From contig CAMTYL010000003.1 in the NCBI GenBank assembly GCA_947085985.1, positions 15,826 through 79,825 on the forward strand: a stretch of 64,000 nucleotides of DNA, in the 5' to 3' direction. The stretch comes from an uncultured bacterium (GTDB lineage Bacteria > Patescibacteriota > Minisyncoccia > Phycocordibacterales > Phycocordibacteraceae). The notes below the pieces were generated by a model that searched no databases, had not been told where the DNA came from, and saw only the letters and a list, made by a program, of their open reading frames with translations. The position numbers and the translations under genes are program-made. Below are positions 1 through 64,000 of the stretch, piece by piece. Every line of letters begins with the position of its first letter. Position 1 is the stretch's first letter.

Positions 1-2868
1 ACCCCGGTGGTGGTAGTTCCTCCAACTATCGTTCCTACATTTGATATGTGTATCAACATTGATGGTATTCAGACGCAGGTGCCAACGGGCATGCAGCGCA
101 CCAGCGATGCAAACTGTGTGACTATCTATGTCGCACCCGTCTGTACCCTTGTTGCAAATCCAACATCAATCCAGCTTGGCGGTTCTAGTACCCTTACCTG
201 GACCACCGACAACGCCACATCCGTATCTATAAATAATGGCGTGGGAAGCGTGAACGCTGATGGTTCCGTATCAGTCTCACCACTCTTCACCACTACCTAC
301 ACACTCACCGCAACCGGAGCAGGAGGAACCACTGTGGTGTGTCCTACGACCGTGACGGTGACTATTACACCACCACCACCACCGGCACCTACCTGTACGC
401 TCGTAGCCTCACCTACTGCTATTCAGACGGGTGGCTCAAGCATCCTTTCATGGACCACGCAGAACGCTGCATCCTTCTCTATTGATAAGGGCATCGGCCT
501 TGTAAGCCCACTTGCAAGCGGTTCACGCGTAGTGAGTCCAACGGTTACCACCACGTACACGGGAACTGTTGTGGGGACTAATGGCGCGGTCGTGCACTGT
601 ACAGCAAGTGTTACCGTCACTGCGACGCCACCACCACCTGGCCCCGTTTGTACACTGGTCTCTAATCCAACCATCATTCAAAACGGTGGAAGCTCTATCC
701 TTACCTGGACCACACAGAACGCTAACTCGTTCTCAATCAACCAGGGTATTGGTGCCGTCTCACCTGTCGTTGGTGGCTCTCGCTCAGTGAGCCCAACCGT
801 CACTACTACCTACACTGGTACGGCCACTGGTCCCACTGGTCAAACCGTCAACTGTTCGGCGACTGTTACCGTCACCAACGTGCCGCCACCTGCAGCACCT
901 GTCTGTACGCTCGTAGCTAACCCCACAGCCATTCAAAACGGCGGCACATCCGTGCTTACCTGGACCACCGAGAATGCAACCTCGTTCTCTATCAATCAGG
1001 GTATCGGTTCTGTTACTCCAGTAACTGGCGGATCTCGCAATGTCAGTCCAACTGTCACCACCACCTACACCGGTACTGCCACCGGAGCCGGAGGCACGGT
1101 TAACTGTACCGCTACGGTCACCGTAACAACGGTGCCACCCGCACCAGTCTGTACGCTCGTTGCTAACCCTGTAGCGGTTCAGCAGGGAGGCTCAAGCACC
1201 CTCACCTGGACCACACAGAACGCAACGTCGTTCTCAATTAATCAGGGAATCGGAGCACAGAACGCAGTCTCAGGAGGCTCACACCTGGTGACTCCAGCGA
1301 ACACGACCACCTACACCGGAACAGCTACGAGTGCGACGGGTCAAACCGTCACCTGTGCTGCTACGGTCACGGTGACAAGCACTCCGCCGCCAGCAGCGCC
1401 TATTTGTACGCTTGTTGCAAATCCGAGCTCGGTTCAGCAGGGAGGCTCAAGCACCCTCACCTGGACCACACAGAACGCAACGTCGTTCTCTATTGACCAG
1501 GGAATTGGAGCAGTTGCAACCGTGTCAGGAGGTTCTCAGTCAGTTACGCCAGCAAACACAACCACCTACACCGGAACCGCAACGGGTCCTGGAGGAACAG
1601 TCACCTGTGCAACTACGGTGACGGTGACCGTCGTGCCACCAGCACCTCAGTGTGTACTTACTGTCTCACCTACGTCGGTGGTGAAGGGAGGCACCGCGTC
1701 TCTCTCATGGAGCGGCACCAACATCGCGAGCGTCATTATTGACCAGGGCATCGGTGCAAAGGGTGCAACGGGCTCGGTGAACGTGTCTCCAGAGACTACG
1801 ACCACCTACACCGGTACCTTTACTGCCAATAACGGACAGACACTCTCATGTGCTGCAACGCTTCAGATTACCAATGACAATGGTGTATGTACCGAGAACT
1901 GTGGTGGTGGAGGAGGTGGAGGTAGCCGCAACCCGCGCGTTGTCCTCTCATCTCTAAAGATTGCTGACGACCAGCCTCTTGCCTTCGTGTACCTCTCTGA
2001 GGTTCCCTACACTGGTCTTGATCTCGGTCCTGTGGGCACCGCATTCTACTGGGCAATGATTGCACTGTGGAGCTTTGCCGCTGCCTACCTTGTCTTCTTC
2101 AACGCGCTTCCATTCGCATACCGCCGTATTGGACGCTTTGGAGAGAGTGTGAAGGACGTGCTAAATCAGCCAGCGCCAGTGCACCAGGTTATGGAAAGCG
2201 CACCAGCTCACGCGCCAGCAAAGCCTGCGCACGCACCCGCAGCAAGTCACGGACATGCGCCAGTACACGGAGCACACCACGCACCAGTTGAGCACAAGGC
2301 TCCAGTGGTTGAGCATGACGGATTCCGTGCATACGCGTCAGGTGAGACACTCACCATCGACGACATTGTGAAGGGTCTTGCGCGCGAAGCAGCTGCAAAC
2401 CCAACTGCGTCAGCACACTCACTTACTCCTGCATTTGTGGCAGCAGTAGAGGAGTCAGTGTACGTACCAGCACCAGTACAGGTTGCGCAGGAGGCACCAA
2501 CCCCTCGTCCTATGGCAGAGGCTGCGCACGCAACTCCGTTCAACGAGGACGTTCGTACCTTCATTGAGGCGCTCCTTCGTGGAGACCGCGAGAGTGTGTT
2601 TGGAACCATCCGTGGCATCACCCGAAACGGTGGCGACTCGGAGGCATTCCTCACCCATGCAGTCTGCGCACTTGATGATGCATACCGCTCACGTGTAGAC
2701 GGCTCTACCTGTCACCCAGACATTCTTGCCGTAACCGCAGATTGCCACCCATCATTCCTGGAGCGTGTCGTAACGTCACTCACCACTGCAGTTGATGGTA
2801 GCTACTCTACGGGAATTACGGGAGTGAAGTTGGCATTGACGCGCGCACTCGCCGTCGTAAACGGGTAA
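1..2868 (+). CDS. large cell-surface protein, 5' end may lie outside the window. Seven tandem ~85-aa Cys-bracketed Ig-like modules, a Gly7 linker, a single TM helix, a His/Ala/Pro-rich segment and a ~200-aa C-terminal cytoplasmic domain
   Basis: Frame 1 is open from base 1 and the first in-frame start is a GTG at 7. Module consensus is xCTLVANPTxIQxGGSSTLTWTTQNATSFSINQGIGxV..GGS..VSP..TTTYTGTATG..G.TV.C.ATVTVT, with PPPP linkers. GGGGGGG precedes a hydrophobic helix FYWAMIALWSFAAAYLVFF, followed by APAHAPAKPAHAPAASHGHAPVHGAHHAP. Confidence 0.7.
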   Translation, partial: TPVVVVPPTIVPTFDMCINIDGIQTQVPTGMQRTSDANCVTIYVAPVCTLVANPTSIQLGGSSTLTWTTDNATSVSINNGVGSVNADGSVSVSPLFTTTYTLTATGAGGTTVVCPTTVTVTITPPPPPAPTCTLVASPTAIQTGGSSILSWTTQNAASFSIDKGIGLVSPLASGSRVVSPTVTTTYTGTVVGTNGAVVHCTASVTVTATPPPPGPVCTLVSNPTIIQNGGSSILTWTTQNANSFSINQGIGAVSPVVGGSRSVSPTVTTTYTGTATGPTGQTVNCSATVTVTNVPPPAAPVCTLVANPTAIQNGGTSVLTWTTENATSFSINQGIGSVTPVTGGSRNVSPTVTTTYTGTATGAGGTVNCTATVTVTTVPPAPVCTLVANPVAVQQGGSSTLTWTTQNATSFSINQGIGAQNAVSGGSHLVTPANTTTYTGTATSATGQTVTCAATVTVTSTPPPAAPICTLVANPSSVQQGGSSTLTWTTQNATSFSIDQGIGAVATVSGGSQSVTPANTTTYTGTATGPGGTVTCATTVTVTVVPPAPQCVLTVSPTSVVKGGTASLSWSGTNIASVIIDQGIGAKGATGSVNVSPETTTTYTGTFTANNGQTLSCAATLQITNDNGVCTENCGGGGGGGSRNPRVVLSSLKIADDQPLAFVYLSEVPYTGLDLGPVGTAFYWAMIALWSFAAAYLVFFNALPFAYRRIGRFGESVKDVLNQPAPVHQVMESAPAHAPAKPAHAPAASHGHAPVHGAHHAPVEHKAPVVEHDGFRAYASGETLTIDDIVKGLAREAAANPTASAHSLTPAFVAAVEESVYVPAPVQVAQEAPTPRPMAEAAHATPFNEDVRTFIEALLRGDRESVFGTIRGITRNGGDSEAFLTHAVCALDDAYRSRVDGSTCHPDILAVTADCHPSFLERVVTSLTTAVDGSYSTGITGVKLALTRALAVVNG
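139..1930 (+). repeat. intragenic tandem repeats, 7 copies with ~250-265 bp period. Several are near-identical at DNA level, e.g. ctcacctggaccacacagaacgcaacgtcgttctc at 1201 and 1455
   Basis: Direct reading of the DNA and of the translated modules. Copies 5 and 6 share long identical DNA stretches. Confidence 0.85.
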
Positions 2869-2993
2869 CCACGCAATAGACCTCATCTACGTTGTTGCGA
2901 AGTCAGAAATGTTTGTCGTCGTACACACTCGTACGCCTCCAAACATTTCCTCTTCGCGCCTAGTATCTGAGGCCTCTTGCGCGGCTACAAAAA

Positions 2994-3027
2994 GAAAGCT
3001 CTCCCTAGGGAGAGCTTTCTTTTTGTC
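2994..3027 (+). terminator. rho-independent terminator: gaaagctctccc-ta-gggagagctttc followed by ttttt
   Basis: Perfect 12-bp stem plus T-run, 125 nt after the stop of the surface-protein gene. Confidence 0.6.
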
Positions 3028-3095
3028 TATCTGGGCGTATAGTCCAGGCAGGGAAGCAACGACTTTCCAAGTACTAGTCTCAAGGAGGAGACGCT

Positions 3096-3248
3096 ATGCC
3101 ACCAACTGAAAACAGGGGCTCGGAGCTCATACTTCTCCTAGCTCTTCTGGGTGCGGCGGGCCTGCTCATCGTCACTGTCGTGAACAAGTCGTTTGAGTAC
3201 GAAACGCCCTATGACAACCGCATAATGGCATCGCTTACTCGGCACTAA
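3096..3248 (+). CDS. small (50 aa) single-TM membrane protein, hypothetical
   Basis: AGGAGG lies 7 nt upstream of the ATG. Hydrophobic core LILLLALLGAAGLLIVTVV. A terminator hairpin follows. The ORF is below the ORF-track length cutoff. Confidence 0.35.
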   Translation: MPPTENRGSELILLLALLGAAGLLIVTVVNKSFEYETPYDNRIMASLTRH

Positions 3249-3267
3249 GTCGGGAAGCGGAAACTGA

Positions 3268-3304
3268 AAACGCCGACCCCTGTGGGCCGGCGTTTCTTCT
3301 TTAC
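3268..3304 (+). terminator. rho-independent terminator: cgccgaccc-ctgt-gggccggcg followed by tttcttcttt
   Basis: 9-bp stem with one G-U pair, then a T-rich tract. Confidence 0.55.
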
Positions 3305-3344
3305 GCCGCACAGAGCATACGTATTCGCCCCGCAGTTATTTATA

Positions 3345-3390
3345 GTGAAATTCAAAACACTACCATATATGGTAGTGTTTTGAATTTCAC
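3345..3390. terminator. 46-bp perfect palindrome gtgaaattcaaaacactaccatat|atatggtagtgttttgaatttcac, a probable bidirectional terminator immediately 3' of thrS
   Basis: Perfect dyad symmetry. It lies between convergent genes, 10 nt past the thrS stop. Confidence 0.55.
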
Positions 3391-3399
3391 ATTTCAGTT

Positions 3400-5142
3400 T
3401 TATGCTCGGTTGCGAATCTCTTCGGCAACACGCGTTGCAAACAATTCTAGATTTTCTGGCTCCTGCTTGCCGTTGTCGCGACTTTCAATAGACACGGTGC
3501 CAGCAGCTGCTTCAGCGTCACCAACCACCAGTACGTACGGGGTCTTCTGCATCTTGCTAGCTCTAATGCGTTTTCCAAGAGACTCGTTAGCGTCAACTTC
3601 TGCACGAATTCCCTGCGCGGTGAGGGCTGCTAGTACTGTTGCTCCGTATTCCGCGTGCTTCTCAGACACCGGAAGAATCTGCACTTGCACAGGGGAGAGC
3701 CAGGTAGGGAATGCACCTGCGTAGTGCTCTATCAAGAAGCCAATAAAGCGTTCATGAGTGCCAAGGGGTGCTCGGTGAATTACCGCAGGCACTTTTCTCT
3801 CTCCATCCTGGTCCACATACTCAAGTCCAAAGCGCTTTCCCATGAACAGGTCAAGCTGATTGGTAGAAGCAGTAAATGAGCGGCCAATAGAGGAGTAAAT
3901 CTGGAAGTCCATTTTTGGCCCATAAAACGCAGCACCTTCGTGCACTACCTTGTACGGCACGCCAGACTTCTCCATTGCCTCAATAGTCATCTGTTCTGCG
4001 TCTTTCCAGTCTTGTTCATCACCGTGGTACTTATCCATCTTCTTTGGGTCGCGCAACGCGAGCTCCATCTCATAGTTCTTGATACCAAGGGTCTTGTAGT
4101 AGTACTCGTGCAGCTGAATTACCCGTACAAACTCTTCAACCGCATGCTCTTTCTGAATATAAATGTGAGCATCATTCATTTGCATGCCACGTACGCGCAT
4201 AAGGCCGAAGAGACTACCAGAATCTTCATATCGGTGGCACCACCCGTATTCAGCGTAGCGAACAGGGAGGTCGCGGTAACTCTTCGGACGAGCAGAAAAA
4301 GCACGGTGATGGAACGGACAATTCATTGGCTTTATGTAGTAGTTCTCCTCTTCAATTTGAAGCGGCGCGTACATGCTGTCCTTGTACAGCGGAAGGTGTC
4401 CTGATGTGTAGAAGAGGTCTTCCTTGGTGATGATGGGCGTAGTAATACGCTGGTACCCCCATGCAGACTCCGTTTCCTTCGCCCAGTCCTCAAGCGCCTC
4501 CTTTATGATGTTTCCTTTTGGAAGCCATATAGGCAGACCCTTACCAATTGCTTCATCAAAAGTGAATAGGTCTAGCTCTTCGCCGAGTTTGCGGTGGTCG
4601 CGCTTCTTTGCCTCCTCCTGCATCGCTACGTGCGCCTCAAGCTCTTCTTTTGTTTCAAAGGCAAGTCCCACGATGCGGGTAAGCATTGCGTTCTTCTCAT
4701 CTCCGCGCCAGTACGCACCTGCAATACGCTCAAGACTAAAAGAGTCAGCCGCAAGCTCGTGCGAAGGATTCTCTGTGTGGCCACCACGACACAGGTCGGT
4801 GAATCCTCCCGAGGTGTAGAGGGTGATGGTTTCGCCAGAGGCCACAATGCCATCAATAAGTTCTAGCTTGTAGGGATTGTCTGCAAAGCGAGCGCGAGCG
4901 TCAGTCTCAGACACCTCAACTCCCTGCATGCCCTCCCAAGACGGCAGCATCTGGCGCATAGCTTCCTCAAGGCTAGCCAAGTCTGCTTCGCCAGGAGCCT
5001 CGCCTCCACTGAAGTCAAAATCGTAGTAAAAGCCGGTATCAATAGCCGGGCCTATGGTTGGCTTCGCGTGCGGGTAGCGCTCAAGCACGGCGCTTGCGAG
5101 TAAGTGGGCGAGGGTGTGACGCTTTTCTTCTAGGGATGCCAT
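3400..5142 (-). CDS. thrS: threonyl-tRNA synthetase, short form starting at the editing (SAD) domain and lacking the N-terminal TGS domain
   Basis: The HTLAHLLASAV...GFYYDF motif (tRNA_SAD), class II core MNCPFHH...LMRVRG and a C-terminal anticodon-binding domain. Start placed at the in-frame ATG at 5142 (M7 of the track ORF), which has TGGTATTCT 8 nt upstream. Confidence 0.9.
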   Translation of the reverse strand: MASLEEKRHTLAHLLASAVLERYPHAKPTIGPAIDTGFYYDFDFSGGEAPGEADLASLEEAMRQMLPSWEGMQGVEVSETDARARFADNPYKLELIDGIVASGETITLYTSGGFTDLCRGGHTENPSHELAADSFSLERIAGAYWRGDEKNAMLTRIVGLAFETKEELEAHVAMQEEAKKRDHRKLGEELDLFTFDEAIGKGLPIWLPKGNIIKEALEDWAKETESAWGYQRITTPIITKEDLFYTSGHLPLYKDSMYAPLQIEEENYYIKPMNCPFHHRAFSARPKSYRDLPVRYAEYGWCHRYEDSGSLFGLMRVRGMQMNDAHIYIQKEHAVEEFVRVIQLHEYYYKTLGIKNYEMELALRDPKKMDKYHGDEQDWKDAEQMTIEAMEKSGVPYKVVHEGAAFYGPKMDFQIYSSIGRSFTASTNQLDLFMGKRFGLEYVDQDGERKVPAVIHRAPLGTHERFIGFLIEHYAGAFPTWLSPVQVQILPVSEKHAEYGATVLAALTAQGIRAEVDANESLGKRIRASKMQKTPYVLVVGDAEAAAGTVSIESRDNGKQEPENLELFATRVAEEIRNRA

Positions 5143-5196
5143 ATAAAGGGAGAATACCACATTCGGACAATTCAGCGGGCAACTAGAGTCCTGGCA

Positions 5197-8100
5197 CTAC
5201 AGCGCCTTCAAATTCTCTACAGTAAGGGAAATCTCGCCATTTCGGTTTGATACCTGTGCCTTAAGGAGGAGGCAAGTGCCGGTACTAATAAGGGCTGCGT
5301 GCTCCTTGTAGAGCTTCGGGAAAATAACGCCTTCAATACTCATGGACTTGTCTTCAAATTTTACAAAGGCCATCTTGTCACCCTTTTTAGTTAGAATCGG
5401 ACGGGACTCCAGTACCAGTACCGGAAGTATAACGGTCATACCAGCTTTCGGGTCTTCCAGAATCTCTTTAATAGAAATGCCCGCTTTGCCTGTCTTTTCA
5501 GTGTAGCTATCAAGCGGATGGCCGGATACGTAGATACCAAGGAGTTCCTTCTCCCATATGAGTTTGTCGGTGAGGGTGGTCTCGTGCGTGTCAGCAGGCA
5601 GTGTGAGAACTGGCGCGGTAGAAATAAGGGAACCAAAGAGCGAGTCCTGCGGCGCGGTTGCGGTTGCGTCCCGATGGAACGCGAGCAGTGTTTCAATATG
5701 CGTCATCAAGTGCGCGCGGCTACCAAAGCTGTCCAGGGCTCCACACTTAATTAAACTCTCAAGCGACTTCTTGTTCAGGTTTTTGCTTCCGATACGCGCC
5801 AGGAAATCAGAGAGGGAAGTAAATGGTCCGCTTTTAGTACGCTCAGCGATGATTGCTTGCGAAATTCCTTCGCCAAAGTTCTTGATGGACGTGAGTCCGA
5901 ATCTAATAGCATTTACTCCCGTCCCCTGGGCTTGTCCCGTTAGAAATGCACCGTCCTCGGAGCTAATTTCTAATGGGGTGAAGTCCGCACCACTCTCATT
6001 GATGTCTGGGGGAAGAACGGGAATGTTCAAGCGGTCTGACTCTGCCACTAAAATGGCGATGGATTCGGTGTCGCCCGCGTCAGCAGTGAGTAGGGCTGCC
6101 ATGTATTCCACCGGGTAGTTAGCTTTTAGATACGCCGTCTGATACGCCACCTTTCCGTAGCACGCAGCGTGTGCCTTGTTGAACCCGTACGCAGCAAACG
6201 GCTCAATCAACTTCCAAATCTGGTCTGCTTTTGCGGGCGAAAGCTTTCCGTACTCAATGAACCCTTGCAAGAGCTTTTCCTTCTGGATTTCCATCTCTGC
6301 AGGAATCTTCTTTCCCATCGCCTTGCGCAAGTTGTCTGCTTCAAGCCAAGAGTATCCGCCAAGGGTGATTGCTGTTAGAAGCACGTCGTCCTGGTACACC
6401 AAGAGGCCGTACGACATATCAAGGTAGTCCTTCATGCGCTCGTCCAGATAGCTAACCAGGCGAGGGTTTCGCTTGCGTTCAATGTACTGCGGAATCGCTT
6501 CCATCGGGCCAGGGCGATACAGCGCCACCATCGCGTTGATGTCGTGAATGGTGGTGGGGCGCAGTTCCTTCAAGTAGCGCGTCATGCCCGAACCGTTCAA
6601 CTGGAACGTGCCTTCCGTTTCTCCTCGAGCCAACATCTGGAAGGTCGTCTCGTCGTCCATCGGGATGTTTTCAATATCAATTTCTACTCCCCTGCCTTCT
6701 TTAACGCGCGCGACAGCGTCGGCAATGATAGCCAGGTTTTTGATACCAAGGAAGTCAAACTTCAGAAGTCCTACGTCTTCTACTGCATGCATGTCGTACT
6801 GTGTGATGAGCTTGCCTGTCTTCTGGTCCACCTGAAGCGGTGTCCAGCAGGTGAGCGGCGTAGGAGAAATCACCACGCCCGCAGCGTGCACTCCTGTGTG
6901 GCGTGCACAGCCTTCAATGCGCATCGCAAGGTCCAAAATCTCGCGCGACTCGTCGTCCCCGTCGTAGAGTTCCTTCAACTCTGGCTCCAGCTCAAGGGCG
7001 TGCGTAATCGTCATGGGGAATCCCTGGCTTCCCATAGGAATCAGCTTTGCGAGGCGGTCTCCGGTGCGATATGCGTGCCCCAGCGCACGCGACACGTCGC
7101 GCACAGCAGCACGCGCCATCATCGTTCCAAAGGTACCAATCTGTGCAACATGGTCGTCGCCATACTTTGCCTTCGCGTATGCAATCATTTCGTCGCGCCG
7201 ATTATCGGCAAAGTCCATATCAATATCCGGCGCCTTTGGTCGTTCGGGGTTTAGGAAGCGCTCAAACGGCAACTTGTAGGCAAGTGGGTCCACGGTAGTT
7301 ATGCCGTTTAGATACGACACCAGGGAACCTGCGGCCGAACCGCGCGTGGTAGCGAGGATTCCAACCGACTTTGCATACTCAAGCAGGTCTGACACCGCTA
7401 GAAAGTACGGCGCAAAGCCTTTACCGTTAATAACTTCTAGTTCGTACTCAATACGCTTTACCACTTCTTCCGACTCTTCCAGTCCGCGTGTCTTGATACC
7501 CGCATAGGTGCGCTCGCGCAGCATCTCCTCGTACGTCTTTCCTTCGTCCGGAGCGAGCGCAGGGAAGTTCCAGCTCCCAAGAGTAAGGGTGACGTTGCAC
7601 CGGTCTGCAATCTCGCCCGAGCGGTACACCGCGTCAGGAATATCCTTGAACCAGGAGAGCATTTGCTCTTGTGTCGTAAATGAAAAGTCCTCTCCTTCGT
7701 TGCGACCCTTTTCGCCCCCATGCCCAATGCGACGCATCACTTCGGTCGCTTCGTGGTCGTCGGGGTGCAGGTAGTACACGTCGTGCTGTGCGACGAGCGG
7801 CACGCCCTCCTTGTCCGCAAGCTCGCGCAATTGTTGCATGCGCTTCTCGTGCCCCTCTACGCGCGGGTGATGACTCACCTCAATAAATAGGTTTCCCTCG
7901 CCAAATATACTTTTGTACTCAGCAAGTGCGGCCGCTGCACCGTTCAGGTCCCCCGCTCGAATCGCTTGTACTACTGAACCTGCAAAAGAGGGGATGATAG
8001 CAATAAGCCCCTCCGAGTGCTCGCGCAATATCTCCATATCAATGCGCGGACGCTCAAAGAATCCTTCGGTAAAGGCAATACTCACGAGCTTCATCAAATT

Positions 8101-8403
8101 CAAATAGCCCGTGTTGTTCTCTGCAAGCAGCACCAGGCGCGAGCGTCTACTCTCTGCGTGTGGGTCGCGTTCGTGGCGAGAGTTTGGCGCAACGTACGCG
8201 TCCACACCAATGATGGCTTTCAATCCCTGCTTCTCGCATTGCTTATACAGCTCAACCGCGCCGTGCATGTTGCCCGCGTCAGTAAGTCCAATTGCGTCCA
8301 TGCCGTGCTTCTTTGCCTCTTTTACAAGTGCGGGCACTTTCGGGAGCGCCTGGAGGAAGCTGTAGTGGGAGTGGGTGTGGAGGTGGATAAAACGCTCGCT
8401 CAT
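5197..8403 (-). CDS. dnaE: DNA polymerase III alpha subunit
   Basis: N-terminal PHP domain HLHTHSHYSFL, 1068 aa, Pol III alpha core and an OB-fold C-terminus. Confidence 0.95.
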   Translation of the reverse strand: MSERFIHLHTHSHYSFLQALPKVPALVKEAKKHGMDAIGLTDAGNMHGAVELYKQCEKQGLKAIIGVDAYVAPNSRHERDPHAESRRSRLVLLAENNTGYLNLMKLVSIAFTEGFFERPRIDMEILREHSEGLIAIIPSFAGSVVQAIRAGDLNGAAAALAEYKSIFGEGNLFIEVSHHPRVEGHEKRMQQLRELADKEGVPLVAQHDVYYLHPDDHEATEVMRRIGHGGEKGRNEGEDFSFTTQEQMLSWFKDIPDAVYRSGEIADRCNVTLTLGSWNFPALAPDEGKTYEEMLRERTYAGIKTRGLEESEEVVKRIEYELEVINGKGFAPYFLAVSDLLEYAKSVGILATTRGSAAGSLVSYLNGITTVDPLAYKLPFERFLNPERPKAPDIDMDFADNRRDEMIAYAKAKYGDDHVAQIGTFGTMMARAAVRDVSRALGHAYRTGDRLAKLIPMGSQGFPMTITHALELEPELKELYDGDDESREILDLAMRIEGCARHTGVHAAGVVISPTPLTCWTPLQVDQKTGKLITQYDMHAVEDVGLLKFDFLGIKNLAIIADAVARVKEGRGVEIDIENIPMDDETTFQMLARGETEGTFQLNGSGMTRYLKELRPTTIHDINAMVALYRPGPMEAIPQYIERKRNPRLVSYLDERMKDYLDMSYGLLVYQDDVLLTAITLGGYSWLEADNLRKAMGKKIPAEMEIQKEKLLQGFIEYGKLSPAKADQIWKLIEPFAAYGFNKAHAACYGKVAYQTAYLKANYPVEYMAALLTADAGDTESIAILVAESDRLNIPVLPPDINESGADFTPLEISSEDGAFLTGQAQGTGVNAIRFGLTSIKNFGEGISQAIIAERTKSGPFTSLSDFLARIGSKNLNKKSLESLIKCGALDSFGSRAHLMTHIETLLAFHRDATATAPQDSLFGSLISTAPVLTLPADTHETTLTDKLIWEKELLGIYVSGHPLDSYTEKTGKAGISIKEILEDPKAGMTVILPVLVLESRPILTKKGDKMAFVKFEDKSMSIEGVIFPKLYKEHAALISTGTCLLLKAQVSNRNGEISLTVENLKAL

Positions 8404-8464
8404 GTCTCTAGGATACCAAACTTAGAACGGAACACCTTACCAGGCATTTTGGTATGCTCTACCT

Positions 8465-9058
8465 ATGAAGTACCTGGTAGGGATTGATGAAGCGGGGCGC
8501 GGACCACTGGCAGGGCCGGTGGCTGTGGGGGTAGCGCGTGTCGCGGAAGGGTACGACGTATTGGAGGCTTTTCCCGGATTAAACGATTCCAAAAAGCTCA
8601 CCGAGAAAAAGCGCGACGCGCTGTTTGAGATATTGCAGGCGGAAGTTTCTGCGGGGAATGTGCGAGTGCGGGTATGTCTTTCAAGCGAGAAGGTCATAGA
8701 CGAAAAGGGAATTGCGTACGCGATACGCTCGGCTCTTTCTCGGGGGCTAGAAGCGTTGTTGCCAGACCCTGCCGAAGGGAAAGTGCTTCTTGATGGGTCG
8801 CTTAAGGCACCGAAAGAATACGAGCAAGAAACAATTATAGGAGGAGACGGAAAAGAGCCCGTCATTATGCTCGCCGCGCTTGCAGCAAAAGTGACGCGTG
8901 ACAGACTCATGATTAAGCTCGCGAAAGAGTACCCGCAGTACGGATTTGAGGGGCACAAAGGATACGGAACGAAAGCGCACATATCTGCCATTCATGAATA
9001 TGGTGTGTGCGTTATCCACCGCAAAAGTTTCATTCACTTTGACAACGGTGCTAAATAA
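8465..9058 (+). CDS. rnhB: ribonuclease HII
   Basis: LVGIDEAGRGPLAGPV signature, 197 aa. Confidence 0.9.
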   Translation: MKYLVGIDEAGRGPLAGPVAVGVARVAEGYDVLEAFPGLNDSKKLTEKKRDALFEILQAEVSAGNVRVRVCLSSEKVIDEKGIAYAIRSALSRGLEALLPDPAEGKVLLDGSLKAPKEYEQETIIGGDGKEPVIMLAALAAKVTRDRLMIKLAKEYPQYGFEGHKGYGTKAHISAIHEYGVCVIHRKSFIHFDNGAK

Positions 9059-9103
9059 GCGCATAATAACAACTTGTGCTAATAAAAAAGTTGGGAGGAA
9101 ATA

Positions 9104-9349
9104 ATGGGCTGTGGTTGTAGCTCTTTGCACTACGACAAAGCGCGCCAGCGCGCACCTGCTTTGCTTCAGGCCGGATTTACGGCCTGCGTGAAGAATGGTG
9201 ATGCGTGTACCTGTTCGAGCACTCTTGTTGAGCTGCCCGAACCGAAGTACGGCATTTCTGTCGGAATAAAATGCAGCCGTCGCGGGCCGGACCCCGTGAT
9301 CGCTGCCGAAGTGCGCTCCTGTAAGCGCTTCAAGGCCCACTCTCCCTGA
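9104..9349 (+). CDS. hypothetical Cys-rich small protein, 81 aa with 9 Cys
   Basis: GGGAGG lies 6 nt upstream. A strong terminator follows directly. GC-richer than neighbours. N-terminus MGCGCSS. Confidence 0.4.
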   Translation: MGCGCSSLHYDKARQRAPALLQAGFTACVKNGDACTCSSTLVELPEPKYGISVGIKCSRRGPDPVIAAEVRSCKRFKAHSP

Positions 9350-9364
9350 AGAGTGACGCCCAAA

Positions 9365-9406
9365 CGCCCGGATCTTCAGAACGAAGACCCGGGCGGTTGC
9401 TTTTTA
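9365..9406 (+). terminator. rho-independent terminator: cgcccggatcttc-agaac-gaagacccgggcg followed by ttgcttttta
   Basis: 13-bp stem with one mismatch, then a T-run. Confidence 0.6.
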
Positions 9407-9433
9407 TAGCCCAAATGGTAAGGTAGGCTCTAT

Positions 9434-9793
9434 ATGTCAGTACGAATGCGCCACACCAGTTCCCATACTAAAAACCGCCGAAGCCACCACGCTCTCGTGG
9501 AGGGGGCTATCGTAAAGGATAAGGAGTCAGGCGCACTACGCCTCCCACACCGTATTGATGAGACCACCGGTATGTATCGTGGCAAGCAAATTGTACCTAA
9601 GAAGGAAGTAAAGGCAGAGAGCAAGAAGCGCCAGGCACGCATTGAAGCTCACGAGCACGAGGACAAGACTATCGGTACCAAGGATCCAATTCACGTGGAA
9701 GACGTGACGGAGAAGAAGGCAGGCAAGGGTCTTGCAGGACGCATGCAGCTGGGCAAGGCAAAGAGTCGCTCAGGTTTCGGTGGCGGTGCTTAG
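9434..9793 (+). CDS. rpmF: ribosomal protein bL32 with a ~60-aa Lys/Glu-rich C-terminal extension
   Basis: N-terminus [21 protein letters not shown] matches the bL32 RRSHxAL core. TGGTAAGGT lies 9 nt upstream of the ATG. Confidence 0.7.
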
Positions 9794-9934
9794 GTTTTCC
9801 TAAAATCACAGCATCTGCGTTGTTAAGGAGCCTCCACGGCTCCTTCTTCGTACTATAAGTACGATTCAGTCGCCGTTTCCTCCTTGCCTAGCATCTGCTG
9901 CAATTTTCCAAAAACCTCTGCTCTCTAGTGAGGA

Positions 9935-10036
9935 GTGGCGTACGCGAATTTTTAGGCTTTGCGCAGAACGTCGGTTCGAGCAAGAAGAAAATTTTCAGCA
10001 GAAAATTATTCTGTACTAAAAATTCGCGTACGCCAC
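9935..10036. repeat. 20-bp perfect inverted repeat (gtggcgtacgcgaattttta ... taaaaattcgcgtacgccac) flanking a 62-nt spacer that contains its own short IR. A third gtggcgta copy sits at the nusB promoter (10089)
   Basis: Direct reading. It lies in the 327-bp rpmF-nusB intergenic region. Confidence 0.5.
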
Positions 10037-10120
10037 AACGAACGACCCTTTATACACAGTGAAAAGTACTAGCACCTTTATGCGTGCGTGGCGTATACTT
10101 CCAAGTAAGCTCTTTCATAT

Positions 10121-11020
10121 ATGGCAAATCGGCACCTAGCCCGCTCCGTAGTTCTACAAACTCTTTTTGAGTGGGACACTACGCACGCAACAGACGACGC
10201 AACAACAGAAATGTTGAAGCGTAACGTTGAAGAATTTGGCGGCGGCGACACCGACATTCCATTTATGGAACAACTCCTCCAGGGTGTGCTCGCAAAGCGA
10301 CCCGACCTAGATTTAGTAATTGAAAAGGCAGCGCCGGATTGGCCACTTGATCGCATTGCACCCGTAGACCGAAACATTTTGCGCATTGGCTTGTACGAGC
10401 TTTTGTTTGCCGACCGCACACAGGTGCCGGCAAAAGTTGCTATCAACGAAGCAATTGAACTGGCCAAGGTATTTGGCGGAGACTCTTCCGGACGATTTAT
10501 AAACGGCGTACTTGGCGCCGTGTACAAGGAGCTTGGTGAGCCAGGTAAGGACGAAGTAGGGAAGAAGGAACGCGTACGTCGCGAAGACTTGCCGCTTGAA
10601 CAGCTTGGCGGAGCCATTGTCTATGCTGAGCACCATGGTCAGTACTACCTTGCACTCGTGCACGACGTGTTTGGACACTGGACGCTTTCCAAAGGAAAAA
10701 TTCCTGAGGGCATGAGTGTAGAGGACGGTACCGTGGAGGGGATTAAAGACGAGCTTGGCCTTCCGGTAAAAATTAAAGACAAGATTGGAGAGAACGAATA
10801 CATCGCGTCGCACCCAGAGAAGGGAAAGACCCGAAAGCACGTCACCTACTTCCTTGCGGAGTCTCCGTACGAGGAAATTACGCTTGAAAAGAAGGGTGGG
10901 TTAGACGATGCGCGCTGGTTCCGTTTGACCGACATCTTGGACCTAAACTTCTACGACGACATGCTGCCGATTGTGACCGCGGCCGTACAGAAGCTGCTTG
11001 ATAAGTCGTCACGCCGCTAG
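10121..11020 (+). CDS. nusB: NusB antitermination factor fused to a C-terminal Nudix-like domain
   Basis: NusB fold in aa 1-140 (RHLARSVVLQTLFEWD...). aa 170-290 carry a degenerate Nudix box GKIPEGMSVEDGTVEGIKDELGL. Confidence 0.8.
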   Translation: MANRHLARSVVLQTLFEWDTTHATDDATTEMLKRNVEEFGGGDTDIPFMEQLLQGVLAKRPDLDLVIEKAAPDWPLDRIAPVDRNILRIGLYELLFADRTQVPAKVAINEAIELAKVFGGDSSGRFINGVLGAVYKELGEPGKDEVGKKERVRREDLPLEQLGGAIVYAEHHGQYYLALVHDVFGHWTLSKGKIPEGMSVEDGTVEGIKDELGLPVKIKDKIGENEYIASHPEKGKTRKHVTYFLAESPYEEITLEKKGGLDDARWFRLTDILDLNFYDDMLPIVTAAVQKLLDKSSRR

Positions 11021-11063
11021 AGAGAAGCCGTCCGAAGGGACGGTTTCCTATTTCACAAGAATC

Positions 11064-11078
11064 TGGTATAATATACAT
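11064..11078 (+). promoter_or_regulatory. extended -10 element TGGTATAAT ending 6 nt before the rnc ATG, implying a leaderless promoter
   Basis: TGnTATAAT consensus. No SD and no room for a leader. Confidence 0.45.
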
Positions 11079-11768
11079 ATGACGCAGGTAGGAGAACACG
11101 CGGCCAAGCTTGGCCTTTCGTTTACTAACGCAGCGCTTCTTGAAGAAGCGCTGACGCACCGTTCCTACCTAAACGAGAACAAGACCGCAGGCAATCACAA
11201 TGAGCGCCTAGAATTCCTCGGAGACGCGGTGCTTGAACTTGCTACCACCAACTTCCTTTTTCATAAGTTTCCGAGCAAGCCCGAGGGCGACCTTACGGCA
11301 TTCCGTGCAGCACTGGTGAACACCTATTCACTTGCTGACACCGCAGAGGAGCTTGGCATGAACAACATGCTCCTTCTGTCTAAGGGAGAAGCAAAGGACA
11401 CGGGCCGCGCGCGCCAGATTATCCTTGCAAACGCATTTGAAGCACTCCTTGGTGCGCTCTACCTAGACCAGGGCTTTGATACGGTTGAAGCATTCCTTGC
11501 AAAGAATCTCTATCCAAAGATTGACGACATCATCGCAAAGCGCGCCTACCAGGACGCAAAAAGTAATTTCCAAGAGCTTGCACAGGAGAAGCGCAGCGTC
11601 ACTCCTACCTACAAGACGCTTGCAGAAACAGGGCCCGACCACGATCGCGTGTTTACGGTGGGAGTATTTTTGAATACCGAGGAAATTGCGCGTGGAGACG
11701 GCAAAAGCAAGCAAGAGGCTGAACAGGCCGCAGCACAGGCAGCTATAGACAAAACGAGCTGGAAGTAA
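11079..11768 (+). CDS. rnc: ribonuclease III
   Basis: ERLEFLGDAVLEL signature and a C-terminal dsRBD. Start placed at the ATG at 11079 rather than the overlapping upstream ORF start. Confidence 0.9.
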   Translation: MTQVGEHAAKLGLSFTNAALLEEALTHRSYLNENKTAGNHNERLEFLGDAVLELATTNFLFHKFPSKPEGDLTAFRAALVNTYSLADTAEELGMNNMLLLSKGEAKDTGRARQIILANAFEALLGALYLDQGFDTVEAFLAKNLYPKIDDIIAKRAYQDAKSNFQELAQEKRSVTPTYKTLAETGPDHDRVFTVGVFLNTEEIARGDGKSKQEAEQAAAQAAIDKTSWK

Positions 11769-11824
11769 GTATAGTCGGTCCAGAAGTGGCCTTAAACGTG
11801 AGGCCACTAGGGAGGGCGAAAGCC

Positions 11825-12121
11825 ATGGCAACACGTATGCTCAACTTGTATCCCAGGGGATGGGGCTGGCTTGGGGTGCTCACCATTATCGCGTTCATCA
11901 TGACGCTTGGCGCAGCCAGCTTCTGGGTGTTCAGCGGGGCAGACATGCTCTTCTGGATTGCCGTCTCGCCGACTGTGCTTCTGGTGCTGGCCTCTGCCGG
12001 CGTCGTCATGGCTGCGCGCGGGCAGTACGAGGCGTCGGGGTTCTTTTCGGTGCTAGGCCTGCTCGCATTTATCGTAGAGTGCGTGCTCTGGTCGCCCTAT
12101 TGGCCCCTCGCTTTCGGGTGA
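11825..12121 (+). CDS. small multi-TM membrane protein (98 aa), GC-rich
   Basis: GGGAGGG lies 8 nt upstream of the ATG at 11825. Three hydrophobic helices. Markedly higher GC than flanking genes. Confidence 0.5.
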   Translation: MATRMLNLYPRGWGWLGVLTIIAFIMTLGAASFWVFSGADMLFWIAVSPTVLLVLASAGVVMAARGQYEASGFFSVLGLLAFIVECVLWSPYWPLAFG

Positions 12122-12191
12122 GCGGCAGCCCTCAACCAATGGCCACCTCCTTCAATGGGGGTGGCCGTTCTCGTGCGGTATACTACAAGCA

Positions 12192-14399
12192 ATGTTGAAG
12201 CGGTTAGAAATCGCGGGATTCAAATCATTTGCCAAGAAGACCACGCTGGATTTCTCTAGCGCGGCTACCGCTATTGTGGGCCCTAATGGTTCGGGCAAAT
12301 CAAACGTCGCTGAAGCATTCCGCTTCGCGCTTGGTGAGCAGTCCATGAAGAGTATGCGCGGCAAGCGTAGCGAAGACCTTATCTGGAGCGGTTCGCATCA
12401 GACTGCGCGCTCCAACCGCGCGTCGGTGACTATCGTATTTGATAACACCAAGAAAATTTTTCCTAGAATGGAGTACGACGAAGTCTCCATCGAGCGTGCG
12501 GTATTCCGTGATGGCTCAAGCGAGTATTCTATCAACGGTTCCCGTGTGCGCCTGCGCGACGTGCAGGAGCTTTTGTCTGCCGCAAACATTGGCGAGACAG
12601 GGCACCATATTATTTCTCAAGGAGAGGCAGACCGCATTCTCTCTAGCGCGCCGCGTGAGCGCCGCGCCATGCTTGAGGACGCGCTTGGCCTAAAGATTTT
12701 TGAATTCAAGAAGCAGGAAGCGGAACGCAAGCTTGAGAAGACCGAGGACAATATGCGCGAAGTAGAGGCGCTGCGCCGAGAGATTGCGCCGCACATTCGT
12801 TTCTTGCAGAAGCAGGTAGAGAAGCTGGAACGGGCAGAAGAACTTGCAAGCGAGCTGCGCACTTTGAGCCAGACGTATCTTGCTATAGAGGACGCGTACA
12901 TATCGCAGGAAAAAGATAAAGCAGAGATGCATTTGGTACAGGTTCGTGAACAGCTTGCGGTGATGGTTGCCGAGCTACATTCGTTTGAAGAGCGTGCTAC
13001 CACCGACATAGAAGGTACACGTCGCAGCGAAAGCGTGCGTGCGCACGAGCGCGAGCTTGAAAAGCTATTGGGTGAGCGTGCACAGCTCTCGCGCGACGTT
13101 GGTCGCATTGAGGGCGCGCTAGAATCTGCCAAGCGTCGCAGCGTAAGTGTGATGCAAGACCCGTATGCAAAGGTGCCGCGCGAGGATCTGGCAGCACTGA
13201 AGGAAGAGGCTGAGCGAGTAGTAGACGAGAATGATGCGCAGGCACTCTCTGCGGTCCTTCGCAGTCTGCGCAACGCCATCACGGCGTTCTTTGAACGCTA
13301 CGCAATTCCGGCGGACGATTATCTAGCAGAGGAAGAGCAGACGGTCATGCGGCTTGAGGCAGAGCGCGCGCAAATCGCGCAGAAGGAAACAGATTTAAGT
13401 GATCGTGTAGAGCACGCAAAGAGCACGCTCATGAAGGCGCGCGAGGCAACCATGGCGTACCAGGAAACGGGTCGCGAGCAGAATCGTCACTTGCTTGACC
13501 TTGCTGATAAGAAAGCAAAGCTTGAGACCGAAGTGGTGCGTGTTGAGTCTCGCCTCGGAGAATTGGAGAGTTTGCGCGAAGAGTATGAGCGTGACCGTCG
13601 CGAGATTGTAGCGCTTGCTGGTGCAGCCGCTCTTTCTTTTGAGAAGCTGGAGCGACTTCCTGACGAGGACCGCAGAGCACAAGAAGACCGTAAGCGTAGC
13701 CTTGAACGCCTTAAGATTCGCGTGGAGGAAGCGGGTGGCTCGGGTGAGGATGTGCGTCACGAATACAAGGAAGCAAAGGAACGCGAGGAATTCCTAGCTC
13801 GCGAGATTGAAGACCTTACCAAGTCATCCCTTGGCTTGCGCGAGCTTATTGCAGACCTTGATACAGAGCTCACCAAAACCTTTGCAGAAGGTCTTGCGAA
13901 GGTGAACGAGTCGTTCAGCGAATTCTTTGGACTTATGTTCGGAGGTGGAAGCGCAAAGCTCGTGCTTGAGGAGTTGCCAGAACCAGGTAGTGAAGAGGAA
14001 GACGAATACGAGGTAGAAGAGCCATCGCGTAAGAGAAACATGAAGCCAGGTATTGAAATCTCGGTGCACCTACCAAAGAAGCGTTTGCAATCGCTCATGC
14101 AGCTCTCTGGTGGTGAGCGCGCACTCACGAGTATCGCGCTTATCTTTGCTATGAGCCAGGTCAACCCGCCACCGTTCCTTATTTTGGACGAGACTGATGC
14201 AGCGCTCGACGAGGCAAATAGTCGTCGCTACGGAGACATGATTGAGAGTCTCTCAAAGAAGTCTCAGCTTATCGTGATTACGCACAACCGCGAGACCATG
14301 AGCCGCGCCGGCATCCTCTACGGGGTCACCATGGGCGGAGATGGCATTTCTAAGCTCCTTTCCGTGCGGTTTGAGGAGGCGGTGCAGGTAGCTAAGTAA
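12192..14399 (+). CDS. SMC-family ATPase, short 735-aa form with no evident hinge domain
   Basis: N-terminal Walker A GPNGSGKSN, C-terminal signature LSGGERALTSIALIFAM plus Walker B LILDETDAALD, and a long central coiled coil. Confidence 0.85.
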   Translation: MLKRLEIAGFKSFAKKTTLDFSSAATAIVGPNGSGKSNVAEAFRFALGEQSMKSMRGKRSEDLIWSGSHQTARSNRASVTIVFDNTKKIFPRMEYDEVSIERAVFRDGSSEYSINGSRVRLRDVQELLSAANIGETGHHIISQGEADRILSSAPRERRAMLEDALGLKIFEFKKQEAERKLEKTEDNMREVEALRREIAPHIRFLQKQVEKLERAEELASELRTLSQTYLAIEDAYISQEKDKAEMHLVQVREQLAVMVAELHSFEERATTDIEGTRRSESVRAHERELEKLLGERAQLSRDVGRIEGALESAKRRSVSVMQDPYAKVPREDLAALKEEAERVVDENDAQALSAVLRSLRNAITAFFERYAIPADDYLAEEEQTVMRLEAERAQIAQKETDLSDRVEHAKSTLMKAREATMAYQETGREQNRHLLDLADKKAKLETEVVRVESRLGELESLREEYERDRREIVALAGAAALSFEKLERLPDEDRRAQEDRKRSLERLKIRVEEAGGSGEDVRHEYKEAKEREEFLAREIEDLTKSSLGLRELIADLDTELTKTFAEGLAKVNESFSEFFGLMFGGGSAKLVLEELPEPGSEEEDEYEVEEPSRKRNMKPGIEISVHLPKKRLQSLMQLSGGERALTSIALIFAMSQVNPPPFLILDETDAALDEANSRRYGDMIESLSKKSQLIVITHNRETMSRAGILYGVTMGGDGISKLLSVRFEEAVQVAK

Positions 14400-14437
14400 T
14401 GAATTCATCGGAACGTAGTGAGCCGTTTGGTGAGGAC

Positions 14438-14534
14438 ACATAAGAAGTGCGTGTCGCTTCGCTTTGCGCACTTCTAAATTTAACCCGTAAGAAATTTAGA
14501 GAAATACAGAGCGAAGCGACTTATTTCTCTTATG
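14438..14534 (+). promoter_or_regulatory. structured intergenic element with interleaved stems (A 14443-51/14467-75, B 14453-63/14510-20, C 14473-81/14492-500), possibly a pseudoknot or alternative conformations, upstream of gdhA
   Basis: Perfect 9-, 11- and 9-bp complementary pairs arranged A-B-A'-C-C'-B'. No ORF with coding character in the 239-bp gap. Confidence 0.3.
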
Positions 14535-14638
14535 TTTCTTAACTAGAGGGTTGAGATTCAAATTGCGAACGAAGCTTTTATCCCCAACTTTTGATATGAA
14601 GGGAGGTAAGCTGTATCAATATCACTAATTAGTCACCT

Positions 14639-15859
14639 ATGGCCGCATTTCAATACTTTAAGGAGAACGTAGACAAGGCAGCAGATTTGCTCGGACTCTC
14701 GCAAGAAGATCGGGCAAAGCTCGAGACGCCCGACCGTGTACTTCGTGCAGAGCTTTCAATTACGCTTGATAGCGGAGAGACTGCTACCTACCCCGCATAC
14801 CGAGTGCAGTTCAATAATGCGCGCGGACCATACAAGGGTGGTATCCGTTTCCATCCAGACGCTGACGAGGACGAAGTGTCTGCACTTGCGGCCATGATGG
14901 CTATTAAGTGTGCCGTGGTAGATATTCCGTTTGGTGGAGCGAAGGGTGGTGTTGCGGTAGATCCAAAGCAACTCTCAGAGGCAGAGATTGAACGCTTGTC
15001 CCGTGCGTACGTGCGCGCCTTTGGTGAGCACCTGGGGCCAGACGTAGATGTGCCAGCGCCAGACGTGTACACAACCCCGGCCATCATGGCGATTATGCGG
15101 GACGAGTACGAGCAAATGGTGGGGCACGCGGCGCCCGCATTCATCACCGGAAAGCCACTAGAGAATGGGGGAAGTCTTGGGCGAGACACCGCAACCGCTG
15201 ATGGCGCCATTATGGTGCTTGATGCGCTTCTGGCCGACCAACATCGTGATATGGGTGAGCTCACCGCTGCCGTGCAGGGGGCGGGGAATGCGGGCGCGCA
15301 GGCAGCACGCCTGCTTGAGCGCGGTGGTGCACGTGTAATCGCGATAAGTGACAGTAAGGGCACCCTCGCAAACAAGGGCGGTCTTTCTGTGGATGCGGTG
15401 CTTTCTATTAAAGAAGACAAGGGTTCAGTGCATGACGCCGCGGCGCTTGGTGACGCGCTGCCTGCAGAATTTATTGTGAGTGCTCCCGTAGATGTGCTGG
15501 TGCCGGCTGCACTTGAAGAGCAGATCCGTGCAGACAATGCAGAGAGCGTGCAGGCGGGAATCATTCTAGAAATTGCCAACGGTCCCGTGACGCCAGAGGC
15601 GGATGCAATCTTGTCGCTCCGTGGTGCTGCAATTGTGCCCGATGTTCTCGCAAACGCAGGTGGAGTGACGGTGTCGTACTTTGAGTGGCTACAGAACAAG
15701 GCGGGTGAGTCGTGGGGTAAGGAAGAGATTCATGAGCGTCTTGAGAAAGTGATGCACGACGCATACCGTGATGTGGCTGACTTTGCGCTCATGCGTGGCG
15801 TCACGCTGCGCGAGGCTGCGTACGCGCTCGCCATCTCTCGCATCCTGGAAGCGCGATAG
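14639..15859 (+). CDS. gdhA: glutamate dehydrogenase (NAD(P)+)
   Basis: KGGIRFHP, GGAKGG and a Rossmann GAGNAG motif, 406 aa. Confidence 0.9.
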   Translation: MAAFQYFKENVDKAADLLGLSQEDRAKLETPDRVLRAELSITLDSGETATYPAYRVQFNNARGPYKGGIRFHPDADEDEVSALAAMMAIKCAVVDIPFGGAKGGVAVDPKQLSEAEIERLSRAYVRAFGEHLGPDVDVPAPDVYTTPAIMAIMRDEYEQMVGHAAPAFITGKPLENGGSLGRDTATADGAIMVLDALLADQHRDMGELTAAVQGAGNAGAQAARLLERGGARVIAISDSKGTLANKGGLSVDAVLSIKEDKGSVHDAAALGDALPAEFIVSAPVDVLVPAALEEQIRADNAESVQAGIILEIANGPVTPEADAILSLRGAAIVPDVLANAGGVTVSYFEWLQNKAGESWGKEEIHERLEKVMHDAYRDVADFALMRGVTLREAAYALAISRILEAR

Positions 15860-15868
15860 TATAGACCT

Positions 15869-16222
15869 ATGAAAACGTATACAGGAGGGTGCCATTGTGG
15901 GAAGGTTCGCTATCAGGCCGAGCTAGATTTGTTTGCACCGGTGCTTGAGTGCAATTGCTCGCACTGCCAGGCAAAGGGTATGTTGCTTTCGTTTGTGGAC
16001 GCATCAAAGTTCACCCTTGAGTCAGGCGAAGAATTTCTTACGGAATACCGATTTAACACCGAGAAGATTGCGCACTTGTTCTGTAAGGTCTGTGGTATCC
16101 AGGCATTTGGTCGTGGCGAGAAGAAGGACGGCAGTCCAACGGTTGCGGTGAATGTGCGCTCGGTGGACGAAGTTGATGTCCCAACACTGAAGCGCCTTCC
16201 CATCGACGGTCGCAGTTTCTAA
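15869..16222 (+). CDS. GFA/CENP-V family protein (glutathione-dependent formaldehyde-activating-like)
   Basis: The CHCGKV...CNCSHC...CKVCG Cys pattern of the GFA fold. Confidence 0.75.
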   Translation: MKTYTGGCHCGKVRYQAELDLFAPVLECNCSHCQAKGMLLSFVDASKFTLESGEEFLTEYRFNTEKIAHLFCKVCGIQAFGRGEKKDGSPTVAVNVRSVDEVDVPTLKRLPIDGRSF

Positions 16223-16223
16223 C

Positions 16224-16253
16224 AAAAAGCCCCGGCACATGCCGGGGCTTTTT
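16224..16253. terminator. bidirectional terminator: aaaaagccccggc-acat-gccggggcttttt
   Basis: 13-bp perfect stem flanked by an A-run and a T-run, between convergent GFA and rnr genes. Confidence 0.75.
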
Positions 16254-16254
16254 G

Positions 16255-18240
16255 TTAGGCGCTGGTCGCAAGACCGAAGTCCAACTCCTTTTCAGGAATG
16301 CGTGCCGCCATAAGTTTTACCTTGATAGGGTCGCCAAGCGCGTACTCCTTCTTGGTGCGCTCACCAACAATGCGGTAGCGCTTCTCGTCGTATACGAAGT
16401 AGTCGTCGCCAATATCGCGAATGCGAATCATGCCTTCCGCGCGCGTCTCTTTGAGCTCTACATAGAGTCCGCGATCAGACACGCCAGAGATAACTGCTTC
16501 AAACTCTTCGCCAATACGGCCTGCCAAGAACTCAACCTGCTTCATCTTGATAGAATCACGCTCCGCTTCACTTGCTGCCACTTCGCGCTCAGAAGAGCGA
16601 AGCGCAAGCTGGTCCAACTCGGCTACTTCCTCCTTGGAGAACACACCACCCACGGTGTAGTGCTTTACCATGCGATGGATAAGGAGGTCGGGGTAGCGGC
16701 GAATAGGGGAGGTGAAGTGCGTGTAGAAATCAAAAGCGAGTCCAAAGTGCCCAGCATTCTTCGTGCTGTACACCGCCTTTGCCATAGAGCGAAGTGCGGC
16801 CACCTTGATGAGGTACTCCTCGGGCTTGCCGGCAACTTCCTCCAAGAGGGCATTGATTGCTGCGCCCTTCACTTTGCCACCAGGTGCCATCTCCAAGTGA
16901 TAGCCGAGTACCTTTAGGAACTGTCCAAGCGTTTCAATACGATCACCATCGGGGCGGTCGTGTACGCGGTAGATGGTAGAACCGGTGAGGTGCGCCTTCT
17001 TCATCTCCTCCGTAAGGAATTCTGCCACCGCAACGTTTGCAAGAAGCATGAAGTCTTCAATAAGGAGGTTGGTGTCCTTGCGCTCCTTCAGAAGTACCGC
17101 AATAGGCTTGCCTGTTTCGTCCAACTTAATCTTTACTTCTGGGGTATCAAACGCAATGGCACCGTTCTTTACGCGACGGTCACGGATTTTCCACGCCAAG
17201 TCGCGTAGCAGGGTGAGCTCTGCCAAGAGTGGCCCTTCGCCCGTATCAAGCACCTCCTGGGCCTCCTCGTACGCAAAGCGCTTGTCCGAGTGAATCACGG
17301 TCGGGCCAAAGGAACGCGACACAATGCCTGCGTTCTGGTCGAGCTCAAAAATAGCTGACACGGACAAACGGTCCTCGTTCGGGTTAAGTGAACAAAGGTC
17401 GGTAGAAAGTACCTCTGGAAGCATCGGTATGGTGCGGTCTACCAAGTAGACCGAAGTCGCGCGGTTGCGCGCCTCCGCGTCCAGTGCGGTGCCTGGGCGA
17501 ACAAAGCTTGAAACGTCCGCAATGTGCACACCAATCTCGTAGTTGCCGTTTGGAAGGGTGCGTACCGAAAGTGCATCGTCAAAGTCCTTTGCGTCGTACG
17601 GGTCAATGGTGAACGTGGTTGCGTCACGGAAGTCGCGGCGGGTACCAGCTGCAATTTCTTCTTCCGCGATGCGCGAGAGTTCTGCGTGCCCAACTTCTTC
17701 CAGGCGCGCAGCTTCCTTCACAACACCAGGCGGGAAGTCGCTACGGAATCCACTGCCGAGTGCGAGTGCACGCATCTCCGTCTCGTGCTCTCCGGCTGGT
17801 CCGATAATTTCTTCCAATATGCCCCATGGGTACGGCTGTGTAGAGGACCAGCCTTGATAGCGGATGACTACCTTGTGGCCAAGGGGGAGTGAATCGCCCT
17901 TTACGACGAACGGCACGTACATCTTCTTAAAATCAGGCTGGAGCATCACGTGCCCGATGGAATCCTCACCAAAGTCAGGCCCGCCCGCAACGAGCGTGCC
18001 CACAAAGGTCTCGCGCGCGCGGTGTACCACCTCTACCACCTTGCCAAGCTTCTTGGTCTTTCCGGTGCGTGGGTCAGTGTCCTCGCCAGCAATCTGTACC
18101 TTTACGGTGTCGCCAGGGAAGGCGCCGCCTAGGTTCTCGCCCGGAATAAAGAGGTCGTCCTGCTCAGGATCAATACTAAAAAAGCCCTTGCCAGTCTTAA
18201 TAATGGTGATGGGACCCTCAAAGGTCTGTGTGTCAGTCAT
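16255..18240 (-). CDS. rnr: ribonuclease R (RNB-family 3'-5' exoribonuclease)
   Basis: RNB catalytic domain and a C-terminal S1 domain, 661 aa. Confidence 0.9.
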   Translation of the reverse strand: MTDTQTFEGPITIIKTGKGFFSIDPEQDDLFIPGENLGGAFPGDTVKVQIAGEDTDPRTGKTKKLGKVVEVVHRARETFVGTLVAGGPDFGEDSIGHVMLQPDFKKMYVPFVVKGDSLPLGHKVVIRYQGWSSTQPYPWGILEEIIGPAGEHETEMRALALGSGFRSDFPPGVVKEAARLEEVGHAELSRIAEEEIAAGTRRDFRDATTFTIDPYDAKDFDDALSVRTLPNGNYEIGVHIADVSSFVRPGTALDAEARNRATSVYLVDRTIPMLPEVLSTDLCSLNPNEDRLSVSAIFELDQNAGIVSRSFGPTVIHSDKRFAYEEAQEVLDTGEGPLLAELTLLRDLAWKIRDRRVKNGAIAFDTPEVKIKLDETGKPIAVLLKERKDTNLLIEDFMLLANVAVAEFLTEEMKKAHLTGSTIYRVHDRPDGDRIETLGQFLKVLGYHLEMAPGGKVKGAAINALLEEVAGKPEEYLIKVAALRSMAKAVYSTKNAGHFGLAFDFYTHFTSPIRRYPDLLIHRMVKHYTVGGVFSKEEVAELDQLALRSSEREVAASEAERDSIKMKQVEFLAGRIGEEFEAVISGVSDRGLYVELKETRAEGMIRIRDIGDDYFVYDEKRYRIVGERTKKEYALGDPIKVKLMAARIPEKELDFGLATSA

Positions 18241-18323
18241 AGTGTTGCTCTAACTCTAGCAGACCAAGGCCCTATCTGGTACTGTACCGATTCGGGCGTC
18301 CATCGCGCCCGTGGCGCAGACTC

Positions 18324-18355
18324 GGGCGGGCTCCTCGGAGCCCGCCCATTTTTAT
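18324..18355 (+). terminator. terminator-like hairpin gggcgggctcc-tcg-ggagcccgccc followed by atttttat, upstream of the rpsP promoter
   Basis: 11-bp perfect stem plus T-run. No upstream co-directional gene, so it may be an insulator or leader element. Confidence 0.3.
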
Positions 18356-18398
18356 CCATTTGACCTATAGCCAGTATTTTGGTACTGTTCCACTCACT

Positions 18399-18890
18399 AT
18401 GTTGATGATCCGATTCCAGCGCATTGGTCGTAAAAACGACGCGGCGTTTCGTATGGCTGTGCTTCCAAAGGCTTCTGGCCCAAAGGCTGGTAAGTATGTT
18501 GATCTCGTTGGTACCTATAACCCAAAGACCAAGGCGATTACCGTAGATGCGGAAAAGATTAAGGGCTGGGTTTCTAAGGGTGCGCAGATGTCTCCAAGCC
18601 TCCACAACCTTCTTGTGAAGAATGGCACCATCGAGGGAACAAAGACCGCGAAGGTAGTTTCAAAGAAGAACCTTGAGAAGAACATCAAGGCAAAGGCAGA
18701 GGCCGAAGCAAAGGAAGCAGCTGCTAAGGCAGCAGCAGACGCAAAGGCAGCTGAGGCCGCAAAGGCTGAAGCAGAAGCAGCAGCACAGGCTGCAGCCGCA
18801 GAAGCCGAGGCTCCTGCAGCTGAGGAAGTTGTTGCAGAGGCTCCTGCTGAGGAGGCTGCACCTGCTACCGAAGAAACTCCTGCTGCGTAA
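18399..18890 (+). CDS. rpsP: ribosomal protein bS16 with a ~70-aa Ala/Glu/Lys-rich C-terminal tail
   Basis: MLMIRFQRIGRKNDAAFRMAV matches the bS16 N-terminus. TGGTACTGT lies 10 nt upstream. The tail is AKAEAEAKEAAAKAAADAKAAEAAKAEAEAAAQAAAAEAEAPAAEE. Confidence 0.85.
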   Translation: MLMIRFQRIGRKNDAAFRMAVLPKASGPKAGKYVDLVGTYNPKTKAITVDAEKIKGWVSKGAQMSPSLHNLLVKNGTIEGTKTAKVVSKKNLEKNIKAKAEAEAKEAAAKAAADAKAAEAAKAEAEAAAQAAAAEAEAPAAEEVVAEAPAEEAAPATEETPAA

Positions 18891-18950
18891 TGTAGCTAGC
18901 GACACCAAAGGCGTCGCATCCGCACCCGTTGTATTACTGATTACTCTGTT

Positions 18951-19265
18951 ATGGATCCCTACTACGAATTTCTAGACTATGTGGTGAAGGCCCTCGTGGA
19001 TCACCCCGAGGACGTGGTTATCACGCAGACCCACGATAACTTCGGTGTACTCCTTACGCTTACTGTCCACCCGGACGACATGGGTAAGGTGATTGGAAAG
19101 AACGGTCGCATCGCTACCGAATCTATCCGTCCACTACTTAAGGCCGTTGGCTTTAAGCACAGTGCGAATGTGAGCCTAAAGATTAACGAGCCAATGGGTG
19201 GCAAGCACTACGACGGACAGGTTAAGAAAGACCTAAGCGACGTGCTCGGCAGCCTCGGCTCATAA
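18951..19265 (+). CDS. khpA: KH-domain RNA-binding protein (KhpA/YlqC-like)
   Basis: The GKVIGKNGRIATESIR KH motif. Conserved position between rpsP and trmD. Confidence 0.7.
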   Translation: MDPYYEFLDYVVKALVDHPEDVVITQTHDNFGVLLTLTVHPDDMGKVIGKNGRIATESIRPLLKAVGFKHSANVSLKINEPMGGKHYDGQVKKDLSDVLGSLGS

Positions 19266-19296
19266 CACAAACGAAAGCGGCCGAAAGCCGCTTTCC

Positions 19297-19965
19297 TTGC
19301 ATATGCTTCGATTCCATCTCATCACGCTATTTCCAGAAGCCTGCGACGCGTATCTTTCCGCGTCTATTTTGGGTCGTGCTCGCGAGAACAAGAAGATCAA
19401 AGTGGACTACCAGACACCGCGTGACTTTGTAACCAATAAGTGGGGCAAGGTAGACGAGCGTCCGTATGGCGGAGGTCCTGGCATGGTAATGACCGCACTC
19501 CCAGTGGTGAAGGCTATCAAGAAGTCGCTTTCTCGTCGTACCGGCAAGAACGCCATCATTTGGTTTGAGCCTGGTGCAAAAGCGTTTGATAACAAAGAGG
19601 CAGACAAGCTCGCAAAGTTTGACGACGTAGTACTCGTCTGTGGCCGCTACGAAGGTATTGATACGCGCGCAAAGTCTATCGCAAAGACACTTGGCAAACT
19701 GCACACCTACTCGCTGGGTGAAGCGGTGTACACCGGAGGGGAAGTGCCAGCCATGGCAATTGTGGACGCCGTCACGCGCCGCCTGCCAGGAGTGCTTGGA
19801 AAGGACGAGTCAGTAGAGGAGCGTCGCATTGCAAGCCGCGAGATTTTCACGCGCCCTGAAACCATTGAATGGGAGGGAAAGAAGCACAAAGTGCCTGCAG
19901 TACTCACGACCGGGAACCATGCGAATATTGACGCGTATCGTGCCAAGAAGGGCAGCAAGAAGTAA
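19297..19965 (+). CDS. trmD: tRNA (guanine37-N1)-methyltransferase
   Basis: SPOUT TrmD motifs: FHLITLFPE, GRYEGIDTR and YTGGEVPAM. Confidence 0.9.
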   Translation: MHMLRFHLITLFPEACDAYLSASILGRARENKKIKVDYQTPRDFVTNKWGKVDERPYGGGPGMVMTALPVVKAIKKSLSRRTGKNAIIWFEPGAKAFDNKEADKLAKFDDVVLVCGRYEGIDTRAKSIAKTLGKLHTYSLGEAVYTGGEVPAMAIVDAVTRRLPGVLGKDESVEERRIASREIFTRPETIEWEGKKHKVPAVLTTGNHANIDAYRAKKGSKK

Positions 19966-19986
19966 TTGCGCCATAGTTTACGCATA

Positions 19987-20015
19987 TTGACAATACCCCC
20001 GTATGGGGGTATAAT
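19987..20015 (+). promoter_or_regulatory. consensus sigma70 promoter TTGACA-17 bp-TATAAT. The spacer is the palindrome atacccccgtatgggggtat, and a UUCG-tetraloop hairpin follows in the leader
   Basis: Exact hexamers with 17-bp spacing. The spacer shows 8-bp dyad symmetry, which looks operator-like. Confidence 0.6.
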
Positions 20016-20075
20016 GCATGTGAGCCTAGCTTCGGCTACGGACGTCATCATTGCTCTACACAAGGGGAAATAACC

Positions 20076-20630
20076 ATGCGTGGTTTCGTGCAACTGTTTG
20101 CGGCCTTCGGTTTCGTCGCCGTCGCGCTTCGCGTCGCCAACGAGTATCTTCCGTTCGCGCTCGCCGGCATCGGCCTGCTCCTCGCTCTCAGGGGTTTCAA
20201 GCTCCTGGGCGAAGAACGCAACAGCCGGGTCTGGAACCTGACGAACTCGGTCAAGCCGGGCGTGGGCCACGACTTCGCGGTCGTGGGTCTGTGCCTGCTT
20301 GCCGCCGGCCTTTCACAGATGAACGTGGACGGCAACTACTGGCTGCTCCTCGCGACGCCGGTCATCGGCCTGCTGGCTGCGACCGCCGCTCTCCAGAAGG
20401 GCGCCAGCCCGTCTGATGTCGTCGTCTGGAGCGAAGTGGTTCGCACCATCTTCGCCTTCATGATCCCGACCATCGCGATGGTGTCGCTGCAGTTCCGCAC
20501 CGAAACTGGCATGGAGCTGCTCGCCGTCTCGGGTGTGCTCATGGCGGCCGCCATGCTTTTCGCAAGCGTGACGGCACCGCGGACCTTCATCCGCATCGCC
20601 AAGCCACGCCTGGTCGACCGGGTCGCCTGA
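20076..20630 (+). CDS. GC-rich multi-TM membrane protein, hypothetical
   Basis: Hydrophobic helices throughout. AAGGGGA SD-like element. GC-rich codon usage unlike neighbours. A terminator follows. Confidence 0.55.
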   Translation: MRGFVQLFAAFGFVAVALRVANEYLPFALAGIGLLLALRGFKLLGEERNSRVWNLTNSVKPGVGHDFAVVGLCLLAAGLSQMNVDGNYWLLLATPVIGLLAATAALQKGASPSDVVVWSEVVRTIFAFMIPTIAMVSLQFRTETGMELLAVSGVLMAAAMLFASVTAPRTFIRIAKPRLVDRVA

Positions 20631-20657
20631 CCCATCGCCCCAATCCAGGGGGCACCA

Positions 20658-20694
20658 AAGGGCCCGCTTCTTCTACGAAGCGGGCCCTTTTTCC
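20658..20694 (+). terminator. rho-independent terminator: aaagggcccgcttc-ttctac-gaagcgggccct followed by ttttcc
   Basis: 12-bp stem plus T-run. Confidence 0.65.
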
Positions 20695-20890
20695 TTGTCC
20701 CCACACCCATTGACGCCCATATGCCGTGCGGGGTATAGTTTCCTTACAACGAATGAGTAACGGGGGTACGGGGCAGTAGAACAAATACATAGGGAATTTT
20801 TTAACAGCGTCTCGGGAAATACGAGAGACGTGGCTCGTGGTGCATACGGGCCCGTTTGGCGTTTCTTAGAGACCATAAACCGAAAACGAC

Positions 20891-24061
<3,171 letters not shown>

Positions 24062-24072
24062 TCTCTTCTTCT

Positions 24073-27801
<3,729 letters not shown>

Positions 27802-27872
27802 AGCTACGCTCGTAGAGCAAAAAATCTGCAGCTTCGTTCTCAGGTGTCGCTCAGTGCATAGTCACTAAAAAA

Positions 27873-27916
27873 GAAATCCCCCTCAAGCGCTTCGCTAGAC
27901 GGGGGATTTCTTTATA
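27873..27916 (+). terminator. rpoC terminator: gaaatccccc-(18-nt loop)-gggggatttc followed by tttata
   Basis: 10-bp stem plus T-run, 70 nt after the rpoC stop. Confidence 0.65.
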
Positions 27917-27996
27917 GGCTCCTTGCACTGATGCTCTGCCTTCGGTTTAGCAGATTTTTCCGCTCAACTCGCTCCGTGCTGAAAGGAGAGATAGCA

Positions 27997-28030
27997 AAAC
28001 ACCGCGCCCAGGGGCGCGGTGTTTGTTTGT
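27997..28030. terminator. second hairpin (caccgcgccc / gggcgcggtg) flanked by an A-run and a T-run, probably bidirectional
   Basis: 10-bp stem. It sits downstream of the minus-strand gene 28085-28393 and of rpoC. Confidence 0.5.
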
Positions 28031-28084
28031 ATACAAATAGTTTGGGCCCGGAGCGAGAAATTAATCTCAGTCCGGGCCCGATCG

Positions 28085-28393
28085 TCAGTCGACGAGTTCG
28101 ATCCATCCCTTGCGGGTGTCGGTGCGATAGTAGCCCAGGCAGTTGCTGGGTGGCGCCGGAACAGTTCGTTCAAGGCTGGGAGAGGCTCCCCGCACATAGC
28201 CCTTGAAGATCCAGCTCTCGCCACACCCGCTCTCGACCTCGACGCCGTTCAGAACGACGTGAGCCGAAATATTGCCTTCTCCAGCGAGCTTGAACTCGAC
28301 GGCGCGCGTATTGATCGACTTGCGATCAAACAGAGCGAGCATCAAGTCGAACTTCGACGGGCCTTGGGCGATATCGCTACGAATGGTGGTCAT
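28085..28393 (-). CDS. hypothetical protein (102 aa), GC-rich islet
   Basis: GGAGGG lies 5 nt upstream of the ATG. GC-rich. A terminator follows. Confidence 0.45.
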   Translation of the reverse strand: MTTIRSDIAQGPSKFDLMLALFDRKSINTRAVEFKLAGEGNISAHVVLNGVEVESGCGESWIFKGYVRGASPSLERTVPAPPSNCLGYYRTDTRKGWIELVD

Positions 28394-28878
28394 ACGACCC
28401 TCCGGTGTACATGGTCCCCTGAATGAGGCGGGAACCGAACCTCCTTATTCCGCGAGCGGAACGACTAGCTCATACGAACCAGAATATATAAAGTATACAC
28501 CATACAGTGTATTTGTCAAGTAATGCAGCGATGCACGAACGTGTAAGAAAAGGGGAAGAGGGCCGTCTTATGTTGTATGACGGTCGTTGGTGCGGCGCTC
28601 CCTGCAGGGGCCACGAACCGCCAGTCTATAGAGTTACAGTGTGCTTCGCGCTAGGAATACAGTCTAGATATAAAAGACGGCTAGCAGGCACCCATGCGTA
28701 GCATCATAGAATTCCAGTCTTTGATAGACTCACACAACCATCCGCTTACGAGCGGGTGGTTGTGCTTTATATACAGAAGGTCGAGGCGACATAAAAGAAT
28801 GTAACGCTCGCAGTCTTGCTGACATTCTATAAAAAGGCCGCCCCGGTTGGGACCGGGGCGGGTCCTCCTTGGGCGGCA

Positions 28879-29073
28879 TCAAGTGCTGCGTTCTCCGTTC
28901 ATCTTCTTGGCGACGAAGTCGGTGATCACCATGGCGACAATCGCGATGAACTGGAAGATGCTGTGTTCGAGCGAGTCGGCCCAGGTGGTCGTGTCGCTGA
29001 AGAGATCATAGCCGAAGTTGGCCATAGTCAGTCCCACGAAGACCGCGAGCGCTTTTCCGAATGTGGCTTTCAT
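28879..29073 (-). CDS. small 2-TM membrane protein (64 aa), GC-rich islet
   Basis: AAGGAGG lies 6 nt upstream. A downstream terminator at 28829-28862 (ccgccccggt...accggggcgg plus T-run on the minus strand). Confidence 0.45.
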   Translation of the reverse strand: MKATFGKALAVFVGLTMANFGYDLFSDTTTWADSLEHSIFQFIAIVAMVITDFVAKKMNGERST

Positions 29074-29173
29074 AACACCTCCTTGTGTTTAGCCGTACTT
29101 AAACTATAGCACTTTATAGTGTTTTGTAAAGTACCCGCGCGAAAGCGCAGGTTTGGCGGTAAACTAGAGAGTA

Positions 29174-30901
29174 ATGGCCGTAGACACCGTCGAGCAGATA
29201 AAGCAGAAACTCACCATTGTAGATGTGGTGGGTAGCTACGTAAAACTGACGCGTGCAGGCAAGCACCATCGTGGCCTCTCTCCATTCAACAAAGAGAAGA
29301 CTCCATCTTTTTACGTAAACCCAGAGCGCGGCAGCTACTACTGTTTCTCCTCGGGTCAGGGCGGCGACATGTTTACCTTCATAGAGAAAATGGAGGGCGT
29401 GGACTTTAAGGGTGCGCTCAAAATTCTTGCAGACAAAGCAGGGGTGGAGATTGTGTACCAGGGTGGAGGCAACAAGGAGGACAAGGGAAAGAAGGATCGC
29501 CTGTATGAGGCAATGGCGCGTGCAGAAAGTTTCTATACCGGGCTGTTGATGGACGGAAAGGAAGTGCCAGGCAGTGCGTACGCATACGCGCTTTCGCGCG
29601 GACTCTCACACGAGACGATAAAGAACTGGGGCCTAGGCTACGCACCCGATGGCTGGCGCGGACTCCTGGAGAAATTGATGGCAGACGGATTTACCCAAGC
29701 GGAGCTGGTAGCTGCGGGGCTTGTGAAGGAAGCCGACGAGAAGAAGGGCACCTACTACGACCGATTCCGTAATCGACTCATGTTCCCGATTCGCGACTCT
29801 GCAGGGCGCACCGTTGCGTTCACGGGCCGAGCACTTGATCCTAACGACCAGGCCAAATACCTAAACAGCCCAGAGACGGATTTGTATAAAAAGTCAGAAA
29901 TTCTCTTTGGTATGGACCGTGCCAAAGACGCCATCCGCGTGCGTGGCTTTGCGCTTATGGTGGAAGGGCAGATGGACTTGCTCATGCTCCACCAAATTGG
30001 ATTCACCAACGCCATCGCGCTCTCTGGCACAGCGCTCACGCCCCAGCACCTCGCACTTATTAAGCGCTACGCCGACAATTTGATGTTGGCGCTAGATAGT
30101 GACCGTGCGGGACTCGCGGCCAGCCAGAAGAACGCCATCACCGCGCTCAAGGCTGGTATGCGTGTAAAGGCCGTACGTATGCCGCAGGGGAAAGACCCAG
30201 CAGACCTGGCGCTGGAGGATCCAAAGGATTTGACCAAGCGCATTGCAGACGCGCACACCATCGTTGAGTTTTTCTTACTGGTACTTGCGGAGAACTATCC
30301 CGACTCGCTTCGCTTGATAGTGGCGAGCGAGCGCGCCGTGCTCCCGCTTATTGCCAGCATGGAAAGCGCTATGGAGCGCGAGCACTTTGTGGGTATCGTT
30401 GCAAGAGCACTGCAGTCCACACCCGACGCGGTGCGCGACGGGTTAGAGCGTACCCGAAAAAGCATGGAGCAGGACGGCGGACCCGTACACGAGGGTGTAA
30501 GAAAAGCCGAACCAGGTCGGCTACAACAGGTGCCCATCCCAGCATCTAGTGTGGGGGAGCGGCACGCAATTTTAGTCCGAGCTATTGCTGTGAGCTATCC
30601 TGGGACAACGCTTGCCGAAAGGCTGGAAACCGAGTATTCTCGTATTATCGGCTCACCGTTTCCGGACGACCAACTGCCCGAGCATGAAGTCTTTGAGGCA
30701 GGTATCGCTTATGGCGAGAATCCGGACGAGCACGCAGCTGACGATCTAATACGAGCTCTTGAGAAGGCGACCCTCGGGGAACGCCTTGCACACGTGTCTA
30801 AGGAGCTCCGCCTCGCGGAAGCCTCTGGCGACGAAATGAATGCACGCGCCCTCGCAGACGAAAGTCGCACTCTGGCCCGAAGACTGTCGGCACTTTCCTA
30901 A
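29174..30901 (+). CDS. dnaG: DNA primase
   Basis: TOPRIM (VEGQMDLL...DSDRAG) and RNA-polymerase core domains. The N-terminal zinc ribbon is degenerate: SPFNKEK...YYCFSSG has only one of the four usual Zn ligands. Confidence 0.9.
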
Positions 30902-30939
30902 GTACGATTTACCAAGGTGCGCCCCTAACTCCTTTTCCT

Positions 30940-32283
30940 ATGCCAACGAAGAAGACGGTGAAGAAGGCTGCAAAGCCTGTAAAGAAAGCTGCACCAAAAA
31001 AAGTAACTAAGAAGGTTGCACCCAAAAAAGTAGCACCTAAGAAGGTCGTGAAGAAGGCTGCTCCAAAGAAGGTGGTAAAGAAAGCTGTAAAGGCAGTAAA
31101 AAAAGCTGTAAAGAAGACCGCGCCCAAGAAGGTTGCTGCAAAGAAAACTTCCGCAAAGAAGGAAGGAATGAAGAAGGTGGTAAAGGTTGCGTTGACCGGA
31201 GCAAAGGCAAAGGCAGCTGCGCAGAACGAGACCAAGGCCGAGCACCTTATCAAGAAGGGTAAGGAGCGTGGGTACATCACCTACTCTGAAATCCTTCGCG
31301 AGTTCCCACACATCGAGGACGACGTGTCCTTCCTCGAGGAGCTCTACGAGCGCTTCGCGGTCTCTGGTATCGATATTCTTGAGGGCGGTATGCTCGAGGA
31401 CAACGCAGACGAATACCTCGCTACCCGCAACATCAAGGGTCGCGATTCTTCGGGCTACGACTCTATTCAGATTTACCTCCGCGAGATTGGTCAGTACCCG
31501 CTCTTGACCGCCTCTGAGGAGCGCGAGCTCGCTCAGCGCATCGACGCAGGCGACGACGAGGCACGCAACATTCTTGCGCGTTCTAACCTCCGCCTCGTGG
31601 TGTCTATTGCAAAAAAGTATGTGGGACGCTCTCCAGACTTGACCCTCCTAGACCTTATTCAGGAAGGAAACCTCGGACTCTTCAAGGCCGTAGACAAGTT
31701 CGACTGGAAGAAGGGATACAAGTTCTCTACCTACGCTACCTGGTGGATTCGCCAGGCTATCACGCGCGCACTCGCCGACCAGTCCCGCACCATTCGTATT
31801 CCGGTACACATGGTGGAGACCATCGCCAAGTACAAGCAGGTGTCTCGCCGCCTAGCGCAGGCGCTTGGTCGCGACCCACAGCCAGAGGAAGTTGCTATTG
31901 AGATGGGTGTAGAGGTAGACAAGATTTACCAGATTGAGAAAATCAATCAGGACACTCTTTCTCTTGAGAACCCAATTGGTTCAGACGACGACGACCGCTC
32001 AACGCTCGGCGACTTTATTGCAGACGATAAAATTCCGTCTCCAATTCAGGAATCTTCAGAGCGCATCTTGGGTGAGCAGGTTCGTGACATTCTGGACGAC
32101 CTCTCTCCAAAGGAGCGCAAGATCCTAGAGATGCGTCATGGTTTGCTCGACGGTGTGTACCACACGCTTGAGGAGGTGGGGAAGGAGTTCGGGGTAACAC
32201 GTGAGCGTATTCGCCAAATCGAGGCGAAAGCCTTGGAGAAAATTAGAACTCATGAGAAGTCACGAAGACTCAAGAGTTACTAA
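30940..32283 (+). CDS. rpoD: primary sigma-70 factor with a ~95-aa Lys/Ala/Pro-rich histone-H1-like N-terminal tail
   Basis: Region 2 [13 protein letters not shown], region 4.2 HTH, and N-terminal KKAAPKKV repeats. Confidence 0.9.
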
Positions 32284-32465
32284 TTTTCTCCTCGCAAAAG
32301 CATCTCAGCTACGTCGTTACGGGTCCCTCGCGGGCCCGTTCGTCGTACCACTCATACGCCTCAGGTCCCGCGCTTCCCGTGCCTTGTCCCTGAGCCCTTT
32401 TGCGGGCTTTCCGGCGCTCGCGATGCTTTGCTTAGCAAATACGCTAAAAGCGATATAATAAGCAT

Positions 32466-33074
32466 ATGGACGAAATCGTATACATATTAATAAATGAAGC
32501 GATGCCGGGTTATGTAAAAATAGGTCTGACAAGTGGCTCGCTCGAGGAAAGAATTCGCTCGCTTGATACAACAGGTGTGCCACTTCCTTTTGAATGTTTC
32601 TATGCCGCAAGGGTAAATGATTGTCGGATGGTAGAAAAACTTCTGCACGATACTTTCCTTGATTATCGTGTTCGATCAAATCGCGAGTTCTTTGAAGTTT
32701 CCCCTGAGCGCGTAGTTTCTGCTATAAAGCTTGCCGAAGTTGAGAATGTAACACCGCAACGAGACTTTGTTGAATCAGAAGAAGATCAGAAGGCACTCAA
32801 TCAGGCACGCGAAAAGAGATCTGCTTTTAACTTCGGCATGGTGGATATACCGGTCGGGTCTGAGATTGTTTTTGTGAACGATGAGAATATTCGCGCGAAA
32901 GTCGTTAAATTGAGTGGCAAACGAAGTATCGAATTCAATGGGGAACTAACTAGTCCTTCAACGGCTGCGCAGAAGGTACTTGGCTACCCATACAATGTAC
33001 AGGGAACAGTATATTGGATGTATCAAGGGGAAACATTGGATGAACGTCGTCGCAGGTTGGAAAATCAAGAATAG
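32466..33074 (+). CDS. GIY-YIG/T5orf172 nuclease-family protein with a C-terminal DUF4357-like domain
   Basis: IVYILINEAMPGYVKIGLTS...LEERIRSL...REFFEV (T5orf172 core) and a C-terminal ...TSPSTAAQKVLGYPYNVQGTVYWMYQGETL. TATAAT lies 6 nt upstream of the ATG. AT-richer than the backbone. Confidence 0.75.
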   Translation: MDEIVYILINEAMPGYVKIGLTSGSLEERIRSLDTTGVPLPFECFYAARVNDCRMVEKLLHDTFLDYRVRSNREFFEVSPERVVSAIKLAEVENVTPQRDFVESEEDQKALNQAREKRSAFNFGMVDIPVGSEIVFVNDENIRAKVVKLSGKRSIEFNGELTSPSTAAQKVLGYPYNVQGTVYWMYQGETLDERRRRLENQE

Positions 33075-33984
33075 TTTTGTGGCAGTCGAAAATCTTACAG
33101 GGCTCGAAAAGCCATTACAGAAATTAGTTGAAACCGTCTCCGAAGGAGTTGGGGTTGTTGGGAATCACCTCTTTAAATTTGATGTTGCAAAAATTAAACG
33201 AATTGGAGAAGCAGAAGCAGAGATCGAAAAGGGCAAGATTATTGCACAAGCTGAAGCTCAAGAGAAAGCGGTAGAAATTTTAAGTAGGGCAGAAATAAGA
33301 TTTGCACTAGAGCAATACAACAAACAGATTAATTTAGAGAATATACTAGTTAAATCTAGAGAAGATTTGTCGGAGAAAGAGGTTACTGATGAGGCGGTAG
33401 ATAAGGATTGGACGATGCGATTCTTGGACATTGCCCAGAATGTGAGTCGAGACGAAATGCAGGATGTTCTTGCAAAGATTCTATCTGGAGAGATCCAAAA
33501 ACCAGGTAGTTATTCTTATCAGACTCTAGAGGTCGTTAAATATCTGTCACAGAGAGACTTGGAAAGGTTTTTAAAGTTCGTAGCTCTTTCTACGGAAGTA
33601 GGTGTAATAAAATTACACGGAGGAAGTAGCGAATCGCTTCAAAAATATGGACTGAATTTTGGTGATTACTTAGACTTGTCTTCAATCGGTCTATTTAATC
33701 AATCTTCAATGCTTTCTTATAACATTGAGATGAAACCGGAAGGAAAACATCCAATTAATATCGGCGGAGAATGGTTCATTCTTCAGAACGAAGATAAGGA
33801 GAACAGTAAAAAATTTAATCTTGGACTTTTTGTATTTTCAAATGTAGGTAGGGAAATACGTTCTCTCTTACTCGAGCGAGCGGAAAATGAACATGCGGGA
33901 ATATATAAAACTGATTTTATAGAGGAAACTGAAAAGAAATCCATTAAAGTTACCAAGGCTATATTCAAGACTAAAGAAGTATAG
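33040..33984 (+). CDS. DUF2806-like protein, hypothetical, overlapping the 3' end of the GIY-YIG gene
   Basis: The segment DKDWTMRFLDIAQNVSRDEMQDVLAKILSGEIQKPGSYSYQTLEVVKYL resembles the DUF2806 core (recalled from memory, not searched). Start at ATG 33040 is uncertain and could be 32980. Confidence 0.6.
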   Translation: MNVVAGWKIKNSFVAVENLTGLEKPLQKLVETVSEGVGVVGNHLFKFDVAKIKRIGEAEAEIEKGKIIAQAEAQEKAVEILSRAEIRFALEQYNKQINLENILVKSREDLSEKEVTDEAVDKDWTMRFLDIAQNVSRDEMQDVLAKILSGEIQKPGSYSYQTLEVVKYLSQRDLERFLKFVALSTEVGVIKLHGGSSESLQKYGLNFGDYLDLSSIGLFNQSSMLSYNIEMKPEGKHPINIGGEWFILQNEDKENSKKFNLGLFVFSNVGREIRSLLLERAENEHAGIYKTDFIEETEKKSIKVTKAIFKTKEV

Positions 33985-34185
33985 AAATATGCCGCAGGAG
34001 AGGCGTAGTTAAGTGGGCTCAAAGTAGGAGCCTTTATGCGCCAATATACCCCGCCCGCCGTACACTTACGTCTCCTTCGGCGGACTTCCCGCGCCCAGCG
34101 TCTAGGGCCTTTTTACTTCGCTTGCAGACAGGATCATTTAGGGTTCGCGCCTTCAATTCTGCACACTTGGTATATAATTTAGAAA

Positions 34186-34787
34186 ATGGACAAGAAAGAA
34201 ATTACAAGTCTGCTTGAAAGGCATAAGGCAAAGCGTCCTCGAACTATTGTCGTAGTGGATTTTGGCAACGTAGATAAGTGGAAAGAAAGTCTTGGGTGGA
34301 AGGTCGGTATCCAGGAACTGGCTCAGCTCATCAAGCACTTTTCCTACGGCAAAAGTTTTTACGCAGATTTTATTATGGCGAGGATTACGGGCCAGATGAA
34401 CGCTCCATAAAGCGAACGGTATGGTCGGAAAACATCCTGACCCGTGCACGCATGAATGGATTTGAACTAGTTACAAAAAGAGTCAAATATATCCATAATC
34501 AAGATTACATAACAGGATTTTTAGCCAAGTGTGAACTTGACGTTGAAATGGCCGTTGACCTGATACGAGAAAAGGATAACTACGATTCTGTTTTGCTGCT
34601 CTCAGGTGATGGAGATCTAGTGCCGGTGTTGCAGTATTTAAAACGGTTTCATTCTAAGGAATGTATAGTTATGAGTGCTCGAGGTCACGTGGCTCGTGAA
34701 GTTATAGACGCTAGAGTCTCTGGTATTATCGACGAACTCCTCTTTGCAGAAGACTTTGAATACCGACTCCGAATGCGCGTTTACTAG
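34186..34787 (+). pseudogene. NYN/LabA-like (DUF88) nuclease-domain gene disrupted by a -1 frameshift in an aaaa/ttttt homopolymer near 34380
   Basis: Frame 1 encodes IVVVDFGNVD...KHFSYGKS. Frame 3 continues FLRRFYYGEDYG...LLLSGDGDLVPVLQ. Spliced together they give a canonical NYN domain. Confidence 0.5.
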
Positions 34788-34954
34788 CGCAATCAGAAAC
34801 CCCGCCTTTCAGCGGGGTTTCGATCAAAATCCGGCAAGCCGTTGCTTACATCTGTATTATACAGAGTTTCGATGAATTTTCAATGATATCCACAGAGAAG
34901 CAATTTGACTGCCCTTGATACCTGAATTGACCCGTATGGGCTATTATTAAAGAT

Positions 34955-36865
34955 ATGAAAAAAGCCGGAGGAGGAGAGAAAATCGATGGTTTATCGGCTG
35001 ATGTTCAAGCTGAGCGTTTAGAAGCTTTGCGGCAGGTAGTTCCAGAGGCCTTTTCGGAAGGGCAATTGGACGTGGACAAACTTAAAGCTCTCTTCTCTGA
35101 GGAGGTGCAAGCAGGAGACGAAGAGGGTGAACGTTTTCGTCTTGAATGGGCAGGGAAGCACAAGGTTTTTGATGAAATCGCCAAGAGAACTTCTTGCACA
35201 CTTACTCTTGACCCAGATCGTTCATCTGAAGATTTTGAACAATCGCAAAACGTATTTATTGAAGGTGAAAACTTAGAAGTATTGCGCGCGCTCCAGAAGG
35301 CATATTTCGGGAAGGTGAAGATGATTTACATTGATCCTCCATACAATACGGGAAAGGATTTTGTGTACAACGACGACTTCCGTCAAACAGAAGCTGAGTA
35401 TTGCGAGGATACTTGTAATGTGGACGAGAATGGAAACTTGAAGCGCGCGTACAAACTGAACACTAAGGACTCAGGTCGCTATCATTCAAACTGGCTTTCG
35501 ATGATGTACCCACGTCTGTACCTTGCACGCAACCTTCTCCGTGATGATGGAGTCATTTTCGTTTCCATTGACGATAACGAAGTTCACAACTTGCGCGCAC
35601 TCATGAATGAAGTTTTTGGTGAGGAAAACTTCATCGAGATTTTTTCTTGGCAGAAGACAGAAACCCCACCAAATCTTTCAAAATTAACAAAAAAAAGTGT
35701 CGAATACGTGCTTGCATACAGGAAATCGTACAAACGCAGTACTTTAATGGGACTGAGTAAGAATAGTTCGAGTAGTAATGGTCTAATGAACCAAACTAAT
35801 TCAGAAAAGATACTTACTTTTCCTAAGGATGTCACAGAAACTGCAATAAGTGACGGGATGCTTCCAAAAGGAAGGTACGGAACAGATAGTTATACTATTG
35901 AGTTAATGGAGGACGCAGAAGTCAAAAATGGGAGGTTTGTAACGTCAGTCATTCTTAAGGGGAAGTTTAAATGGTCTCAGGCAAATCTTGAGAGAGAAAT
36001 TTTAGACGGTACGAAGATCTCAATTCGAACTACCTCACTTTCGCCATCATACGAGCGTGAAGAATATGCACCTGAAGCGCCGTGGAATTTAATCGACAGG
36101 GATTTCGGTGTCGGTACTAATGAGGCTGCAAGTGATGAGCTGGATAGTCTTTTTGGTAAGATAGAAATTTTTGACCACCCAAAACCACCTTCATTAATTC
36201 AATACCTCCTTAACTTTCTCAGGGATACTAAAGACGAGGAAGATCTAGTACTTGATTTCTTTTCAGGTTCGGGAACTACTGCTCACGCAGTAATGGCGCA
36301 AAATGCAGTAGATGGAGGTAATCGTCATTACATCTGCGTACAGATGCCTGAACAGACATCTGAAAAGAGCGAGGCACGGAAGGCAGAATTCGCAAAAATC
36401 TCCGATATTGCTATCGAGCGTATCAAGCGCGCCGCAAACAAGATCCGTAGCGAGAAACCAGATTACTCCGGTGACCTTGGTGTGCGTGTTTACTGTGTGA
36501 CTGATTCGAACTTTCCACAATGGCACGCGCGCTCGTTCGACTCTGACTCTGAGCTGGAGGAATCACTCTTTGCGCACGTGGGCCGTGTGGCTGGAGGAGA
36601 CGAGCGTGCACGCGCTACGGAAGTGCTACTGAAGATTGGTCACGACCTAAATACTTCCATTGAGCAGTCTGATGGGTTTTTGCTCGCTGATAGTTCTATT
36701 GCACTTATCCTTCGAGACGATTTTAAAGCGCAGGATTTGAATAAGGTATTCCAAACAAAGCCAAGGATAGTGATAGTACTCGAGCGCATATTTGCTAACG
36801 ACGATGAAAAGATAAACTTCGCACTTCGATGTAAAGAAGAAAAAGTAGTCTTTCAGACCGTGTAA
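34955..36865 (+). CDS. mod: Type III restriction-modification N6-adenine DNA methyltransferase (Mod)
   Basis: The DPPYNTG motif comes before FFSGSGTTAH, which is the beta-class order. 636 aa with a central variable TRD. Confidence 0.85.
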   Translation: MKKAGGGEKIDGLSADVQAERLEALRQVVPEAFSEGQLDVDKLKALFSEEVQAGDEEGERFRLEWAGKHKVFDEIAKRTSCTLTLDPDRSSEDFEQSQNVFIEGENLEVLRALQKAYFGKVKMIYIDPPYNTGKDFVYNDDFRQTEAEYCEDTCNVDENGNLKRAYKLNTKDSGRYHSNWLSMMYPRLYLARNLLRDDGVIFVSIDDNEVHNLRALMNEVFGEENFIEIFSWQKTETPPNLSKLTKKSVEYVLAYRKSYKRSTLMGLSKNSSSSNGLMNQTNSEKILTFPKDVTETAISDGMLPKGRYGTDSYTIELMEDAEVKNGRFVTSVILKGKFKWSQANLEREILDGTKISIRTTSLSPSYEREEYAPEAPWNLIDRDFGVGTNEAASDELDSLFGKIEIFDHPKPPSLIQYLLNFLRDTKDEEDLVLDFFSGSGTTAHAVMAQNAVDGGNRHYICVQMPEQTSEKSEARKAEFAKISDIAIERIKRAANKIRSEKPDYSGDLGVRVYCVTDSNFPQWHARSFDSDSELEESLFAHVGRVAGGDERARATEVLLKIGHDLNTSIEQSDGFLLADSSIALILRDDFKAQDLNKVFQTKPRIVIVLERIFANDDEKINFALRCKEEKVVFQTV

Positions 36866-36866
36866 C

Positions 36867-39524
36867 ATGAAGCTTAAATTCGATGCAGAACAGCAATTTC
36901 AGCTTGATGCAATCGAGTCTGTAGCGGATTTGTTTGTGGGGCAGCAGACCACGTCTGGCGCAGGACTCTTTGGAGAGTCAACACTTGGCATGTTTCAGAA
37001 CGAGCGTGGAATAGGTAATCTGCTCCAGATAGACGAGGGGGCGCTACTCGAGAATTTGAGGAGCGTGCAGGAAAAGAATAAACTCCCAATACAGTCGGAG
37101 CTTGCTGGAAAGCATTTCTCCATAGAAATGGAAACAGGTACAGGTAAGACGTATGTGTACTTGCGTACTATATTTGAACTCCACCAGCGTTTCGGATTTT
37201 CAAAATTTATCATTGTAGTACCAGGCAAGGCTATTCGTGAGGGTGTTTTAAACTCTCTCGAAATCACTAAGGAGCATTTGCGCAACCTGTACGGGAACCC
37301 GCCTTATAGTTTCTTTGCATATAACAGTAAGCGCCCAGCCGACTTGCGAGCATTTGCTACCTCAAATGCGCTTAGTGTGATGCTCATAAATATTGAAGCA
37401 TTTAATACCGAGGACAACATCATAAATCGTGCGAACGACTCGATAGGAGGAGTCCCAATTGAGCTTGTCCAGAAGACGCATCCAATAGTAATTATGGACG
37501 AGCCGCAAAATATGGAATCTCCAGCTGCACAGGCTGCTATTGCAGCACTTAACCCACTTTGTACCCTTCGATACTCTGCTACCCATCGAAATCTCTATAA
37601 TCAAATCTATCGACTTGGGCCTGTGGAGGCATATGATCAGGGTTTGGTAAAAAGAATTGAGGTGGCATCTGTAGCCGAAGAAGGAAGTCAGAACGACGCG
37701 TACATAAAGATACTAGATGTAAAGGCTGGAAAGAGATCAATCGTTGCTAATCTCGAGATAGAATCCAACCACAAGGGTGAGATCAAGAAAACCAAAGTTC
37801 GTTGTTCAACGTCGGGTACAGAATCTGATTTGTATGCATTGTCAGGAAACCTACCCGCTTACGATGGCTACACGCTTAGTCGCATCGATGCAGAATTGGG
37901 CGAGGTGGAGTTTGGTAATGGTGTTGTTGTGTCGAGGAATGCTGCTGTGGGGGAGATGAAGGATGAGATCATGAAGCAGCAAGTAGCGGAGACCGTACGA
38001 GAGCACTTCGAAAAAATGCTCAAGTTTGTAAGGTCTGGGCAGGACATAAAAGTGCTATCGCTCTTTTTCATAGATCGAGTGGCAAATTATCGTAACCATG
38101 AGACAGGTGCGCCAGGGAAGCTCGCCCTGTGGTTTGAAGAGGTGTACGAGGAGTTTAGGCAGTTACCGCGCTACAGTTCGCTCGTACTTCCACCGGTAAG
38201 CTCAGTTCACGACGGCTATTTCTCCAAAGACAAGAAGGGAACACTCAAGGACACGAAAGGAAGTACGGAAGAGGACCGCTCTACATACGAACGCATCATG
38301 AAAGACAAAGAGCGTCTTCTTTCTTCTGATGAACCGCTGCAGTTCATTTTCTCTCACTCTGCGCTGAAAGAGGGCTGGGACAACCCAAACGTCTTTCAAA
38401 TATGTACACTGAACGAAGCAGAATCATATGTAAAGAAGCGTCAGGAAATTGGGCGTGGCTTGCGTCTGCCAGTTAACCAGCAGGGAGATAGGATATTTGA
38501 TCGATCCATAAACACTCTCACAGTCATTGCGAACGAGAGCTATGAAACCTTTGCCCGCTCGCTTCAGCAAGAAATTGAGGAAGAAACTGGACAAGTTTTC
38601 GGAAGAGAGAGAATTGTTGATAAGCGCAAGCGAAAGCAAGTCTCACTTAGAAAGCATTGGGAATTGGATGAACACTTTATCGAGTTGTGGTCGCGAATTA
38701 ATAAGCGAACTAGATATGCGGTTACGCTGGATATGGATTTGTTTCTTGCAAAAGCAACTGAAGCCCTGTCCCATATACCTTCTCAAGAGCCACGTATACG
38801 AGTTGACGTTGCTTCGCTTAATTTTGACCAGAGCAAGGGAATCTTGACCACAAAGAGATCAGAACGAACTGGAAGAAGTTTCGGACAGTCCTTGCCCGTT
38901 CCAGATGTGCTGAGCTATATCTCGCAGCACACAGAACTGCGTACAGCAACAGTGGTCCGTCTACTGAAGGACTCAGATATTTTCGGCAAACTTCGTTCAA
39001 ACCCTCAGTACGTTATGGATCAAGCAGTAGCGGAAATAAAGCGCGTGATGCAATTCATGATTATTGACGGAATTAAGTACGAGCGAATTGCGGATTCTGA
39101 GTACGAGATGCAGATTTTCAAGGACGCAGAAATAGAGTCGTATCTTACTAATATGAGGAAAGTGGAAGTGGTCGAGAAGACTATTTATGACTTTGTGGTC
39201 TGCGATTCTAATGTCGAGATGAGTTTTGCAGAAGAGCTTGAGGCGCGAGACGAGATTGAGTTCTATATGAAGCTACCGTCAAAATTCAAGATAGAAACAC
39301 CGCTAGGCTCTTATAATCCCGACTGGGCTATCATCTTCCGTGGTGATTCCAAGCTGTACTTGGTAGCTGAGACCAAGGGAACAGATCGTGCCGACGAGCT
39401 TTCGATTTCTGAGCAATTGAAGATTAGAGCGAGCGAAAAGCACTTTACTGCAATTGGCGAAGCAATCTACCTGGCTCCTGTGCGCGACATGAGCGGTTTA
39501 TCAGAAAGGTTGAAATCGTTATGA
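36867..39524 (+). CDS. res: Type III restriction endonuclease (Res) with SF2 helicase and PD-(D/E)xK nuclease domains
   Basis: Walker A METGTGKT, motif II VIMDEPQN, and C-terminal YNPDW...VAETKG. Confidence 0.85.
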   Translation: MKLKFDAEQQFQLDAIESVADLFVGQQTTSGAGLFGESTLGMFQNERGIGNLLQIDEGALLENLRSVQEKNKLPIQSELAGKHFSIEMETGTGKTYVYLRTIFELHQRFGFSKFIIVVPGKAIREGVLNSLEITKEHLRNLYGNPPYSFFAYNSKRPADLRAFATSNALSVMLINIEAFNTEDNIINRANDSIGGVPIELVQKTHPIVIMDEPQNMESPAAQAAIAALNPLCTLRYSATHRNLYNQIYRLGPVEAYDQGLVKRIEVASVAEEGSQNDAYIKILDVKAGKRSIVANLEIESNHKGEIKKTKVRCSTSGTESDLYALSGNLPAYDGYTLSRIDAELGEVEFGNGVVVSRNAAVGEMKDEIMKQQVAETVREHFEKMLKFVRSGQDIKVLSLFFIDRVANYRNHETGAPGKLALWFEEVYEEFRQLPRYSSLVLPPVSSVHDGYFSKDKKGTLKDTKGSTEEDRSTYERIMKDKERLLSSDEPLQFIFSHSALKEGWDNPNVFQICTLNEAESYVKKRQEIGRGLRLPVNQQGDRIFDRSINTLTVIANESYETFARSLQQEIEEETGQVFGRERIVDKRKRKQVSLRKHWELDEHFIELWSRINKRTRYAVTLDMDLFLAKATEALSHIPSQEPRIRVDVASLNFDQSKGILTTKRSERTGRSFGQSLPVPDVLSYISQHTELRTATVVRLLKDSDIFGKLRSNPQYVMDQAVAEIKRVMQFMIIDGIKYERIADSEYEMQIFKDAEIESYLTNMRKVEVVEKTIYDFVVCDSNVEMSFAEELEARDEIEFYMKLPSKFKIETPLGSYNPDWAIIFRGDSKLYLVAETKGTDRADELSISEQLKIRASEKHFTAIGEAIYLAPVRDMSGLSERLKSL

Positions 39525-40363
39525 AAACTCAGTGGACGGGGATAGGGAAGGAGGGAGTGGTGCGGTACGTGGGGTGGGGGGTTGTTGGGGTTGTGGTGGT
39601 GCTTGTGGGTGTTTCGGCTTGGTGGATCTTGAGCCAGGACGAGGAGAGCTTTGCTGGCTGCAACGTGGTGGGGATTAACGTGCATGGATGCATCATGACG
39701 TACGCGCCTGCGGCGGACGAAGGCGCTTCTGGAGTACCTGAGGGATGCGACGCTATAGCGGTATCCGAGGAAATCATTGGGACCCTTGAACAGGCAAGCC
39801 AGCACAGCAACATCCGCGCTGTGCTTCTTGATATTGATTCTACGGGCGGGCAGGCGCAGGCTGCGGTTGAGATTGAAGACGCGCTTACTATGGCCGGGCT
39901 TCCAAGCGTTGCGTGGATTCGTGGGTACGGAGATTCTGCTGCGTACTGGGTAGCGAGTGCCGCGAGCACCATCATTGCTTCCGAGGAGTCTGACATTGGC
40001 AGTATTGGGGTGACCTCTTCCTACACCGACTACTCACGCCAGAACGCGCAGGACGGAATCACGTACAACAGTATCTCCACCGGCAAATACAAAGATATGG
40101 GCAATCCTGACAAGCCACTCACCGCCGAGGAGCGAGCTGCGCTTGAGAAAAGCAATCGCATAACACTCGATAACTTTATCGAAACCGTTGCGACCAACCG
40201 CGACTTGCCGATAGAGAAAGTGGAAGCGCTTGCTGACGGCTCGACCTGGCTTGGTAAAGAAGCGCTCTCGCTCGGACTTATTGATGCGCTCGGAACGTAT
40301 CCAACCGTGCTCGAGCATCTACGAGAAGTCCTCCAGGACGAACCAGTGATCTGCTGGCGATAA
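39521..40363 (+). CDS. sppA: signal peptide peptidase SppA (S49, 36K type)
   Basis: N-terminal TM helix and S49 ClpP-fold motifs (YGDSAAYWVASAAS). Confidence 0.75.
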   Translation: MKTQWTGIGKEGVVRYVGWGVVGVVVVLVGVSAWWILSQDEESFAGCNVVGINVHGCIMTYAPAADEGASGVPEGCDAIAVSEEIIGTLEQASQHSNIRAVLLDIDSTGGQAQAAVEIEDALTMAGLPSVAWIRGYGDSAAYWVASAASTIIASEESDIGSIGVTSSYTDYSRQNAQDGITYNSISTGKYKDMGNPDKPLTAEERAALEKSNRITLDNFIETVATNRDLPIEKVEALADGSTWLGKEALSLGLIDALGTYPTVLEHLREVLQDEPVICWR

Positions 40364-40602
40364 TACATGAGAAAACAGACAAACAACCCATTCGAGTCCG
40401 GGCTAATGGTTATAGTAATTCCAATTCTGCTTTGTGGACTTTTGGTAGCTTGGTGGACTCACGACTCTCAAAAGGGTTGGGATCTTTCTGCTTCTGGTTT
40501 TCGTTTTATCTTCGCTCCACTTTTTCAGCCTCTAGAAAAAGCGGTTGAGAAGAACTGAATTTAGAAAAGTTGTCCGGTCGTCGGTGGATTAGAATAAGAA
40601 TA

Positions 40603-40896
40603 ATGAAGCACGAATTTTCGGCGGAGGTGTGGAAATGGCCGGGGATGGCGGCGTGGCATTTTGTGACGGTAGACGCTGCTGTGGCAGCTACGATCCGCGA
40701 GGAACGCGCGGGAGCTCCTCGTGTGGGGTGGGGGTCTATTCCGGTGAGTGTGACGGTGGGCAGTACGACGTGGAAAACATCGATATTTCCGGACAAGAAA
40801 TCGGGCTCGTATCTTTTGCCCATGAAAGCGGAAGTGCGAAAGAAGGAAGATATTTCCGGCGGTGACTCTGTGTCTATTCAACTTTCGATTCTGTAA
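40603..40896 (+). CDS. DUF1905 family protein
   Basis: MKHEFSAEVWKWPGMAAWHFVTV...STTWKTSIFPDKKSGSYLLPMKAEVRKK is typical of DUF1905. Confidence 0.55.
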   Translation: MKHEFSAEVWKWPGMAAWHFVTVDAAVAATIREERAGAPRVGWGSIPVSVTVGSTTWKTSIFPDKKSGSYLLPMKAEVRKKEDISGGDSVSIQLSIL

Positions 40897-41232
40897 AAAC
40901 GAAGGCCGCCCGAGAGGGCGGCCGACAATAGATAACGAGCTGTACGCAGCCTGCTTTTTCGAAGGCAATGTTAGAACCTCCCGAATTCCTGCAGAAAACC
41001 CGGGAAGGTTATCAGCTTCAGCGACTCTGGGGTCTGGATGTTGTGGCGTTTTGCCAGGTAAACCCAGAGACAGACTTCCGCGCTCGTTGCTCCCTTTATG
41101 TTGTTCTTTACTAAAAGCTGTCCTCCTTTCAAAACAGCTCCGGGAGCTCCATGTATAAGTATGCGCCTCGGGCGGTCGTATGCAACACTACACTCGTGTA
41201 TACAATTTCAGCCCCGAGCGGTTGCTCGGGGC

Positions 41233-41270
41233 TGGGTGAAAAGACTGAGGGCCGCGCACAAGATGTACGC
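41233..41270 (-). terminator. hairpin gggccgcg-(11 nt)-cgcggccc plus T-run on the minus strand, first of two identical copies
   Basis: A 36-bp sequence aagactgagggccgcgcacaagatgtacgcggccct repeats at 41768. Confidence 0.5.
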
Positions 41271-41290
41271 GGCCCTGTTGCCACTACTGG

Positions 41291-41668
41291 CTAGCCGGCC
41301 ATGCCGCCCTGCCGCGTCTTCAGCCACCGCAGAAAGTCGGGAACGTTGAAGAGGAGGAACGGAACCAGGCCAGGAACCAGCATGACGATAGCGTTCTGCC
41401 AGTTGACCTCGCTCGACCCCAGGAAGCTGCCTGCGAGCGTTGCCGAGACGAACAGAAGGAAGCCAGTGGCGACGTAACGGGGCCAGAGCCAGCAGACCAG
41501 GCCGATGAGGCCTAACACCACGGTTCCGGCGATGACTTCGTTCATGGCTGTATTCGACATGGTCTGTCGGACGGTCATGAAGAAGAGGAGTGCGGTAAAT
41601 GCGCCGAACGCAACGGCGCGCCACACACGACGCACGCGCATACGCTTCTCGATTTCGGTGTTCGACAT
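41291..41668 (-). CDS. GC-rich multi-TM membrane protein, hypothetical
   Basis: Four hydrophobic helices. Flanked by the duplicated terminator. Confidence 0.5.
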   Translation of the reverse strand: MSNTEIEKRMRVRRVWRAVAFGAFTALLFFMTVRQTMSNTAMNEVIAGTVVLGLIGLVCWLWPRYVATGFLLFVSATLAGSFLGSSEVNWQNAIVMLVPGLVPFLLFNVPDFLRWLKTRQGGMAG

Positions 41669-41767
41669 GATAGGCCTCCTTGGGCCAGAAACTTTGACGA
41701 GCCAATCCCGCCACCCAGAGTGTTATAGCACAATTTGTGGGGAATGCTCGGTTTCCATATATAGAAA

Positions 41768-41805
41768 GACTGAGGGCCGCGCACAAGATGTACGCGGCCC
41801 TTTTA
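41768..41805 (-). terminator. second copy of the same hairpin terminator, 3' of the HD-domain gene
   Basis: Identical 36-mer. Confidence 0.5.
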
Positions 41806-41821
41806 CTGTGCTGGCCCGTTC

Positions 41822-42427
41822 CTACTGGGCCAGAATATTGGTGACGAGCCTGCCCAGCTCTTCAGCGATGCGCTCGTCCGTGTCCCACATGAAGGGCAGG
41901 ATGAACTCGCGCGTCTCCTCGGCCTTCGCCTTCTGACGATCGATGGGCCAGCCCTCGCCCATGGAACGCATATTGCAGATGCGATCCACGCCCTTGGTCA
42001 CCTTCACCTCGAGCGGTCCTCGGGCGATGGCGCCATAGTATTCGGGTTTGGTCTTCACGTTGTAGTCCAGAAGCCTGCCGTTGGCCGGATCGAAGATCGG
42101 GATCTGCTTGGACAGCAAGCAGAGTTCGTCGAAGGTCTCCTGTCCGAGCAGTCGCACGATGACCTCCCGGAGGGCGTAGGTGTCCTCCACAACATCGTGG
42201 GTGAGACCCAGGACGACGGCCTTGCGGCTGTTGTAGCCGTAGTCTAGAAGAAGCCAGGCGACCTCGCGCGGGTGCTCGAAGTAGCGTTCGCCGCTGTCGC
42301 GCGGCGCTTGGACGCGGTGGCCTTCCTTGGCGAGCCAGTAGGCGACCTGGATGTCGGGGAGACTGTCCCTCAGGCCGCACTTCTGAACCCGTTCAAAGAA
42401 CGAAGTCCGGTTAATGACTTGGGTCAT
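41822..42427 (-). CDS. small alarmone hydrolase, a RelA/SpoT-type HD-domain protein
   Basis: HPREVAWLLL...VVLGLTHDVVEDT and KGVDRICNMRSM match SpoT hydrolase motifs. AAGGGGG lies 8 nt upstream of the ATG at 42427. Confidence 0.7.
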   Translation of the reverse strand: MTQVINRTSFFERVQKCGLRDSLPDIQVAYWLAKEGHRVQAPRDSGERYFEHPREVAWLLLDYGYNSRKAVVLGLTHDVVEDTYALREVIVRLLGQETFDELCLLSKQIPIFDPANGRLLDYNVKTKPEYYGAIARGPLEVKVTKGVDRICNMRSMGEGWPIDRQKAKAEETREFILPFMWDTDERIAEELGRLVTNILAQ

Positions 42428-42613
42428 GTGAATGTCCCCCTTTCTGTACGCACTTAAACACAAATAGATAAACGAGTCAAACCGAGAGAGTTGAAAAATG
42501 TTCTGGCGATACAGGAGTGATAGAAAGGCGAGAGCCGGGCTGGAGAATTGCCAAGGCGTCGCCTTGGCATGATGTGGAATACGAGGAGATACGGTCTTGT
42601 ATACTAAATCTGT

Positions 42614-43588
42614 ATGGCAAAGAAGAGCGTTCCAAAAAAGACCCTGAACCAGGTACTTATATATCAGGCAAAGAACGGAGCTATTGAGCTACGTGGTGAT
42701 TCTGCGCATGACACTCTTTGGGCTACCCAGGCGCAAATTGCTGAACTCTTCAATATTGAGCGTTCGGTGGCCACGAAGCATATCGGTTCCATTCTGAAGA
42801 CCCGGGAGGTAGATGAGAAAAGCAATGTGCAAAAAATGCACATTGCAAATTCTGATAAACCTGTTGCAGTTTATTCGCTCGATGTGATCCTCTCTGTAGG
42901 TTATCGATCAAACTCCGCTCGAGCTATAGATTTTAGGCGATGGGCTAGCAGAACACTTCGTGAATACCTCGTGAAGGGCTACACCATAAACCGCAAGCAG
43001 ATTGCGAAGAATCGGGAAGCTTTCCTTAAGGACGTCGAGTCTGTCCAGGCGCTTCTTCCCGAGCACATTGCGCTTGATCCGAAGGCAATACTTGAGCTTG
43101 TGAAGGTGTTCTCTAGTACCTGGATGTCACTCGATGCCTACGACAAGGATGCACTCGTTCCCGTTGGAACTTCCAAGAAGGCAATCAAGCTCAGTAGTAC
43201 TGAGTTGAACGCAGCGATAGGTAATCTACGCACCGAACTTCTAAAGAAAGGTGAGGCCACAGAGATATTCGCTCAAGAGCGTGCCACAGGCAATATTGAA
43301 GGAATAGTAGGAAACGTCATGCAGTCGCTTGGCGGGGCTCCGGTGTATCCAACTATTGAGGAGAAGGCTGCGCACCTGCTGTACTTCATGGTGAAGAACC
43401 ATCCGTTTGTGGACGGCAATAAGCGCTCGGGAGCATTCGCCTTTATCTGGTTTCTGCGAAAGACGGGAAGCAGGTCTGTAAAGAATATCAATCCAGCAGC
43501 ACTCACTGCACTCACGCTACTGATAGCCGAAAGCAAGTCAGAGAAAAAAGAGCAAATGACCGCACTCGTTACGCAGGTTCTGAGATAG
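42614..43588 (+). CDS. RhuM-like N-terminal domain fused to a Doc-type Fic domain
   Basis: The N-terminus (LIYQAKNGAIELRGDSAHDTLWATQAQIAELF) resembles RhuM. The C-terminal HPFVDGNKRSGA is the Doc variant (GNKR) of the Fic HxFx(D/E)GNGR motif. Confidence 0.8.
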   Translation: MAKKSVPKKTLNQVLIYQAKNGAIELRGDSAHDTLWATQAQIAELFNIERSVATKHIGSILKTREVDEKSNVQKMHIANSDKPVAVYSLDVILSVGYRSNSARAIDFRRWASRTLREYLVKGYTINRKQIAKNREAFLKDVESVQALLPEHIALDPKAILELVKVFSSTWMSLDAYDKDALVPVGTSKKAIKLSSTELNAAIGNLRTELLKKGEATEIFAQERATGNIEGIVGNVMQSLGGAPVYPTIEEKAAHLLYFMVKNHPFVDGNKRSGAFAFIWFLRKTGSRSVKNINPAALTALTLLIAESKSEKKEQMTALVTQVLR

Positions 43589-43661
43589 CGCACAGAGCAA
43601 TATGCCGAAAAACCGCCAGCGCTGCCTAGGGCGACTTTGCAGGACTCCTTTCAAAACCCGT

Positions 43662-43700
43662 TATATAAAAGAAAGTGGCGGCCCGGGGAGGCCGCCACTG
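43662..43700. terminator. hairpin agtggcggcc-cgggga-ggccgccact with a T-rich flank on the minus strand
   Basis: 10-bp perfect stem between convergent genes. Confidence 0.5.
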
Positions 43701-43725
43701 CATTCGTTTGTAGAGCCGACTGGCT

Positions 43726-44013
43726 CTACTCCTTTACGCCCCTCAGGATGTCGAGGCCGATTTCGAGCTTGTGGACGACGTATCCACGTTTGTTCTTGTC
43801 GCCTTCGAGGTTGTGAGCGACCGACCGCATGATGTTCTCGAGCGCGTAGCGATCGGGAGCGGCGGCGCCTGAAGAGGGCAGTGCGAGCGTCATCTGAAGC
43901 GCGTGCGCCATAGCCGCGAGCCGCAGGCGGAGCTCTTCCGGAGGTCCGTCCTCGAGTTCGCGAACATAGCGATCACGACGATCAAGAAAAGCGCGCGTAG
44001 CGAATACCGACAT
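43726..44013 (-). CDS. hypothetical protein (95 aa)
   Basis: ORF with a terminator downstream. GC-rich. No recognisable motif. Confidence 0.4.
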   Translation of the reverse strand: MSVFATRAFLDRRDRYVRELEDGPPEELRLRLAAMAHALQMTLALPSSGAAAPDRYALENIMRSVAHNLEGDKNKRGYVVHKLEIGLDILRGVKE

Positions 44014-44070
44014 CTCTGTCTCCTTGTTGGAACTGGTTCACAAACACAATAACACTTATCTATACAAAAG

Positions 44071-44526
44071 TCAAGTAGTGATCTCCTCGAAATGCTCAGA
44101 AGCGACTGGAGTAATAGAAAGACGAGAGCCGGGCTGGAGAATGACCATGCTTTTCAGTTTTGGATTTGCGCGAATGTCGGTGAGGGTGACGGGCTCCTTC
44201 AACTTCTTAACAAAAGCGATATCTACCAAATACCAGACCGGTTTCTCTTTTGTGGCGCGAGGCTCGTAGTAGTCGGAGGTTGCATCAAATTGAGTTGGGT
44301 CAGGGTAGGGAGCTGAAGCGACTTTGGCGATGCCGTATACGCCCGGTACTTTGCAGCTGGAGTGGTAGAAAAGCACCTGGTCGCCAACCCGCATTTCGTC
44401 GCGCATGTAGTTGCGGGCCAAGAAATTGCGCACGCCAGTCCAGGCGGTTTTCTTGTCCGCCTTGAAATGGTCTATCCCGTATGTCTCGGGCTCCGACTTC
44501 ATAAGCCAGTACTTTTTCTCTTTCAT
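44071..44526 (-). CDS. EVE (PUA-like) domain protein
   Basis: YWLMKSEP...VRNFLARNYMRDEMRVGDQVLFYHS is the typical EVE/DUF55 core. Confidence 0.8.
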   Translation of the reverse strand: MKEKKYWLMKSEPETYGIDHFKADKKTAWTGVRNFLARNYMRDEMRVGDQVLFYHSSCKVPGVYGIAKVASAPYPDPTQFDATSDYYEPRATKEKPVWYLVDIAFVKKLKEPVTLTDIRANPKLKSMVILQPGSRLSITPVASEHFEEITT

Positions 44527-44620
44527 GTTTCTATACTAGCGCGTCAGTACTGCATAGACACAACTAACTATGTATGGTTTAGTACGTGCGGAAGTTTAAT
44601 CCCCATGCAAGGAGACGCTC

Positions 44621-45013
44621 GTGAGGGAAAACCTAATCAACATCAACTGGACGGCCGCTCCGCTCTCCGGGGAGCAACGGATGGTCATCCACCAGCTCGC
44701 GGTTATCTTCCTGAAAACGAGGGGAGAGCGGGACTGGATCGACTTCACCCATATGCTGGTGGAAGGACGACTGCATAAGGGACGCCGAGGTTCACTCGGC
44801 ACCTATTCGGGAACCTTCTTCACCGCTGAGATGGGCTACGTTCGGGGAATTCCCTGGACCCTCCATTTCCTTCTTCCGAACAGTGCTGTGAACGCGCAAC
44901 TTCGGGAAGGCGACACCTACCTCAGCGCTATCTGGCACTCTGATGGACGAATGGAGTTCACGCAGATTGATCCTGACAGTTGCAAGGCCACCGAGGCTTC
45001 GCTCCTGAGCTGA
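44621..45013 (+). CDS. hypothetical protein (130 aa), GTG start
   Basis: AAGGAG lies 7 nt upstream of the GTG. A strong terminator follows immediately. Confidence 0.5.
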   Translation: MRENLININWTAAPLSGEQRMVIHQLAVIFLKTRGERDWIDFTHMLVEGRLHKGRRGSLGTYSGTFFTAEMGYVRGIPWTLHFLLPNSAVNAQLREGDTYLSAIWHSDGRMEFTQIDPDSCKATEASLLS

Positions 45014-45060
45014 AGACCCCGACCCCGATGCTGCACGCAGCATCGGGGTCTTGTCTATTT
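45014..45060 (+). terminator. terminator: gaccccgatgctg-cacg-cagcatcggggtc followed by ttgtctatttc
   Basis: 13-bp perfect stem plus T-rich tract. Confidence 0.65.
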
Positions 45061-45071
45061 CGTCCTGTCTC

Positions 45072-45917
45072 CTATCTAGGTCTGTGGAGATTTATATACT
45101 CCAGCCGCTCTCTAATGAGTGAGATACAAAGCTCCCTTTGCTGAGGAACCGAAACTTTCTGGCAAGCAGAAGCATCTAATCCTGCAACGGCTCTATTACT
45201 CAAAATAAATGCCACGCAACTAGACCGCAATTCTTTACTTAGAATCGGGGCACAAGTATCCGTAGATGCGTTCCGAATGCTGTAATTAAACAAACACTTG
45301 TCCCGCTCGGCTAGGAAATATGCGGCACTACAATCTTCAGTAGATCTTGGGCTGGCCCGCAAACCCTGCAAATCCTTATCCTGTAAATCGTACAGACGAG
45401 CGTAATGATTAATAAGCCCTACGGCCAGGCACAAGGAGAACATCAGTATGACTATTAAATACTCTCGTCCCTTAAACAATGACCACGATATCAGAACCAA
45501 AAATCCCAGAACCCATAGGGAGATAACGAGACGGATGCCCAGTGGCAATACGTTCGAACAGCTGTACATAAAACAAAACTCTATAAAATAGCTTGCTATG
45601 AGCACGACAGCAGAGACGGGTATTACGAGTGCGAGAAACCAAATGAATCGGCGTCGGTTCTGGCTCGTCGTTAGAAGGATGAGTAGGGCAAGGATAAGCG
45701 ACGTCCCAGACAGAAGAAACTTAGCCAAGTAAACCAGCTTCCCATCCACTATTGTGCAAATGATATGAGGTTCGGAATAAAAGAAACTACCACACAATCT
45801 GTATACAATGCTGCTCTCAAAGCTATAAACCAAGACGGAGAGAAGAAAGAATAAAAGGGCCGCAATTGCTGCAGCATGTGAAAGTAGTGTAGTGAATCTT
45901 TTGCTTATTTTTTTCAT
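45072..45917 (-). CDS. AT-rich polytopic membrane protein with a Cys-rich C-terminal soluble domain, hypothetical
   Basis: About six hydrophobic helices, then ...CSAAYF...C...C...C... Confidence 0.5.
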   Translation of the reverse strand: MKKISKRFTTLLSHAAAIAALLFFLLSVLVYSFESSIVYRLCGSFFYSEPHIICTIVDGKLVYLAKFLLSGTSLILALLILLTTSQNRRRFIWFLALVIPVSAVVLIASYFIEFCFMYSCSNVLPLGIRLVISLWVLGFLVLISWSLFKGREYLIVILMFSLCLAVGLINHYARLYDLQDKDLQGLRASPRSTEDCSAAYFLAERDKCLFNYSIRNASTDTCAPILSKELRSSCVAFILSNRAVAGLDASACQKVSVPQQRELCISLIRERLEYINLHRPR

Positions 45918-45950
45918 CCGATCGCAGAAGAGTTCCTCTCTTCTAGGGCA

Positions 45951-46418
45951 TCAACGAGCTTCACGTTTTCTTCTTGAGATAATTATTAGTCCAATAATAG
46001 AAAACAGAATCCCCAGCACAGTACTGGCGCTTCCTTTTGTTAATTCTAGAAATGGAAGATACGAGTTACTATTTTTTGGCGCATAAACAATAACTAGAAT
46101 CGATAGAGGAATCCACCACCTTGCAAAGCGCATCAGAGTCTTGAAACCCCTTTCTCCTGCAAATAAAAGACCAATTCCAAGAGGAATGGAATATAGCGAG
46201 AAGAGTAAGATTGGGTTCAGCAGAGAAATAGAATACGGGGAAAGGGGCTCATAGAACTCACAGGACCGGTCTATCCCGCAAAGCCCTAATGTCCACGTAA
46301 CTGCTTGTAACCCAAGCAAGAGCACAAGCGTCCAGGAATACTTTAGTGTGAATTTCATAGCATCAGTGAGCGAATAGGAAGCTACCAATTCGTATAATGA
46401 AATGATACACCCCAGCAA
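45951..46418 (-). CDS. AT-rich membrane protein, hypothetical
   Basis: Multiple hydrophobic helices. Overlaps the 3' end of the lipase gene by ~56 nt. Confidence 0.4.
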   Translation of the reverse strand: MLGCIISLYELVASYSLTDAMKFTLKYSWTLVLLLGLQAVTWTLGLCGIDRSCEFYEPLSPYSISLLNPILLFSLYSIPLGIGLLFAGERGFKTLMRFARWWIPLSILVIVYAPKNSNSYLPFLELTKGSASTVLGILFSIIGLIIISRRKREAR

Positions 46419-49233
46419 GCAAAGAAATAAAGATATACTTTACTTCGTAAAAAGTTAAGAGCGGAGAGGCGAGCTGAGACTTGTTTCCTTTCTGATTTTC
46501 ATCTGTGGCTCGAGTAGCCACAACAGGTGCCCCTTGAGTTGCTTCTGCTGTCTGAGCAATCTTCTTGGTTAGTTGCGGTGCACTTAGTATGCCGGGTAAG
46601 CCAAGTAGGGGTACAGCATTAACACCAATGGTCTCAGTAATAGGAGGTGGAAGCGTCCTGCTTCTGCTACTTCCTCCTGAGCTTGTGGCTACCGTAACAG
46701 CCTTGACGGGCGTTTGATAAAAACTAATAGAATTCTGCGAGACTGGCAGTACAAAATCAGCGGCCCCGTTTCCATCCGAATCCACGGAAAGGCTCGAGGC
46801 GGTTGCGAGAGATTCACCGATAGTGATTCTAGCAATGGTGCCCGCTTGTGTTGGGACGCCAGCAAGAGTGGTGCTGGCTACGATTGACCCACCAAAAACT
46901 TCCTGAATATCGAGCGAGAATGTTCCGGTAGAAACGCCGTTCATTTCTACCCTGTATTCTGGCCCAGCAGGAACGATCACGTACTGCACCTCCCCAAACT
47001 GCCCGTACACAGAGCCGGGAATGGTTTGCTCAGAACCTCCACTCGCTGTTGGTCCTGTATGGTTTCCTGAAGTGTCATACAGATTCAGAGTGAGGGGTGA
47101 GTGGAGCATGAACCGCAAAAGTTTATTTGGAGTACTGCTCGTGGGTTGCTCAGTGTATACATTCTTGGGTACGTTAGAATCCCCGCCGAGTATGGCTTCA
47201 AGAAGATCTTGCAATTCTTTTACAGCAAGGATGCTTCCGTGGTCCTTATTAATCGGGCCAAATTCATAAGGAATTAAGTCCAACCAGTATTTCCGTACAT
47301 TTTCAGTGGAAGTGCTAATCATGAGGGCACTTGCAATTGGAACCACCCCATCACCATCCTGAACAAACGTGGGACGGTACTCTTTCTTGCATACTGAAAG
47401 AATGCATAGTTCATAGAATTCAATCCCAGAGACCGTGTCTAAACCCCACCCTCCCACTTGGTACAGCGTAACTCCTGCAGGAGGTACCCACGCATCAAGA
47501 GAGTCATGCGTTCTTTTTGCGTACGTAAGCAAAAGGTCGTTCAGAACATTTGGTTTAAAAAACAACACAGCTTCAGGCTTAACGCGCCCATTGTCTTCAG
47601 CGAGTGAAAACGCACGAAGCTCGTCCCATGTGTCTATTACATTGCCGTACTTAGCACGCTCCTCCGCATATGTGCTCGCTGCAGTAAATCGGACAACAGC
47701 GCGTTCCTGGTCAAGAAGGTCATCGAAGTATCGCTGCGAGGGTAGTAGGTGGTATCCCATGGGGGAGTTCTCGGCGAACATGCGAGCAGTCGAAACATGA
47801 ACAACAAATGGGAACCAGGAGGGGAGCGACTCTTTGTACCCAAATAGGAGTGCTCCCAATGCCTGAGGCGCGCCGCTCTGCGGAACGCCGACAAATATCA
47901 CCTTATCAATGAGTCTGGCAGTTTCCGCATCTCCAAGCTTCATTAGTAGCTTCTTTGCTACGAGTCCGCCGTTGCTGTGTGCAATTATAGTGACCTTATG
48001 TGTTGGCGAGCTTGACGCAAGTTCGAGCAAATTCAGTTCAAGGTAGGGAACATTCGCCGTTTCCTCAAAGTAAATGTTTCCCTCTCGCACTGCTCCTTTG
48101 TTGACGATATCGTCGAGTGAGAGACGCCAGTCATATGATGCAATACGCCATTCTTTTATCATCTCGGTAGACTGAAGCTCGTTCATTGAGCGTATAAAGG
48201 AACCATAGATTTCAGAGAAACCGGCGATCCTTTCTATGATGTCTCCTGACTTTGTGTGTATGCCAGGATTGGCACTCACTCCTGCAGAAGTAAGAAAGAG
48301 TTTCTCCACATCTTGGTCACTTCCAGGCTCCCATACTTTATTACCGACGGCGTCGTACAACCGGCTGCCTTTGATACCGGGGAGGAAGAGGACGTTGGAG
48401 ACTTGCGGCGTAGTGGTCGCAACACCGGGGGTTGTTGTTGCGGTGGTGGTAGCAAACCCGCCCGAGCAACCATCAACGCCACAAAGCTGGAATGCGAATC
48501 CGCCAGGAAGTGGATTTTCGTACGTACCTGTGAGCGACGTGCCAGGGTTGTTGCTTGAGCCCGCGACACTCATGTAGTTTGCGCCTAGGAATACCGCACC
48601 AAGGGCCGTTCCGGGTGGAATACCTTCGCCGTAGAAAACGAAGTCGCAATACTCACCAACGGTGCGCGTTGCGTACGGATTCGTATCGAAACTTGAAGCG
48701 AAGTCAGGTGTAAAAACAGAAAGGCCATATGTTCCGCCCCAACTAAGATTGCTACATGTTGTGTCAGCTCCTGCACGCTTTACTCGAGCAACGGTAGTGG
48801 TGCCAGTGGTAGTCCAGAATCCCTCAGGCGAAACGGTTGGCGGGTTACCAATCTCTGTGTAGCCACCTGGAAAGTATGCATAGTTTCCAGGTGGGTAATA
48901 GACACCAATGCCCCAAACTTCGTCCGCGAGCGAATTATCAAACAGCACGCCCGTAGGAAGTAGTGCTGGCTCATCTGAACTTAAACGTACTACTGGCTCC
49001 TCTGGAGTGCTGGTAGCGACGGTTTCTGCGGGAAGGAGAGCCTCTGACGAGCTACTCGCCAGAGGCTCGTCTGCTGGAGCTGGTTCCTCGGGCGTCGTAG
49101 TCTCTTCGTTAATACCTTCAAGTGCTGCGATAGCGTTCTCGTAAGCGTACGAGTAGGGGATAGAAAGGGGCGCGTAAAAGACGCCCGCGATAAGGAGGGT
49201 GGAAGTAAGTGCCCTCAGCACCTTCGTCCCCAT
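46363..49233 (-). CDS. secreted LCAT/PGAP1-like alpha/beta-hydrolase (lipase/acyltransferase), ~957 aa with Thr-rich linkers and extra C-terminal domains
   Basis: Signal peptide MGTKVLRALTSTLLIAGVFYAPLSIPYSYA. ASYDWRLS (LCAT family YDWR motif). Nucleophile elbow IIAHSNGG. TGGTATCCT lies 8 nt upstream of the ATG at 49233. Confidence 0.7.
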   Translation of the reverse strand: MGTKVLRALTSTLLIAGVFYAPLSIPYSYAYENAIAALEGINEETTTPEEPAPADEPLASSSSEALLPAETVATSTPEEPVVRLSSDEPALLPTGVLFDNSLADEVWGIGVYYPPGNYAYFPGGYTEIGNPPTVSPEGFWTTTGTTTVARVKRAGADTTCSNLSWGGTYGLSVFTPDFASSFDTNPYATRTVGEYCDFVFYGEGIPPGTALGAVFLGANYMSVAGSSNNPGTSLTGTYENPLPGGFAFQLCGVDGCSGGFATTTATTTPGVATTTPQVSNVLFLPGIKGSRLYDAVGNKVWEPGSDQDVEKLFLTSAGVSANPGIHTKSGDIIERIAGFSEIYGSFIRSMNELQSTEMIKEWRIASYDWRLSLDDIVNKGAVREGNIYFEETANVPYLELNLLELASSSPTHKVTIIAHSNGGLVAKKLLMKLGDAETARLIDKVIFVGVPQSGAPQALGALLFGYKESLPSWFPFVVHVSTARMFAENSPMGYHLLPSQRYFDDLLDQERAVVRFTAASTYAEERAKYGNVIDTWDELRAFSLAEDNGRVKPEAVLFFKPNVLNDLLLTYAKRTHDSLDAWVPPAGVTLYQVGGWGLDTVSGIEFYELCILSVCKKEYRPTFVQDGDGVVPIASALMISTSTENVRKYWLDLIPYEFGPINKDHGSILAVKELQDLLEAILGGDSNVPKNVYTEQPTSSTPNKLLRFMLHSPLTLNLYDTSGNHTGPTASGGSEQTIPGSVYGQFGEVQYVIVPAGPEYRVEMNGVSTGTFSLDIQEVFGGSIVASTTLAGVPTQAGTIARITIGESLATASSLSVDSDGNGAADFVLPVSQNSISFYQTPVKAVTVATSSGGSSRSRTLPPPITETIGVNAVPLLGLPGILSAPQLTKKIAQTAEATQGAPVVATRATDENQKGNKSQLASPLLTFYEVKYIFISLLAGVYHFIIRIGSFLFAH

Positions 49234-49276
49234 ATGCCCGCAGGATACCACACAATTCTGTGGCTATAATGCTAGT

Positions 49277-49546
49277 ATGGAAGAACACATCGGGGAGACT
49301 ATTGAGCGAATGCTGGACCGCAACGCGCGGGTGGAGGCGGATAAAGCCTGGGAGCAAAGCTACACCCGCATCGGCACTATCGCACTTATCACGTACGCTT
49401 CTGTGGCGCTCGTGCTCTATATCATCGGGGTGGAGAACTGGTATATTTCTGCGCTCGTGCCCGTCATTGGCTACCTACTTTCTACACTCTCGCTCCCATT
49501 TATTAAGAGCTGGTGGATTGCGAAGTATCGCGCGAAGGGCGACTAA
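49277..49546 (+). CDS. small 2-TM membrane protein (89 aa), leaderless
   Basis: TGGCTATAAT ends 6 nt before the ATG at 49277. It is divergent from the lipase gene. Confidence 0.45.
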   Translation: MEEHIGETIERMLDRNARVEADKAWEQSYTRIGTIALITYASVALVLYIIGVENWYISALVPVIGYLLSTLSLPFIKSWWIAKYRAKGD

Positions 49547-50589
49547 GCTTCCGCTGTCTTTTTATTGCTGTATACGGTGAATACCGCAAAAAGGAAACTG
49601 ATGGTGAGTGGTCCTAGGAATATTCCTACGGGACCATAGAGCGCAATTCCGCCAAGTACAGAGAGCAAAATAACGAGCGGGTGCAGCATGGCGCCTTTGC
49701 CCATAAGGCGGGGGGCTAGGAAGTTATCAATGAGCCCCACGAGGAACACACTCCAGAGAAGCATGCCAACGGCCTGCCAGAGACTGCCAGTAATGAAGAG
49801 GTATATGATTGCAGGACCAAGTACGAGGGAGGTTCCCACGCCTGGAATGAGTGCCGCCACCGCGGTGCTGACTCCCCAGAGTGCTGCGTTTGGTACGCCA
49901 AAGATAAGGAAGCCGACGCCCGCAAGCGCTCCTTGGATACACGCAATAGCGAGGGAACCCTTTACTACCGACGAAATGGTGCGCTTCAGTTGATTCAAAA
50001 TAGTTGCAGCGTCGTCATCATGGAGCGGACTCTTCTTGATAAGAACCTTCTCTAACTTCATGCCTTCCTTTAGGAAGTAGTACAGCGCCATCATAAAGAT
50101 AAGCACGCGAAGGAATATGCCCAGTACGCTTGCGAACGCCGTTCCCACGTGACTCACGAGCCACTCAAGCGCTCCGGTGACATACACATTTATCTCCTGC
50201 GATATGGTGAACGCGTATGCAGCGGCGCCAGGCACATAGGGCTCTAGCCATGCGCCAATGCTCACCGTCACCTGTTCTGCAGACGTACTACCAGTCCCAC
50301 TTGCAAGCGACTGGTATGCTTGGCCTGCCTCGTTTACTACCATGGTGCCAATGACACTAACGGGAACAAGAAGCATCAAGGAGCCGAGAATGAGTGCAGT
50401 GAACGCGGCAAGGCCGTCACTGTTAAATAGAGGCTTCTGCAGCCTTTTGAACAATGGGTACAGAACCACCGCGAAAATGGCAGCAAGTGCGATAGTGTTT
50501 AGAAATGGCGCCATCACCATAAACGACAGCACGAGTCCCCCAATAAGAAGGGCGAGCAAGAAATGAGCGCGATCTTTTGACGTTTCCAT
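49543..50589 (-). CDS. AI-2E family transporter (PerM/YdiK-like)
   Basis: 8-TM profile with typical AI-2E segments. Start placed at METSKDRAHF (50589) to avoid overlapping the divergent gene. Confidence 0.8.
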   Translation of the reverse strand: METSKDRAHFLLALLIGGLVLSFMVMAPFLNTIALAAIFAVVLYPLFKRLQKPLFNSDGLAAFTALILGSLMLLVPVSVIGTMVVNEAGQAYQSLASGTGSTSAEQVTVSIGAWLEPYVPGAAAYAFTISQEINVYVTGALEWLVSHVGTAFASVLGIFLRVLIFMMALYYFLKEGMKLEKVLIKKSPLHDDDAATILNQLKRTISSVVKGSLAIACIQGALAGVGFLIFGVPNAALWGVSTAVAALIPGVGTSLVLGPAIIYLFITGSLWQAVGMLLWSVFLVGLIDNFLAPRLMGKGAMLHPLVILLSVLGGIALYGPVGIFLGPLTISFLFAVFTVYSNKKTAEA

Positions 50590-50646
50590 ATGCCCACAGT
50601 ATACGCGCTTTCTTCTGCTGTGGGGAATAGCGTAGAGTAGGAGAAC

Positions 50647-51201
50647 ATGCCCGAGTACGAGCTTAGAGAATCCTCCCGTGCCAAGTACGTGCGCATACAG
50701 GTGGACGCGAATGGGGAGGTAGTGGTGACCAAGCCAAAGCGTGCGAGCATGCGCTCCGTGGAGCAATTTGTACAGGCGCGAGCCGCGTGGATAGAAGAGG
50801 CGAAGCGAAAGGCGAGTAAGCGCCGAGGTGGTCTGCCCCTCATTCCGCTACCTCGCCCACGCAAGGGCTCGCGCGCGTATACGGAAGCGCGCCGGCAAGC
50901 GCGCGAGGTTGTACTCTCACGTCTTGAATTTTTTAATAAAGAATTTACTACCATATATGGTAGTGTTTCCATCCGTGATCAAAAGACGAGGTGGGGAAGT
51001 TGCTCGCACAGGAACAACCTCTCTTTCAATTACCGCATCGCGTTCCTCCCCAACGAGCTTGCCGACTACATAATCGTGCACGAGCTCTGCCACACTATTG
51101 AACACAATCATTCGCCGCGCTTCTGGGCACAAGTAGCGCGAGCACTCCCAAATCACGAAGCACTTCGAAAAGAAATCCGAACGCGGTACCAGCTTGGCTA
51201 A
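50647..51201 (+). CDS. DUF45/YgjP-like (WLM/SprT-type) metal-dependent hydrolase
   Basis: DQKTRWGSCS and the IIVHELCHTIEHNHSPRFW HExxH motif. Confidence 0.8.
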   Translation: MPEYELRESSRAKYVRIQVDANGEVVVTKPKRASMRSVEQFVQARAAWIEEAKRKASKRRGGLPLIPLPRPRKGSRAYTEARRQAREVVLSRLEFFNKEFTTIYGSVSIRDQKTRWGSCSHRNNLSFNYRIAFLPNELADYIIVHELCHTIEHNHSPRFWAQVARALPNHEALRKEIRTRYQLG

Positions 51202-51470
51202 CAATGAAACATAGCGATGCATCGCGTGCTTTGAATTCAAAAATGTGACTACGTTAGACAATTTTTCTTTTTACGATATAGTTGCCCGAGCTGTTCTTGG
51301 CCCATATCGGGTCGTCATTATGGGGGACTACCATGCTGCACGCTCAAGCAGTTGCTACGCTTCCTCGCCTTATTCCGCCGCTTGATGGAAAGGTGGTGGA
51401 GATGAAGGTTGGGCTTCAAGCCTTCGGGTAGTGGGGCTCTTCTATCAAGGCGGGGGCACCAAACACTGCG

Positions 51471-51851
51471 GTGGAGAGCAGGGTCTGGGGAATTGGCCAT
51501 CAATTTGTCGCTCCTCAGCCCAGTGTTCGGACCCGGCACTTCGTTCTCATGTGGGCGGGGCCGAATTCCAAGAACTCCGCGCATGATGGCATTGCGTGGG
51601 GAGATCTGTTCGGTCTTGCGCGGGTTGGCGCATATGACTTGCTCGCTTTGTCGGCGGTGTTCCCACGCCTCTACACACGCTTTGGTCTGCACGGGGCGGG
51701 GCTCGTTTCCAGCGAGCTTTACACGCTGGAGGACGAGCCGCACGTGTGCGGGCTGTGGCAATCAGCTCGAGAGGGAAACCGATTCGTGAGCGCTATCCAA
51801 TACCAAAAGCGCTTCTTGGACAGGACCATCTTTGTGTTCGCTCGGGAGTAA
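51471..51851 (+). CDS. hypothetical protein, GTG start, uncertain
   Basis: ORF ends 10 nt before a strong bidirectional terminator. GC-rich. No motif recognised. Confidence 0.25.
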   Translation: MESRVWGIGHQFVAPQPSVRTRHFVLMWAGPNSKNSAHDGIAWGDLFGLARVGAYDLLALSAVFPRLYTRFGLHGAGLVSSELYTLEDEPHVCGLWQSAREGNRFVSAIQYQKRFLDRTIFVFARE

Positions 51852-51860
51852 ATCAAGAAA

Positions 51861-51896
51861 TGGGCCCGGCCGCGTTTACGCGCGCCGGGCCCATCT
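51861..51896. terminator. bidirectional terminator: tgggcccggc-cgcgtttacgcgcg-gccgggccca
   Basis: 10-bp perfect stem flanked by an A-run and a T-run, between convergent genes. Confidence 0.6.
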
Positions 51897-51905
51897 TTCA
51901 TGCCA

Positions 51906-52139
51906 CTACGCTTTCTTTACAAATTCAGTACGCAGCACCAGGCCACGGATTCCTTCTACCTGTGCTTCAATCTCTTCGGGATTGTCGGTAAGGCGAATGT
52001 TCTTTGCCTTGCTGCCTTTCTTCAGCGTCGCTCCCGCGCCCTTCACCTTTAGGTCCTTAATTAAAATAACCTCGTCACCGTTTTCAAGCTCGTGCCCAAA
52101 AGCGTCGCGGGTTGGCTCCTCTATTTCTATATCTTCCAT
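51906..52139 (-). CDS. PhnA-like protein, 77 aa corresponding to the C-terminal PhnA domain
   Basis: GDEVILIKDLKVKGAGATLKKGSKAKNIRL...EFVKKA matches the PhnA C-terminal domain. The longer track ORF upstream is non-coding-like. Confidence 0.5.
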   Translation of the reverse strand: MEDIEIEEPTRDAFGHELENGDEVILIKDLKVKGAGATLKKGSKAKNIRLTDNPEEIEAQVEGIRGLVLRTEFVKKA

Positions 52140-52178
52140 ATGTGCGCAGTATAACCCTAAATCGGGTAAACTATAGGC

Positions 52179-55010
52179 ATGAACGACTCGGTGGCATACC
52201 TGGAGGGGTACAAGAAGCTGAACGAAGCGCAGAAGCTTGCGGTGGATACGGTGGAGGGACCGGTCCTTGTGGTGGCGGGCCCAGGCACCGGTAAGACGCA
52301 CATCCTCACGCTGCGCATCGCAAACATTCTGCGCCAGACGCAAGCAACGCCCACCAACATCTTGGTGCTTACCTTTACTGAGTCGGCTGCGCGTACGGTG
52401 CGTGCGCGCCTTGCAGGACTTGTGGGCGACACGGTTGCGCGTGACGTTGGCATCTACACTTTCCATGGATTTTGTGATTACGTGCTCAAGAATTGGGCAG
52501 ACTATTTCCCATCGTGGAATACGAAGCGCCTGGCCGGCGACGTTGAGGCAGCGCTGTTGTGGCGCGAAGTGATTGAACACGCGCAGGTGGTGCACCTGCG
52601 TCCACCGAAGTCTCCGTTTATGTACCTGCACGAGCTTTCGCGTCTATACGGCGACCTAACGCGTGAGCGTGTGACCCTTTCTCAGTACCTGGCGTGGGCG
52701 CGCGAGGAGGAGGACCGCATCAAGGCGGACGAGAGCAACTACTACACCCGCGATAGTAAGTACGGTAAGAAGGGAGACTTCAAACCAGATGGCACCAAGA
52801 AGTTGGAGCGTCTTGAGAAAGTGTACGAGGCTGTCGCACTGTTTGAGGCGTACGAGGAACGCAAAGACCGCGAGGGTGTGTACGACTTTAACGACGTGCT
52901 GCGTGGTGTCGTGGACGCACTCCAAACTGACGAAGCACTGTGTGCTGCACTGCAGGAGCAGTATCAGTATGTGCTCGCTGACGAGCATCAGGACGCCAAC
53001 GCATACCAGCACGCACTCCTCGATAGTTTCGCTTTTGACGAGCACCCGAACCTGTTTGTGGTGGGGGATGAGAAGCAGGCAATCTACCGATTCCAGGGGG
53101 CCGACTCCACCCATTTCAGTGAGTTTATGGAGAAGTACCCGCGGGCGACCCTGGTGACGCTGACCGAGAGTTTCCGGTCTCTTTCGGGCATTCTGGAAGC
53201 GGCCCACAATGCCGCTCTAGGCCATATTCCAGCCTCCCACGGGGCGCACAAGCCACTCTCGGCTACCAGAGCGGGCGACGCGAAAATCGCCCTTCTGGCA
53301 GCCCCTGACCCGCTCGCTGAGCGCGACCAGGTATCAGGGCTGGTAGAGCAGCTGCTTGCTGACGGGGTCGCTCCGCACGAGATTGCGGTGATAGCCGCGC
53401 GCAACAGCACCGTCTCGCTGTTTGCTACACACCTGGCTGGCCGTGGGATTGCCACCCTTCGCGCGGGCAATATTTCTCTGTCTTCGCGCCCGCTTATTCG
53501 TTCGCTGTTGTCGCTCATGCGCGCAAGCGCTAATCCGCTTGATACGGCCGCACTGCGTGAAGCAGTGCTCGCACCGTGGTGGGAAGCTGGTCTTTCCGAG
53601 CGCTCTGCATTCTTGCTTCGCACGCGCGACAAGGATTTACAAAGCGCACTCTTGGAACAGTTCCCAAAGATTGGCGAGGTGGTGAAAGATCTGCAAGGCT
53701 ATGCGCAGACTGAAGGCCCGCTCCCAGTATTTTCTCGACTCTTGGTATCCTCGGGAGCACGCGCATTTCTACTTTCGCATGCAAACCATCTTGAAGATGT
53801 AGCGCTCGTGCGCAGACTCTATGAATACTTGGAAGAAATTGTTGCACGCGACCAGAACATCTCGTTCGCTGATGCCGTACTTGCGTTGACCCGTGCACGC
53901 GAGCACGGGCTTGAATGGGTGAAGTCGTCTGCGACAACTAAGGAAGGATGTGTGACGGTCATCACTGCACACAAAGCAAAGGGTATGGAGTTTGAGCACG
54001 TGTTCATTGTGGGACTTACTGAGAATGAATGGGAGAAGGGAAAGATGCCCGCAAAAATTCCATCGCCCGTAGACATGAGCAAGAATGTGGAAGACGCTGC
54101 AAAACAATTCTATGTAGCGCTCACGCGCGCAAAGAATGCAGTGGTACTCTCCTACGCAGCAGAGACGCTTGAGGGTCGCGAGCGAAAGCCGTCGGTGTTT
54201 ATCCCCGCAGGACTTTCAGTTTTGGCTCCTGCTTTTGACCCGCTCCCCGTCCTTCACACGGATGTGCAGGCGCCGGAGCTTATCGTGCGACTCACCCGCG
54301 AGTACCTTTCTGGCGAAGGGCTCTCACCATCAGCACTTGCTGATTATCTAGAATCTCCGGCTACATTTTTTGCTAGGCGCGTGCTCCACCTCAAAGAACC
54401 AGAGCAGGCGCGCATGCTCATCGGTACTGCAGTGCACGCAGGTATCGCAGCGCTGATGGCAGAGAATGGAACGGAGGACGCCGCCTACGCAGCACTTGCA
54501 GCAACCATGCACCGCTCGCTCATGCCGCGCACCAGCGCGTTTGACCAAGCGGGGGAGGACGCTCGCGCGCGTCTCGCCTCCTATATAGAAGTGCGTTCGC
54601 AATTTGGCACGGCAACTGCTATTGAAAAGACGTACCGCGCCGTGCGTACGGTATCTGGCGAGGAGGTGCACCTTTCCGGAAAGTTAGACGCGGTGCTTGA
54701 ACGCGATGGACGCAAGACCATCGTGGACTTCAAGACATCGTCAACCGTGAAAGAAGAGGACCCAAAGTTTGCGCTACAGCTTGCGTTCTATGACTATCTC
54801 CTGCGCGAGAACAGTGAGACGCCGCACGGCGTATCTATCATCCAGGTACGTGTGGACGGTGTGGACGAAGTACCTATCTTGCTCTCGCCAGAAGTGCACA
54901 CCCAATTTGAGGCAGACCTAGACGCAGCACTCGCAGAGATGCTCTCCGGGCAATGGCGCCCCGCCAAAGAAGCGAGTGAGTACGACGATCTATTGGCGCT
55001 CTTTGCATAG
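52179..55010 (+). CDS. UvrD/PcrA-family SF1 helicase fused to a C-terminal RecB/Cas4-like PD-(D/E)xK nuclease (AddA-like)
   Basis: Walker A AGPGTGKTH and helicase motifs. C-terminal GKLDAV...IVDFKTS...QLAFYDY. Confidence 0.9.
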   Translation: MNDSVAYLEGYKKLNEAQKLAVDTVEGPVLVVAGPGTGKTHILTLRIANILRQTQATPTNILVLTFTESAARTVRARLAGLVGDTVARDVGIYTFHGFCDYVLKNWADYFPSWNTKRLAGDVEAALLWREVIEHAQVVHLRPPKSPFMYLHELSRLYGDLTRERVTLSQYLAWAREEEDRIKADESNYYTRDSKYGKKGDFKPDGTKKLERLEKVYEAVALFEAYEERKDREGVYDFNDVLRGVVDALQTDEALCAALQEQYQYVLADEHQDANAYQHALLDSFAFDEHPNLFVVGDEKQAIYRFQGADSTHFSEFMEKYPRATLVTLTESFRSLSGILEAAHNAALGHIPASHGAHKPLSATRAGDAKIALLAAPDPLAERDQVSGLVEQLLADGVAPHEIAVIAARNSTVSLFATHLAGRGIATLRAGNISLSSRPLIRSLLSLMRASANPLDTAALREAVLAPWWEAGLSERSAFLLRTRDKDLQSALLEQFPKIGEVVKDLQGYAQTEGPLPVFSRLLVSSGARAFLLSHANHLEDVALVRRLYEYLEEIVARDQNISFADAVLALTRAREHGLEWVKSSATTKEGCVTVITAHKAKGMEFEHVFIVGLTENEWEKGKMPAKIPSPVDMSKNVEDAAKQFYVALTRAKNAVVLSYAAETLEGRERKPSVFIPAGLSVLAPAFDPLPVLHTDVQAPELIVRLTREYLSGEGLSPSALADYLESPATFFARRVLHLKEPEQARMLIGTAVHAGIAALMAENGTEDAAYAALAATMHRSLMPRTSAFDQAGEDARARLASYIEVRSQFGTATAIEKTYRAVRTVSGEEVHLSGKLDAVLERDGRKTIVDFKTSSTVKEEDPKFALQLAFYDYLLRENSETPHGVSIIQVRVDGVDEVPILLSPEVHTQFEADLDAALAEMLSGQWRPAKEASEYDDLLALFA

Positions 55011-55052
55011 CAAAAAGGAAAACCCGCGTCACCGCGGGTTTTCCTTTTGCAA
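55011..55052. terminator. bidirectional terminator: aaaaaggaaaacccgcg-gtcac-cgcgggttttccttttg
   Basis: Long perfect stem with A- and T-runs. Confidence 0.7.
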
Positions 55053-55060
55053 AATAGAAA

Positions 55061-55315
55061 CTATGCTGCCTCTTTCCACTCCTGGTTGTTCTCTGCGATT
55101 GCACCTGCAACCTGATCGGGAGATTCTGCGCGAATCACCTCACCAGTCGTTGGATTCTGCATTACTACTGGCTCTACTCCTTCACGTTTCTCATTCGGGA
55201 GCCTCTTTTTAAACCATTCCATAGATATTCTGCTTACGCTGCTAATACTCTCTAATTGTACCACTGCGTGCCAGTCGTCAAGACTATGCCCCTGCGCGGC
55301 GGATGGCTTCTTCAA
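55061..55315 (-). CDS. hypothetical small protein
   Basis: ORF ends at the terminator and overlaps the upstream gene end by 32 nt. No motif recognised. Confidence 0.3.
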   Translation of the reverse strand: MKKPSAAQGHSLDDWHAVVQLESISSVSRISMEWFKKRLPNEKREGVEPVVMQNPTTGEVIRAESPDQVAGAIAENNQEWKEAA

Positions 55316-55982
55316 GCACTTTCTTCATACTGGTGTAGGGGAGCGCGCCATCAATAGTGATAGGTTCCTTCCCTTTGGTGAGCAGGATGACGTAGGGCGC
55401 TCCTGTTGCTCCTGCAAGCATCGCGTTTTGATAGTCGTCCTGAACACGCTGCTCAAAGGTGCCGCGCGATACGCACTGATTAAACACATCCGTTGGAACG
55501 TTGAGGCCTCGGGTGATGGTCTCATAGTCGCGCGGGTTGAACTGATTGCTGCCTGGCGCCTGTGCCGCTATCCCGTTGATGAAGCCCCAGAATGCCTCTG
55601 GTCCGGCGATAGAAGTGACACACTCGGATGCGGAAGCGTGCATGGCAGAGTTAGGGTGCAGCGCCACGATAGGAAGATGACGGAATACCCACGCCACTTC
55701 GCCACTGTCAGCGTACTCGGTCATAATCTGCTGCATTATGGCGTTGAACTTTTTAGTGTATTCCGAATCAATGTCACCATACTCAACTACCATGACGGTG
55801 GCCGTTGGGTTACCCATAATATGATCCAGCGGAGTTACTGGGCGAACTACAGACGGGTTGCCGGTCGCCTTTTCAACTTCTGAGTGTACGCGCACGTAAT
55901 AGAGTGCTACGGCAATGATAACTCCAGCTGCAATGATAGCGACGGGGAGTACCCATGGCGGCGTAGATTTGAGTTGATCCAT
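55284..55982 (-). CDS. DsbA-like thioredoxin-fold protein with the catalytic CxxC replaced by SEYT, N-terminal TM anchor
   Basis: VVEYGDIDSEYTKKF aligns to the DsbA VVEYSDFQCPYCKKF region. Conserved VFRHLP and GTPTF-like segments. Confidence 0.65.
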   Translation of the reverse strand: MDQLKSTPPWVLPVAIIAAGVIIAVALYYVRVHSEVEKATGNPSVVRPVTPLDHIMGNPTATVMVVEYGDIDSEYTKKFNAIMQQIMTEYADSGEVAWVFRHLPIVALHPNSAMHASASECVTSIAGPEAFWGFINGIAAQAPGSNQFNPRDYETITRGLNVPTDVFNQCVSRGTFEQRVQDDYQNAMLAGATGAPYVILLTKGKEPITIDGALPYTSMKKVLEEAIRRAGA

Positions 55983-56077
55983 ACAAAAAAATAATAGCAC
56001 GCAGAATCTGCGTGCAAGGTAAAAAGAGTGCGCGGACCCCGAGTGAACGGGGACCGCGCTGAGACGACGTTACGGGT

Positions 56078-56461
56078 CTACGCCGCTGTTTGCTGTAGAC
56101 GCAGGCCGCGTCGCTCGCGACGAAGAACCGTACCGTAGTGGTTCTCAATCCGGACCCGGGTAATCCCCGAGGCAGACACAAGAAGTGTCTGCAGGTTGTT
56201 CAGGAACTCTTCGCGCATGGCGTCGTCCTCACGCTCGCGTTGCTCCACCCACTCCTTGTTAGAGTTCTTGGGCGGAGCGAACACAATGCATACGAGGACA
56301 TTGTTGTCCCGTGCAGAGCGCTCAGTGACAGAAGCGTGGATGCGTGGAGTGCCGTCCTCCGGTGCGCCTGGCCATGTACCCTTGAATTCCTGTAGGGCTT
56401 CAAGGGTCTGTTGCCGTGCTGCCTTCGGCGCAAGCGTGTAGAAGAAAAGATCATAGCGCAT
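56078..56461 (-). CDS. hypothetical protein (127 aa)
   Basis: ORF with two hairpins downstream (55997-56015, 56018-56050). Confidence 0.4.
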   Translation of the reverse strand: MRYDLFFYTLAPKAARQQTLEALQEFKGTWPGAPEDGTPRIHASVTERSARDNNVLVCIVFAPPKNSNKEWVEQREREDDAMREEFLNNLQTLLVSASGITRVRIENHYGTVLRRERRGLRLQQTAA

Positions 56462-56538
56462 GAGCGCCTCCCATGGTTTTGGCCAGCCTCTCGCTAACCT
56501 ATGAACGTGAGCGTACGCCTAATTACAGCCTAGTGCAA

Positions 56539-57117
56539 CTACAGGGGCAGAGTGTGGGTAAACGCGCTCTTGTCTTGGTCAGTCTGCCACGCAGAGGTGT
56601 CAATTTTAATCGTCTTACTGTCCTTCAAATCCTTGTATTTTAGAGCGCCGTGTTCAAGTGCGTAGTCATAGAGTCTGCGAGTGATGCGCACGTCCTGGAT
56701 ACAGTACTCACGTACTTTGTCGTAGAGCCCTTCCTGCCACCAGCGCACTGACTGGAGTCCATCTCCCGACTTGCCAACTTTCAGCGTCCCTTCTGCAAGC
56801 GATTGGAGGCGAAGTCTTCTACCAAGTGCGTTTTGCACTTCTACCAACAAATCGAGTGAGCGCACTTTGGTAAGGTCGCCAGGGTAGTAATTATTCAAGA
56901 GGGGAATATCAAACGAGTTTGAGTTGTATCCAATCAACACGTCCGCGGTTTCAATAATGGGCCAGAGCTTCGGCAACTCCTCCTTTGAGTACGACGAGTA
57001 CTCGTCGGTCTCGCTATCGTGAATAGCGACAATAGCCAGCTCCATGCGAGAGAGGTCGTTGCGCGAGAGCGTAGGAAACGCGTTAGCGGTTTCTATATCA
57101 AACGTGATTTCACGCAT
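56539..57117 (-). CDS. DEDD-family 3'-5' exonuclease (DnaQ-like)
   Basis: Exo I FDIETAN, Exo II AIVAIHDSE and a C-terminal YxxxD region. Confidence 0.7.
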   Translation of the reverse strand: MREITFDIETANAFPTLSRNDLSRMELAIVAIHDSETDEYSSYSKEELPKLWPIIETADVLIGYNSNSFDIPLLNNYYPGDLTKVRSLDLLVEVQNALGRRLRLQSLAEGTLKVGKSGDGLQSVRWWQEGLYDKVREYCIQDVRITRRLYDYALEHGALKYKDLKDSKTIKIDTSAWQTDQDKSAFTHTLPL

Positions 57118-57120
57118 GCG

Positions 57121-58386
57121 CTAGGTTAAAAACTCTACCAAGCCTGATACCTCACACACTTCCTCGGTACTGTCTGCGAGATGCTTCACTTTCACAGAAC
57201 CAGAGCTGCGCTCCTCTTCACCAAAGGCCAGGAAGTAGGGAGTGGTTCGGCGCACCGCTTCTTTAATTTGGTCTCCAAGCGATTTGGTCCCTGCGTGCAC
57301 AATCACTGAGATGCCGGAAGCGCGCAGCGTGTCGGCAAGCTCTTCTGCCGGAGCTCTGCCGTCCTCACTCGGTACGCCAATGTAGAGGGTTGGGGCAGCG
57401 GAAGACACTGGCAGAAGATTGTGCGTATCAAGAAAATCCACGAGCGTCTCTATACCAATGGCAAAACCAACGGCAGGAATCTGCTCTCCCCCAAAGAGTG
57501 CAACAAGTCCGTCATAGCGCCCGCCTCCAAGGAGTGCGCGTGGATTCTCCTTGTTCGTGTCATAGACTTCAAAGATAAGCCCCGTGTAGTAGAGGAAACC
57601 GCGCGCAATGGTTGGGTCAAAGACCACATTGGTGATGCCGCGAGACTCCCACTGCGAAAGTAGCGCGAGCACTTTTGCATACTCAGCGTCGGTTGCTTCG
57701 TCCGTGCGAGCAAGAATTAATTCAAGTGGGTCGGTACCGTTTCTACGAAATGCCTCACGAGCTGACTCAAACTCCTCTTCGGGCATTTTGTCCTTGCGAT
57801 CAAGCAGTCCAAGGTATGCAGTAGTCTCTTCCGTACTAAGTCCAAGGGACGAGCCGGCCTGGTTTACCAGCGCGCGAGAATTAACGCGGACAATAAAGTC
57901 GCTCTCGGTAGCACCAAACGCACGGAGCACTTTTGCTGCAACTACCACCACTTCAGCTTCAGCGCGAGCGTCACCCAAACCTACAAGGTCCACGTCTGCC
58001 TGATAGAACTCGCGAGACCGGCCCTTTTGCGGACGCTCGTATCGGAAGCGATTGCCGATAGAAAACCAGCGAGCAGGGAACGGAATATCGCGCCTACGCG
58101 CCGCTATCATGCGTGCGAGCGTGGGGGTCATCTCGGGGCGCAGTGTCACTCTCCGATCTCCGCGGTCGGTGAAGGTGTAGGTCTGCTGGTTCACAATCTC
58201 TTCGGACGTTTTGCTCTCGTACAGCTCCGCTCGCTCAAGGGTGGACGCTTGATACTCCTCGTATCCATAGGTACGCAGTGTTGCGCGAATCGTATCAAAG
58301 ACGGCAGAGACCGTTGCCCAGTCTGCTGGATAATAGTCGTGTACACCCTTGTACGGCTCGGTGCTTAGGGGTTCTTTCTCGCTCAT
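57121..58386 (-). CDS. hisS: histidyl-tRNA synthetase
   Basis: Class II motifs and an anticodon-binding C-terminus. Start at ATG 58386 has TGGTACACT 9 nt upstream. The longer track ORF would overlap the next gene. Confidence 0.9.
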   Translation of the reverse strand: MSEKEPLSTEPYKGVHDYYPADWATVSAVFDTIRATLRTYGYEEYQASTLERAELYESKTSEEIVNQQTYTFTDRGDRRVTLRPEMTPTLARMIAARRRDIPFPARWFSIGNRFRYERPQKGRSREFYQADVDLVGLGDARAEAEVVVVAAKVLRAFGATESDFIVRVNSRALVNQAGSSLGLSTEETTAYLGLLDRKDKMPEEEFESAREAFRRNGTDPLELILARTDEATDAEYAKVLALLSQWESRGITNVVFDPTIARGFLYYTGLIFEVYDTNKENPRALLGGGRYDGLVALFGGEQIPAVGFAIGIETLVDFLDTHNLLPVSSAAPTLYIGVPSEDGRAPAEELADTLRASGISVIVHAGTKSLGDQIKEAVRRTTPYFLAFGEEERSSGSVKVKHLADSTEEVCEVSGLVEFLT

Positions 58387-58432
58387 ATACATAGGAGTGT
58401 ACCAGACCGGACTCAGTCCTAAAACTGAAGCG

Positions 58433-58987
58433 CTACACCTCGTGCTTTCCTCGGTGCAAAACGGCAATCTCCTTCATGATAAGGTCGCGCATGCCTTGCG
58501 GGTCGGCAACACCGTCCATGCGAAAAAGGTTGGAGGCCGTTCCTGCAGTTTCTACCTGCACACAGCCGTATCCAAAAATATCGGAGAGTATGCCGTAGGT
58601 CTCCGTAGTGACGTCTTGTACACGCATCAGTAGGAAGCTAGAAACCTTACGATTAAAAAACTGATACTGGCGAATCTTTACAATTCTGTGGTTCGTTATC
58701 ACCCATACATTCAGGAAGTAGTTGGTGAATGCATTAAAGGCACCAACCCAGAGCATGAGCCACCAGAGACCAAGAGCTATTCGCACCCACGGTGTTGCAA
58801 TGGTGAGGCCTGCCATCGTGCCAGAGAGAGCGGGGTAGAGCGATGTGCCCCACGCAAGTACAAAAGGAAACAACAGGGGTAGTAGTGCGAGGAACAGGTA
58901 CGGAAACAACATGCCCAGAAACACGAGCCAGTGCTTGCGTACTTCTTTCATGATGTGTTCACCTGGTTCTAGTTCAAATTCTTCCAT
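58433..58987 (-). CDS. membrane protein with a bacterial PH (YdbT/DUF304-like) domain
   Basis: Two N-terminal TM helices plus a PH-like C-terminus. Confidence 0.6.
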   Translation of the reverse strand: MEEFELEPGEHIMKEVRKHWLVFLGMLFPYLFLALLPLLFPFVLAWGTSLYPALSGTMAGLTIATPWVRIALGLWWLMLWVGAFNAFTNYFLNVWVITNHRIVKIRQYQFFNRKVSSFLLMRVQDVTTETYGILSDIFGYGCVQVETAGTASNLFRMDGVADPQGMRDLIMKEIAVLHRGKHEV

Positions 58988-59122
58988 AGCCTATATGCCT
59001 AACATCTTTATCTGCTGCGTTGCGGGTCCCGACTCCTCACTGCGTCGTACTGCTAGTACGCCTCCGTTCCTCGTCTTCCCGCGCCTTGCATATAAGAGAT
59101 GTGTAGACATATAGGAAGAGGA

Positions 59123-59386
59123 TTATGTAATGCCACTAACAACAAAGAGTGCCAGCACCACCGACACAAACACATGCGTAATAATAGCGGGCACTGCCAC
59201 GCTGGTGCTGTGCCCGTAGCGCAGCAGGTGATAGCTCGCCACGATAGTGTAGATGAGCCAAATGACGAAAAGTATCCACGCAATGACCGATATGGTGGCC
59301 GCTGAGTTCAGCTGGCTCAAAAGCGGACCAAATACCTCTGTGGGAGAAGATATGCCGTCAAACGGTACGTACGCCTCTTGTTCCAT
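59123..59386 (-). CDS. small 2-TM membrane protein
   Basis: Hydrophobic helices. Start overlaps the prmC stop. Confidence 0.4.
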   Translation of the reverse strand: MEQEAYVPFDGISSPTEVFGPLLSQLNSAATISVIAWILFVIWLIYTIVASYHLLRYGHSTSVAVPAIITHVFVSVVLALFVVSGIT

Positions 59387-60162
59387 TACGGAAAGTATCC
59401 CACGACGATACGCGGCCTACCATAGTGGTCATTGCGTATCTCAACCGCGCTAAACCCCCGATCACGCATGAGACTAGCTGCACCTTCGGCATTACTGTTG
59501 TCGCACTCCATCCACAACTCTCCACCCGGTAGTAGGTGGTCGGGTGCATCTGAAACGATGCGACGGACAATGCTGAGGCCATCACTTCCTGCAAAGAGTG
59601 CCTCGTGTGGCTCGTAGTGCATCACACTCGGGTCAAGCTCGCGACCCTCCGGAATGTAGGGCGGGTTGGTTGCGATGATGGTGAACCGCTCGCTTGCAAA
59701 CGGTGCAAACAAGTCCCCGCTGGCAATGGTAGCGCGCGCCTTATCCAGCTGGTTCTCGTCCACGTTCATGGCAATGAGCGCGGTGTGGACAGGTGAGAGC
59801 TCGGCAAAGGACACGTTCGCAGTTTCTATAGCCTGTAGTACAGACAGGCCGATAGCTCCCGAGCCCGCACACAAATCAAGAAGAGAGATGGGCTCTGTGT
59901 ATTTCTCACGAATGTGTGCAATGAGCGCCTCGGTCCACCACTCAGTCTCTGGCCGTGGAATGAGCGGATGCGAATCCAGACGCAGAGAAAGCCCCAAAAA
60001 GGGTATCCACCCAATCACATACGCGAGCGGCTCTCCCGAGCCAAGGCGAATCAAATCGTCACGCATGTCTGCGCTTGTGTCTCCCGCGTACTTGTCGCGA
60101 TACAGGTGTGCAATATCGGCCGGGTCAATATCCATGGGTTCACTGTACCGCGTGGGCGACAC
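59386..60162 (-). CDS. prmC: release-factor glutamine N5-methyltransferase
   Basis: IIATNPPYIP NPPY motif plus an SAM-binding DLCAGSGAIG motif. Confidence 0.85.
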   Translation of the reverse strand: MSPTRYSEPMDIDPADIAHLYRDKYAGDTSADMRDDLIRLGSGEPLAYVIGWIPFLGLSLRLDSHPLIPRPETEWWTEALIAHIREKYTEPISLLDLCAGSGAIGLSVLQAIETANVSFAELSPVHTALIAMNVDENQLDKARATIASGDLFAPFASERFTIIATNPPYIPEGRELDPSVMHYEPHEALFAGSDGLSIVRRIVSDAPDHLLPGGELWMECDNSNAEGAASLMRDRGFSAVEIRNDHYGRPRIVVGYFP

Positions 60163-60218
60163 GACATAAAGAAAACAGCCGGGAGATTGCTCTCCCGGCT
60201 GTATTTCTTGTGAGGCTC

Positions 60219-60614
60219 TTAGTAGCCTCCGCGATCGCCGCCGCCGAAGCCGCCGCCGTAACCGCCACCGCGATTACCTCCGCGATCGCCGCCGCCGAAG
60301 CCGCCGCCACGATTACCACCACCGTACCCGCCGCGAGAGCCTTCCTCGCGAGGAGGGCGCTCTCCCTGAGGGCGAGCCATAGAAACAGATAGCATGCGGC
60401 CATCAAATTCCTTTCCGTCCCAGCGGTCAATAGCAGCCTGAGCTTCTTCCTCAGACGCCATTTCCACGAAACCGAATCCGCGTGAGCGGCCAGTCATACG
60501 GTCGCTGATAATACTTACCGAAGTTACGGTACCAGCTTCTTCAAAGATAGTACGCATTTCGTCTTCGGTTGTGCGGTATGGAATACCGCCTACATAGAGC
60601 TTGCTTGTTGCCAT
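60219..60614 (-). CDS. RRM-type RNA-binding protein with a Gly/Arg/Tyr-rich (RGG/GGY) C-terminal tail
   Basis: RNP2 LYVGGI, RNP1 RGFGFVEM, then GGYGGGNRGGGFGGGDRGG repeats. Confidence 0.75.
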   Translation of the reverse strand: MATSKLYVGGIPYRTTEDEMRTIFEEAGTVTSVSIISDRMTGRSRGFGFVEMASEEEAQAAIDRWDGKEFDGRMLSVSMARPQGERPPREEGSRGGYGGGNRGGGFGGGDRGGNRGGGYGGGFGGGDRGGY

Positions 60615-60767
60615 GGGGGCTGTGAGATACTTGGATAACCTCGCCGCTCGAACACTTTGATGCGGCACATATGCCACGATAAGCTTCACCTGCCTTGCGA
60701 GTTATCTCTACTATGCTACAGAGTAGGCGTTTTCGCAACACGTGTACCTTGGTGTGGGGATAGTGTG

Positions 60768-61496
60768 CTAGCAGTCGCGCAGCTGTAGCTCGCGGATGGA
60801 GCGGTTGCGGTGAATGAGCTCGTCGTTTCTGATGGACTCAAACAACTCGTACTCGCTGCGACAGGTGCGACCATAAAACGTAAGGAAGTCTGACACAATA
60901 AGCGTGTCTTTCAATCGCGCTTCATGGAGATGCAGAAACTTTGAGTACTGGTCGTATGCATGGCTCTCAAACAGATAGTTCAACTCAAGCGCTGCTTTTC
61001 GAGAAACCATGTACAACAGCCAAATCGTCCAGAAGTAGAAAAGTGCAAACACGAGCGGTATGAGTGTGTGGCGAAAAAATCCCGTGCACTTCAGCTTCTT
61101 GGTGATCTGGGTAATGACCACCACATGCATGGTTTCATTGTCCTGGGCTTGGCGGCTAAAGCTGCTTGTTTTTGCTAGTTTGATTGCACGCTCCTCGTCT
61201 CCGTAGAAGCAGGTGAGGATAGTGTAGGCGGCTACTTCCCACGACTGGTAGGGAATGCGGGCGATGACTTCCACCGCCTTAAACTTTCCGTAGGACGGGC
61301 GATGGCCGTACACCACATTGCCTGCGGTCACCAGTATCCAGCCGAGTATTCGGGGTACCAGCATTGGCTTGTAGTTGTCGTAGGGCGCTGCGTACTCGTT
61401 TCTAATTGCGTCGTCGTTTAATGCTTTAACAAGAGATTCGTGCGCAGTGTGGCTCTCGCGCATGCCGGTGGGAAGTACGGTGTGTGAAGTCGTCAT
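60768..61496 (-). CDS. alternative oxidase / plastoquinol terminal oxidase family diiron quinol oxidase
   Basis: Four diiron helices: VEVIARIPY, NETMH, ESHAYDQY and IRNDELIHRNRS. Also a membrane-dipping segment. Confidence 0.75.
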   Translation of the reverse strand: MTTSHTVLPTGMRESHTAHESLVKALNDDAIRNEYAAPYDNYKPMLVPRILGWILVTAGNVVYGHRPSYGKFKAVEVIARIPYQSWEVAAYTILTCFYGDEERAIKLAKTSSFSRQAQDNETMHVVVITQITKKLKCTGFFRHTLIPLVFALFYFWTIWLLYMVSRKAALELNYLFESHAYDQYSKFLHLHEARLKDTLIVSDFLTFYGRTCRSEYELFESIRNDELIHRNRSIRELQLRDC

Positions 61497-61516
61497 GCAA
61501 AATATCGTAGCACGCG

Positions 61517-63178
61517 CTACTTGGTTTTAATCATGTCGCGCTCAATATCGGCAAAGGTGCCATGCACTTTCTTGCCTGGGTTAAAGATATCAAGCGGGTC
61601 AAAAATACGTTTTGTTTCCTCAAACACCGCCACCATCTTTGCGCCAAAGAGCTGTGGCAGATACGGCGTGCGGATAATGCCATCGTTGTGCTCGCCAGTC
61701 GTAGTCCCACCGTACTCAATGACGAGGTCATAGACGCGGGGCGCTAGCTCAAGCACCACGTCGCGCGTTTCTTTCTTACTTAAGTCCATAAGCGGAATGA
61801 TGTGGAAGTTTCCGTTTCCGATGTGGCCTGCAATCGTGTACACAAACTTGTCCTTATACTCGGCAAGGAGAGCGTCCAGCTTCGGAAGAAATTCTGGATA
61901 ACAATCAGGCGTGACCACAAAGTCGTCAATAAACGGTGCTGCGTACATGCCACGCACACTCTTGCGAAGCAAGGAGAAGCTTTCGCGGCGCACCTTCCAA
62001 TATTTCTGCGCTTCTCGTTCGTTGCGCTTTATGCTCATAGTGAGCCCGAGTGGTCGAAGGGCGTCGTGTGCTTTTTTTGCCGCGAAGAGCGCTTCCTCTG
62101 CGGTGTCCTCGGAAAACTCTGCCATAAGTACTAACTTTGGTACGCCACCACGGAGCACCATGAACACTTCAGGAATAAAGGAAAGTCCTAATCGAATTGC
62201 AGGGATAAGTCCCATCTGCGAGAGCATCTGTGGGAGAAAGCGCACAGCGAGTGAAAAGGTGTGGTCGTCGTAGGACTCAAACGACTCGGGGTTGAAGGGA
62301 AGTACGGTGCGGACAATTTCTGGTAGATGCTTCAAATCAGAGAGGAATATGACAAGCATCGCGCGATGCTCTTGTTGGCGCACAAGCCGCAGCTTGAACT
62401 TCGTCGTGAGTGCCAGGGTGCCCTGCGCGCCGCAGATAAGTTTTGCGATGTTCATGGTTCCTGTCTTTGGGTCCATCACATCCCACAGTGCGTACCCTGC
62501 GGAATTTTTAGATACCTTTGGCTTTGCGGCGGCTATTTCGTCTTTGTGAAGTTCCAAAAGCTCGGTCAGTTCTCGGTAAATGCCGCCTTCGCGTGTTTTG
62601 AGTTGCTTCTTTTCCTCCACTTCTGATTTAGAAAGCGGACCAAAGGTGACAATGCTGCCGTCGTCCAAAACTGCTTCTACTTCTTCTATGTAGTCGCTGG
62701 TCTTTCCGTACTCTAGCGTGCGCTCGCCTCCGGAATTGTTATTCACGATTCCGCCAAGCGCTGCTATCTCACGGGATGCGGGATAGGAGGGAAGTATCTG
62801 GTTCCCGTCTGCGAGCGTCGCCTTCTCAAAATCGCGGTAGTAACAGCCAGGCTCTACTACGGCGTACCCATTTCTCACTTCTATTACCTTGTTGATGTAT
62901 GTGGTGAACACTGCAACGACAGACGTGGTGAGTGAGCCGCCTGACATGCAGGTCCCCGCTGAGCGTGCAGAAATGGAAACGTTCATACCTTCCTGCTTGG
63001 CGGTGTGTACCGTGCGCACCAGGCCCGCCACGTCCTCTTTATCTTTTGGAAACACCACTACCTCGGGCGTGCGTGTAAAGATACTCGTGTCTCTACTATA
63101 GGTGGCAAGGTCTTTTGCTGAGACCGACACGTCTCCACGCATTTCTTTCTTCAAACGGTCAACAAGGGGGACAGACAT
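61517..63178 (-). CDS. FAD-linked oxidase (PCMH FAD-binding, D-lactate/glycolate dehydrogenase family)
   Basis: FAD_binding_4-type N-terminus and an FAD-oxidase C-terminal domain, 553 aa. Confidence 0.85.
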   Translation of the reverse strand: MSVPLVDRLKKEMRGDVSVSAKDLATYSRDTSIFTRTPEVVVFPKDKEDVAGLVRTVHTAKQEGMNVSISARSAGTCMSGGSLTTSVVAVFTTYINKVIEVRNGYAVVEPGCYYRDFEKATLADGNQILPSYPASREIAALGGIVNNNSGGERTLEYGKTSDYIEEVEAVLDDGSIVTFGPLSKSEVEEKKQLKTREGGIYRELTELLELHKDEIAAAKPKVSKNSAGYALWDVMDPKTGTMNIAKLICGAQGTLALTTKFKLRLVRQQEHRAMLVIFLSDLKHLPEIVRTVLPFNPESFESYDDHTFSLAVRFLPQMLSQMGLIPAIRLGLSFIPEVFMVLRGGVPKLVLMAEFSEDTAEEALFAAKKAHDALRPLGLTMSIKRNEREAQKYWKVRRESFSLLRKSVRGMYAAPFIDDFVVTPDCYPEFLPKLDALLAEYKDKFVYTIAGHIGNGNFHIIPLMDLSKKETRDVVLELAPRVYDLVIEYGGTTTGEHNDGIIRTPYLPQLFGAKMVAVFEETKRIFDPLDIFNPGKKVHGTFADIERDMIKTK

Positions 63179-63219
63179 ATGTACGTCAGTATAGCAGTCT
63201 ACCCATTTGTGTATGGGGA

Positions 63220-63645
63220 TTAGTGATGGAGTCCGACCACTTTAAAATTGTAGAAGAGATTAAAAAGGTAGTTGCCCATACCCACAAAAAGCGAGGTGAG
63301 TACACGCGCAGCCAGGAAATGAAGACCCGCATAGGTCACAAACAACGTGACCCCCAACGTGGTGACGAGCGCTCCAAGCACTGCCACGCCAATAAAGACC
63401 GAGTACCCAACCCTGTGTCTGCGAGTGGTGCCGCGAAATACAAAGCGTCTACTTATAAGGTAATTGAGAGATACTGCTACCAAGAACGCGCCCGGAGTCG
63501 CCAGATAATAGGGTACGCCAAGGTACGTAGTCACTAAAAACAGAAGCAGTAGGTCAAAGAGAAAGGTGGAGCCGCCCACCAGCACATAGCGAAGGAAGCG
63601 CACAAGCGCCTTGCGTTCTACATATTGTGCAAGGTTCATATACAC
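63220..63645 (-). CDS. GtrA-family membrane protein
   Basis: 4-TM small protein with the GtrA motif LVGGSTFLFD...NYLISRRFVF. Confidence 0.7.
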   Translation of the reverse strand: MYMNLAQYVERKALVRFLRYVLVGGSTFLFDLLLLFLVTTYLGVPYYLATPGAFLVAVSLNYLISRRFVFRGTTRRHRVGYSVFIGVAVLGALVTTLGVTLFVTYAGLHFLAARVLTSLFVGMGNYLFNLFYNFKVVGLHH

Positions 63646-63688
63646 ACTTTAGCGCGGAAAAGGGCAAATGGTATACTGTGCTTTACCT

Positions 63689-64000
63689 ATGAATTCAACC
63701 ATTCCTGCACTAAAAATTACCGATTTGAAGAAGGTGTACGCAGGGGAGAAGGGTAAGCCAGGAACTGAAGCGCTTAAGGGAGTGTCGCTTACGGTGGAGC
63801 AGGGAGAATTCTTTGCACTCCTTGGACCAAATGGGGCAGGGAAAAGCACGCTGATTGGTATTACCTCGGGGCTCACTACCAAATCGTCCGGCACCGTTGA
63901 GATAAACGGCGTGTCGCTTGATGGGGACCCAGACACGGCAAAGGCATCTCTTGGGGTGGTGTCGCAGGAGATCAATCTCAACATTTTTGAAAGGGTGATA
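63689..64000 (+). CDS. ABC transporter ATP-binding protein (3' end truncated by the window)
   Basis: Walker A GPNGAGKST. ORF runs off the window end. Confidence 0.8.
   Translation, partial: MNSTIPALKITDLKKVYAGEKGKPGTEALKGVSLTVEQGEFFALLGPNGAGKSTLIGITSGLTTKSSGTVEINGVSLDGDPDTAKASLGVVSQEINLNIFERVI

Follow-up and report, generated by a model that had tools for sequence, protein, structure and literature searches.

The closest described counterpart of the arrangement reported here is group C of GeneMarkS-2, in which a Pribnow box lies 6-8 nt from gene starts and which has been shown by dRNA-seq in Mycobacterium and Deinococcus (PMC6028130). The ribosomes of Patescibacteria are small, being without uL30 and often without uL1 and bL9, and CCTCCT was found in only 48% of Parcubacteria 16S genes, in a study that makes no mention of leaderless mRNAs or promoters (Tsurumaki et al. 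2022, PMC9297842). In the full-text literature searched, no description was found of a leaderless arrangement in CPR, Patescibacteria, Parcubacteria or Saccharibacteria. Within the 64-kb window studied here (the whole stretch of DNA that was analyzed), 32 of the 56 complete genes (57%) carry a promoter-like motif 5-12 nt before the start codon, with one at 14 nt. Another 11 (20%) are led by a Shine-Dalgarno (SD) site, and 13 (23%) have neither signal. This tally takes in the YjdM, YgjP-like and DUF1905 genes, a 172-aa gene, the GTG-started gene at 44621 and an AI-2E transporter gene with its start at 50589.

To place the window, the DnaE protein was compared with a species-level genome collection. 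Its closest relatives are all MAGs, at identities from 87% down to 52%, labeled Paceibacterota, Parcubacteria or Patescibacteria, with some under the generic name "Saccharibacteria". The window is therefore assigned to a Paceibacteria-type CPR genome, and the host, as judged from these relatives, is an ultra-small Patescibacteria bacterium of the Paceibacteria/Parcubacteria type. The G+C content of the genome is ~53%. Gene names proposed in a preliminary description of this DNA agree with Pfam, which backs thrS, dnaE, rnhB, rpmF, a nusB-NUDIX fusion, rnc, SMC, RNase R, rpsP, trmD, rpoB, rpoC, dnaG, rpoD, hisS and others. The 64-kb window gave no rRNA, tRNA or Rfam matches; in one relative (L040) the 16S gene adjoins the RNase R gene, and it is absent at that place in the window. 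The rpoD gene (30940-32283, plus strand) encodes a sigma factor of the canonical group-1 type, comprising regions 1.1-4. Its alignment with SigA/RpoD structures runs over the full length, and the segments that recognize the -10, the extended -10 (PVHMVET) and the -35 are retained. Barne and colleagues are said to have reported in 1997 that residues H455 and E458 of the E. coli sigma factor read the TG of extended -10 promoters; we take the PVHMVET segment of this RpoD to be the equivalent of these residues (region 3.0).

The preliminary description had pointed to a recurrent TGGTAnnnT-type element ahead of start codons and had listed ten instances, all of which are present where it placed them. 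TGGTA is the commonest form of a more general TGnTAnnnT which, to judge from its anatomy, is the extended -10 element of the housekeeping sigma factor RpoD, with a -35 element that is usually weak or absent. Instances in the window are as follows.

8404-8464, no strand assigned: dnaE/rnhB divergent intergenic region, 61 bp, holding a back-to-back pair of extended -10 promoters and no other recognizable feature
8410-8418, minus strand: dnaE extended -10, TGGTATCCT, 6 nt to the ATG at 8403-8401
8450-8458, plus strand: rnhB extended -10, TGGTATGCT, 6 nt to the ATG at 8465
11064-11072, plus strand: rnc extended -10, TGGTATAAT, 6 nt to the ATG at 11079
5151-5159, minus strand: thrS extended -10, TGGTATTCT, 8 nt to the ATG at 5142
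9416-9424, plus strand: rpmF extended -10, TGGTAAGGT, 9 nt to the ATG at 9434, with a -35-like TTGCTT upstream
12176-12184, plus strand: SMC -10, CGGTATACT, 7 nt to the ATG at 12192, with a hairpin immediately before
15854-15862, plus strand: GFA-family gene -10, CGATAGTAT, 6 nt to the ATG at 15869
18360-18388, plus strand: full rpsP promoter, with -35 TTGACC at 18360-18365, a 17-nt spacer and TGGTACTGT at 18380-18388
29157-29165, plus strand: dnaG -10, CGGTAAACT, 8 nt to the ATG at 29174, conserved in the close relative L088
32451-32459, plus strand: T5orf172 gene -10, CGATATAAT, 6 nt to the ATG at 32466, first gene of a low-GC island
34939-34947, plus strand: type III methylase -10, GGCTATTAT, 7 nt to the ATG at 34955, in the low-GC island
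44533-44541, minus strand: EVE gene -10, CGCTAGTAT, 6 nt to the ATG at 44526
49242-49250, minus strand: lipase -10, TGGTATCCT, 8 nt to the ATG at 49233
49262-49270, plus strand: -10 of hyp49277, the lipase gene's divergent partner, GGCTATAAT, 6 nt to the ATG at 49277
50598-50606, minus strand: AI-2E transporter gene -10, GCGTATACT, true ATG at 50589
50630-50638, plus strand: YgjP-like gene -10, GCGTAGAGT, ATG at 50647
52148-52156, minus strand: YjdM -10, GGTTATACT, ATG at 52139
52164-52172, plus strand: UvrD-type helicase gene -10, GGGTAAACT, ATG at 52179
58396-58404, minus strand: hisS extended -10, TGGTACACT, 9 nt to the ATG at 58386
63646-63654, minus strand: GtrA -10, CGCTAAAGT, ATG at 63639
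63669-63677, plus strand: ABC ATPase gene -10, TGGTATACT, ATG at 63689

Two of these loci have further detail of their own. In rpsP the -10 hexamer is TACTGT, 10 nt separate TGGTACTGT from the ATG at 18399, and both TTGAC and the -10 are kept in relatives; in the GFA-family gene the stop codon of GDH, the gene before it, falls within the hexamer. The architecture of the dnaE/rnhB region is the same in the orthologous regions of two relatives (L001 and L002). The start codons to which these distances refer are fixed by comparison. Protein alignments to relatives begin at the ATGs of the window (MASLEEK in ThrS, MSVRMRH in L32, MLKRLEI in SMC and MLMIRFQ in S16), and gene calls in public assemblies match in length for thrS (580 aa), rnhB (197), dnaE (1068), L32 (119) and GtrA (139). 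A longer thrS ORF that would start with GTG at 5160 was rejected on the conserved N-terminus and the public gene call. The AI-2E gene start is fixed by the gene call in L088, at 348 aa, and an upstream TTG is not the start. For annotation, it follows that longest-ORF rules mis-start the thrS, rnc, rpsP, hisS, lipase and AI-2E genes by 6-59 codons.

When the hexamers of 30 window genes are aligned, G is found at -14 in 24/30 and T at -15 in 15/30; these genes were picked mainly by a TAnnnT at 5-12 nt, and where several matches occurred the one with G-14 was preferred, which biases the G-14 count slightly. The commonest spacing between hexamer and start codon is 6 nt (10/30), and in the window and relatives alike the distribution peaks at 6 and 7. 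Spacings of 8-12 nt are seen in about a third of the genes and may reflect leaders of 1-5 nt or a flexible choice of start site. The same companions appear in 252 hexamer-aligned orthologue upstream regions, with T-17 in 62%, T-15 in 62% and G-14 in 63%, and a TTG starting at -36 to -34 in 62 of the 252, against 1-6 at neighboring positions, reveals a -35 whose spacing is the canonical 17 +/- 1. The TG companions, together with a TTG at canonical -35 spacing, therefore point to a promoter at the DNA level and not to an RNA signal. Hairpin-plus-T-run terminators often lie immediately upstream of the motif. The base at position -1 is a pyrimidine in 76% and G in 4%, which fits the pyrimidine(-1)/purine(+1) preference of start sites; as a marker of this gene class it was rejected, being equally common in motif-less genes.

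Enrichment over shuffled controls, which the preliminary description had left to be checked, holds within the window. TGGTANNNT is found 33 times where shuffles give 18.6 +/- 4.1, and TGGTANNNT-N6-9-ATG occurs 8 times against an expected 0.8 +/- 0.9 (maximum 3), with all 8 opening an ORF of at least 60 codons. With any in-frame ATG near the 5' end admitted as a candidate start, TANNNT precedes an ATG by 5-10 nt in 25-27 of 51 genes, as compared with 4-10 genes at control spacings. In a 50-kb control from E. coli K-12 with annotated starts, the motif is found at 5-10 nt in only 2/42, and SD 4-mers peak strongly. A scan of 1-20 kb for classical two-hexamer -35/-10 promoters returned 5 against 9.5 expected, chiefly those of two SD-led genes, and the promoters would thus depend on the extended -10.

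The position of the motif was further assessed in relatives, where starts were defined by protein alignment to 13 window genes, blind to the motif, in up to 80 related genomes (n=374). At these starts TAnnnT is found at spacings 6, 7, 8 and 9 in 85, 78, 48 and 47 cases, against ~10 elsewhere. By gene, orthologues have TAnnnT at spacing 5-10 in 62/71 for dnaE, and the motif is present in 30/47 for rnhB, 47/49 for rpmF, 33/40 for thrS, 33/44 for SMC and 14/16 for rpsP. An independent metagenome sample of rpmF, made up of contigs found via its conserved 5' 20-mer, has the hexamer at spacing 6-9 in 63/68 distinct upstream sequences, and none of the contigs anchored on that 20-mer begins at the ATG. 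The pattern is thus kept before orthologous genes in dozens of related genomes in which the flanking DNA is not conserved, and the persistence of the motif while its surroundings diverge argues that promoter position is under selection. Among the Paceibacteria genomes sampled, the start-abutting -10 is, on this comparative evidence, a clade-wide arrangement.

The distance between promoter and start codon suggests a mechanism of expression. In most genes the last T of the -10 lies 6-9 nt ahead of the ATG, and with RNA polymerase initiating ~7 nt past the -10, the first base of a transcript would be the A of the AUG or a position 1-4 nt upstream; a gap of 6 nt would therefore put +1 on the A itself, and gaps of 7-9 nt would put it within three bases. 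An mRNA begun at the AUG would have no space for an SD site, and initiation would be of the leaderless kind, with the ribosome and initiator tRNA engaging an AUG at the very 5' end. An SD is absent from all 30 motif-bearing genes, and the start codon is ATG in 32/32 of the motif-associated genes. The divergent gene pairs offer an argument that is independent of the ~7-nt rule. Start codons are only 39 bp apart in YjdM/UvrD (52140-52178), 43 bp in lipase/hyp49277 (49234-49276), 49 bp in GtrA/ABC (63640-63688), 57 bp in AI-2E/YgjP (50590-50646) and 61 bp in dnaE/rnhB; all five gaps contain two oppositely oriented -10 elements, and because they span just 39-61 bp, space would rule out leaders. 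Divergent pairs with an SD-led member have 94-186 bp between starts. We consider it likely that the extended -10 abutting the ATG gives rise to mostly leaderless mRNAs. The preliminary description had already read the native-type genes as leaderless, and this now draws support from promoter anatomy, distance to the ATG, conservation in orthologues and the divergent gaps.

This layout may also shape how genes are grouped for transcription. The motif stands before genes that lie 3-60 nt behind a same-strand neighbor (GFA, rpoC, AOX-like, FAD oxidase and hisS), which suggests that most genes are transcribed separately, each forming its own transcription unit even within tight same-strand arrays. 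Translational coupling looks to be present between the methylase and the restriction subunit, with a gap of 1 nt, and between the restriction subunit and the S49 peptidase, which share an ATGA overlap. Thirteen genes carry neither signal, including rpoB, rpoD, nusB and GDH, which have apparent leaders without an SD, so a third mode of initiation, outside these two, exists.

Several other accounts of the motif were weighed. It could be a non-SD translation signal within the mRNA, as in the "group B" of Bacteroidota, on transcripts that are leadered and polycistronic; its presence before the closely trailing genes named above would suit such a signal, and with the anti-SD missing in distant relatives another signal is imaginable. 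The conserved positions, however, are those that sigma reads in DNA (T-12, A-11 and T-7, plus T-15/G-14 one base upstream), the -35 TTG lies 17 +/- 1 bp from the hexamer, and terminators often sit directly 5' of the motif. In the 39-61-bp gaps, moreover, the motif precedes any possible transcription start unless the mRNA begins inside the neighboring gene. Group B is characterized by a motif in leadered mRNA with no promoter architecture, and here the -35 and TG companions are present, so that we regard an mRNA signal as very improbable. An origin by chance or composition, with the TA supplied by upstream stop codons and starts picked with a bias, is hardly credible. Plain TANNNT-N6-9-ATG is indeed not enriched across the whole window (84 vs 71.8 +/- 8.5), and some starts were picked with the motif known, but the positional enrichment persists with motif-blind starts, G-14/T-15 and the -35 TTG are conserved though they lay outside the selection, divergent pairs have no upstream stop codon and the E. 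coli control is flat.

Closer to our own reading is the possibility that the promoter is real and that "leaderless" is overstated, with mRNAs that mostly carry short leaders of 3-10 nt or arise from additional promoters upstream. The 8-12-nt spacings speak for it, as do a second copy of the motif at 8434-8442 (minus strand), 30 nt upstream of dnaE, and the spacings of 11-14 nt in the RNase R gene, an RNase H-like gene and the ABC gene. Modal spacings of 6 and 7 in the window and in relatives would nevertheless bring +1 on or beside the A, and leaders of 1-5 nt are too short for an SD and are usually grouped with leaderless mRNAs. We therefore judge predominantly short-leadered transcripts to be improbable, and retain mostly leaderless mRNAs as the preferred reading.

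The remaining class would use the classical route, which may serve ~20% of genes by means of a better -35, a leader of 20-45 nt and a strong AGGAGG-type SD. Seven SD-led starts had been listed in the preliminary description, and each of them (3096, 9104, 11825, 28393 on the minus strand, 29073 on the minus strand, 42427 on the minus strand, and 44621 with GTG) has an SD of GGAGG, AGGAG or GGGGG type 4-9 nt ahead. ORF starts across the window show a positional excess of GGAGG at 3-9 nt upstream, which recurs weakly in all groups of relatives. Several SD-led genes have strong two-hexamer promoters with leaders of 20-45 nt, membrane-like segments are found in 6 of the 11, and an identical hairpin terminator is common to two. 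Three examples illustrate their organization.

9039-9349, plus strand: SD-led cassette with an 81-aa Cys-rich ORF of GC3 0.63, a leader, SD GGGAGGA and ATG at 9104
41822-42463, minus strand: SD-led HD-domain gene of GC3 0.83, with promoter TTGACT-17-TTAAGT, SD AAGGGGG and ATG at 42427
41291-41668, minus strand: SD-led hyp41668, a 125-aa membrane protein of GC3 0.80, with SD AAGGAGG

The promoter of the first is TTGACA-17-CATAAT at 9039-9067, and its ORF has no homologue in 80 related loci; hyp41668 has a copy of one and the same hairpin terminator on either side. As a class the SD-led genes are small, GC3-rich and mostly lineage-specific. The proposal that initiation follows two regimes, correlated with base composition, stands: GC3 is 0.74 in SD-led genes vs 0.56 in those of leaderless type (Mann-Whitney p = 1e-5) and median length 102 aa vs 242 aa, both for ten SD-led genes, the 44621 gene having been identified later, and GC is 0.60 vs 0.52. 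In relatives the GC3 shift has the same direction but is weak (+0.055 vs -0.001).

Whether the SD-led genes are recent imports from SD-using donors into a leaderless native backbone, as the preliminary description proposed, is a separate matter, on which the evidence divides. Their composition is atypical, some have textbook TTGACA-17-CATAAT promoters, and five (sm3096, sm9104, hyp28393, hyp29073 and hyp44013) have no homologues in related loci and may be recent. The slot between rpoC and dnaG is occupied in a close relative by a different SD-led gene of 62 aa, and hyp44013 sits in an insertion bounded by 58-nt direct repeats. Other members of the class, however, are shared. The HD gene, hyp41668 and hyp44621 are kept with identical or near-identical SD regions in L088, a close relative with core proteins 92-99% identical, and HD orthologues at 55-77% identity keep the SD, the leader, the promoter, a GC3 of 0.66-0.75 and their place near the EVE gene, so that even over a long period this gene has not converged in composition on the genome average. 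In a further relative (L089) an SD-led gene of GC3 0.83 adjoins HD and has an SD context resembling that of hyp41668. A search of 5.8 billion protein clusters gave no more than 9 relatives for HD and a single one for hyp20076, and thus shows no donor lineage.

The evident imports, moreover, are of leaderless type. One is the type III restriction-modification island of low GC (32.4-39.5 kb), which in L088 is replaced by a different methylase cluster belonging to another R-M system. The other is RhuM-Fic, the principal gene in the insertion at 42.5-44.1 kb; the 58-nt repeats that flank this insertion copy the 3' end of EVE. As T5orf172, the first gene of the island, has a start-abutting -10, the low-GC island appears to use the leaderless design. 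Synonymous divergence from L088 is lower in HD (11/202) and hyp41668 (6/126) than in dnaG (115/576), and was rejected as evidence of recent transfer because identity forms a mosaic along the alignment (0.64-1.00) in which core segments are equally similar. Recent import may thus hold for the five genes absent from relatives and is not supported for those shared with L088, and the clearest acquired DNA is of leaderless type; as a general account of the SD-led class we find it doubtful. In our reading, the SD-led genes form a resident but fast-turning-over accessory class. The conservation of SDs in orthologues argues for a working anti-SD, which this organism has probably retained. In three distant relatives, the 3' ends of full-length 16S read ...GTGGAATATTTCA with no CCUCC (also given as ...GCTCGTGGAATATTTCA rather than GGATCACCTCCTTA), and the loci of these three anti-SD-less relatives have a -10 peak at spacing 6 and almost no GGAGG.

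We tentatively extend these observations to the Paceibacteria as a class that may be mainly leaderless, with the SD dispensable and kept only for cassettes of small, GC3-rich genes, a generalization that could well prove too broad. If it is true, nearly all genes would be transcribed as single units, each from an extended -10 abutting its start codon, and cassettes that each have their own -35/-10, leader, SD and hairpin terminator would amount to two-tier expression in a minimal bacterium. A dispensable SD/anti-SD interaction would also give a reason for the pattern reported in Parcubacteria, where the anti-SD has been lost repeatedly. A clade-wide leaderless design would offer a simple and testable answer to how translation starts in the anti-SD-poor, ribosome-reduced CPR, with a bearing on how expression signals are designed for those few CPR bacteria that can be cultivated, and would bring a deep-branching lineage of reduced genomes into the debate on leaderless initiation as an ancestral mode.

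The mechanism is an ordinary one, a standard promoter at a special distance, and the layout itself is known from other phyla; its clade-wide occurrence in Paceibacteria is new as far as the literature searched extends. Group C, represented by Actinobacteria such as Mycobacterium tuberculosis and by Deinococcus-Thermus such as Deinococcus deserti, has the same Pribnow-type TAnnnT before first genes, which lack an SD, and its spacing distribution and hexamer pattern agree with this genome. The lineage here, by contrast, is Patescibacteria of Paceibacteria type. The other genes of group C carry an SD, whereas many leadered genes here have none. The arrangement here takes in ~57% of all genes and not only operons, compared with 25-50% of transcripts given for bacteria (PMC6028130), and the motif here is also found inside same-strand arrays. 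The extended -10 sigma-70 promoters of E. coli and Gram-positive bacteria share the TG one base upstream of the hexamer and a -35 that is weak or dispensable; here such promoters are the default rather than a minority, and stand at a set distance from the start codon. Leaderless genes of archaea (group D, such as Haloferax and Sulfolobus) likewise would have in common with this genome that most transcripts start at the start codon and that the distance from promoter to ATG is fixed, but the archaeal element is a TATA box ~26 nt upstream, as against the bacterial -10 found here at a distance of 6-9 nt. Parcubacteria without an anti-SD belong to the same broad group as the host, which differs from them in that it probably retains one that works.

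A GC-rich hairpin, GAGGGCCGCGCACAAGATGTACGCGGCCC, occurs twice beside the small GC3-rich minority of genes that carry a leader and an SD sequence, with one copy after hyp41668 and one after the HD gene:

41247-41275, hairpin GAGGGCCGCGCACAAGATGTACGCGGCCC
41772-41800, hairpin GAGGGCCGCGCACAAGATGTACGCGGCCC

The same hairpin recurs around the HD gene in the close relative's locus L088 (11169-11185) and in L091, a related locus with an HD gene (3375-3391 and 4107-4123), and is a repeated terminator-like element bounding SD-led cassettes. A second type of inverted repeat lies between the convergent genes sm3096 and thrS:

3345-3390, palindrome with a perfect 20-bp stem

Two of the 33 matches to the extended -10 motif TGGTANNNT fall inside this palindrome (3357-3365, minus strand; 3370-3378, plus strand), which is likely to be a bidirectional terminator and not a promoter.

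Two loci differ in gene content from L088:

42496-44147, insertion of approximately 1.6 kb containing a RhuM/Fic-domain gene and the SD-led hyp44013
32400-39524, low-GC island (GC 0.38-0.46) encoding T5orf172, DUF2806, a small ORF, and a type III methylase with its restriction subunit

On each side of the insertion lies a copy of a 58-nt direct repeat; the two copies are 81% identical and represent a duplication of the EVE 3' end. In L088, EVE adjoins the HD gene and the insertion is missing. At the position beside rpoD equivalent to the island, L088 carries another cluster, encoding a pair of D12-class methyltransferases together with a protein of 467 aa, and the position looks like a variable defence slot. 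Compared with L088 in 200-nt windows, positions 27000-55000 form a pronounced mosaic, with nucleotide identities between 0.64 and 1.00; this pattern suggests that homologous recombination is frequent within the source population.

Some genes appear to have a leader but no SD sequence, and their leaders are C/T-rich:

30885-30939, rpoD leader
14600-14638, GDH leader

The region upstream of rpoD (...CCCCTAACTCCTTTTCCT ATG) shows 100% identity to L088, while the adjoining coding DNA is 87-96% identical; similar pyrimidine-rich leaders are also found in GDH orthologues. In three distant Paceibacteria relatives (L040, L072 and L079), the 16S rRNA 3' end reads ...GTGGAATA(T/A)TTCA, with no CCUCC anti-SD:

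L040 792-2333, minus strand, 16S rRNA gene, complete according to Rfam (spanning model positions 1-1533)
L072 and L079, 16S rRNA genes at the ends of the loci

Several proteins are unusual in length or architecture: L32 (9434-9793; 119 aa) and S16 (18399-18890; 163 aa) each have a long C-terminal extension, SMC (12192-14399) is only 735 aa long, and a NUDIX domain is fused to NusB (10121-11020).

The gene for this fusion (ATG at 10121) has a leader of approximately 20 nt, a feature that its neighbours lack (upstream region 10088-10120). The 3' end of the leader, GCTCTTTC(C)AT, is kept before nusB in at least 10 related genomes, across which the remaining upstream DNA is variable. The leader contains GCTCTTT, the core of boxA, to which NusB/NusE bind; nusB may be autoregulated via its own leader.

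Follow-up and report, generated by a model that had tools for sequence, protein, structure and literature searches.

NusB is among the most conserved of bacterial transcription factors and is almost always one small domain; with ribosomal protein S10 it occupies BoxA RNA and nucleates the complex for rRNA antitermination and folding. The gene at positions 10121–11020 on the forward strand of the stretch analysed here, 64,000 nucleotides of a patescibacterial contig that we call the window, departs from this plan in having a second domain after the first. The question that it raises is where this domain comes from, how widely it accompanies NusB, and whether it acts there as an enzyme. An initial annotation, made by reading the DNA, described the gene as an unusual fusion of NusB with a degenerate Nudix-like domain, with a possible link between rRNA antitermination and alarmone status.

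The gene is a single open reading frame with an ATG start, 299 codons plus a stop, and no internal stops; compared with the 130–150 residues or so of canonical NusB, the doubled length given in the initial annotation is correct. Both halves are recognised by Pfam. The N-terminal domain, residues 1–138 (positions 10121–10534), corresponds to the segment 1–140 originally assigned to NusB. PF01029 matches residues 7–136 with E = 1.7e-34, and the nusB equivalog model of NCBIfam, TIGR01951, gives 128.1 bits, well above its cutoff of 88.35. In the AlphaFold2 model seven helices extend over residues 4–138, mostly with pLDDT above 90, giving the all-α fold of NusB. This half matches the solved NusB structures of E. 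coli, Aquifex, Thermotoga and M. tuberculosis, with E-values down to 5e-17, and Foldseek aligns its model with the M. tuberculosis protein (1eyv) at a TMt of 0.85.

The C-terminal domain, residues 159–299 (10595–11017), has the Nudix fold. PF00293 matches residues 166–281 with E = 2.7e-8 and 34.3 bits, where the gathering score is 21.1, and the profile search originally proposed for the C-terminal part, run on its last 149 residues alone, recovers the same domain at 36.6 bits. In the model, residues 159–298 form an α/β/α domain, in agreement with the Nudix-like segment first placed at about 170–290. Between the two domains lies a linker, residues 139–158 (10535–10594), which begins with a GEPGKD motif, conserved in the family as GEPxKD, and continues as a variable tether; this remaining part differs by roughly 10–45 residues over the family, and residues 141–151 are disordered in the model, with pLDDT below 50. 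The full-length model, built from a 53-sequence alignment, has a mean pLDDT of 89.6 and a pTM of 0.62, and the C-domain modelled alone has a pLDDT of 90.3. The combination of this pTM with high confidence within each domain indicates that the mutual orientation of NusB and Nudix is not fixed and suggests a flexible arrangement. A Foldseek search with the full-length model found no solved chain that spans both domains (TMq ≤0.40).

The same architecture recurs throughout a large group of uncultured bacteria. The 120 best protein clusters, at 81–99% identity, are all 296–323 residues long, and all but one are annotated with both Pfam domains; they derive from MAGs of Patescibacteria, Paceibacterota, Parcubacteria and Minisyncoccia, and the name that they are given is "NusB" only, which leaves the Nudix half invisible to users of the databases. 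A scan of GTDB species genomes (one genome per species), using two conserved C-domain peptides from a 13-sequence alignment, showed that at least 588 relatives are encoded there, 588 of the 600 matches listed being confirmed. The best 80 of these, again one genome per species, were analysed as loci; the labels of their MAGs are Kaiserbacteria, Adlerbacteria, Lloydbacteria, Nomurabacteria, Paceibacterota, Parcubacteria and similar. In all 80 the NusB and Nudix parts share one open frame, and the genes are 295–314 codons long. Within about 6 kb of the fusion gene, none of the 80 has another NusB-like ORF. The occurrence of a single frame in independent assemblies from many studies, in every one of these loci and in the 120 clusters listed, refutes the idea that a sequencing or assembly error has joined two adjacent genes, to which we attach a negligible probability; the converse suggestion, that the halves are separate genes separated by an undetected stop or a sequencing error, falls with it.

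The Nudix half itself belongs to a narrow subfamily, as indicated by a search of the C-domain against 1.84 billion representatives clustered at 50% identity, which returned 525 matches at E ≤1e-3. Among the matches listed, 42 combine a length of 270–360 residues with a NusB-like N-terminal match, and every one of these is a fusion or a fragment of a fusion; most of the short matches resemble gene fragments, and the weakest include a few canonical Nudix proteins, about 140 residues long, that stand alone. We conclude that the NusB-Nudix protein is the normal form of NusB, fixed across a large clade of Paceibacteria-type Patescibacteria. The fusion is therefore unusual among bacteria generally, as first thought, but not within this clade.

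The surroundings of the gene are also conserved. The order is mostly L32, nusB-Nudix, rnc, smc, and the window shows the same arrangement: L32 is upstream in 71 of 74 loci, rnc follows directly in 66 of the 78 with enough sequence, and dnaE (on the minus strand), rnhB and smc usually surround the locus. In the window rnc, encoding RNase III, occupies 11079–11768 on the forward strand and is identified by the Pfam domains Ribonucleas_3_3 and dsrm. No tRNAs were found in the window, nor any second Nudix gene that could make up for the lost activity, whether by a family HMM or by a relaxed regular expression for the box.

Immediately before the start codon, ending 1 nt from it, is a BoxA-like element, GCTCTTTCATA, at positions 10109–10119 on the forward strand. 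It agrees at 10 of 11 positions with GYTCTTTAANA, a published consensus (PMC5725501). Of the 80 loci, 48 have the pattern G[CTA]TCTTT, followed after 2–7 nt by ATG, at the start of nusB; the remaining 1.6 Mb, counting both strands, yields 60 matches. Autoregulation by Nus factors has been described for suhB, nusE and nusB (PMC5725501), and the position of the motif fits such a mechanism; as a possible autoregulation site at its own gene, it also indirectly favours a NusB half that functions in BoxA binding. Slightly further upstream, TATACT at 10094–10099 (forward strand) is a likely −10 hexamer, judged from its position, since most related loci have a −10-like hexamer that ends 17–23 nt ahead of the start codon; a generic promoter scan did not call it. 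If correctly assigned, it would imply a 5′ UTR of roughly 14 nt, most of it the BoxA-like element.

The spacer between L32 and nusB contains a long hairpin at 9935–10036 on the forward strand, with a perfect 21-bp stem, a 60-nt interior and a z-score of −6.0. One related locus (L002) has it too, with a stem of different sequence, through compensatory changes, and a conserved centre; another (L001) lacks it. Neither the window nor the leader of nusB gave an Rfam match, this hairpin included, and the hairpin may or may not form part of the nusB unit.

The branch of the Nudix superfamily to which the C-terminal half belongs is indicated by comparison with PDB sequences. A family profile of 46 C-domains finds the Aquifex Ap4A hydrolase (3i7u) first, at E = 2.8e-21, then Chlamydia CT771 (1.2e-15) and the Ap6A hydrolase Ndx1 of T. 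thermophilus (5e-14), with the C. elegans and human Ap4A hydrolases at about 1e-12 and Dcp2 after these. In both sequence and structure the Nudix half is nearest to the Ap4A/Ap6A hydrolases Aquifex 3i7u, CT771, Ndx1 and NUDT2. An identity as a MutT-type 8-oxo-dGTPase was considered and rejected, as the single-sequence matches to MTH1 and MutT1 are weak and the family profile ranks the Ap4A/Ap6A hydrolases first. No similarity of the Nudix half to (p)ppGpp-specific Nudix enzymes emerged. The alarmone link envisaged at the outset finds no support, the nearest characterised relatives being hydrolases of diadenosine polyphosphates and not of (p)ppGpp; a looser connection with nucleotide status may exist. 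The small alarmone hydrolase that had been noted at 41822 is indeed present, as a stand-alone RelA/SpoT-type HD domain (ORF 41822–42463, minus strand), but it is 30 kb away on the other strand and has no evident connection with the fusion gene. Net charge was considered as a clue to RNA binding and is uninformative, the predicted pI of the Nudix domain (5.5) resembling that of NUDT2 (5.2); the value for the NusB domain is 4.8.

Several residues of the fused domain align with positions that may line the nucleotide pocket of Ap4A hydrolases. Just before the box, W-T-L-S-K-G in the query resembles the W-T-P-P-K-G of Ap4A hydrolases, giving a common motif W-T-x-[SP]-K-G, in which K191 aligns with K42 in NUDT2 and with K36 in the C. 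elegans enzyme. The aromatic residues Y82 and F128 of NUDT2 have Y227 and Y278 as their counterparts in the alignment, close to where the C. elegans protein has F75/Y76 and Y121. All three residues are at least 95% conserved in the family; in the Ap4A hydrolases we take the two Tyr positions to be the adenine-stacking pair and the Lys position to be a phosphate ligand. One position differs: G260, a near-invariant Gly across the family, is found where the C. elegans and Aquifex Ap4A hydrolases have a Glu, which we take to be catalytic in those enzymes.

A further departure from the enzymes is in the Nudix box, residues 192–214 (10694–10762, forward strand), GKIPEGMSVEDGTVEGIKDELGL. Its degeneracy was established by alignment with relatives that have a canonical box. 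From G192 the box runs through KIPEG to M198, and through SVEDGTV to E206 and G207, followed by Ile, Lys, D210, E211, Leu, Gly and L214. Relative to the signature GX5EX7REUXEEXGU, E7 is replaced by M198, R15 by E206, E16 by G207 and E19 by D210, a loss of four of the five charged signature residues, and the query does not carry the Glu and Arg set of a Nudix hydrolase. What it keeps, in line with the partial retention first reported, is G1, U17, E20 (E211), G22 and U23. G207 aligns with E58 of human NUDT2, whose sequence was checked residue for residue against PDB 3u53, and the catalytic Glu of NUDT2-type enzymes is accordingly missing from the query. The E58A mutant of NUDT2 has been used as an inactive control (PMC8616924), and its structure, 4ijx, appears among the fold matches.

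This degeneracy is lineage-specific. Relatives that are 80–85% identical carry a perfect box, for example GKVEEGENVEEGTIREIKEELGL, and some canonical-box relatives have a 5-residue loop insertion, as in GKVGDSPETAEESVEEGTIREIKEELGL; the description of the domain as degenerate applies to the query, with its four replaced residues, and not to these close relatives. Among 238 distinct fused proteins, which sample the family unevenly, 67 have the canonical signature EREEE, 83 the query type x[ED]GDE, 46 (many of them from Kaiserbacteria-labelled MAGs) the form xR[VI]xE, and 42 some other combination. Fitch parsimony on a neighbour-joining tree, constructed with the box columns left out, gives at least 24 state changes at box position 16 and 20–29 at positions 7, 15 and 19, compared with 5 at E20. 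Conservation follows the same pattern: among 137 domain positions compared in 40 diverse members, E20 ranks 12th and position 16 only 82nd. In the query clade the site of R15, beside G16, is occupied by an acidic residue (E or D) in 97% of sequences, with the result that the box helix keeps three carboxylates, E206, D210 and E211.

Despite its degenerate box, the domain is strongly constrained. Estimates of dN/dS by the Nei-Gojobori method are 0.016 for Nudix and 0.040 for NusB between the query and L001, 0.004 and 0.014 between two RV-type members (L039 and L048), and 0.029 and 0.065 between L025 and L029; the exact ratios are rough, because dS is high in most pairs, and all are far below 1. 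Purifying selection acts on the Nudix domain at least as strongly as on the NusB half, with omega about 0.02. In the close clade the two domains do not differ in their identity to the query, 0.87 for each, and the lowest value, 0.76, is that of the box. Outside the box, W187, T188, K191, Y227, K239, G260, D263, W266 and Y278 are 93–100% conserved in the canonical, query-type and RV-type groups and 71–100% in the mixed fourth group; position 243 is aromatic (Tyr or Phe) in every box group, and D262/D263 and the box Glu E211 are retained in canonical and degenerate lineages alike.

That most catalytic residues are lost while the Nudix domain is strongly conserved suggests that it probably binds rather than cleaves. 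On this evidence the gene product would be the organism's NusB ortholog, in which a flexible linker of about 20 residues tethers a Nudix-fold domain whose origin lies among the diadenosine-polyphosphate (Ap4A/Ap6A) hydrolases. The function for which this domain is selected would need no normal Nudix hydrolysis; it may instead be a binding module, held beside BoxA-bound NusB, whose ligand could be an adenine-nucleotide polyphosphate such as Ap4A or, as a second candidate, the (poly)phosphorylated or capped 5′ end of the nascent BoxA-containing leader RNA. The ligand-bound domain might then modulate the assembly or the output of the Nus complex, with full hydrolytic capacity confined to relatives that have an intact box, which may cleave what they bind. 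NUDT2 and the related RppH are known to act on RNA 5′ ends (PMC8616924). We give an even chance to this reading of the sequence, namely a NusB ortholog with a tethered, probably non-hydrolytic module that binds nucleotides or RNA 5′ ends. Some features of the family pull the other way. The three carboxylates of the box helix could form an alternative metal site, with residual or altered activity, and the perfect box kept by about 28% of sampled members means that hydrolysis may be ancestral and still the main activity, with the query lineage exceptional. The acidic pI of both domains does not favour extensive binding of the RNA backbone.

Another proposal is that the Nudix half is a working enzyme, either an Ap4A/NpnN hydrolase or an RNA 5′-pyrophosphohydrolase or decapping enzyme of the RppH/NUDT2 kind, brought by NusB to BoxA leaders. 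There it might leave pre-rRNA, or the mRNA of its own gene, with a 5′ monophosphate for processing alongside RNase III and 5′-dependent RNases. Its closest solved relatives, active Ap4A/Ap6A hydrolases and then Dcp2, are consistent with this, as are the perfect box in 67 of 238 family members, the nearly invariant E20, the carboxylates E206, D210 and E211 in the query clade, and the conserved position of rnc downstream. Against it, the query lacks E7, R15, E16 and E19 and has G207 at the site where mutation to Ala abolishes NUDT2 activity, while position 16 is poorly constrained in the family (V, I, G, K or A in most lineages), unlike that of an enzyme selected for catalysis, and the near-invariant G260 replaces the Glu of the C. 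elegans and Aquifex hydrolases. Judged from these alignments, a catalytic role of this kind in the query seems unlikely.

A similarly doubtful possibility, suggested by analogy with the SuhB dimer of E. coli, is that the domain serves as a structural protein-protein module, an additional subunit of the rRNA antitermination complex specific to this lineage, that would bridge NusB-S10-BoxA to NusA, NusG, S4 or RNA polymerase, with any ligand irrelevant. The residues that are best conserved do not point to such a role: W187, T188, K191, E211, Y227, Y243 and Y278 align with active-site or pocket positions of the Ap4A hydrolases, and no obviously new surface is seen. It would be more surprising still if the fusion had no bearing on NusB function, the second half being a housekeeping Nudix gene that rides on nusB expression and drifts toward loss in some lineages. 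Gene fusions are often found in reduced genomes, the linker is long, variable and disordered, and the box residues are labile, all of which would suit a passenger; but omega of about 0.004–0.04 in lineages with degenerate boxes argues against decay, the fusion is unbroken in the 80 loci and the 120 listed clusters, and the Nudix subfamily is found almost only fused, among the matches listed. We regard a passenger domain as improbable.

A broader proposal is that a major lineage of Patescibacteria (CPR) has an rRNA antitermination complex in which NusB carries a built-in, Nudix-derived sensor or reader, with sublineages toggling between hydrolysing and binding-only forms. We offer it tentatively and consider it rather unlikely. 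If true, the domain would bind Ap4A-type dinucleoside polyphosphates, or the 5′-triphosphate or Np4-capped ends of BoxA-containing transcripts, and rRNA transcription and maturation, as well as nusB autoregulation, would be coupled to the status of stress nucleotides or of RNA 5′ ends. If an entire reduced-genome lineage has an extra, selected domain on NusB, its machinery for rRNA transcription and maturation differs from the E. coli model. The occurrence of intact and degenerate active sites in proteins that are 80–85% identical makes the family a convenient system for studying the function of Nudix pseudoenzymes, and one suited to asking whether the Nus complex takes input from Ap4A-type nucleotides or from the chemistry of RNA 5′ ends. 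The separate elements, NusB, Nudix pseudoenzymes and sensor domains of Nudix origin, were known before, and databases already contain their combination as a domain architecture; a literature search found no published description of a NusB-Nudix fusion.

Comparison with E. coli NusB, as seen in the NusB-NusE-BoxA complex and in rrnTAC (PDB 3d3b and 6tqn), shows that the first 138 residues of the query have the same fold, in keeping with their score above the equivalog cutoff, and the BoxA-like motif that precedes the gene is placed as in autoregulated Nus genes. Canonical NusB is a single domain, whereas the query adds a Nudix domain of about 140 residues through its flexible linker. The Ap4A hydrolases to which this domain is closest (aq_158, 3i7u; Ndx1, 1vc8; CT771, 4ilq; the C. 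elegans enzyme, 1kt9; NUDT2, 3u53) are stand-alone proteins with an intact GX5EX7REUXEEXGU box; in contrast, the query domain is fused, and positions 7, 15, 16 and 19 of its box are occupied by M, E, G and D.

The closest precedents for the proposed use of a Nudix fold beyond standard catalysis, in fusion with a nucleic-acid-binding domain, are NrtR (3gz5 and 3gz8) and the Bacteroides AraR (5bs6), whose Nudix domains occur among both the structural and the sequence neighbours of the Nudix half. We take the Nudix domains of these regulators to have degenerate boxes and to bind ADP-ribose-type effectors; a complex with ADP-ribose itself is named in the title of a PDB entry. The query is not an NrtR-type protein, however. 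NrtR and AraR are repressors with DNA-binding winged helices and Nudix domains of the ADP-ribose pyrophosphatase type, whereas here the partner is NusB, an RNA-binding antitermination factor, and the Nudix domain is of the Ap4A-hydrolase type. RsmB/Sun provides another natural fusion of a NusB-fold domain with an enzyme domain, and RsmB models match residues 7–139 of the query weakly. In RsmB, however, the NusB-like domain is joined to a SAM methyltransferase and does not serve as the NusB of the cell, whereas the query is recognised by the nusB equivalog model. A possible functional parallel comes from E. coli SuhB, in which an enzyme fold acts with NusB and NusE on BoxA as a subunit of the Nus complex, its inositol-monophosphatase (IMPase) activity being dispensable for that role (PMC4807359). 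SuhB is a separate protein with the inositol-monophosphatase fold, whereas here the domain has the Nudix fold and is fused to NusB itself.

The start of nusB-Nudix, the gene at 10121-11020 (+) that joins NusB to a C-terminal Nudix-fold domain, carries two sequence elements that may bear on its expression. A BoxA-like element, GCTCTTTCATA, occupies positions 10109-10119 (+) and stops 1 nt short of the ATG. Of the 80 related loci (the best 80 of at least 588 relatives), 48 carry this motif, as G[CTA]TCTTT, where nusB begins, compared with 60 occurrences over the remaining 1.6 Mb. The motif may serve in Nus autoregulation. A conserved -10-like hexamer, TATACT (10094-10099, +), precedes the start codon by about 20 nt, a spacing that implies a very short nusB-Nudix leader.

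The spacer between nusB and the upstream L32 ribosomal protein gene contains an inverted repeat (9935-10036) whose 21-bp arms pair perfectly around 60 nt of intervening sequence, for which the predicted RNA fold has an energy of -57 kcal/mol (z = -6). A counterpart is seen in the related locus L002 (152-255), where the 22-bp stem differs in sequence through compensatory changes and the centre is conserved. A second locus, L001, with a protein 99% identical, lacks the inverted repeat. The repeat matched no Rfam family; possible identities are a structured RNA, a substrate for RNase III and a small inserted mobile element.

At the other end of the gene, the sequence 3' of the stop codon, within 11028-11081, can form a GC hairpin, CCGTCCGAAGGGACGG, with a T-rich tail after it. 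An extended -10 element, TGGTATAAT, is found at 11064-11072, just 6 nt 5' of the ATG (11079) of the RNase III gene rnc. Because the element is so close to the start codon, the sequence suggests that rnc may be transcribed from its own promoter as a leaderless mRNA.

Among the relatives, one sublineage, represented by proteins P0014, P0094 and P0112 and loci L004, L005 and L045, among others, has five extra residues in the loop of the Nudix box (GX5E to GX10E); here the box reads GK[VI]GDxPExxxE...REIKEELGL, and the REx2EE helix is still canonical. The same Nudix subfamily also occurs in other architectures: behind a long N-terminal extension and NusB (P0215, 577 aa), joined directly to an N-terminal region that by eye resembles a DnaA domain IV-type helix-turn-helix (P0238, 379 aa), in tandem (P0240), and in a 2019-aa protein with 10 matched stretches (P0264).

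Elsewhere in the window, an apparent defence or mobile island (32466-40363 and 42614-44526) lies among the housekeeping genes dnaG, rpoD, rpoB and rpoC. It encodes T5orf172/MUG113, DUF2806, an NYN nuclease, an S49 peptidase and, as a type III restriction-modification pair, an N6_N4 methylase with a ResIII/endonuclease; genes for a RhuM/Fic protein and for a protein with an EVE domain are close by. Two very large ORFs, of 953 aa (7-2868, +; a sub-threshold DUF6301 match in Pfam) and 962 aa (46363-49251, -; no NCBIfam match), gave no significant family match.

The gene at 41822-42463 (-), unlinked to nusB, encodes a stand-alone RelA/SpoT-type HD hydrolase domain of 213 aa. The initial annotation had named it a small alarmone hydrolase, and the resemblance is borne out by matches to Pfam HD_4 (31 bits), to TIGR00691, limited to positions 1-143, and to Rel/RelA hydrolase domains in the PDB, with E-values down to 5.5e-11.

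Follow-up and report, generated by a model that had tools for sequence, protein, structure and literature searches.

An AT-rich defence island at a variable site downstream of rpoD in a Parcubacteria genome, with two single-gene defence candidates, a broken NYN nuclease gene and a divergent Type III restriction-modification system

Methylation in Type III restriction-modification (R-M) systems is carried out by Mod, which hemimethylates an asymmetric site. Their Res subunit cuts DNA that bears unmethylated sites, following ATP-dependent communication along the molecule. The PADLOC family PDC-S57, a computational candidate whose members carry an N-terminal T5orf172 domain, belongs to the PDC-S series, which by the PADLOC naming convention presumably comprises single-gene candidates; a full-text literature search for 'PDC-S57' found no paper. 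Among DUF2806 proteins, Belisama from the chromosomal integron of Vibrio cholerae is a validated single-gene anti-phage abortive-infection system, whose action at high MOI ends in lysis and whose over-expression is toxic (bioRxiv 10.1101/2024.07.02.601686). In phages, T5orf172 nucleases are reported to mark genetic-exchange boundaries (PMC10448857).

The locus analysed here brings together genes related to all of these. It is part of a 64,000-nt stretch of DNA (the window) from a Parcubacteria (Patescibacteria/CPR) genome, in which positions 32466-39524 have a GC content of 0.437, compared with 0.536 in the rest of the window and 0.55-0.56 in the immediate flanks; no 500-nt segment within the island exceeds 0.476. 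An AT-rich, horizontally acquired defence island, as proposed in the initial annotation, is real at this site and fairly ordinary of its kind; the sharp drop in GC content was noted correctly, but it reaches about 44% (43.7% against 53.6%) rather than the roughly 40% given at first. All five genes described were found where they had been placed, all on the forward strand, and Pfam and PADLOC profile matches agree with each of the domain calls (T5orf172, DUF2806, NYN, Mod and Res). The features of the region are as follows:

32296..32423, + strand: GC-rich structured post-rpoD element, bordering the variable region on its left (nhmmer E 2.9e-22; alignment, covariation; breakpoints)
32432..32459, + strand: promoter-like site TTAGCA-16-TATAAT within the shared cassette (consensus scan, 10/12 matches)
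32466..33074, + strand: gene A, 202-aa T5orf172/GIY-YIG nuclease of PADLOC candidate family PDC-S57 (Pfam, PADLOC profiles)
33079..33984, + strand: gene B, DUF2806 protein, 301 aa from GTG 33079 (homologous start; Pfam DUF2806)
34041..34122, + strand: structured post-gene element, copy truncated at its 5' end, closing the A+B cassette on the right (nhmmer E 7e-21)
34186..34787, + strand: NYN/LabA-like nuclease pseudogene with a 1-nt deletion in the A run 34351-34354, A5 to A4 (ORFs, Pfam NYN, homologues)
34955..36865, + strand: Mod, beta-class N6/N4 DNA methyltransferase (PADLOC MTase_III E 2.5e-169; Pfam N6_N4_Mtase E 1.3e-33; motifs)
36867..39524, + strand: Res, SF2 helicase with C-terminal PD-(D/E)xK endonuclease (PADLOC REase_III E 3.8e-267; Pfam ResIII and RE_endonuc E 3.4e-33)
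39521..40363, + strand: sppA (peptidase S49), host-like GC 0.56, flanking the AT-rich cargo (Pfam Peptidase_S49 E 4.8e-37)

The island is framed by conserved genes, rpoB-rpoC-dnaG-rpoD on the left and DUF1905/HD/EVE on the right. Breakpoint comparison with the closest relative, L110, places the variable segment at 32424-40604, including sppA; on the left, synteny with L110 stops at 32423, and the cassette common to the window and the relative L001 begins at 32414. As sppA is present in L001 and L111 and absent in L110 and L113, it belongs to the variable segment. Downstream of rpoD, L001 carries a DrmD-like helicase and a Type III system other than that of the window; in L110 two D12 methyltransferases and one unknown gene occupy the site, in L111 a fusion of LexA/S24 with a C5 methyltransferase and one unknown gene, and in L113 small unknown ORFs. 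These differing R-M genes in the relatives identify the post-rpoD site as an R-M/defence hotspot, and it resembles described defence islands and integration hotspots in its conserved flanks and in an AT-rich, R-M-dominated cargo that differs from relative to relative. In contrast to defence islands with an integrase, a tRNA gene or long direct repeats, none of which was found flanking the island, the boundary here is a lineage-specific structured post-gene element. On balance we favour the view that a hypervariable R-M/defence hotspot, located directly 3' of rpoD and its structured element, holds this region as its cargo, and that the cargo comprises three independently acquired units. The first would be a 1.7-kb cassette with its own predicted promoter, in which two single-gene defence candidates share an operon, the second a dead NYN nuclease gene, and the third an intact Type III system, with Mod presumably hemimethylating its sites and Res cleaving DNA in which they are unmethylated.

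The cassette with genes A and B spans 32414-34123 (1710 nt) and shows 98.5% nucleotide identity with L001, compared with 89% for the neighbouring sppA. Divergence from L001 at third codon positions amounts to 2.5% in A and 1.6% in B, about ten times lower than in the adjacent sppA (23.1%). In L001 the cassette lies 5' of a different Type III system and the DrmD-like helicase, which, together with the low third-codon divergence, indicates that it moved independently of the R-M cargo; judged by these comparisons the cassette is mobile. The proposal that the two genes were acquired with the Type III system is thus contradicted. The element copy at the right end of the cassette is 97% identical to the copy located after B in L001, 82% to the post-rpoD copy of L001 and 62% to the window's own post-rpoD copy. 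The TATAAT box of the promoter-like site ends 6 nt upstream of the ATG of A; the site is a consensus match alone, and in total such sites are no more numerous in the region than in shuffled sequence. Whether A and B overlap, as noted initially for a B protein of 315 aa, depends on the start chosen: from ATG 33040, B comprises 314 aa and overlaps A by 35 nt, while GTG 33079, located 4 nt past the stop of A, yields 301 aa and no overlap. The GTG start aligns with homologues of about 295 aa and with the nucleotide match to L002.

The initial annotation had put the two genes forward as a distinct and uncharacterised two-gene system. A true two-gene system, in which for example A senses or cleaves DNA and B serves as abortive-infection effector, might have been assembled recently in this lineage and now move jointly. 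The close spacing or overlap of the genes, the one promoter-like site in front of both, the lack of a predicted terminator separating them, the high identity of the whole 1710-nt unit to L001 relative to the flanking core gene, and the copies of one structured element on both sides would agree with this. However, we regard it as quite improbable, because, of 80 metagenome loci that carry an A homologue, none has a DUF2806 gene, and of 17 further DUF2806 loci none has an A homologue. Lack of synteny in other genomes had been named beforehand as evidence against the pair, and outside the window's genome it was found in one close relative only, L001. In addition, close homologues are solitary (A homologues at 94% and 91% identity without B, a B homologue at 83% without A), and single-gene nucleotide matches end exactly at the gene borders (32428-33073 for A alone, 33076-33985 for B alone). 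Belisama also functions as a single gene, and PADLOC lists PDC-S57 in a series that we take to hold single-gene candidates. A and B are therefore independently mobile single genes that share one cassette here and not a conserved two-gene system; nor are they uncharacterised, as they have been catalogued separately, A as PDC-S57 and B in a family that includes Belisama. A lineage-specific functional coupling of A and B is still conceivable given the 4-nt gap or overlap and their joint movement at least once.

For gene A, the T5orf172 assignment is supported by Pfam PF10544 (E 3.7e-17) and by a full-length match to the PDC-S57 model PDLC05041 (E 7.7e-71; residues 2-200 on profile positions 5-208 of 212). 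Slx1 GIY-YIG nucleases are the top PDB matches of its predicted model (probability 0.94-0.96), and among 22 homologues Y6, Y16, R29/R31 and E74 are invariant and H61 nearly so. The C-terminus forms a small beta-rich domain that is RAMA/DUF4357-like, with sub-threshold profile matches (19 bits against a cutoff of 35 for RAMA, E 0.0012; 15.5 bits against 38 for DUF4357, E 0.017). The 202-aa T5orf172 protein described earlier stands, and its DUF4357-like tail scores below the profile cutoff. Genes directly 3' of A homologues encode R-M functions in at least 15 of 43 cases, nine of them matching Type III methyltransferase models; genes of the window's Mod/Res families occur on either side of A at 16 of the 80 loci, and full-length homologues adjoin R-M genes on Sphingomonas and Prevotella plasmids. 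The A family is thus associated with R-M genes in general and shares the R-M/defence neighbourhoods of PDC-S57; in the window, unlike at the 80 other loci, A is predicted to be co-transcribed with a DUF2806 gene. We infer that A would cut invading DNA alone. It may act as a restriction-like enzyme via its small C-terminal DNA-binding domain, since this domain resembles RAMA/DUF4357, which also occurs as a fusion partner of Type IV enzymes (GmrSD, McrB-type).

Alternatively, A could have a selfish or accessory role, as a nuclease carried along with R-M cassettes whose exchange it marks or drives, leaving B and the Type III system as the actual defence. Like I-TevI/Seg-type homing endonucleases and phage T5orf172 genes, A has a GIY-YIG-type catalytic domain at its N-terminus, joined by a linker to a small DNA-binding domain at the C-terminus, and it lies at the edge of the variable region, comparable to the exchange boundaries that T5orf172 nucleases are reported to mark in phages (PMC10448857). 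It is located 5' or 3' of R-M genes with spacers of 4-20 nt, and family members from many Patescibacteria lineages share 63-95% identity (on average 78% per alignment column) while their neighbours vary freely among Type I, II and III R-M genes; such conservation is unusual for a defence gene, and a selfish or accessory role would fit it too. In contrast to free-standing GIY-YIG homing endonucleases, however, the C-terminal domain of A is RAMA/DUF4357-like, and its full-length homologues are chromosomal or plasmid-borne beside R-M genes and not in phages: in a phage collection only the N-terminal domain was matched, with no hit covering at least 80% of A. The identity between the A genes of the window and L025 (94% protein, 81% nucleotide) points to long-term purifying selection rather than recent homing, and the family has been nominated as a defence candidate by PADLOC. 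We therefore consider a selfish A unlikely, and a defence function of A the better reading.

Gene B belongs to DUF2806 (PF10987; E 7.8e-36, 124 bits, cutoff 24.5), scores below the TIGR03899 cutoff (105 against 155.65 bits) and shows only 26-31% identity to proteobacterial DUF2806 proteins; in its predicted model, roughly 70 residues at the N-terminus form a helical extension, modelled with low confidence. Homologues stand alone on 309 plasmids, most of them conjugative, as well as in a single phage (Sinorhizobium phage phi3LM21), and DUF2806 neighbourhoods in other genomes consist mostly of housekeeping genes with few R-M genes. At the family level B is comparable to Belisama, being a small, usually solitary gene of mobile or variable DNA, from which it differs by its origin in Patescibacteria and its location in a hotspot cassette rather than an integron cassette. 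By analogy, B is probably an abortive-infection-type effector, and would act like Belisama as a toxic protein killing or lysing the infected cell.

The NYN gene between the cassette and mod is split into ORFs at 34186-34410 and 34278-34787, and the break parts the N-terminal segment with the catalytic Asp (IVVVDFGNV) from the remaining NYN domain. Insertion of one base into the A4 run restores a 200-aa protein, whose NYN match spans the junction (profile positions 1-137 of 145) and scores 55.1 bits compared with 48.3 bits for the second ORF alone. Intact homologues of about 200 aa read YGKKFLRRFYYG, and one A of the A5 run has been lost in the window; the broken sequence is identical in six other metagenome assemblies. 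The homopolymer frameshift suspected earlier is thus real. Programmed -1 frameshifting, transcriptional slippage at the A4/T5 runs or phase variation might keep such a gene alive: the break sits in adjoining homopolymers (AAAAGTTTTT, 34351-34360), a -1 slip on UUU would bring the frame back, the sequence is fixed in the six assemblies, and the homologue P0351 also appears N-terminally truncated. This is very unlikely, however, as intact homologues show an uninterrupted GKKFLRRFYYG, the slip site does not fit the canonical heptamer X XXY YYZ, and all seven copies are equal in length, with no length heterogeneity. Efficient phase variation requires homopolymer runs longer than 4-5 nt.

The linked pair of a beta-class Mod with DPPY and a Res subunit, recognized from the outset, is borne out by motifs and Type III profile matches, and the system looks complete and intact from its sequence. 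As in EcoP15I/StyLTI-type systems, mod lies directly 5' of res (which begins 1 nt past the mod stop), the beta-class Mod shows DPPY (motif IV, residue 127) before FxGxG (motif I, FSGSG, at 436), and Res combines helicase motifs (GTGKT at 91, DEPQ at 211) with a C-terminal PD-(D/E)xK nuclease (PD...ETK at 818), all with strong profile matches. Unlike in these systems, the stop codon of res and the start codon of sppA, a host gene, overlap within ATGA, and the sequence is divergent: with 327 bits against a cutoff of 564 for the NCBIfam equivalog NF012027, the system is a divergent member of the Type III group.

Five genes lie on the plus strand between rpoD and sppA (32466-39524), as the initial annotation had described with the right domain assignments, and its view of the region as an AT-rich, horizontally acquired defence island is borne out by our analysis. 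The drop in GC content is real: the island has a value of 0.437 (about 44%, and not about 40% as first given), the directly adjoining flanks have 0.55-0.56, and the window outside the island has 0.536. The rpoD product has its best named relatives among Parcubacteria/Paceibacterota metagenome-assembled genomes, such as Parcubacteria bacterium C7867-004 (93% identity); its gene also encodes a histone-H1-like, low-complexity N-terminal extension of about 75 residues rich in Lys, Ala, Pro and Val (30940-31200), whose identity to homologues varies (query coverage 78-100%). CPR bacteria (Patescibacteria) have tiny genomes, and restriction-modification (R-M) is regarded as their main known defence. 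The T5orf172 nuclease (A), the DUF2806 protein (B) and the Mod-Res pair of the island are members of the PADLOC candidate family PDC-S57, of the DUF2806/Belisama type and of Type III R-M, respectively; they occupy an R-M hotspot in the genome of a CPR bacterium and do not represent a new kind of system.

Genes of the island and its flanks
Left flank: rpoB-rpoC-dnaG-rpoD
32466-33074, plus strand: A, 202-aa T5orf172/MUG113-type GIY-YIG nuclease (PF10544, E 3.7e-17)
From ATG 33040 (314 aa) or GTG 33079 (301 aa), plus strand: B, DUF2806 protein (PF10987)
34186-34410 and 34278-34787, plus strand: NYN gene in a split frame, break at 34351-34354
34955-36865, plus strand: Mod, beta-class N6/N4 methyltransferase (PF01555, E 1.3e-33; PADLOC MTase_III, E 2.5e-169)
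36867-39524, plus strand: Res, ResIII and RE_endonuc (PF19778, E 3.4e-33; PADLOC REase_III, E 3.8e-267)
Right flank: sppA, DUF1905, HD_4, EVE

Synteny with the closest relative, L110 (rpoD 99% identical at the amino acid level; core 92-95% at the nucleotide level), breaks at 32423 and resumes at 40605, and each of the compared relatives carries other genes at this position.

Cargo of the post-rpoD site in relatives
L110: two D12 Type II methyltransferases and a 467-aa protein without known function; sppA absent
L111 and L112 (rpoD 97%): a 287-aa protein without known function and a LexA/S24-C5 methyltransferase fusion, then sppA
L113 (rpoD 93%): small ORFs without known function; sppA absent
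L001 (sppA 91% at the amino acid level): A and B genes, then a DrmD-like SNF2 helicase (E 8e-205); Type III Mod (E 1.7e-131, 32% identical to that of the window) and Type III Res (E 2.8e-128, differing from that of the window)

The post-rpoD site is a hotspot where relatives exchange R-M cargo, and the locus displays a fixed site of such exchange in CPR. No tRNA, tmRNA or Rfam family was found in the whole window, and hence there is no tRNA-type integration site; direct or inverted repeats flanking the island were limited to short matches at chance level. The fusion protein of L111 (12393-14033, minus strand; 546 aa) combines a LexA DNA-binding domain, an S24 peptidase and a C5 DNA methyltransferase (PADLOC MTase_II, E 5e-126); this architecture is unusual and could subject methylation to SOS-type control. 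At the right border the stop codon of res overlaps the start codon of sppA (ATGA, 39521-39524). As this leaves no intergenic space, sppA may need read-through out of the island to be expressed; the gene has a host-like GC content and is present in L001 and L111 and absent from L110 and L113.

The initial annotation had proposed A and B as a candidate novel two-gene defence module acquired together with the Type III genes. Neither part of this proposal held. We examined from both sides the linkage on which the initial annotation had itself made its proposal depend, and the two genes were not syntenic across unrelated genomes. At 16 genome loci with DUF2806 relatives and at L002, whose B is 83% identical, no A homologue was found within the available flanks (0 of 17). 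Conversely, a search of 80 metagenome loci carrying A homologues (63-95% identity) with a profile of B homologues gave no DUF2806 match at any of them; even A homologues of 94% (L025) and 91% identity (L027, L028) occur without B. In addition, nucleotide similarity to solitary relatives ends at the gene borders, both for A (32428-33073) and for B (33076-33985). The combination of A and B was found only in L001 and in the genome of the window itself, and six other metagenome assemblies contain the latter at 100% identity. Judged by these neighbourhoods, A and B are therefore not a conserved two-gene system.

Within this lineage, A and B nevertheless travel as a single unit. A cassette of the window (32414-34123) is shared with L001 at 98.5% nucleotide identity, compared with only 89% for sppA. 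It comprises A and B together with a promoter-like site and a copy, truncated at its 5' end, of a GC-rich structured element. At third codon positions, A diverges by 2.5% and B by 1.6%, versus 23.1% for sppA. The same cassette precedes different Type III mod and res genes in L001, which speaks against joint acquisition with the Type III system. Furthermore, the truncated element is more similar to the post-rpoD element of L001 (82% identity) than to that of the window itself (62%), from which we infer that this genome received the cassette separately from the Type III genes, by way of an L001-like lineage. A and B are independently mobile genes that share one cassette here. The joint transfer of A and B fits a functional pair and their separate occurrence elsewhere does not, and we consider such a pair quite unlikely. 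Similarly slim are the prospects of a broader reading, in which either A and B form a module specific to this lineage or the PDC-S57 nuclease plays an accessory part in R-M. In the former version, sensing or cutting of DNA would fall to A and abortive infection to B, the two moving as a 1.7-kb cassette; in the latter, a highly conserved T5orf172/RAMA-like protein would be an unrecognised accessory or mobilising part of CPR R-M operons, especially those of Type III. TATAAT boxes end 6-7 nt ahead of the ATG of A (32454-32468, gatataataagcatATG) and of the NYN gene (34169-34188, tatataatttagaaaATG), a spacing that points to transcripts of the cassette genes having no leader or a very short one.

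The GC-rich element is about 100 nt long, and copies of it bracket the A+B cassette. Where an upstream gene was identified, the element begins approximately 15-60 nt past the stop codon of a plus-strand gene; this applies to four copies in the window (following rpoD, B and two other ORFs) and to two copies in L110 (following rpoC and rpoD).

Copies of the GC-rich element
Window, plus strand: 32296-32423, 34041-34122 (partial), 2884-2983, 9812-9921, 59010-59103
L001, plus strand: 1-120, 1810-1891
L110, plus strand: 11361-11467, 7000-7102

The element folds as a long hairpin whose apical stem (CGTAC/GTACG) is conserved, compensatory changes are present at 8 of 19 predicted pairs among five copies, and a T run follows in some of the copies. 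It has no match in Rfam and is probably a lineage-specific terminator or a REP-like element. An integron/attC interpretation was rejected, as copies also trail the rpoD and rpoC homologues of L110, which are housekeeping genes, and other plus-strand ORFs of the window; no GTTRRRY core was found on reading the element sequences.

A matches the PADLOC PDC-S57 model PDLC05041 over its full length (E 7.7e-71, 236 bits), its residues 2-200 aligning with positions 5-208 of the 212 in the profile, and also matches PDLC05043 (E 1.3e-46). With PDC-S57 it shares this full-length profile match, the conserved T5orf172/GIY-YIG core and R-M neighbours; no mention of PDC-S57 was found in the literature searched. 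The family is large (2216 proteins at E <= 0.001) and strikingly conserved; the putative catalytic residues Y6, Y16, R29, R31 and E74 do not vary among 22 homologues, and H61 hardly does. Searches of PDB sequences with A and B gave nothing meaningful. With an AlphaFold2 model of A of mediocre quality (mean pLDDT 68.6), the GIY-YIG domain of Slx1 gave the best PDB matches by Foldseek, at a probability of 0.94-0.96 and an E value of only about 0.03. Of the "DUF4357-like tail" initially ascribed to A, there remains a sub-threshold resemblance (RAMA, E 0.0012; DUF4357, E 0.017). DUF4357 has been reported fused to GmrSD and is also listed, with GIY-YIG/T5orf172, among McrB-associated domains (PMC4619093, PMC11090510).

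In raw neighbour counts, on which the proximity of A to defence genes rests, at least 15 of 43 genes directly downstream of A homologues belong to R-M systems (Pfam: N6_N4_Mtase, 8; Eco57I/N6_Mtase, 3; HSDR_N, 2; EcoRI methylase, 1; D12, 1), and nine of these downstream genes match Type III methyltransferase models. Mod/Res-family genes are present at 16 of the 80 A loci, A is also found directly 3' of Res or Mod, and full-length homologues on Sphingomonas and Prevotella plasmids adjoin R-M genes. In L027 and L028, 5 nt separate the A homologue from a Type I-like HsdR-HsdM/S operon downstream of it. Since A occurs beside several R-M types and on either side of them, it is thus best seen as a putative R-M-associated nuclease whose role would be independent of the type of the neighbouring system, and the locus displays a highly conserved PDC-S57 nuclease accompanying several R-M operon types. 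We infer that A would cleave foreign DNA autonomously. That it is instead a selfish or accessory homing-type nuclease and not an immune effector appears unlikely. Phage records matching A number 201, all of them through the N-terminal domain and none covering >=80% of the protein, and a phage origin of full-length A is therefore unsupported; likewise, A matched PHROGs through its N-terminal domain only, and no phage family was found there for B. The L027 operon (GCA_964639285.1, 8001-16467), which is headed by the A homologue of 91% identity, encodes HsdR, a fused HsdM/Eco57I/S protein, HsdS and two proteins without known function; it is followed by a serine recombinase gene on the opposite strand and is possibly a mobile R-M unit.

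B overlaps A, as originally stated, if it starts at ATG 33040; it does not if it starts at GTG 33079, which is the start that aligns with homologues of about 295 aa and with the nucleotide match to a solitary homologue. Any gap between the two genes is at most 4 nt either way. B scores 124.4-124.9 bits against DUF2806 (Pfam gathering score 24.5; profile positions 2-216 of 221). Against the Vibrio/Shewanella-type TIGR03899 it reaches 105 bits (cutoff 155.65) over profile positions 7-126 of 250 only, and is thus not a member of that family. B homologues appear to be autonomous single genes, with 17 of 18 loci lacking an A homologue and having heterogeneous neighbours, and distant DUF2806 genes stand alone on an IncX4 plasmid, on a Legionella plasmid and in a Sinorhizobium phage. 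Belisama, a single-gene system of the Vibrio cholerae chromosomal integron, has a DUF2806 domain, is toxic when over-expressed and shows unrecoverable lysis at high MOI (bioRxiv 10.1101/2024.07.02.601686). By analogy through the shared domain, B would probably act as an abortive infection effector. The locus displays a Belisama-family DUF2806 gene well beyond Proteobacteria and offers two small test genes for the function of PDC-S57 and DUF2806.

The Type III R-M system had been called complete, and our searches agree, with both subunits showing the expected motifs and strong PADLOC matches. In Mod, motif IV (DPPY, residue 127) lies N-terminal to motif I (FSGSG, residue 436), the order of the beta class, and Res contains the motifs of an SF2 helicase and a C-terminal PD-(D/E)xK domain (GTGKT at 91, DEPQ at 211, PD...ETK at 818). 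The mod gene is located directly upstream of res on the same strand, ending at 36865 with res starting at 36867. Res scores 327 bits against the curated model NF012027, below the cutoff of 564, and is thus a divergent family member and not an EcoP15I/StyLTI orthologue. Going by these motifs, the system is intact, and Mod-Res would restrict unmethylated DNA.

The NYN gene is broken as the initial annotation had noted. One added base restores a 200-aa NYN protein with a full match (profile positions 1-137 of 145), and intact homologues read YGKKFLRRFYYG, indicating that one A was lost from the A5 run at 34351-34354. A sequencing or assembly error was rejected because six further assemblies, which stem from different sequencing runs, have the identical break. 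The gene is most simply regarded as a pseudogene; expression by frameshifting, to which the homopolymer would lend itself, is highly improbable given that intact homologues exist. P0351, a 165-aa NYN homologue (52% identity), aligns at its N-terminus with the out-of-frame part of the second ORF of the window and not with the true NYN N-terminus, so that frameshifts or truncations may have arisen repeatedly in this family, in different genomes.

Beyond the island, the window differs from L110 by a second insertion between the HD_4 and EVE genes (42549-44104), which contains a 94-aa ORF and a gene (42614-43588) for a 324-aa fusion protein, in which an N-terminal region of the RhuM family is followed by a Fic/DOC domain (PF13310, E 1.9e-17; PF02661, E 1.5e-11). 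RhuM genes elsewhere adjoin A homologues and DUF2806 homologues. In a third variable stretch (45014-48355), two minus-strand ORFs of 280 aa (45075-45917) and 154 aa (45954-46418), with a GC content of 0.42-0.44 and no Pfam matches, stand upstream of the gene for an LCAT-domain protein of 961 aa, which likewise differs from L110 in its N-terminal part.

Follow-up and report, generated by a model that had tools for sequence, protein, structure and literature searches.

Between rpoD and an LCAT-like gene, the 64,000-nucleotide stretch of DNA analysed here (the window) probably contains a defence-island-like variable hotspot with a stand-alone, self-restrained Doc-type Fic protein, and not a co-functioning stress/toxin operon. 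The four open reading frames described for this region by a sequence-only reading are present where they had been placed, and the domain identities then proposed (a SpoT-type HD hydrolase, a RhuM-N module joined to a Fic domain, and an EVE domain) are borne out by Pfam scores above cutoff. While these genes and domain calls are real, the functional cluster is not: the coherent stress/toxin cluster envisaged in that reading is contradicted by genes that form separate transcription units, each with its own terminator, and that assort independently in relatives. Synteny of the hydrolase with the EVE gene is lineage-specific, and their place beside Fic is only incidental; Fic itself belongs to a common single-gene RhuM-N/Doc-type family, so that the finding is largely ordinary. 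That gene flux has reshaped the region is, by contrast, supported.

Features of the Fic locus and its surroundings (positions counted from the first nucleotide of the window)
Feature	Positions	Strand	Length	Remarks
Membrane protein gene	41291..41668	-	125 aa	SD AAGGAGG, GC3 0.80
Terminator hairpin after hydrolase	41765..41804	-		98% identical (39/40 nt) to copy at 41240-41279
Small alarmone hydrolase-like gene (SAH)	41822..42427	-	201 aa	HD domain only, SD-led, GC3 0.83
Relic 3' end of EVE gene	42477..42553	-		ends in …ILQPGSRLSITPVSPEHFSTLSV and stop; direct repeat D1, between hydrolase and Fic
Segment present here, absent in L101	42549..44104	.	1,556 bp	Fic, bidirectional terminator, orf95, last 34 nt of EVE
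Fic gene	42614..43588	+	324 aa	RhuM-N module (aa 1 to ~207) and Doc-type Fic domain (aa ~208-324)
Fic active-site motif (Doc variant)	43400..43435	+		HPFVDGNKRSGA, aa 263-274, read from sequence
Bidirectional terminator hairpin	43674..43699	.		between convergent Fic and orf95
orf95	43726..44013	-	95 aa	SD-led, GC3 0.70, four-helix bundle, rare family
EVE gene	44071..44526	-	151 aa	stand-alone EVE-domain protein, THYN1/PSPTO5229-like; backbone-like composition, conserved in relatives
orf130	44621..45013	+		SD-led, GC3 0.69, divergent from EVE, present in L101
Terminator after orf130	45021-45050			

The Fic protein scores 45.4 bits with the Pfam Fic family (PF02661, cutoff 24), as a member of the Fic/DOC superfamily, and its active-site motif is invariant across 34 homologs in the family alignment and aligns with the HxFxxANKR of Doc structures. 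Kinase-type Doc proteins carry HxFx(D/N)(A/G)NKR, as opposed to HxFx(D/E)GNGRxxR, and the motif found here shows a K in place of the G of GNGR and lacks the last R, like that of P1 Doc. Its previous assignment to the Doc (kinase) variant thus stands. The best PDB sequence matches are also Doc proteins, aligned over the motif, and the PHROG 'Doc-like toxin' profile is matched with E=1e-15. P1 Doc of the Phd/Doc system (PDB 3k33 and 3dd7, with 9vzc as a further Doc-family structure) shares with the protein a minimal segment of the Fic fold, as well as the kinase-variant motif without the second Arg, in an alignment covering about 50-70 residues around this motif. Unlike P1 Doc, the protein carries a ~200-aa N-terminal RhuM-N module, is accompanied by neither a Phd gene nor an operon partner, and falls below the cutoff of the NCBIfam Doc model TIGR01550 (DOC_P1; 34.2 bits, cutoff 38.65). 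The Doc-type domain is predicted to be a protein kinase and not an AMPylase and, by analogy with P1 Doc, its substrate may be a translation factor such as EF-Tu. A stretch that fits by eye the inhibitory helix (S/T)xxxE(G/N) of class II/III Fic proteins (TGNIEG, aa 225-230) was rejected as evidence of such a helix: it aligns to the Doc N-terminal helix, and family members vary at its S/T position.

With the RhuM family (PF13310, 63.9 bits, cutoff 33.7) the alignment comprises only profile positions 9-69 of 252, the N-terminal part being all that the protein shares with it. Over its full length the Fic protein matches the PADLOC phage-defence candidate PDC-S23 (E=2.9e-100, residues 12-323 versus profile positions 5-323 of 327), and its first ~135-207 residues match many PDC-S05 models of differing total lengths, indicating that proteins of various sizes share the RhuM-N module. 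Both PDC-S23 and PDC-S05 are candidates only, and a literature search found no paper naming PDC-S23. As in PDC-S23, Fic is a single gene, here placed in a variable interval containing restriction-modification (R-M) genes; the PDC-S23-like examples gathered here are mostly from Patescibacteria and mostly devoid of an immediate R-M neighbour. Residues 39-106 of the Fic protein are 38-41% identical to homologs that are otherwise 87-96% identical, and 84-88% identical to homologs that are more distant elsewhere, and the RhuM-type N-terminal module (~200 aa) appears, from these comparisons, to carry an exchangeable helix-turn-helix-like segment. The module would act as an in-cis restraint, sensor or regulator that replaces a separate antitoxin. 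The AF2 model obtained with the 34-sequence alignment was unusable (pLDDT 48), and intramolecular inhibition is therefore put forward purely by inference. The same order of RhuM-N and C-terminal Fic is described for BifA of Streptococcus equi subsp. zooepidemicus, in which the Fic histidine is needed and which promotes target phosphorylation (PMC6529018). BifA is nonetheless reported as a virulence factor that is secreted and targets host moesin (PMC6529018), whereas the Fic gene considered here is hosted by environmental Patescibacteria.

The family, named "RhuM/Fic/DOC", comprises >7,800 homologs with ~70% identity across Patescibacteria and a near-constant protein length, together with matching MAGs labelled as other phyla, bin labels being unreliable. 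Such very high conservation could equally point to a housekeeping regulatory role. When the neighbourhoods of Fic homologs in 80 other genomes were compared, immediate neighbours proved of mixed sizes and on mixed strands, and each Pfam family was limited to at most 3 of the 133 neighbour proteins. Within 6 kb, EVE was found in 4 of the 80 loci; neither the hydrolase nor orf95 was seen at any of them (0/80 each). Some loci include type I R-M and AbiEii neighbours; for most homologs, the immediate neighbour is not an R-M gene. Since no neighbour is conserved in these 80 genomes, no antitoxin is apparent for the family. At the locus itself, searches against Pfam, NCBIfam, PADLOC and PHROG revealed no Phd-like gene, in agreement with what had been noted from the sequence. 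The co-directional, immediately upstream and co-conserved antitoxin of a Phd/Doc type II system is not found either, the divergent hydrolase and the EVE relic being located upstream of Fic and the sole small ORF being convergent to it.

Comparison with the closest relative, L101 (about 93–95% nucleotide identity), shows there the EVE gene and then directly the hydrolase, with a 50-nt gap and with neither Fic nor orf95, and Fic and orf95 consequently make up a 1,556-bp indel. The breakpoints fall at 42548/44105; identity to L101 is 95.1% in one flank and 91.4% in the other (92.9% for dnaG-rpoD), and blastn breakpoints and a three-way alignment place a 38-nt direct repeat on both sides of the segment (42511-42548 and 44105-44142). 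The relic of the EVE 3' end is marked by a direct repeat of 58 nt with 81% identity, where chance would give 0. A gap of 50 nt, the same as in L101, separates it from the hydrolase ATG, which it precedes. It falls inside the 95.1%-identical block shared with L101, which spans the EVE 3' end of that genome; over the conserved block, 6 synonymous substitutions distinguish it from the resident EVE end. The segment may have been gained here or lost in L101. An insertion would have made the duplicated EVE 3' end, and recombination between the two copies could delete the segment. Direct repeats are present, as for an integrase-mediated element inserted in a gene 3' end, but the segment encodes only Fic and orf95 and no integrase or recombinase. 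The entire rpoD–LCAT interval differs between relatives and holds R-M systems, a type III one in the window and other methyltransferases in relatives. Within it, Fic is accompanied by NUDIX in place of the hydrolase in L015, L017 and L019, and L101-L104 have EVE and the hydrolase there but not Fic.

The hydrolase scores 31.1 bits with Pfam HD_4 (cutoff 27.2), and aligns with the hydrolase half of Rel/SpoT, where the H..HDxxED..DRxxN motifs are located; in alignment to Rel structures, it shows hP, HDvvED and DRicNmR, and it matches TIGR00691 at profile positions 1-143 only. It thus has the HD hydrolase motifs without a synthetase domain, as in the small alarmone hydrolases (the RSH hydrolase-only class). 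Its start is most likely the ATG at 42427 (201 aa, SD AAAGGGGGA) and not the TTG at 42463, since gene calls of public contigs use the former and relatives conserve the SD upstream of it. The family is small (9 clusters), and its members in L101-L104 adjoin EVE and have as further neighbours a membrane protein and a methyltransferase, the membrane gene accompanying the hydrolase in L101 and L102. A single ~200-aa HD domain and the Rel/SpoT motifs are shared with Mesh1-type SAHs and with the SAH antitoxins of toxSAS systems. Unlike a toxSAS SAH, this hydrolase has no adjacent synthetase toxin, no RelA/SpoT alarmone synthetase being detected with Pfam or NCBIfam among the ORFs scanned around the finding, and its conserved neighbour is the stand-alone EVE protein. 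The latter scores 188.4 bits with PF01878 over positions 1-143 of 145, and its PDB homologs are 2ar1, 2eve and 5j3e (THYN1, PSPTO5229; E=1e-37). Like the stand-alone EVE proteins THYN1 and PSPTO5229 (PMC7641849), it is single-domain. It differs in being neither fused to nor beside a nuclease or McrBC. Such a stand-alone THYN1-like architecture, together with its rarity near Fic homologs (the 4 of 80 loci above), speaks against its having been taken as an R-M-type reader partner. In Bell et al. 2020 (PMC7641849), 'Fic', 'ppGpp' and 'Nudix' are not mentioned, and 'Doc' occurs once.

That Fic and orf95 form a new two-gene toxin-antitoxin or defence pair, with orf95 neutralising the Doc-type domain and both moving as a 1.6-kb cassette, is very unlikely. 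They are adjacent within one indel when compared with L101, orf95 is a genuine small protein, conserved and confidently folded, and there is no antitoxin candidate other than it; the gain or loss of both genes as one block leaves some room for a functional link. Against such a pair, the two genes are convergent, with the bidirectional terminator between them, and differ in composition, orf95 having a GC3 of 0.70 and an SD versus a GC3 of 0.52 without SD for Fic. The position that orf95 would occupy holds nothing in L019 and an unrelated 134-aa ORF in L017, and orf95 is absent beside all other Fic homologs examined (80 loci and the nearest relatives), its family amounting to ~18 representatives versus thousands for Fic. 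Its four-helix bundle is generic, without structural match to known antitoxins. All this weakens the candidacy of orf95 as antitoxin that had been raised on the grounds of adjacency. A reduced alignment of the orf95 family retrieved a single metagenome fragment of 1.2 kb, lacking informative neighbours. A single four-gene stress module, with a Doc-type toxin to arrest translation, an SAH to reset alarmone levels, and an EVE protein triggered by reading modified nucleic acid, appears extremely improbable, even if the genes are physically close, Doc and (p)ppGpp both act on translation and growth control, and SAHs are reportedly antitoxins of toxSAS systems (Jimmy et al. 2020). Synteny largely refutes it, the genes assorting independently in relatives and EVE adjoining the SAH without Fic in L101; the terminators are separate, no family-wide Fic-EVE or Fic-SAH link is observed, and the ORFs scanned around the finding include no alarmone synthetase.

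An unlikely alternative, though less so than the two above, considers the RhuM-N/Doc-type Fic as a regulator with a housekeeping role in Patescibacteria, such as a DNA-bound kinase tuning translation or transcription, and not as a toxin or defence gene. The ~70% identity, maintained across classes at near-constant length, agrees with it, as do the backbone-like codon usage, a leaderless-type promoter box conserved in relatives, the lack of an antitoxin, and the similar divergence of Fic and EVE from L017 and L019, compatible with vertical descent. However, the Fic gene is missing at the same locus in the closest relative and sits in a variable R-M-rich interval, its contexts elsewhere are highly varied (some with type I R-M and AbiEii neighbours), and the family figures among the defence candidates of PADLOC. 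The mosaic N-terminal segment is, in addition, as expected of a recognition module under diversifying exchange, and the MAG labels from other phyla, unreliable as bin labels are, suggest horizontal spread. A variable hotspot with a stand-alone, self-restrained Fic remains the preferred reading. A bolder version, which we consider unlikely, would see the RhuM-N/Doc-type Fic proteins as self-contained antitoxin-free sensor-kinase immunity genes, especially common in Patescibacteria, whose residues 39-106 are swapped among family members to alter sensing, and, in this lineage, the conserved EVE 3' end and its short spacer as an integrase-free landing and excision site that shuffles Fic and small SD-led, terminator-capped cassettes (orf95, SAH, membrane gene).

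If the stand-alone reading is true, it would provide another Doc-type Fic kinase without separate antitoxin, in a group of organisms whose genomes are tiny and whose immunity is little known. The relic and the indel moreover provide a clean natural pair, the window and L101, with and without the gene, for the study of Fic function. The adjacency of a toxin-like, an alarmone and a modified-base-reader gene would be a by-product of a recombination hotspot and not a pathway, which corrects an earlier over-interpretation.

Regarding composition, the region had been described as a GC-rich island, but 1-kb windows at 41-45 kb show GC contents of 0.52-0.58, compared with 0.525 over the entire window and a backbone range of 0.50-0.60. 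The apparent contrast is due to low-GC flanks, namely the type III R-M at 33-39 kb (0.375-0.46) and the stretch at 45-47 kb (0.45-0.47). Per gene, GC richness (GC3 0.69-0.83) is confined to the SAH, the membrane gene, orf95 and orf130, all of them SD-led. Fic (GC3 0.52) and EVE (GC3 0.63) are backbone-like, lacking an SD and having a TATACT-like box just upstream of the ATG; for Fic, the TGTATACT box ends 8 nt 5' of it. The use of SD sites unlike the backbone, formerly attributed to the island, hence applies to the four GC-rich genes and not to Fic or EVE. To read SD and high GC3 as signs of recent horizontal transfer is too simple, these traits being kept in the same gene class of relatives down to 55% protein identity; the SAH block and housekeeping genes are also alike in their identity to L101 (95% and 93%), which counts against that reading. 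No family match was found for orf130 in NCBIfam or PHROG, nor any tRNA, tmRNA or Rfam hit at gathering thresholds across the window. The hairpins that follow the hydrolase and the membrane gene (the latter at 41240-41279) share an identical 29-nt core.

Direct repeats of 58 nt, 81% identical (0 expected by chance), link the 3' end of the EVE gene to the interval between the genes for a SpoT-type HD small alarmone hydrolase and a 324-aa RhuM-N/Doc-type Fic protein. On the minus strand the upstream copy encodes ...ILQPGSRLSITPVSPEHFSTLSV-stop and is the displaced C-terminus of an EVE protein, the stop codon being in register. Six synonymous changes inside the conserved block separate this relic from the resident EVE end, so it was coding while it diverged. 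Among the relatives available, the closest is the 410-kb metagenome contig L101 (92.9% identity over dnaG-rpoD). There EVE is followed, after a gap of 50 nt, by the hydrolase, the membrane gene, a conserved non-coding segment and DUF1905, with Fic and the 95-aa ORF (orf95) absent from the locus. Upon three-way alignment, the L101 EVE gene tracks the window EVE as far as the shared core and the relic thereafter, which identifies the 1,556 bp in between as a presence/absence segment.

An insertion duplicating the EVE 3' end must have taken place at some point, and either the window gained Fic and orf95 or L101 lost both through recombination between the repeats. Considering that (i) the non-coding segment directly adjoins Fic in the relatives L015 and L016, while window positions 41174-42597 separate the two here, (ii) Fic and EVE are similarly diverged from relatives L017 and L019 (74-78% versus 75-77% nucleotide identity), and (iii) both genes carry backbone-like signals, it is slightly more likely that Fic-EVE is the older arrangement and that the hydrolase block was inserted upstream of Fic. 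The indel is unusually well resolved, and the protein joins a known kind.

Features of the hydrolase-Fic-EVE region and of related genes (window positions)
Feature	Position	Strand	Remarks
SD-preceded gene	20076-20630		GC3 0.84; no family match
Low-GC block with complete type III R-M	32300-39524		GC 0.375-0.46
mod	34955-36865
res	36867-39524
blastn block	40605-42548		L101 9823-7880; 95.1%
Conserved ~270-nt segment	40897-41175	minus	83% identity with L015/L016, including long identical stretches; nearly identical to L101
Its terminator hairpin	40923-40904
40-nt terminator hairpins	41240-41279, 41765-41804		after membrane gene, after hydrolase; 98%, identical 29-nt core
Membrane gene	41291-41668	minus	125 aa
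Hydrolase	41822-42463	minus	as placed by the sequence-only reading; ORF scan, Pfam HD_4
Repeat copies, 58 nt	42496-42553, 44090-44147
Presence/absence segment	42549-44104		bounded by 38-nt repeat; Fic, terminator, orf95, last 34 nt of EVE
Fic	42614-43588	plus	Pfam RhuM, Pfam Fic
Fic aa 39-106	42728-42931
Fic motif HPFVDGNKRSGA, aa 263-274	43400-43435	plus	read from sequence
orf95	43726-44013	minus
EVE	44071-44526	minus	188 bits, strong profile match
blastn block	44105-45013		L101 7917-7009; 91.4%
orf130	44621-45013	plus

The open reading frames of the sequence-only reading were recovered where it had placed them, as were its RhuM-Fic, hydrolase and EVE assignments. On the contrary, the functional stress/toxin cluster that it proposed is not borne out: each gene has its own terminator (the one that Fic and orf95 converge on is bidirectional), and the genes assort independently in relatives. 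L017 has NUDIX(-), Fic(+), an unrelated 134-aa ORF and EVE(-); L019 has NUDIX(-), Fic(+) and EVE(-) with nothing between; L015 and L016 have NUDIX and Fic, with no EVE seen. EVE and hydrolase stand together in L101, with a 153-aa ORF between them in L103 and five genes in L104, while L102 shows the EVE 3' end, membrane gene and hydrolase. Among 80 Fic loci from other species (Patescibacteria plus a small number of other phylum labels), flanking genes vary in size and strand, each Pfam family is limited to at most 3 of the 133 flanking proteins, and within 6 kb of the Fic homolog EVE is found in 4 loci, hydrolase and orf95 in none. The whole interval from rpoD to the LCAT-like gene differs among relatives, with different R-M or methyltransferase genes, as is typical of a defence-island-like hotspot. 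The type III R-M block lies directly after rpoD and overlaps the start of an S49 peptidase gene; in relatives its place is taken by other methyltransferases.

Neither does the region form a GC-rich island, since 1-kb windows over 41-45 kb range from 0.52 to 0.58, against 0.525 for the window and 0.50-0.60 for most of the backbone; it is the flanks that are GC-poor (the R-M block, and 45-47 kb at 0.45-0.47). At gene level the picture is mosaic. The island-wide use of SD sites holds for hydrolase, membrane gene, orf95 and orf130 (GC3 0.69-0.83, canonical SD) and fails for Fic and EVE (GC3 0.52 and 0.63), both of which look like genes of the backbone (rpoB, rpoC and SMC, for instance). In these two a TATACT-like box ends a few bases before the ATG, which suggests leaderless or near-leaderless mRNAs. 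The signature as a simple mark of recent import was discarded, because both classes are found again in relatives, including those in which hydrolase identity is down to 55%. In general, throughout the window, L017, L019 and the EVE-hydrolase loci L101-L104, most genes (rpoB-side, Fic, EVE) are SD-less with a TATACT-like box ~6-14 nt before the ATG and may be transcribed as leaderless mRNAs. A minority combines GC3 of 0.7-0.87 with a canonical SD (hydrolase, membrane gene, orf95, orf130, NUDIX in relatives, and the gene at 20 kb), and this split is kept across diverged relatives.

The Fic protein passed both Pfam profiles (RhuM, 63.9 bits, over profile positions 9-69 of 252 only; Fic, 45.4 bits, above cutoff). 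Its motif, identical throughout 34 aligned homologs, has K in place of G and lacks the final Arg of the AMPylating form, as in P1 Doc, so that the Doc-type assignment stands. Doc proteins are the sole solved structures matched by sequence, the alignment spanning the motif; PHROGs returns 'Doc-like toxin' (E=1e-15), while NCBIfam DOC_P1 falls just under its cutoff (34.2 versus 38.65). The PADLOC phage-defence candidate PDC-S23 matches end to end (E=3e-100), and numerous PDC-S05 models, differing in total length, align to the first ~135-207 residues of the protein, indicating that the RhuM-N module recurs in proteins of varied size. The protein thus belongs to Pfam RhuM only in part, but in full to the family that NCBI names 'virulence protein RhuM/Fic/DOC family protein', a family of great size and uncommon conservation, with >7,800 homologs (E<1e-10) that are ~70% identical across classes. 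Residues 39-106, the helix-turn-helix-like part of the RhuM-N module, with a weak Ant-like PHROG match, are mosaic: identity here drops to 38-41% for homologs that share 87-96% at both ends, whereas otherwise more distant ones reach 84-88%. This pattern indicates segment exchange within the family and fits a recognition segment that can be exchanged.

As had been noted, none of the profile libraries searched returned a Phd-like gene, and without a partner the protein does not qualify as a Phd/Doc module. The candidacy of orf95 as antitoxin did not hold up, nothing supporting it beyond adjacency and the same indel, and the 134-aa ORF in its place in L017 has no relation to it. The best reading is a stand-alone protein joining a sensor/regulator to a putative Doc-type kinase, whose target, by analogy with Doc, would be a translation factor and whose control would lie in cis, through autoinhibition, and not with an antitoxin. 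The domain architecture, the motif and the absence of a partner are shown by the data, whereas kinase activity, target, autoinhibition and any defence role are inferred. In BifA, the one characterised RhuM-N+Fic protein found, the Fic histidine is required and target phosphorylation is promoted (PMC6529018). L017 encodes a second Fic-domain protein (4206-5081, 291 aa, without RhuM) two genes upstream of RhuM-Fic (L017/L018), with close homologs near RhuM-Fic in L023, L042 and L097; the two may form a recurrent pairing.

For the hydrolase, Pfam HD_4 scores 31.1 bits (cutoff 27.2), RelA/SpoT models match only the N-terminal hydrolase half, and alignment to Rel structures reveals the histidine, HDxxED and DRxxN motifs, features expected of a putative small alarmone hydrolase. 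The ATG at 42427 (201 aa, AAAGGGGGA upstream) is the more likely start, since public-contig gene calls use it and the upstream SD is kept in relatives. No toxSAS partner lies beside it; its consistent neighbour in the lineage is EVE, which resembles stand-alone THYN1/PSPTO5229-type proteins. The terms 'ppGpp', 'Fic' and 'Nudix' do not occur in the EVE survey paper (PMC7641849).

The conserved ~270-nt segment, whose counterpart in L015/L016 lies directly upstream of Fic on the opposite strand, is a candidate for a non-coding RNA. None of its reading frames survives the single-base indels, a terminator hairpin forms its end, the z-score of its folding is -2.5, and it matches no Rfam family. Both 40-nt hairpins also occur in L101; in L102 membrane gene and hydrolase are swapped, as if by recombination between these hairpins, and similar GGCCGCCC...GGGCGGCC hairpins flank genes in L015 and L017. 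Logan contigs L001-L004 and L014, short-read assemblies of this organism, end at ~41772, in the repeated terminator, and these breaks are thus assembly artefacts rather than strain variation.
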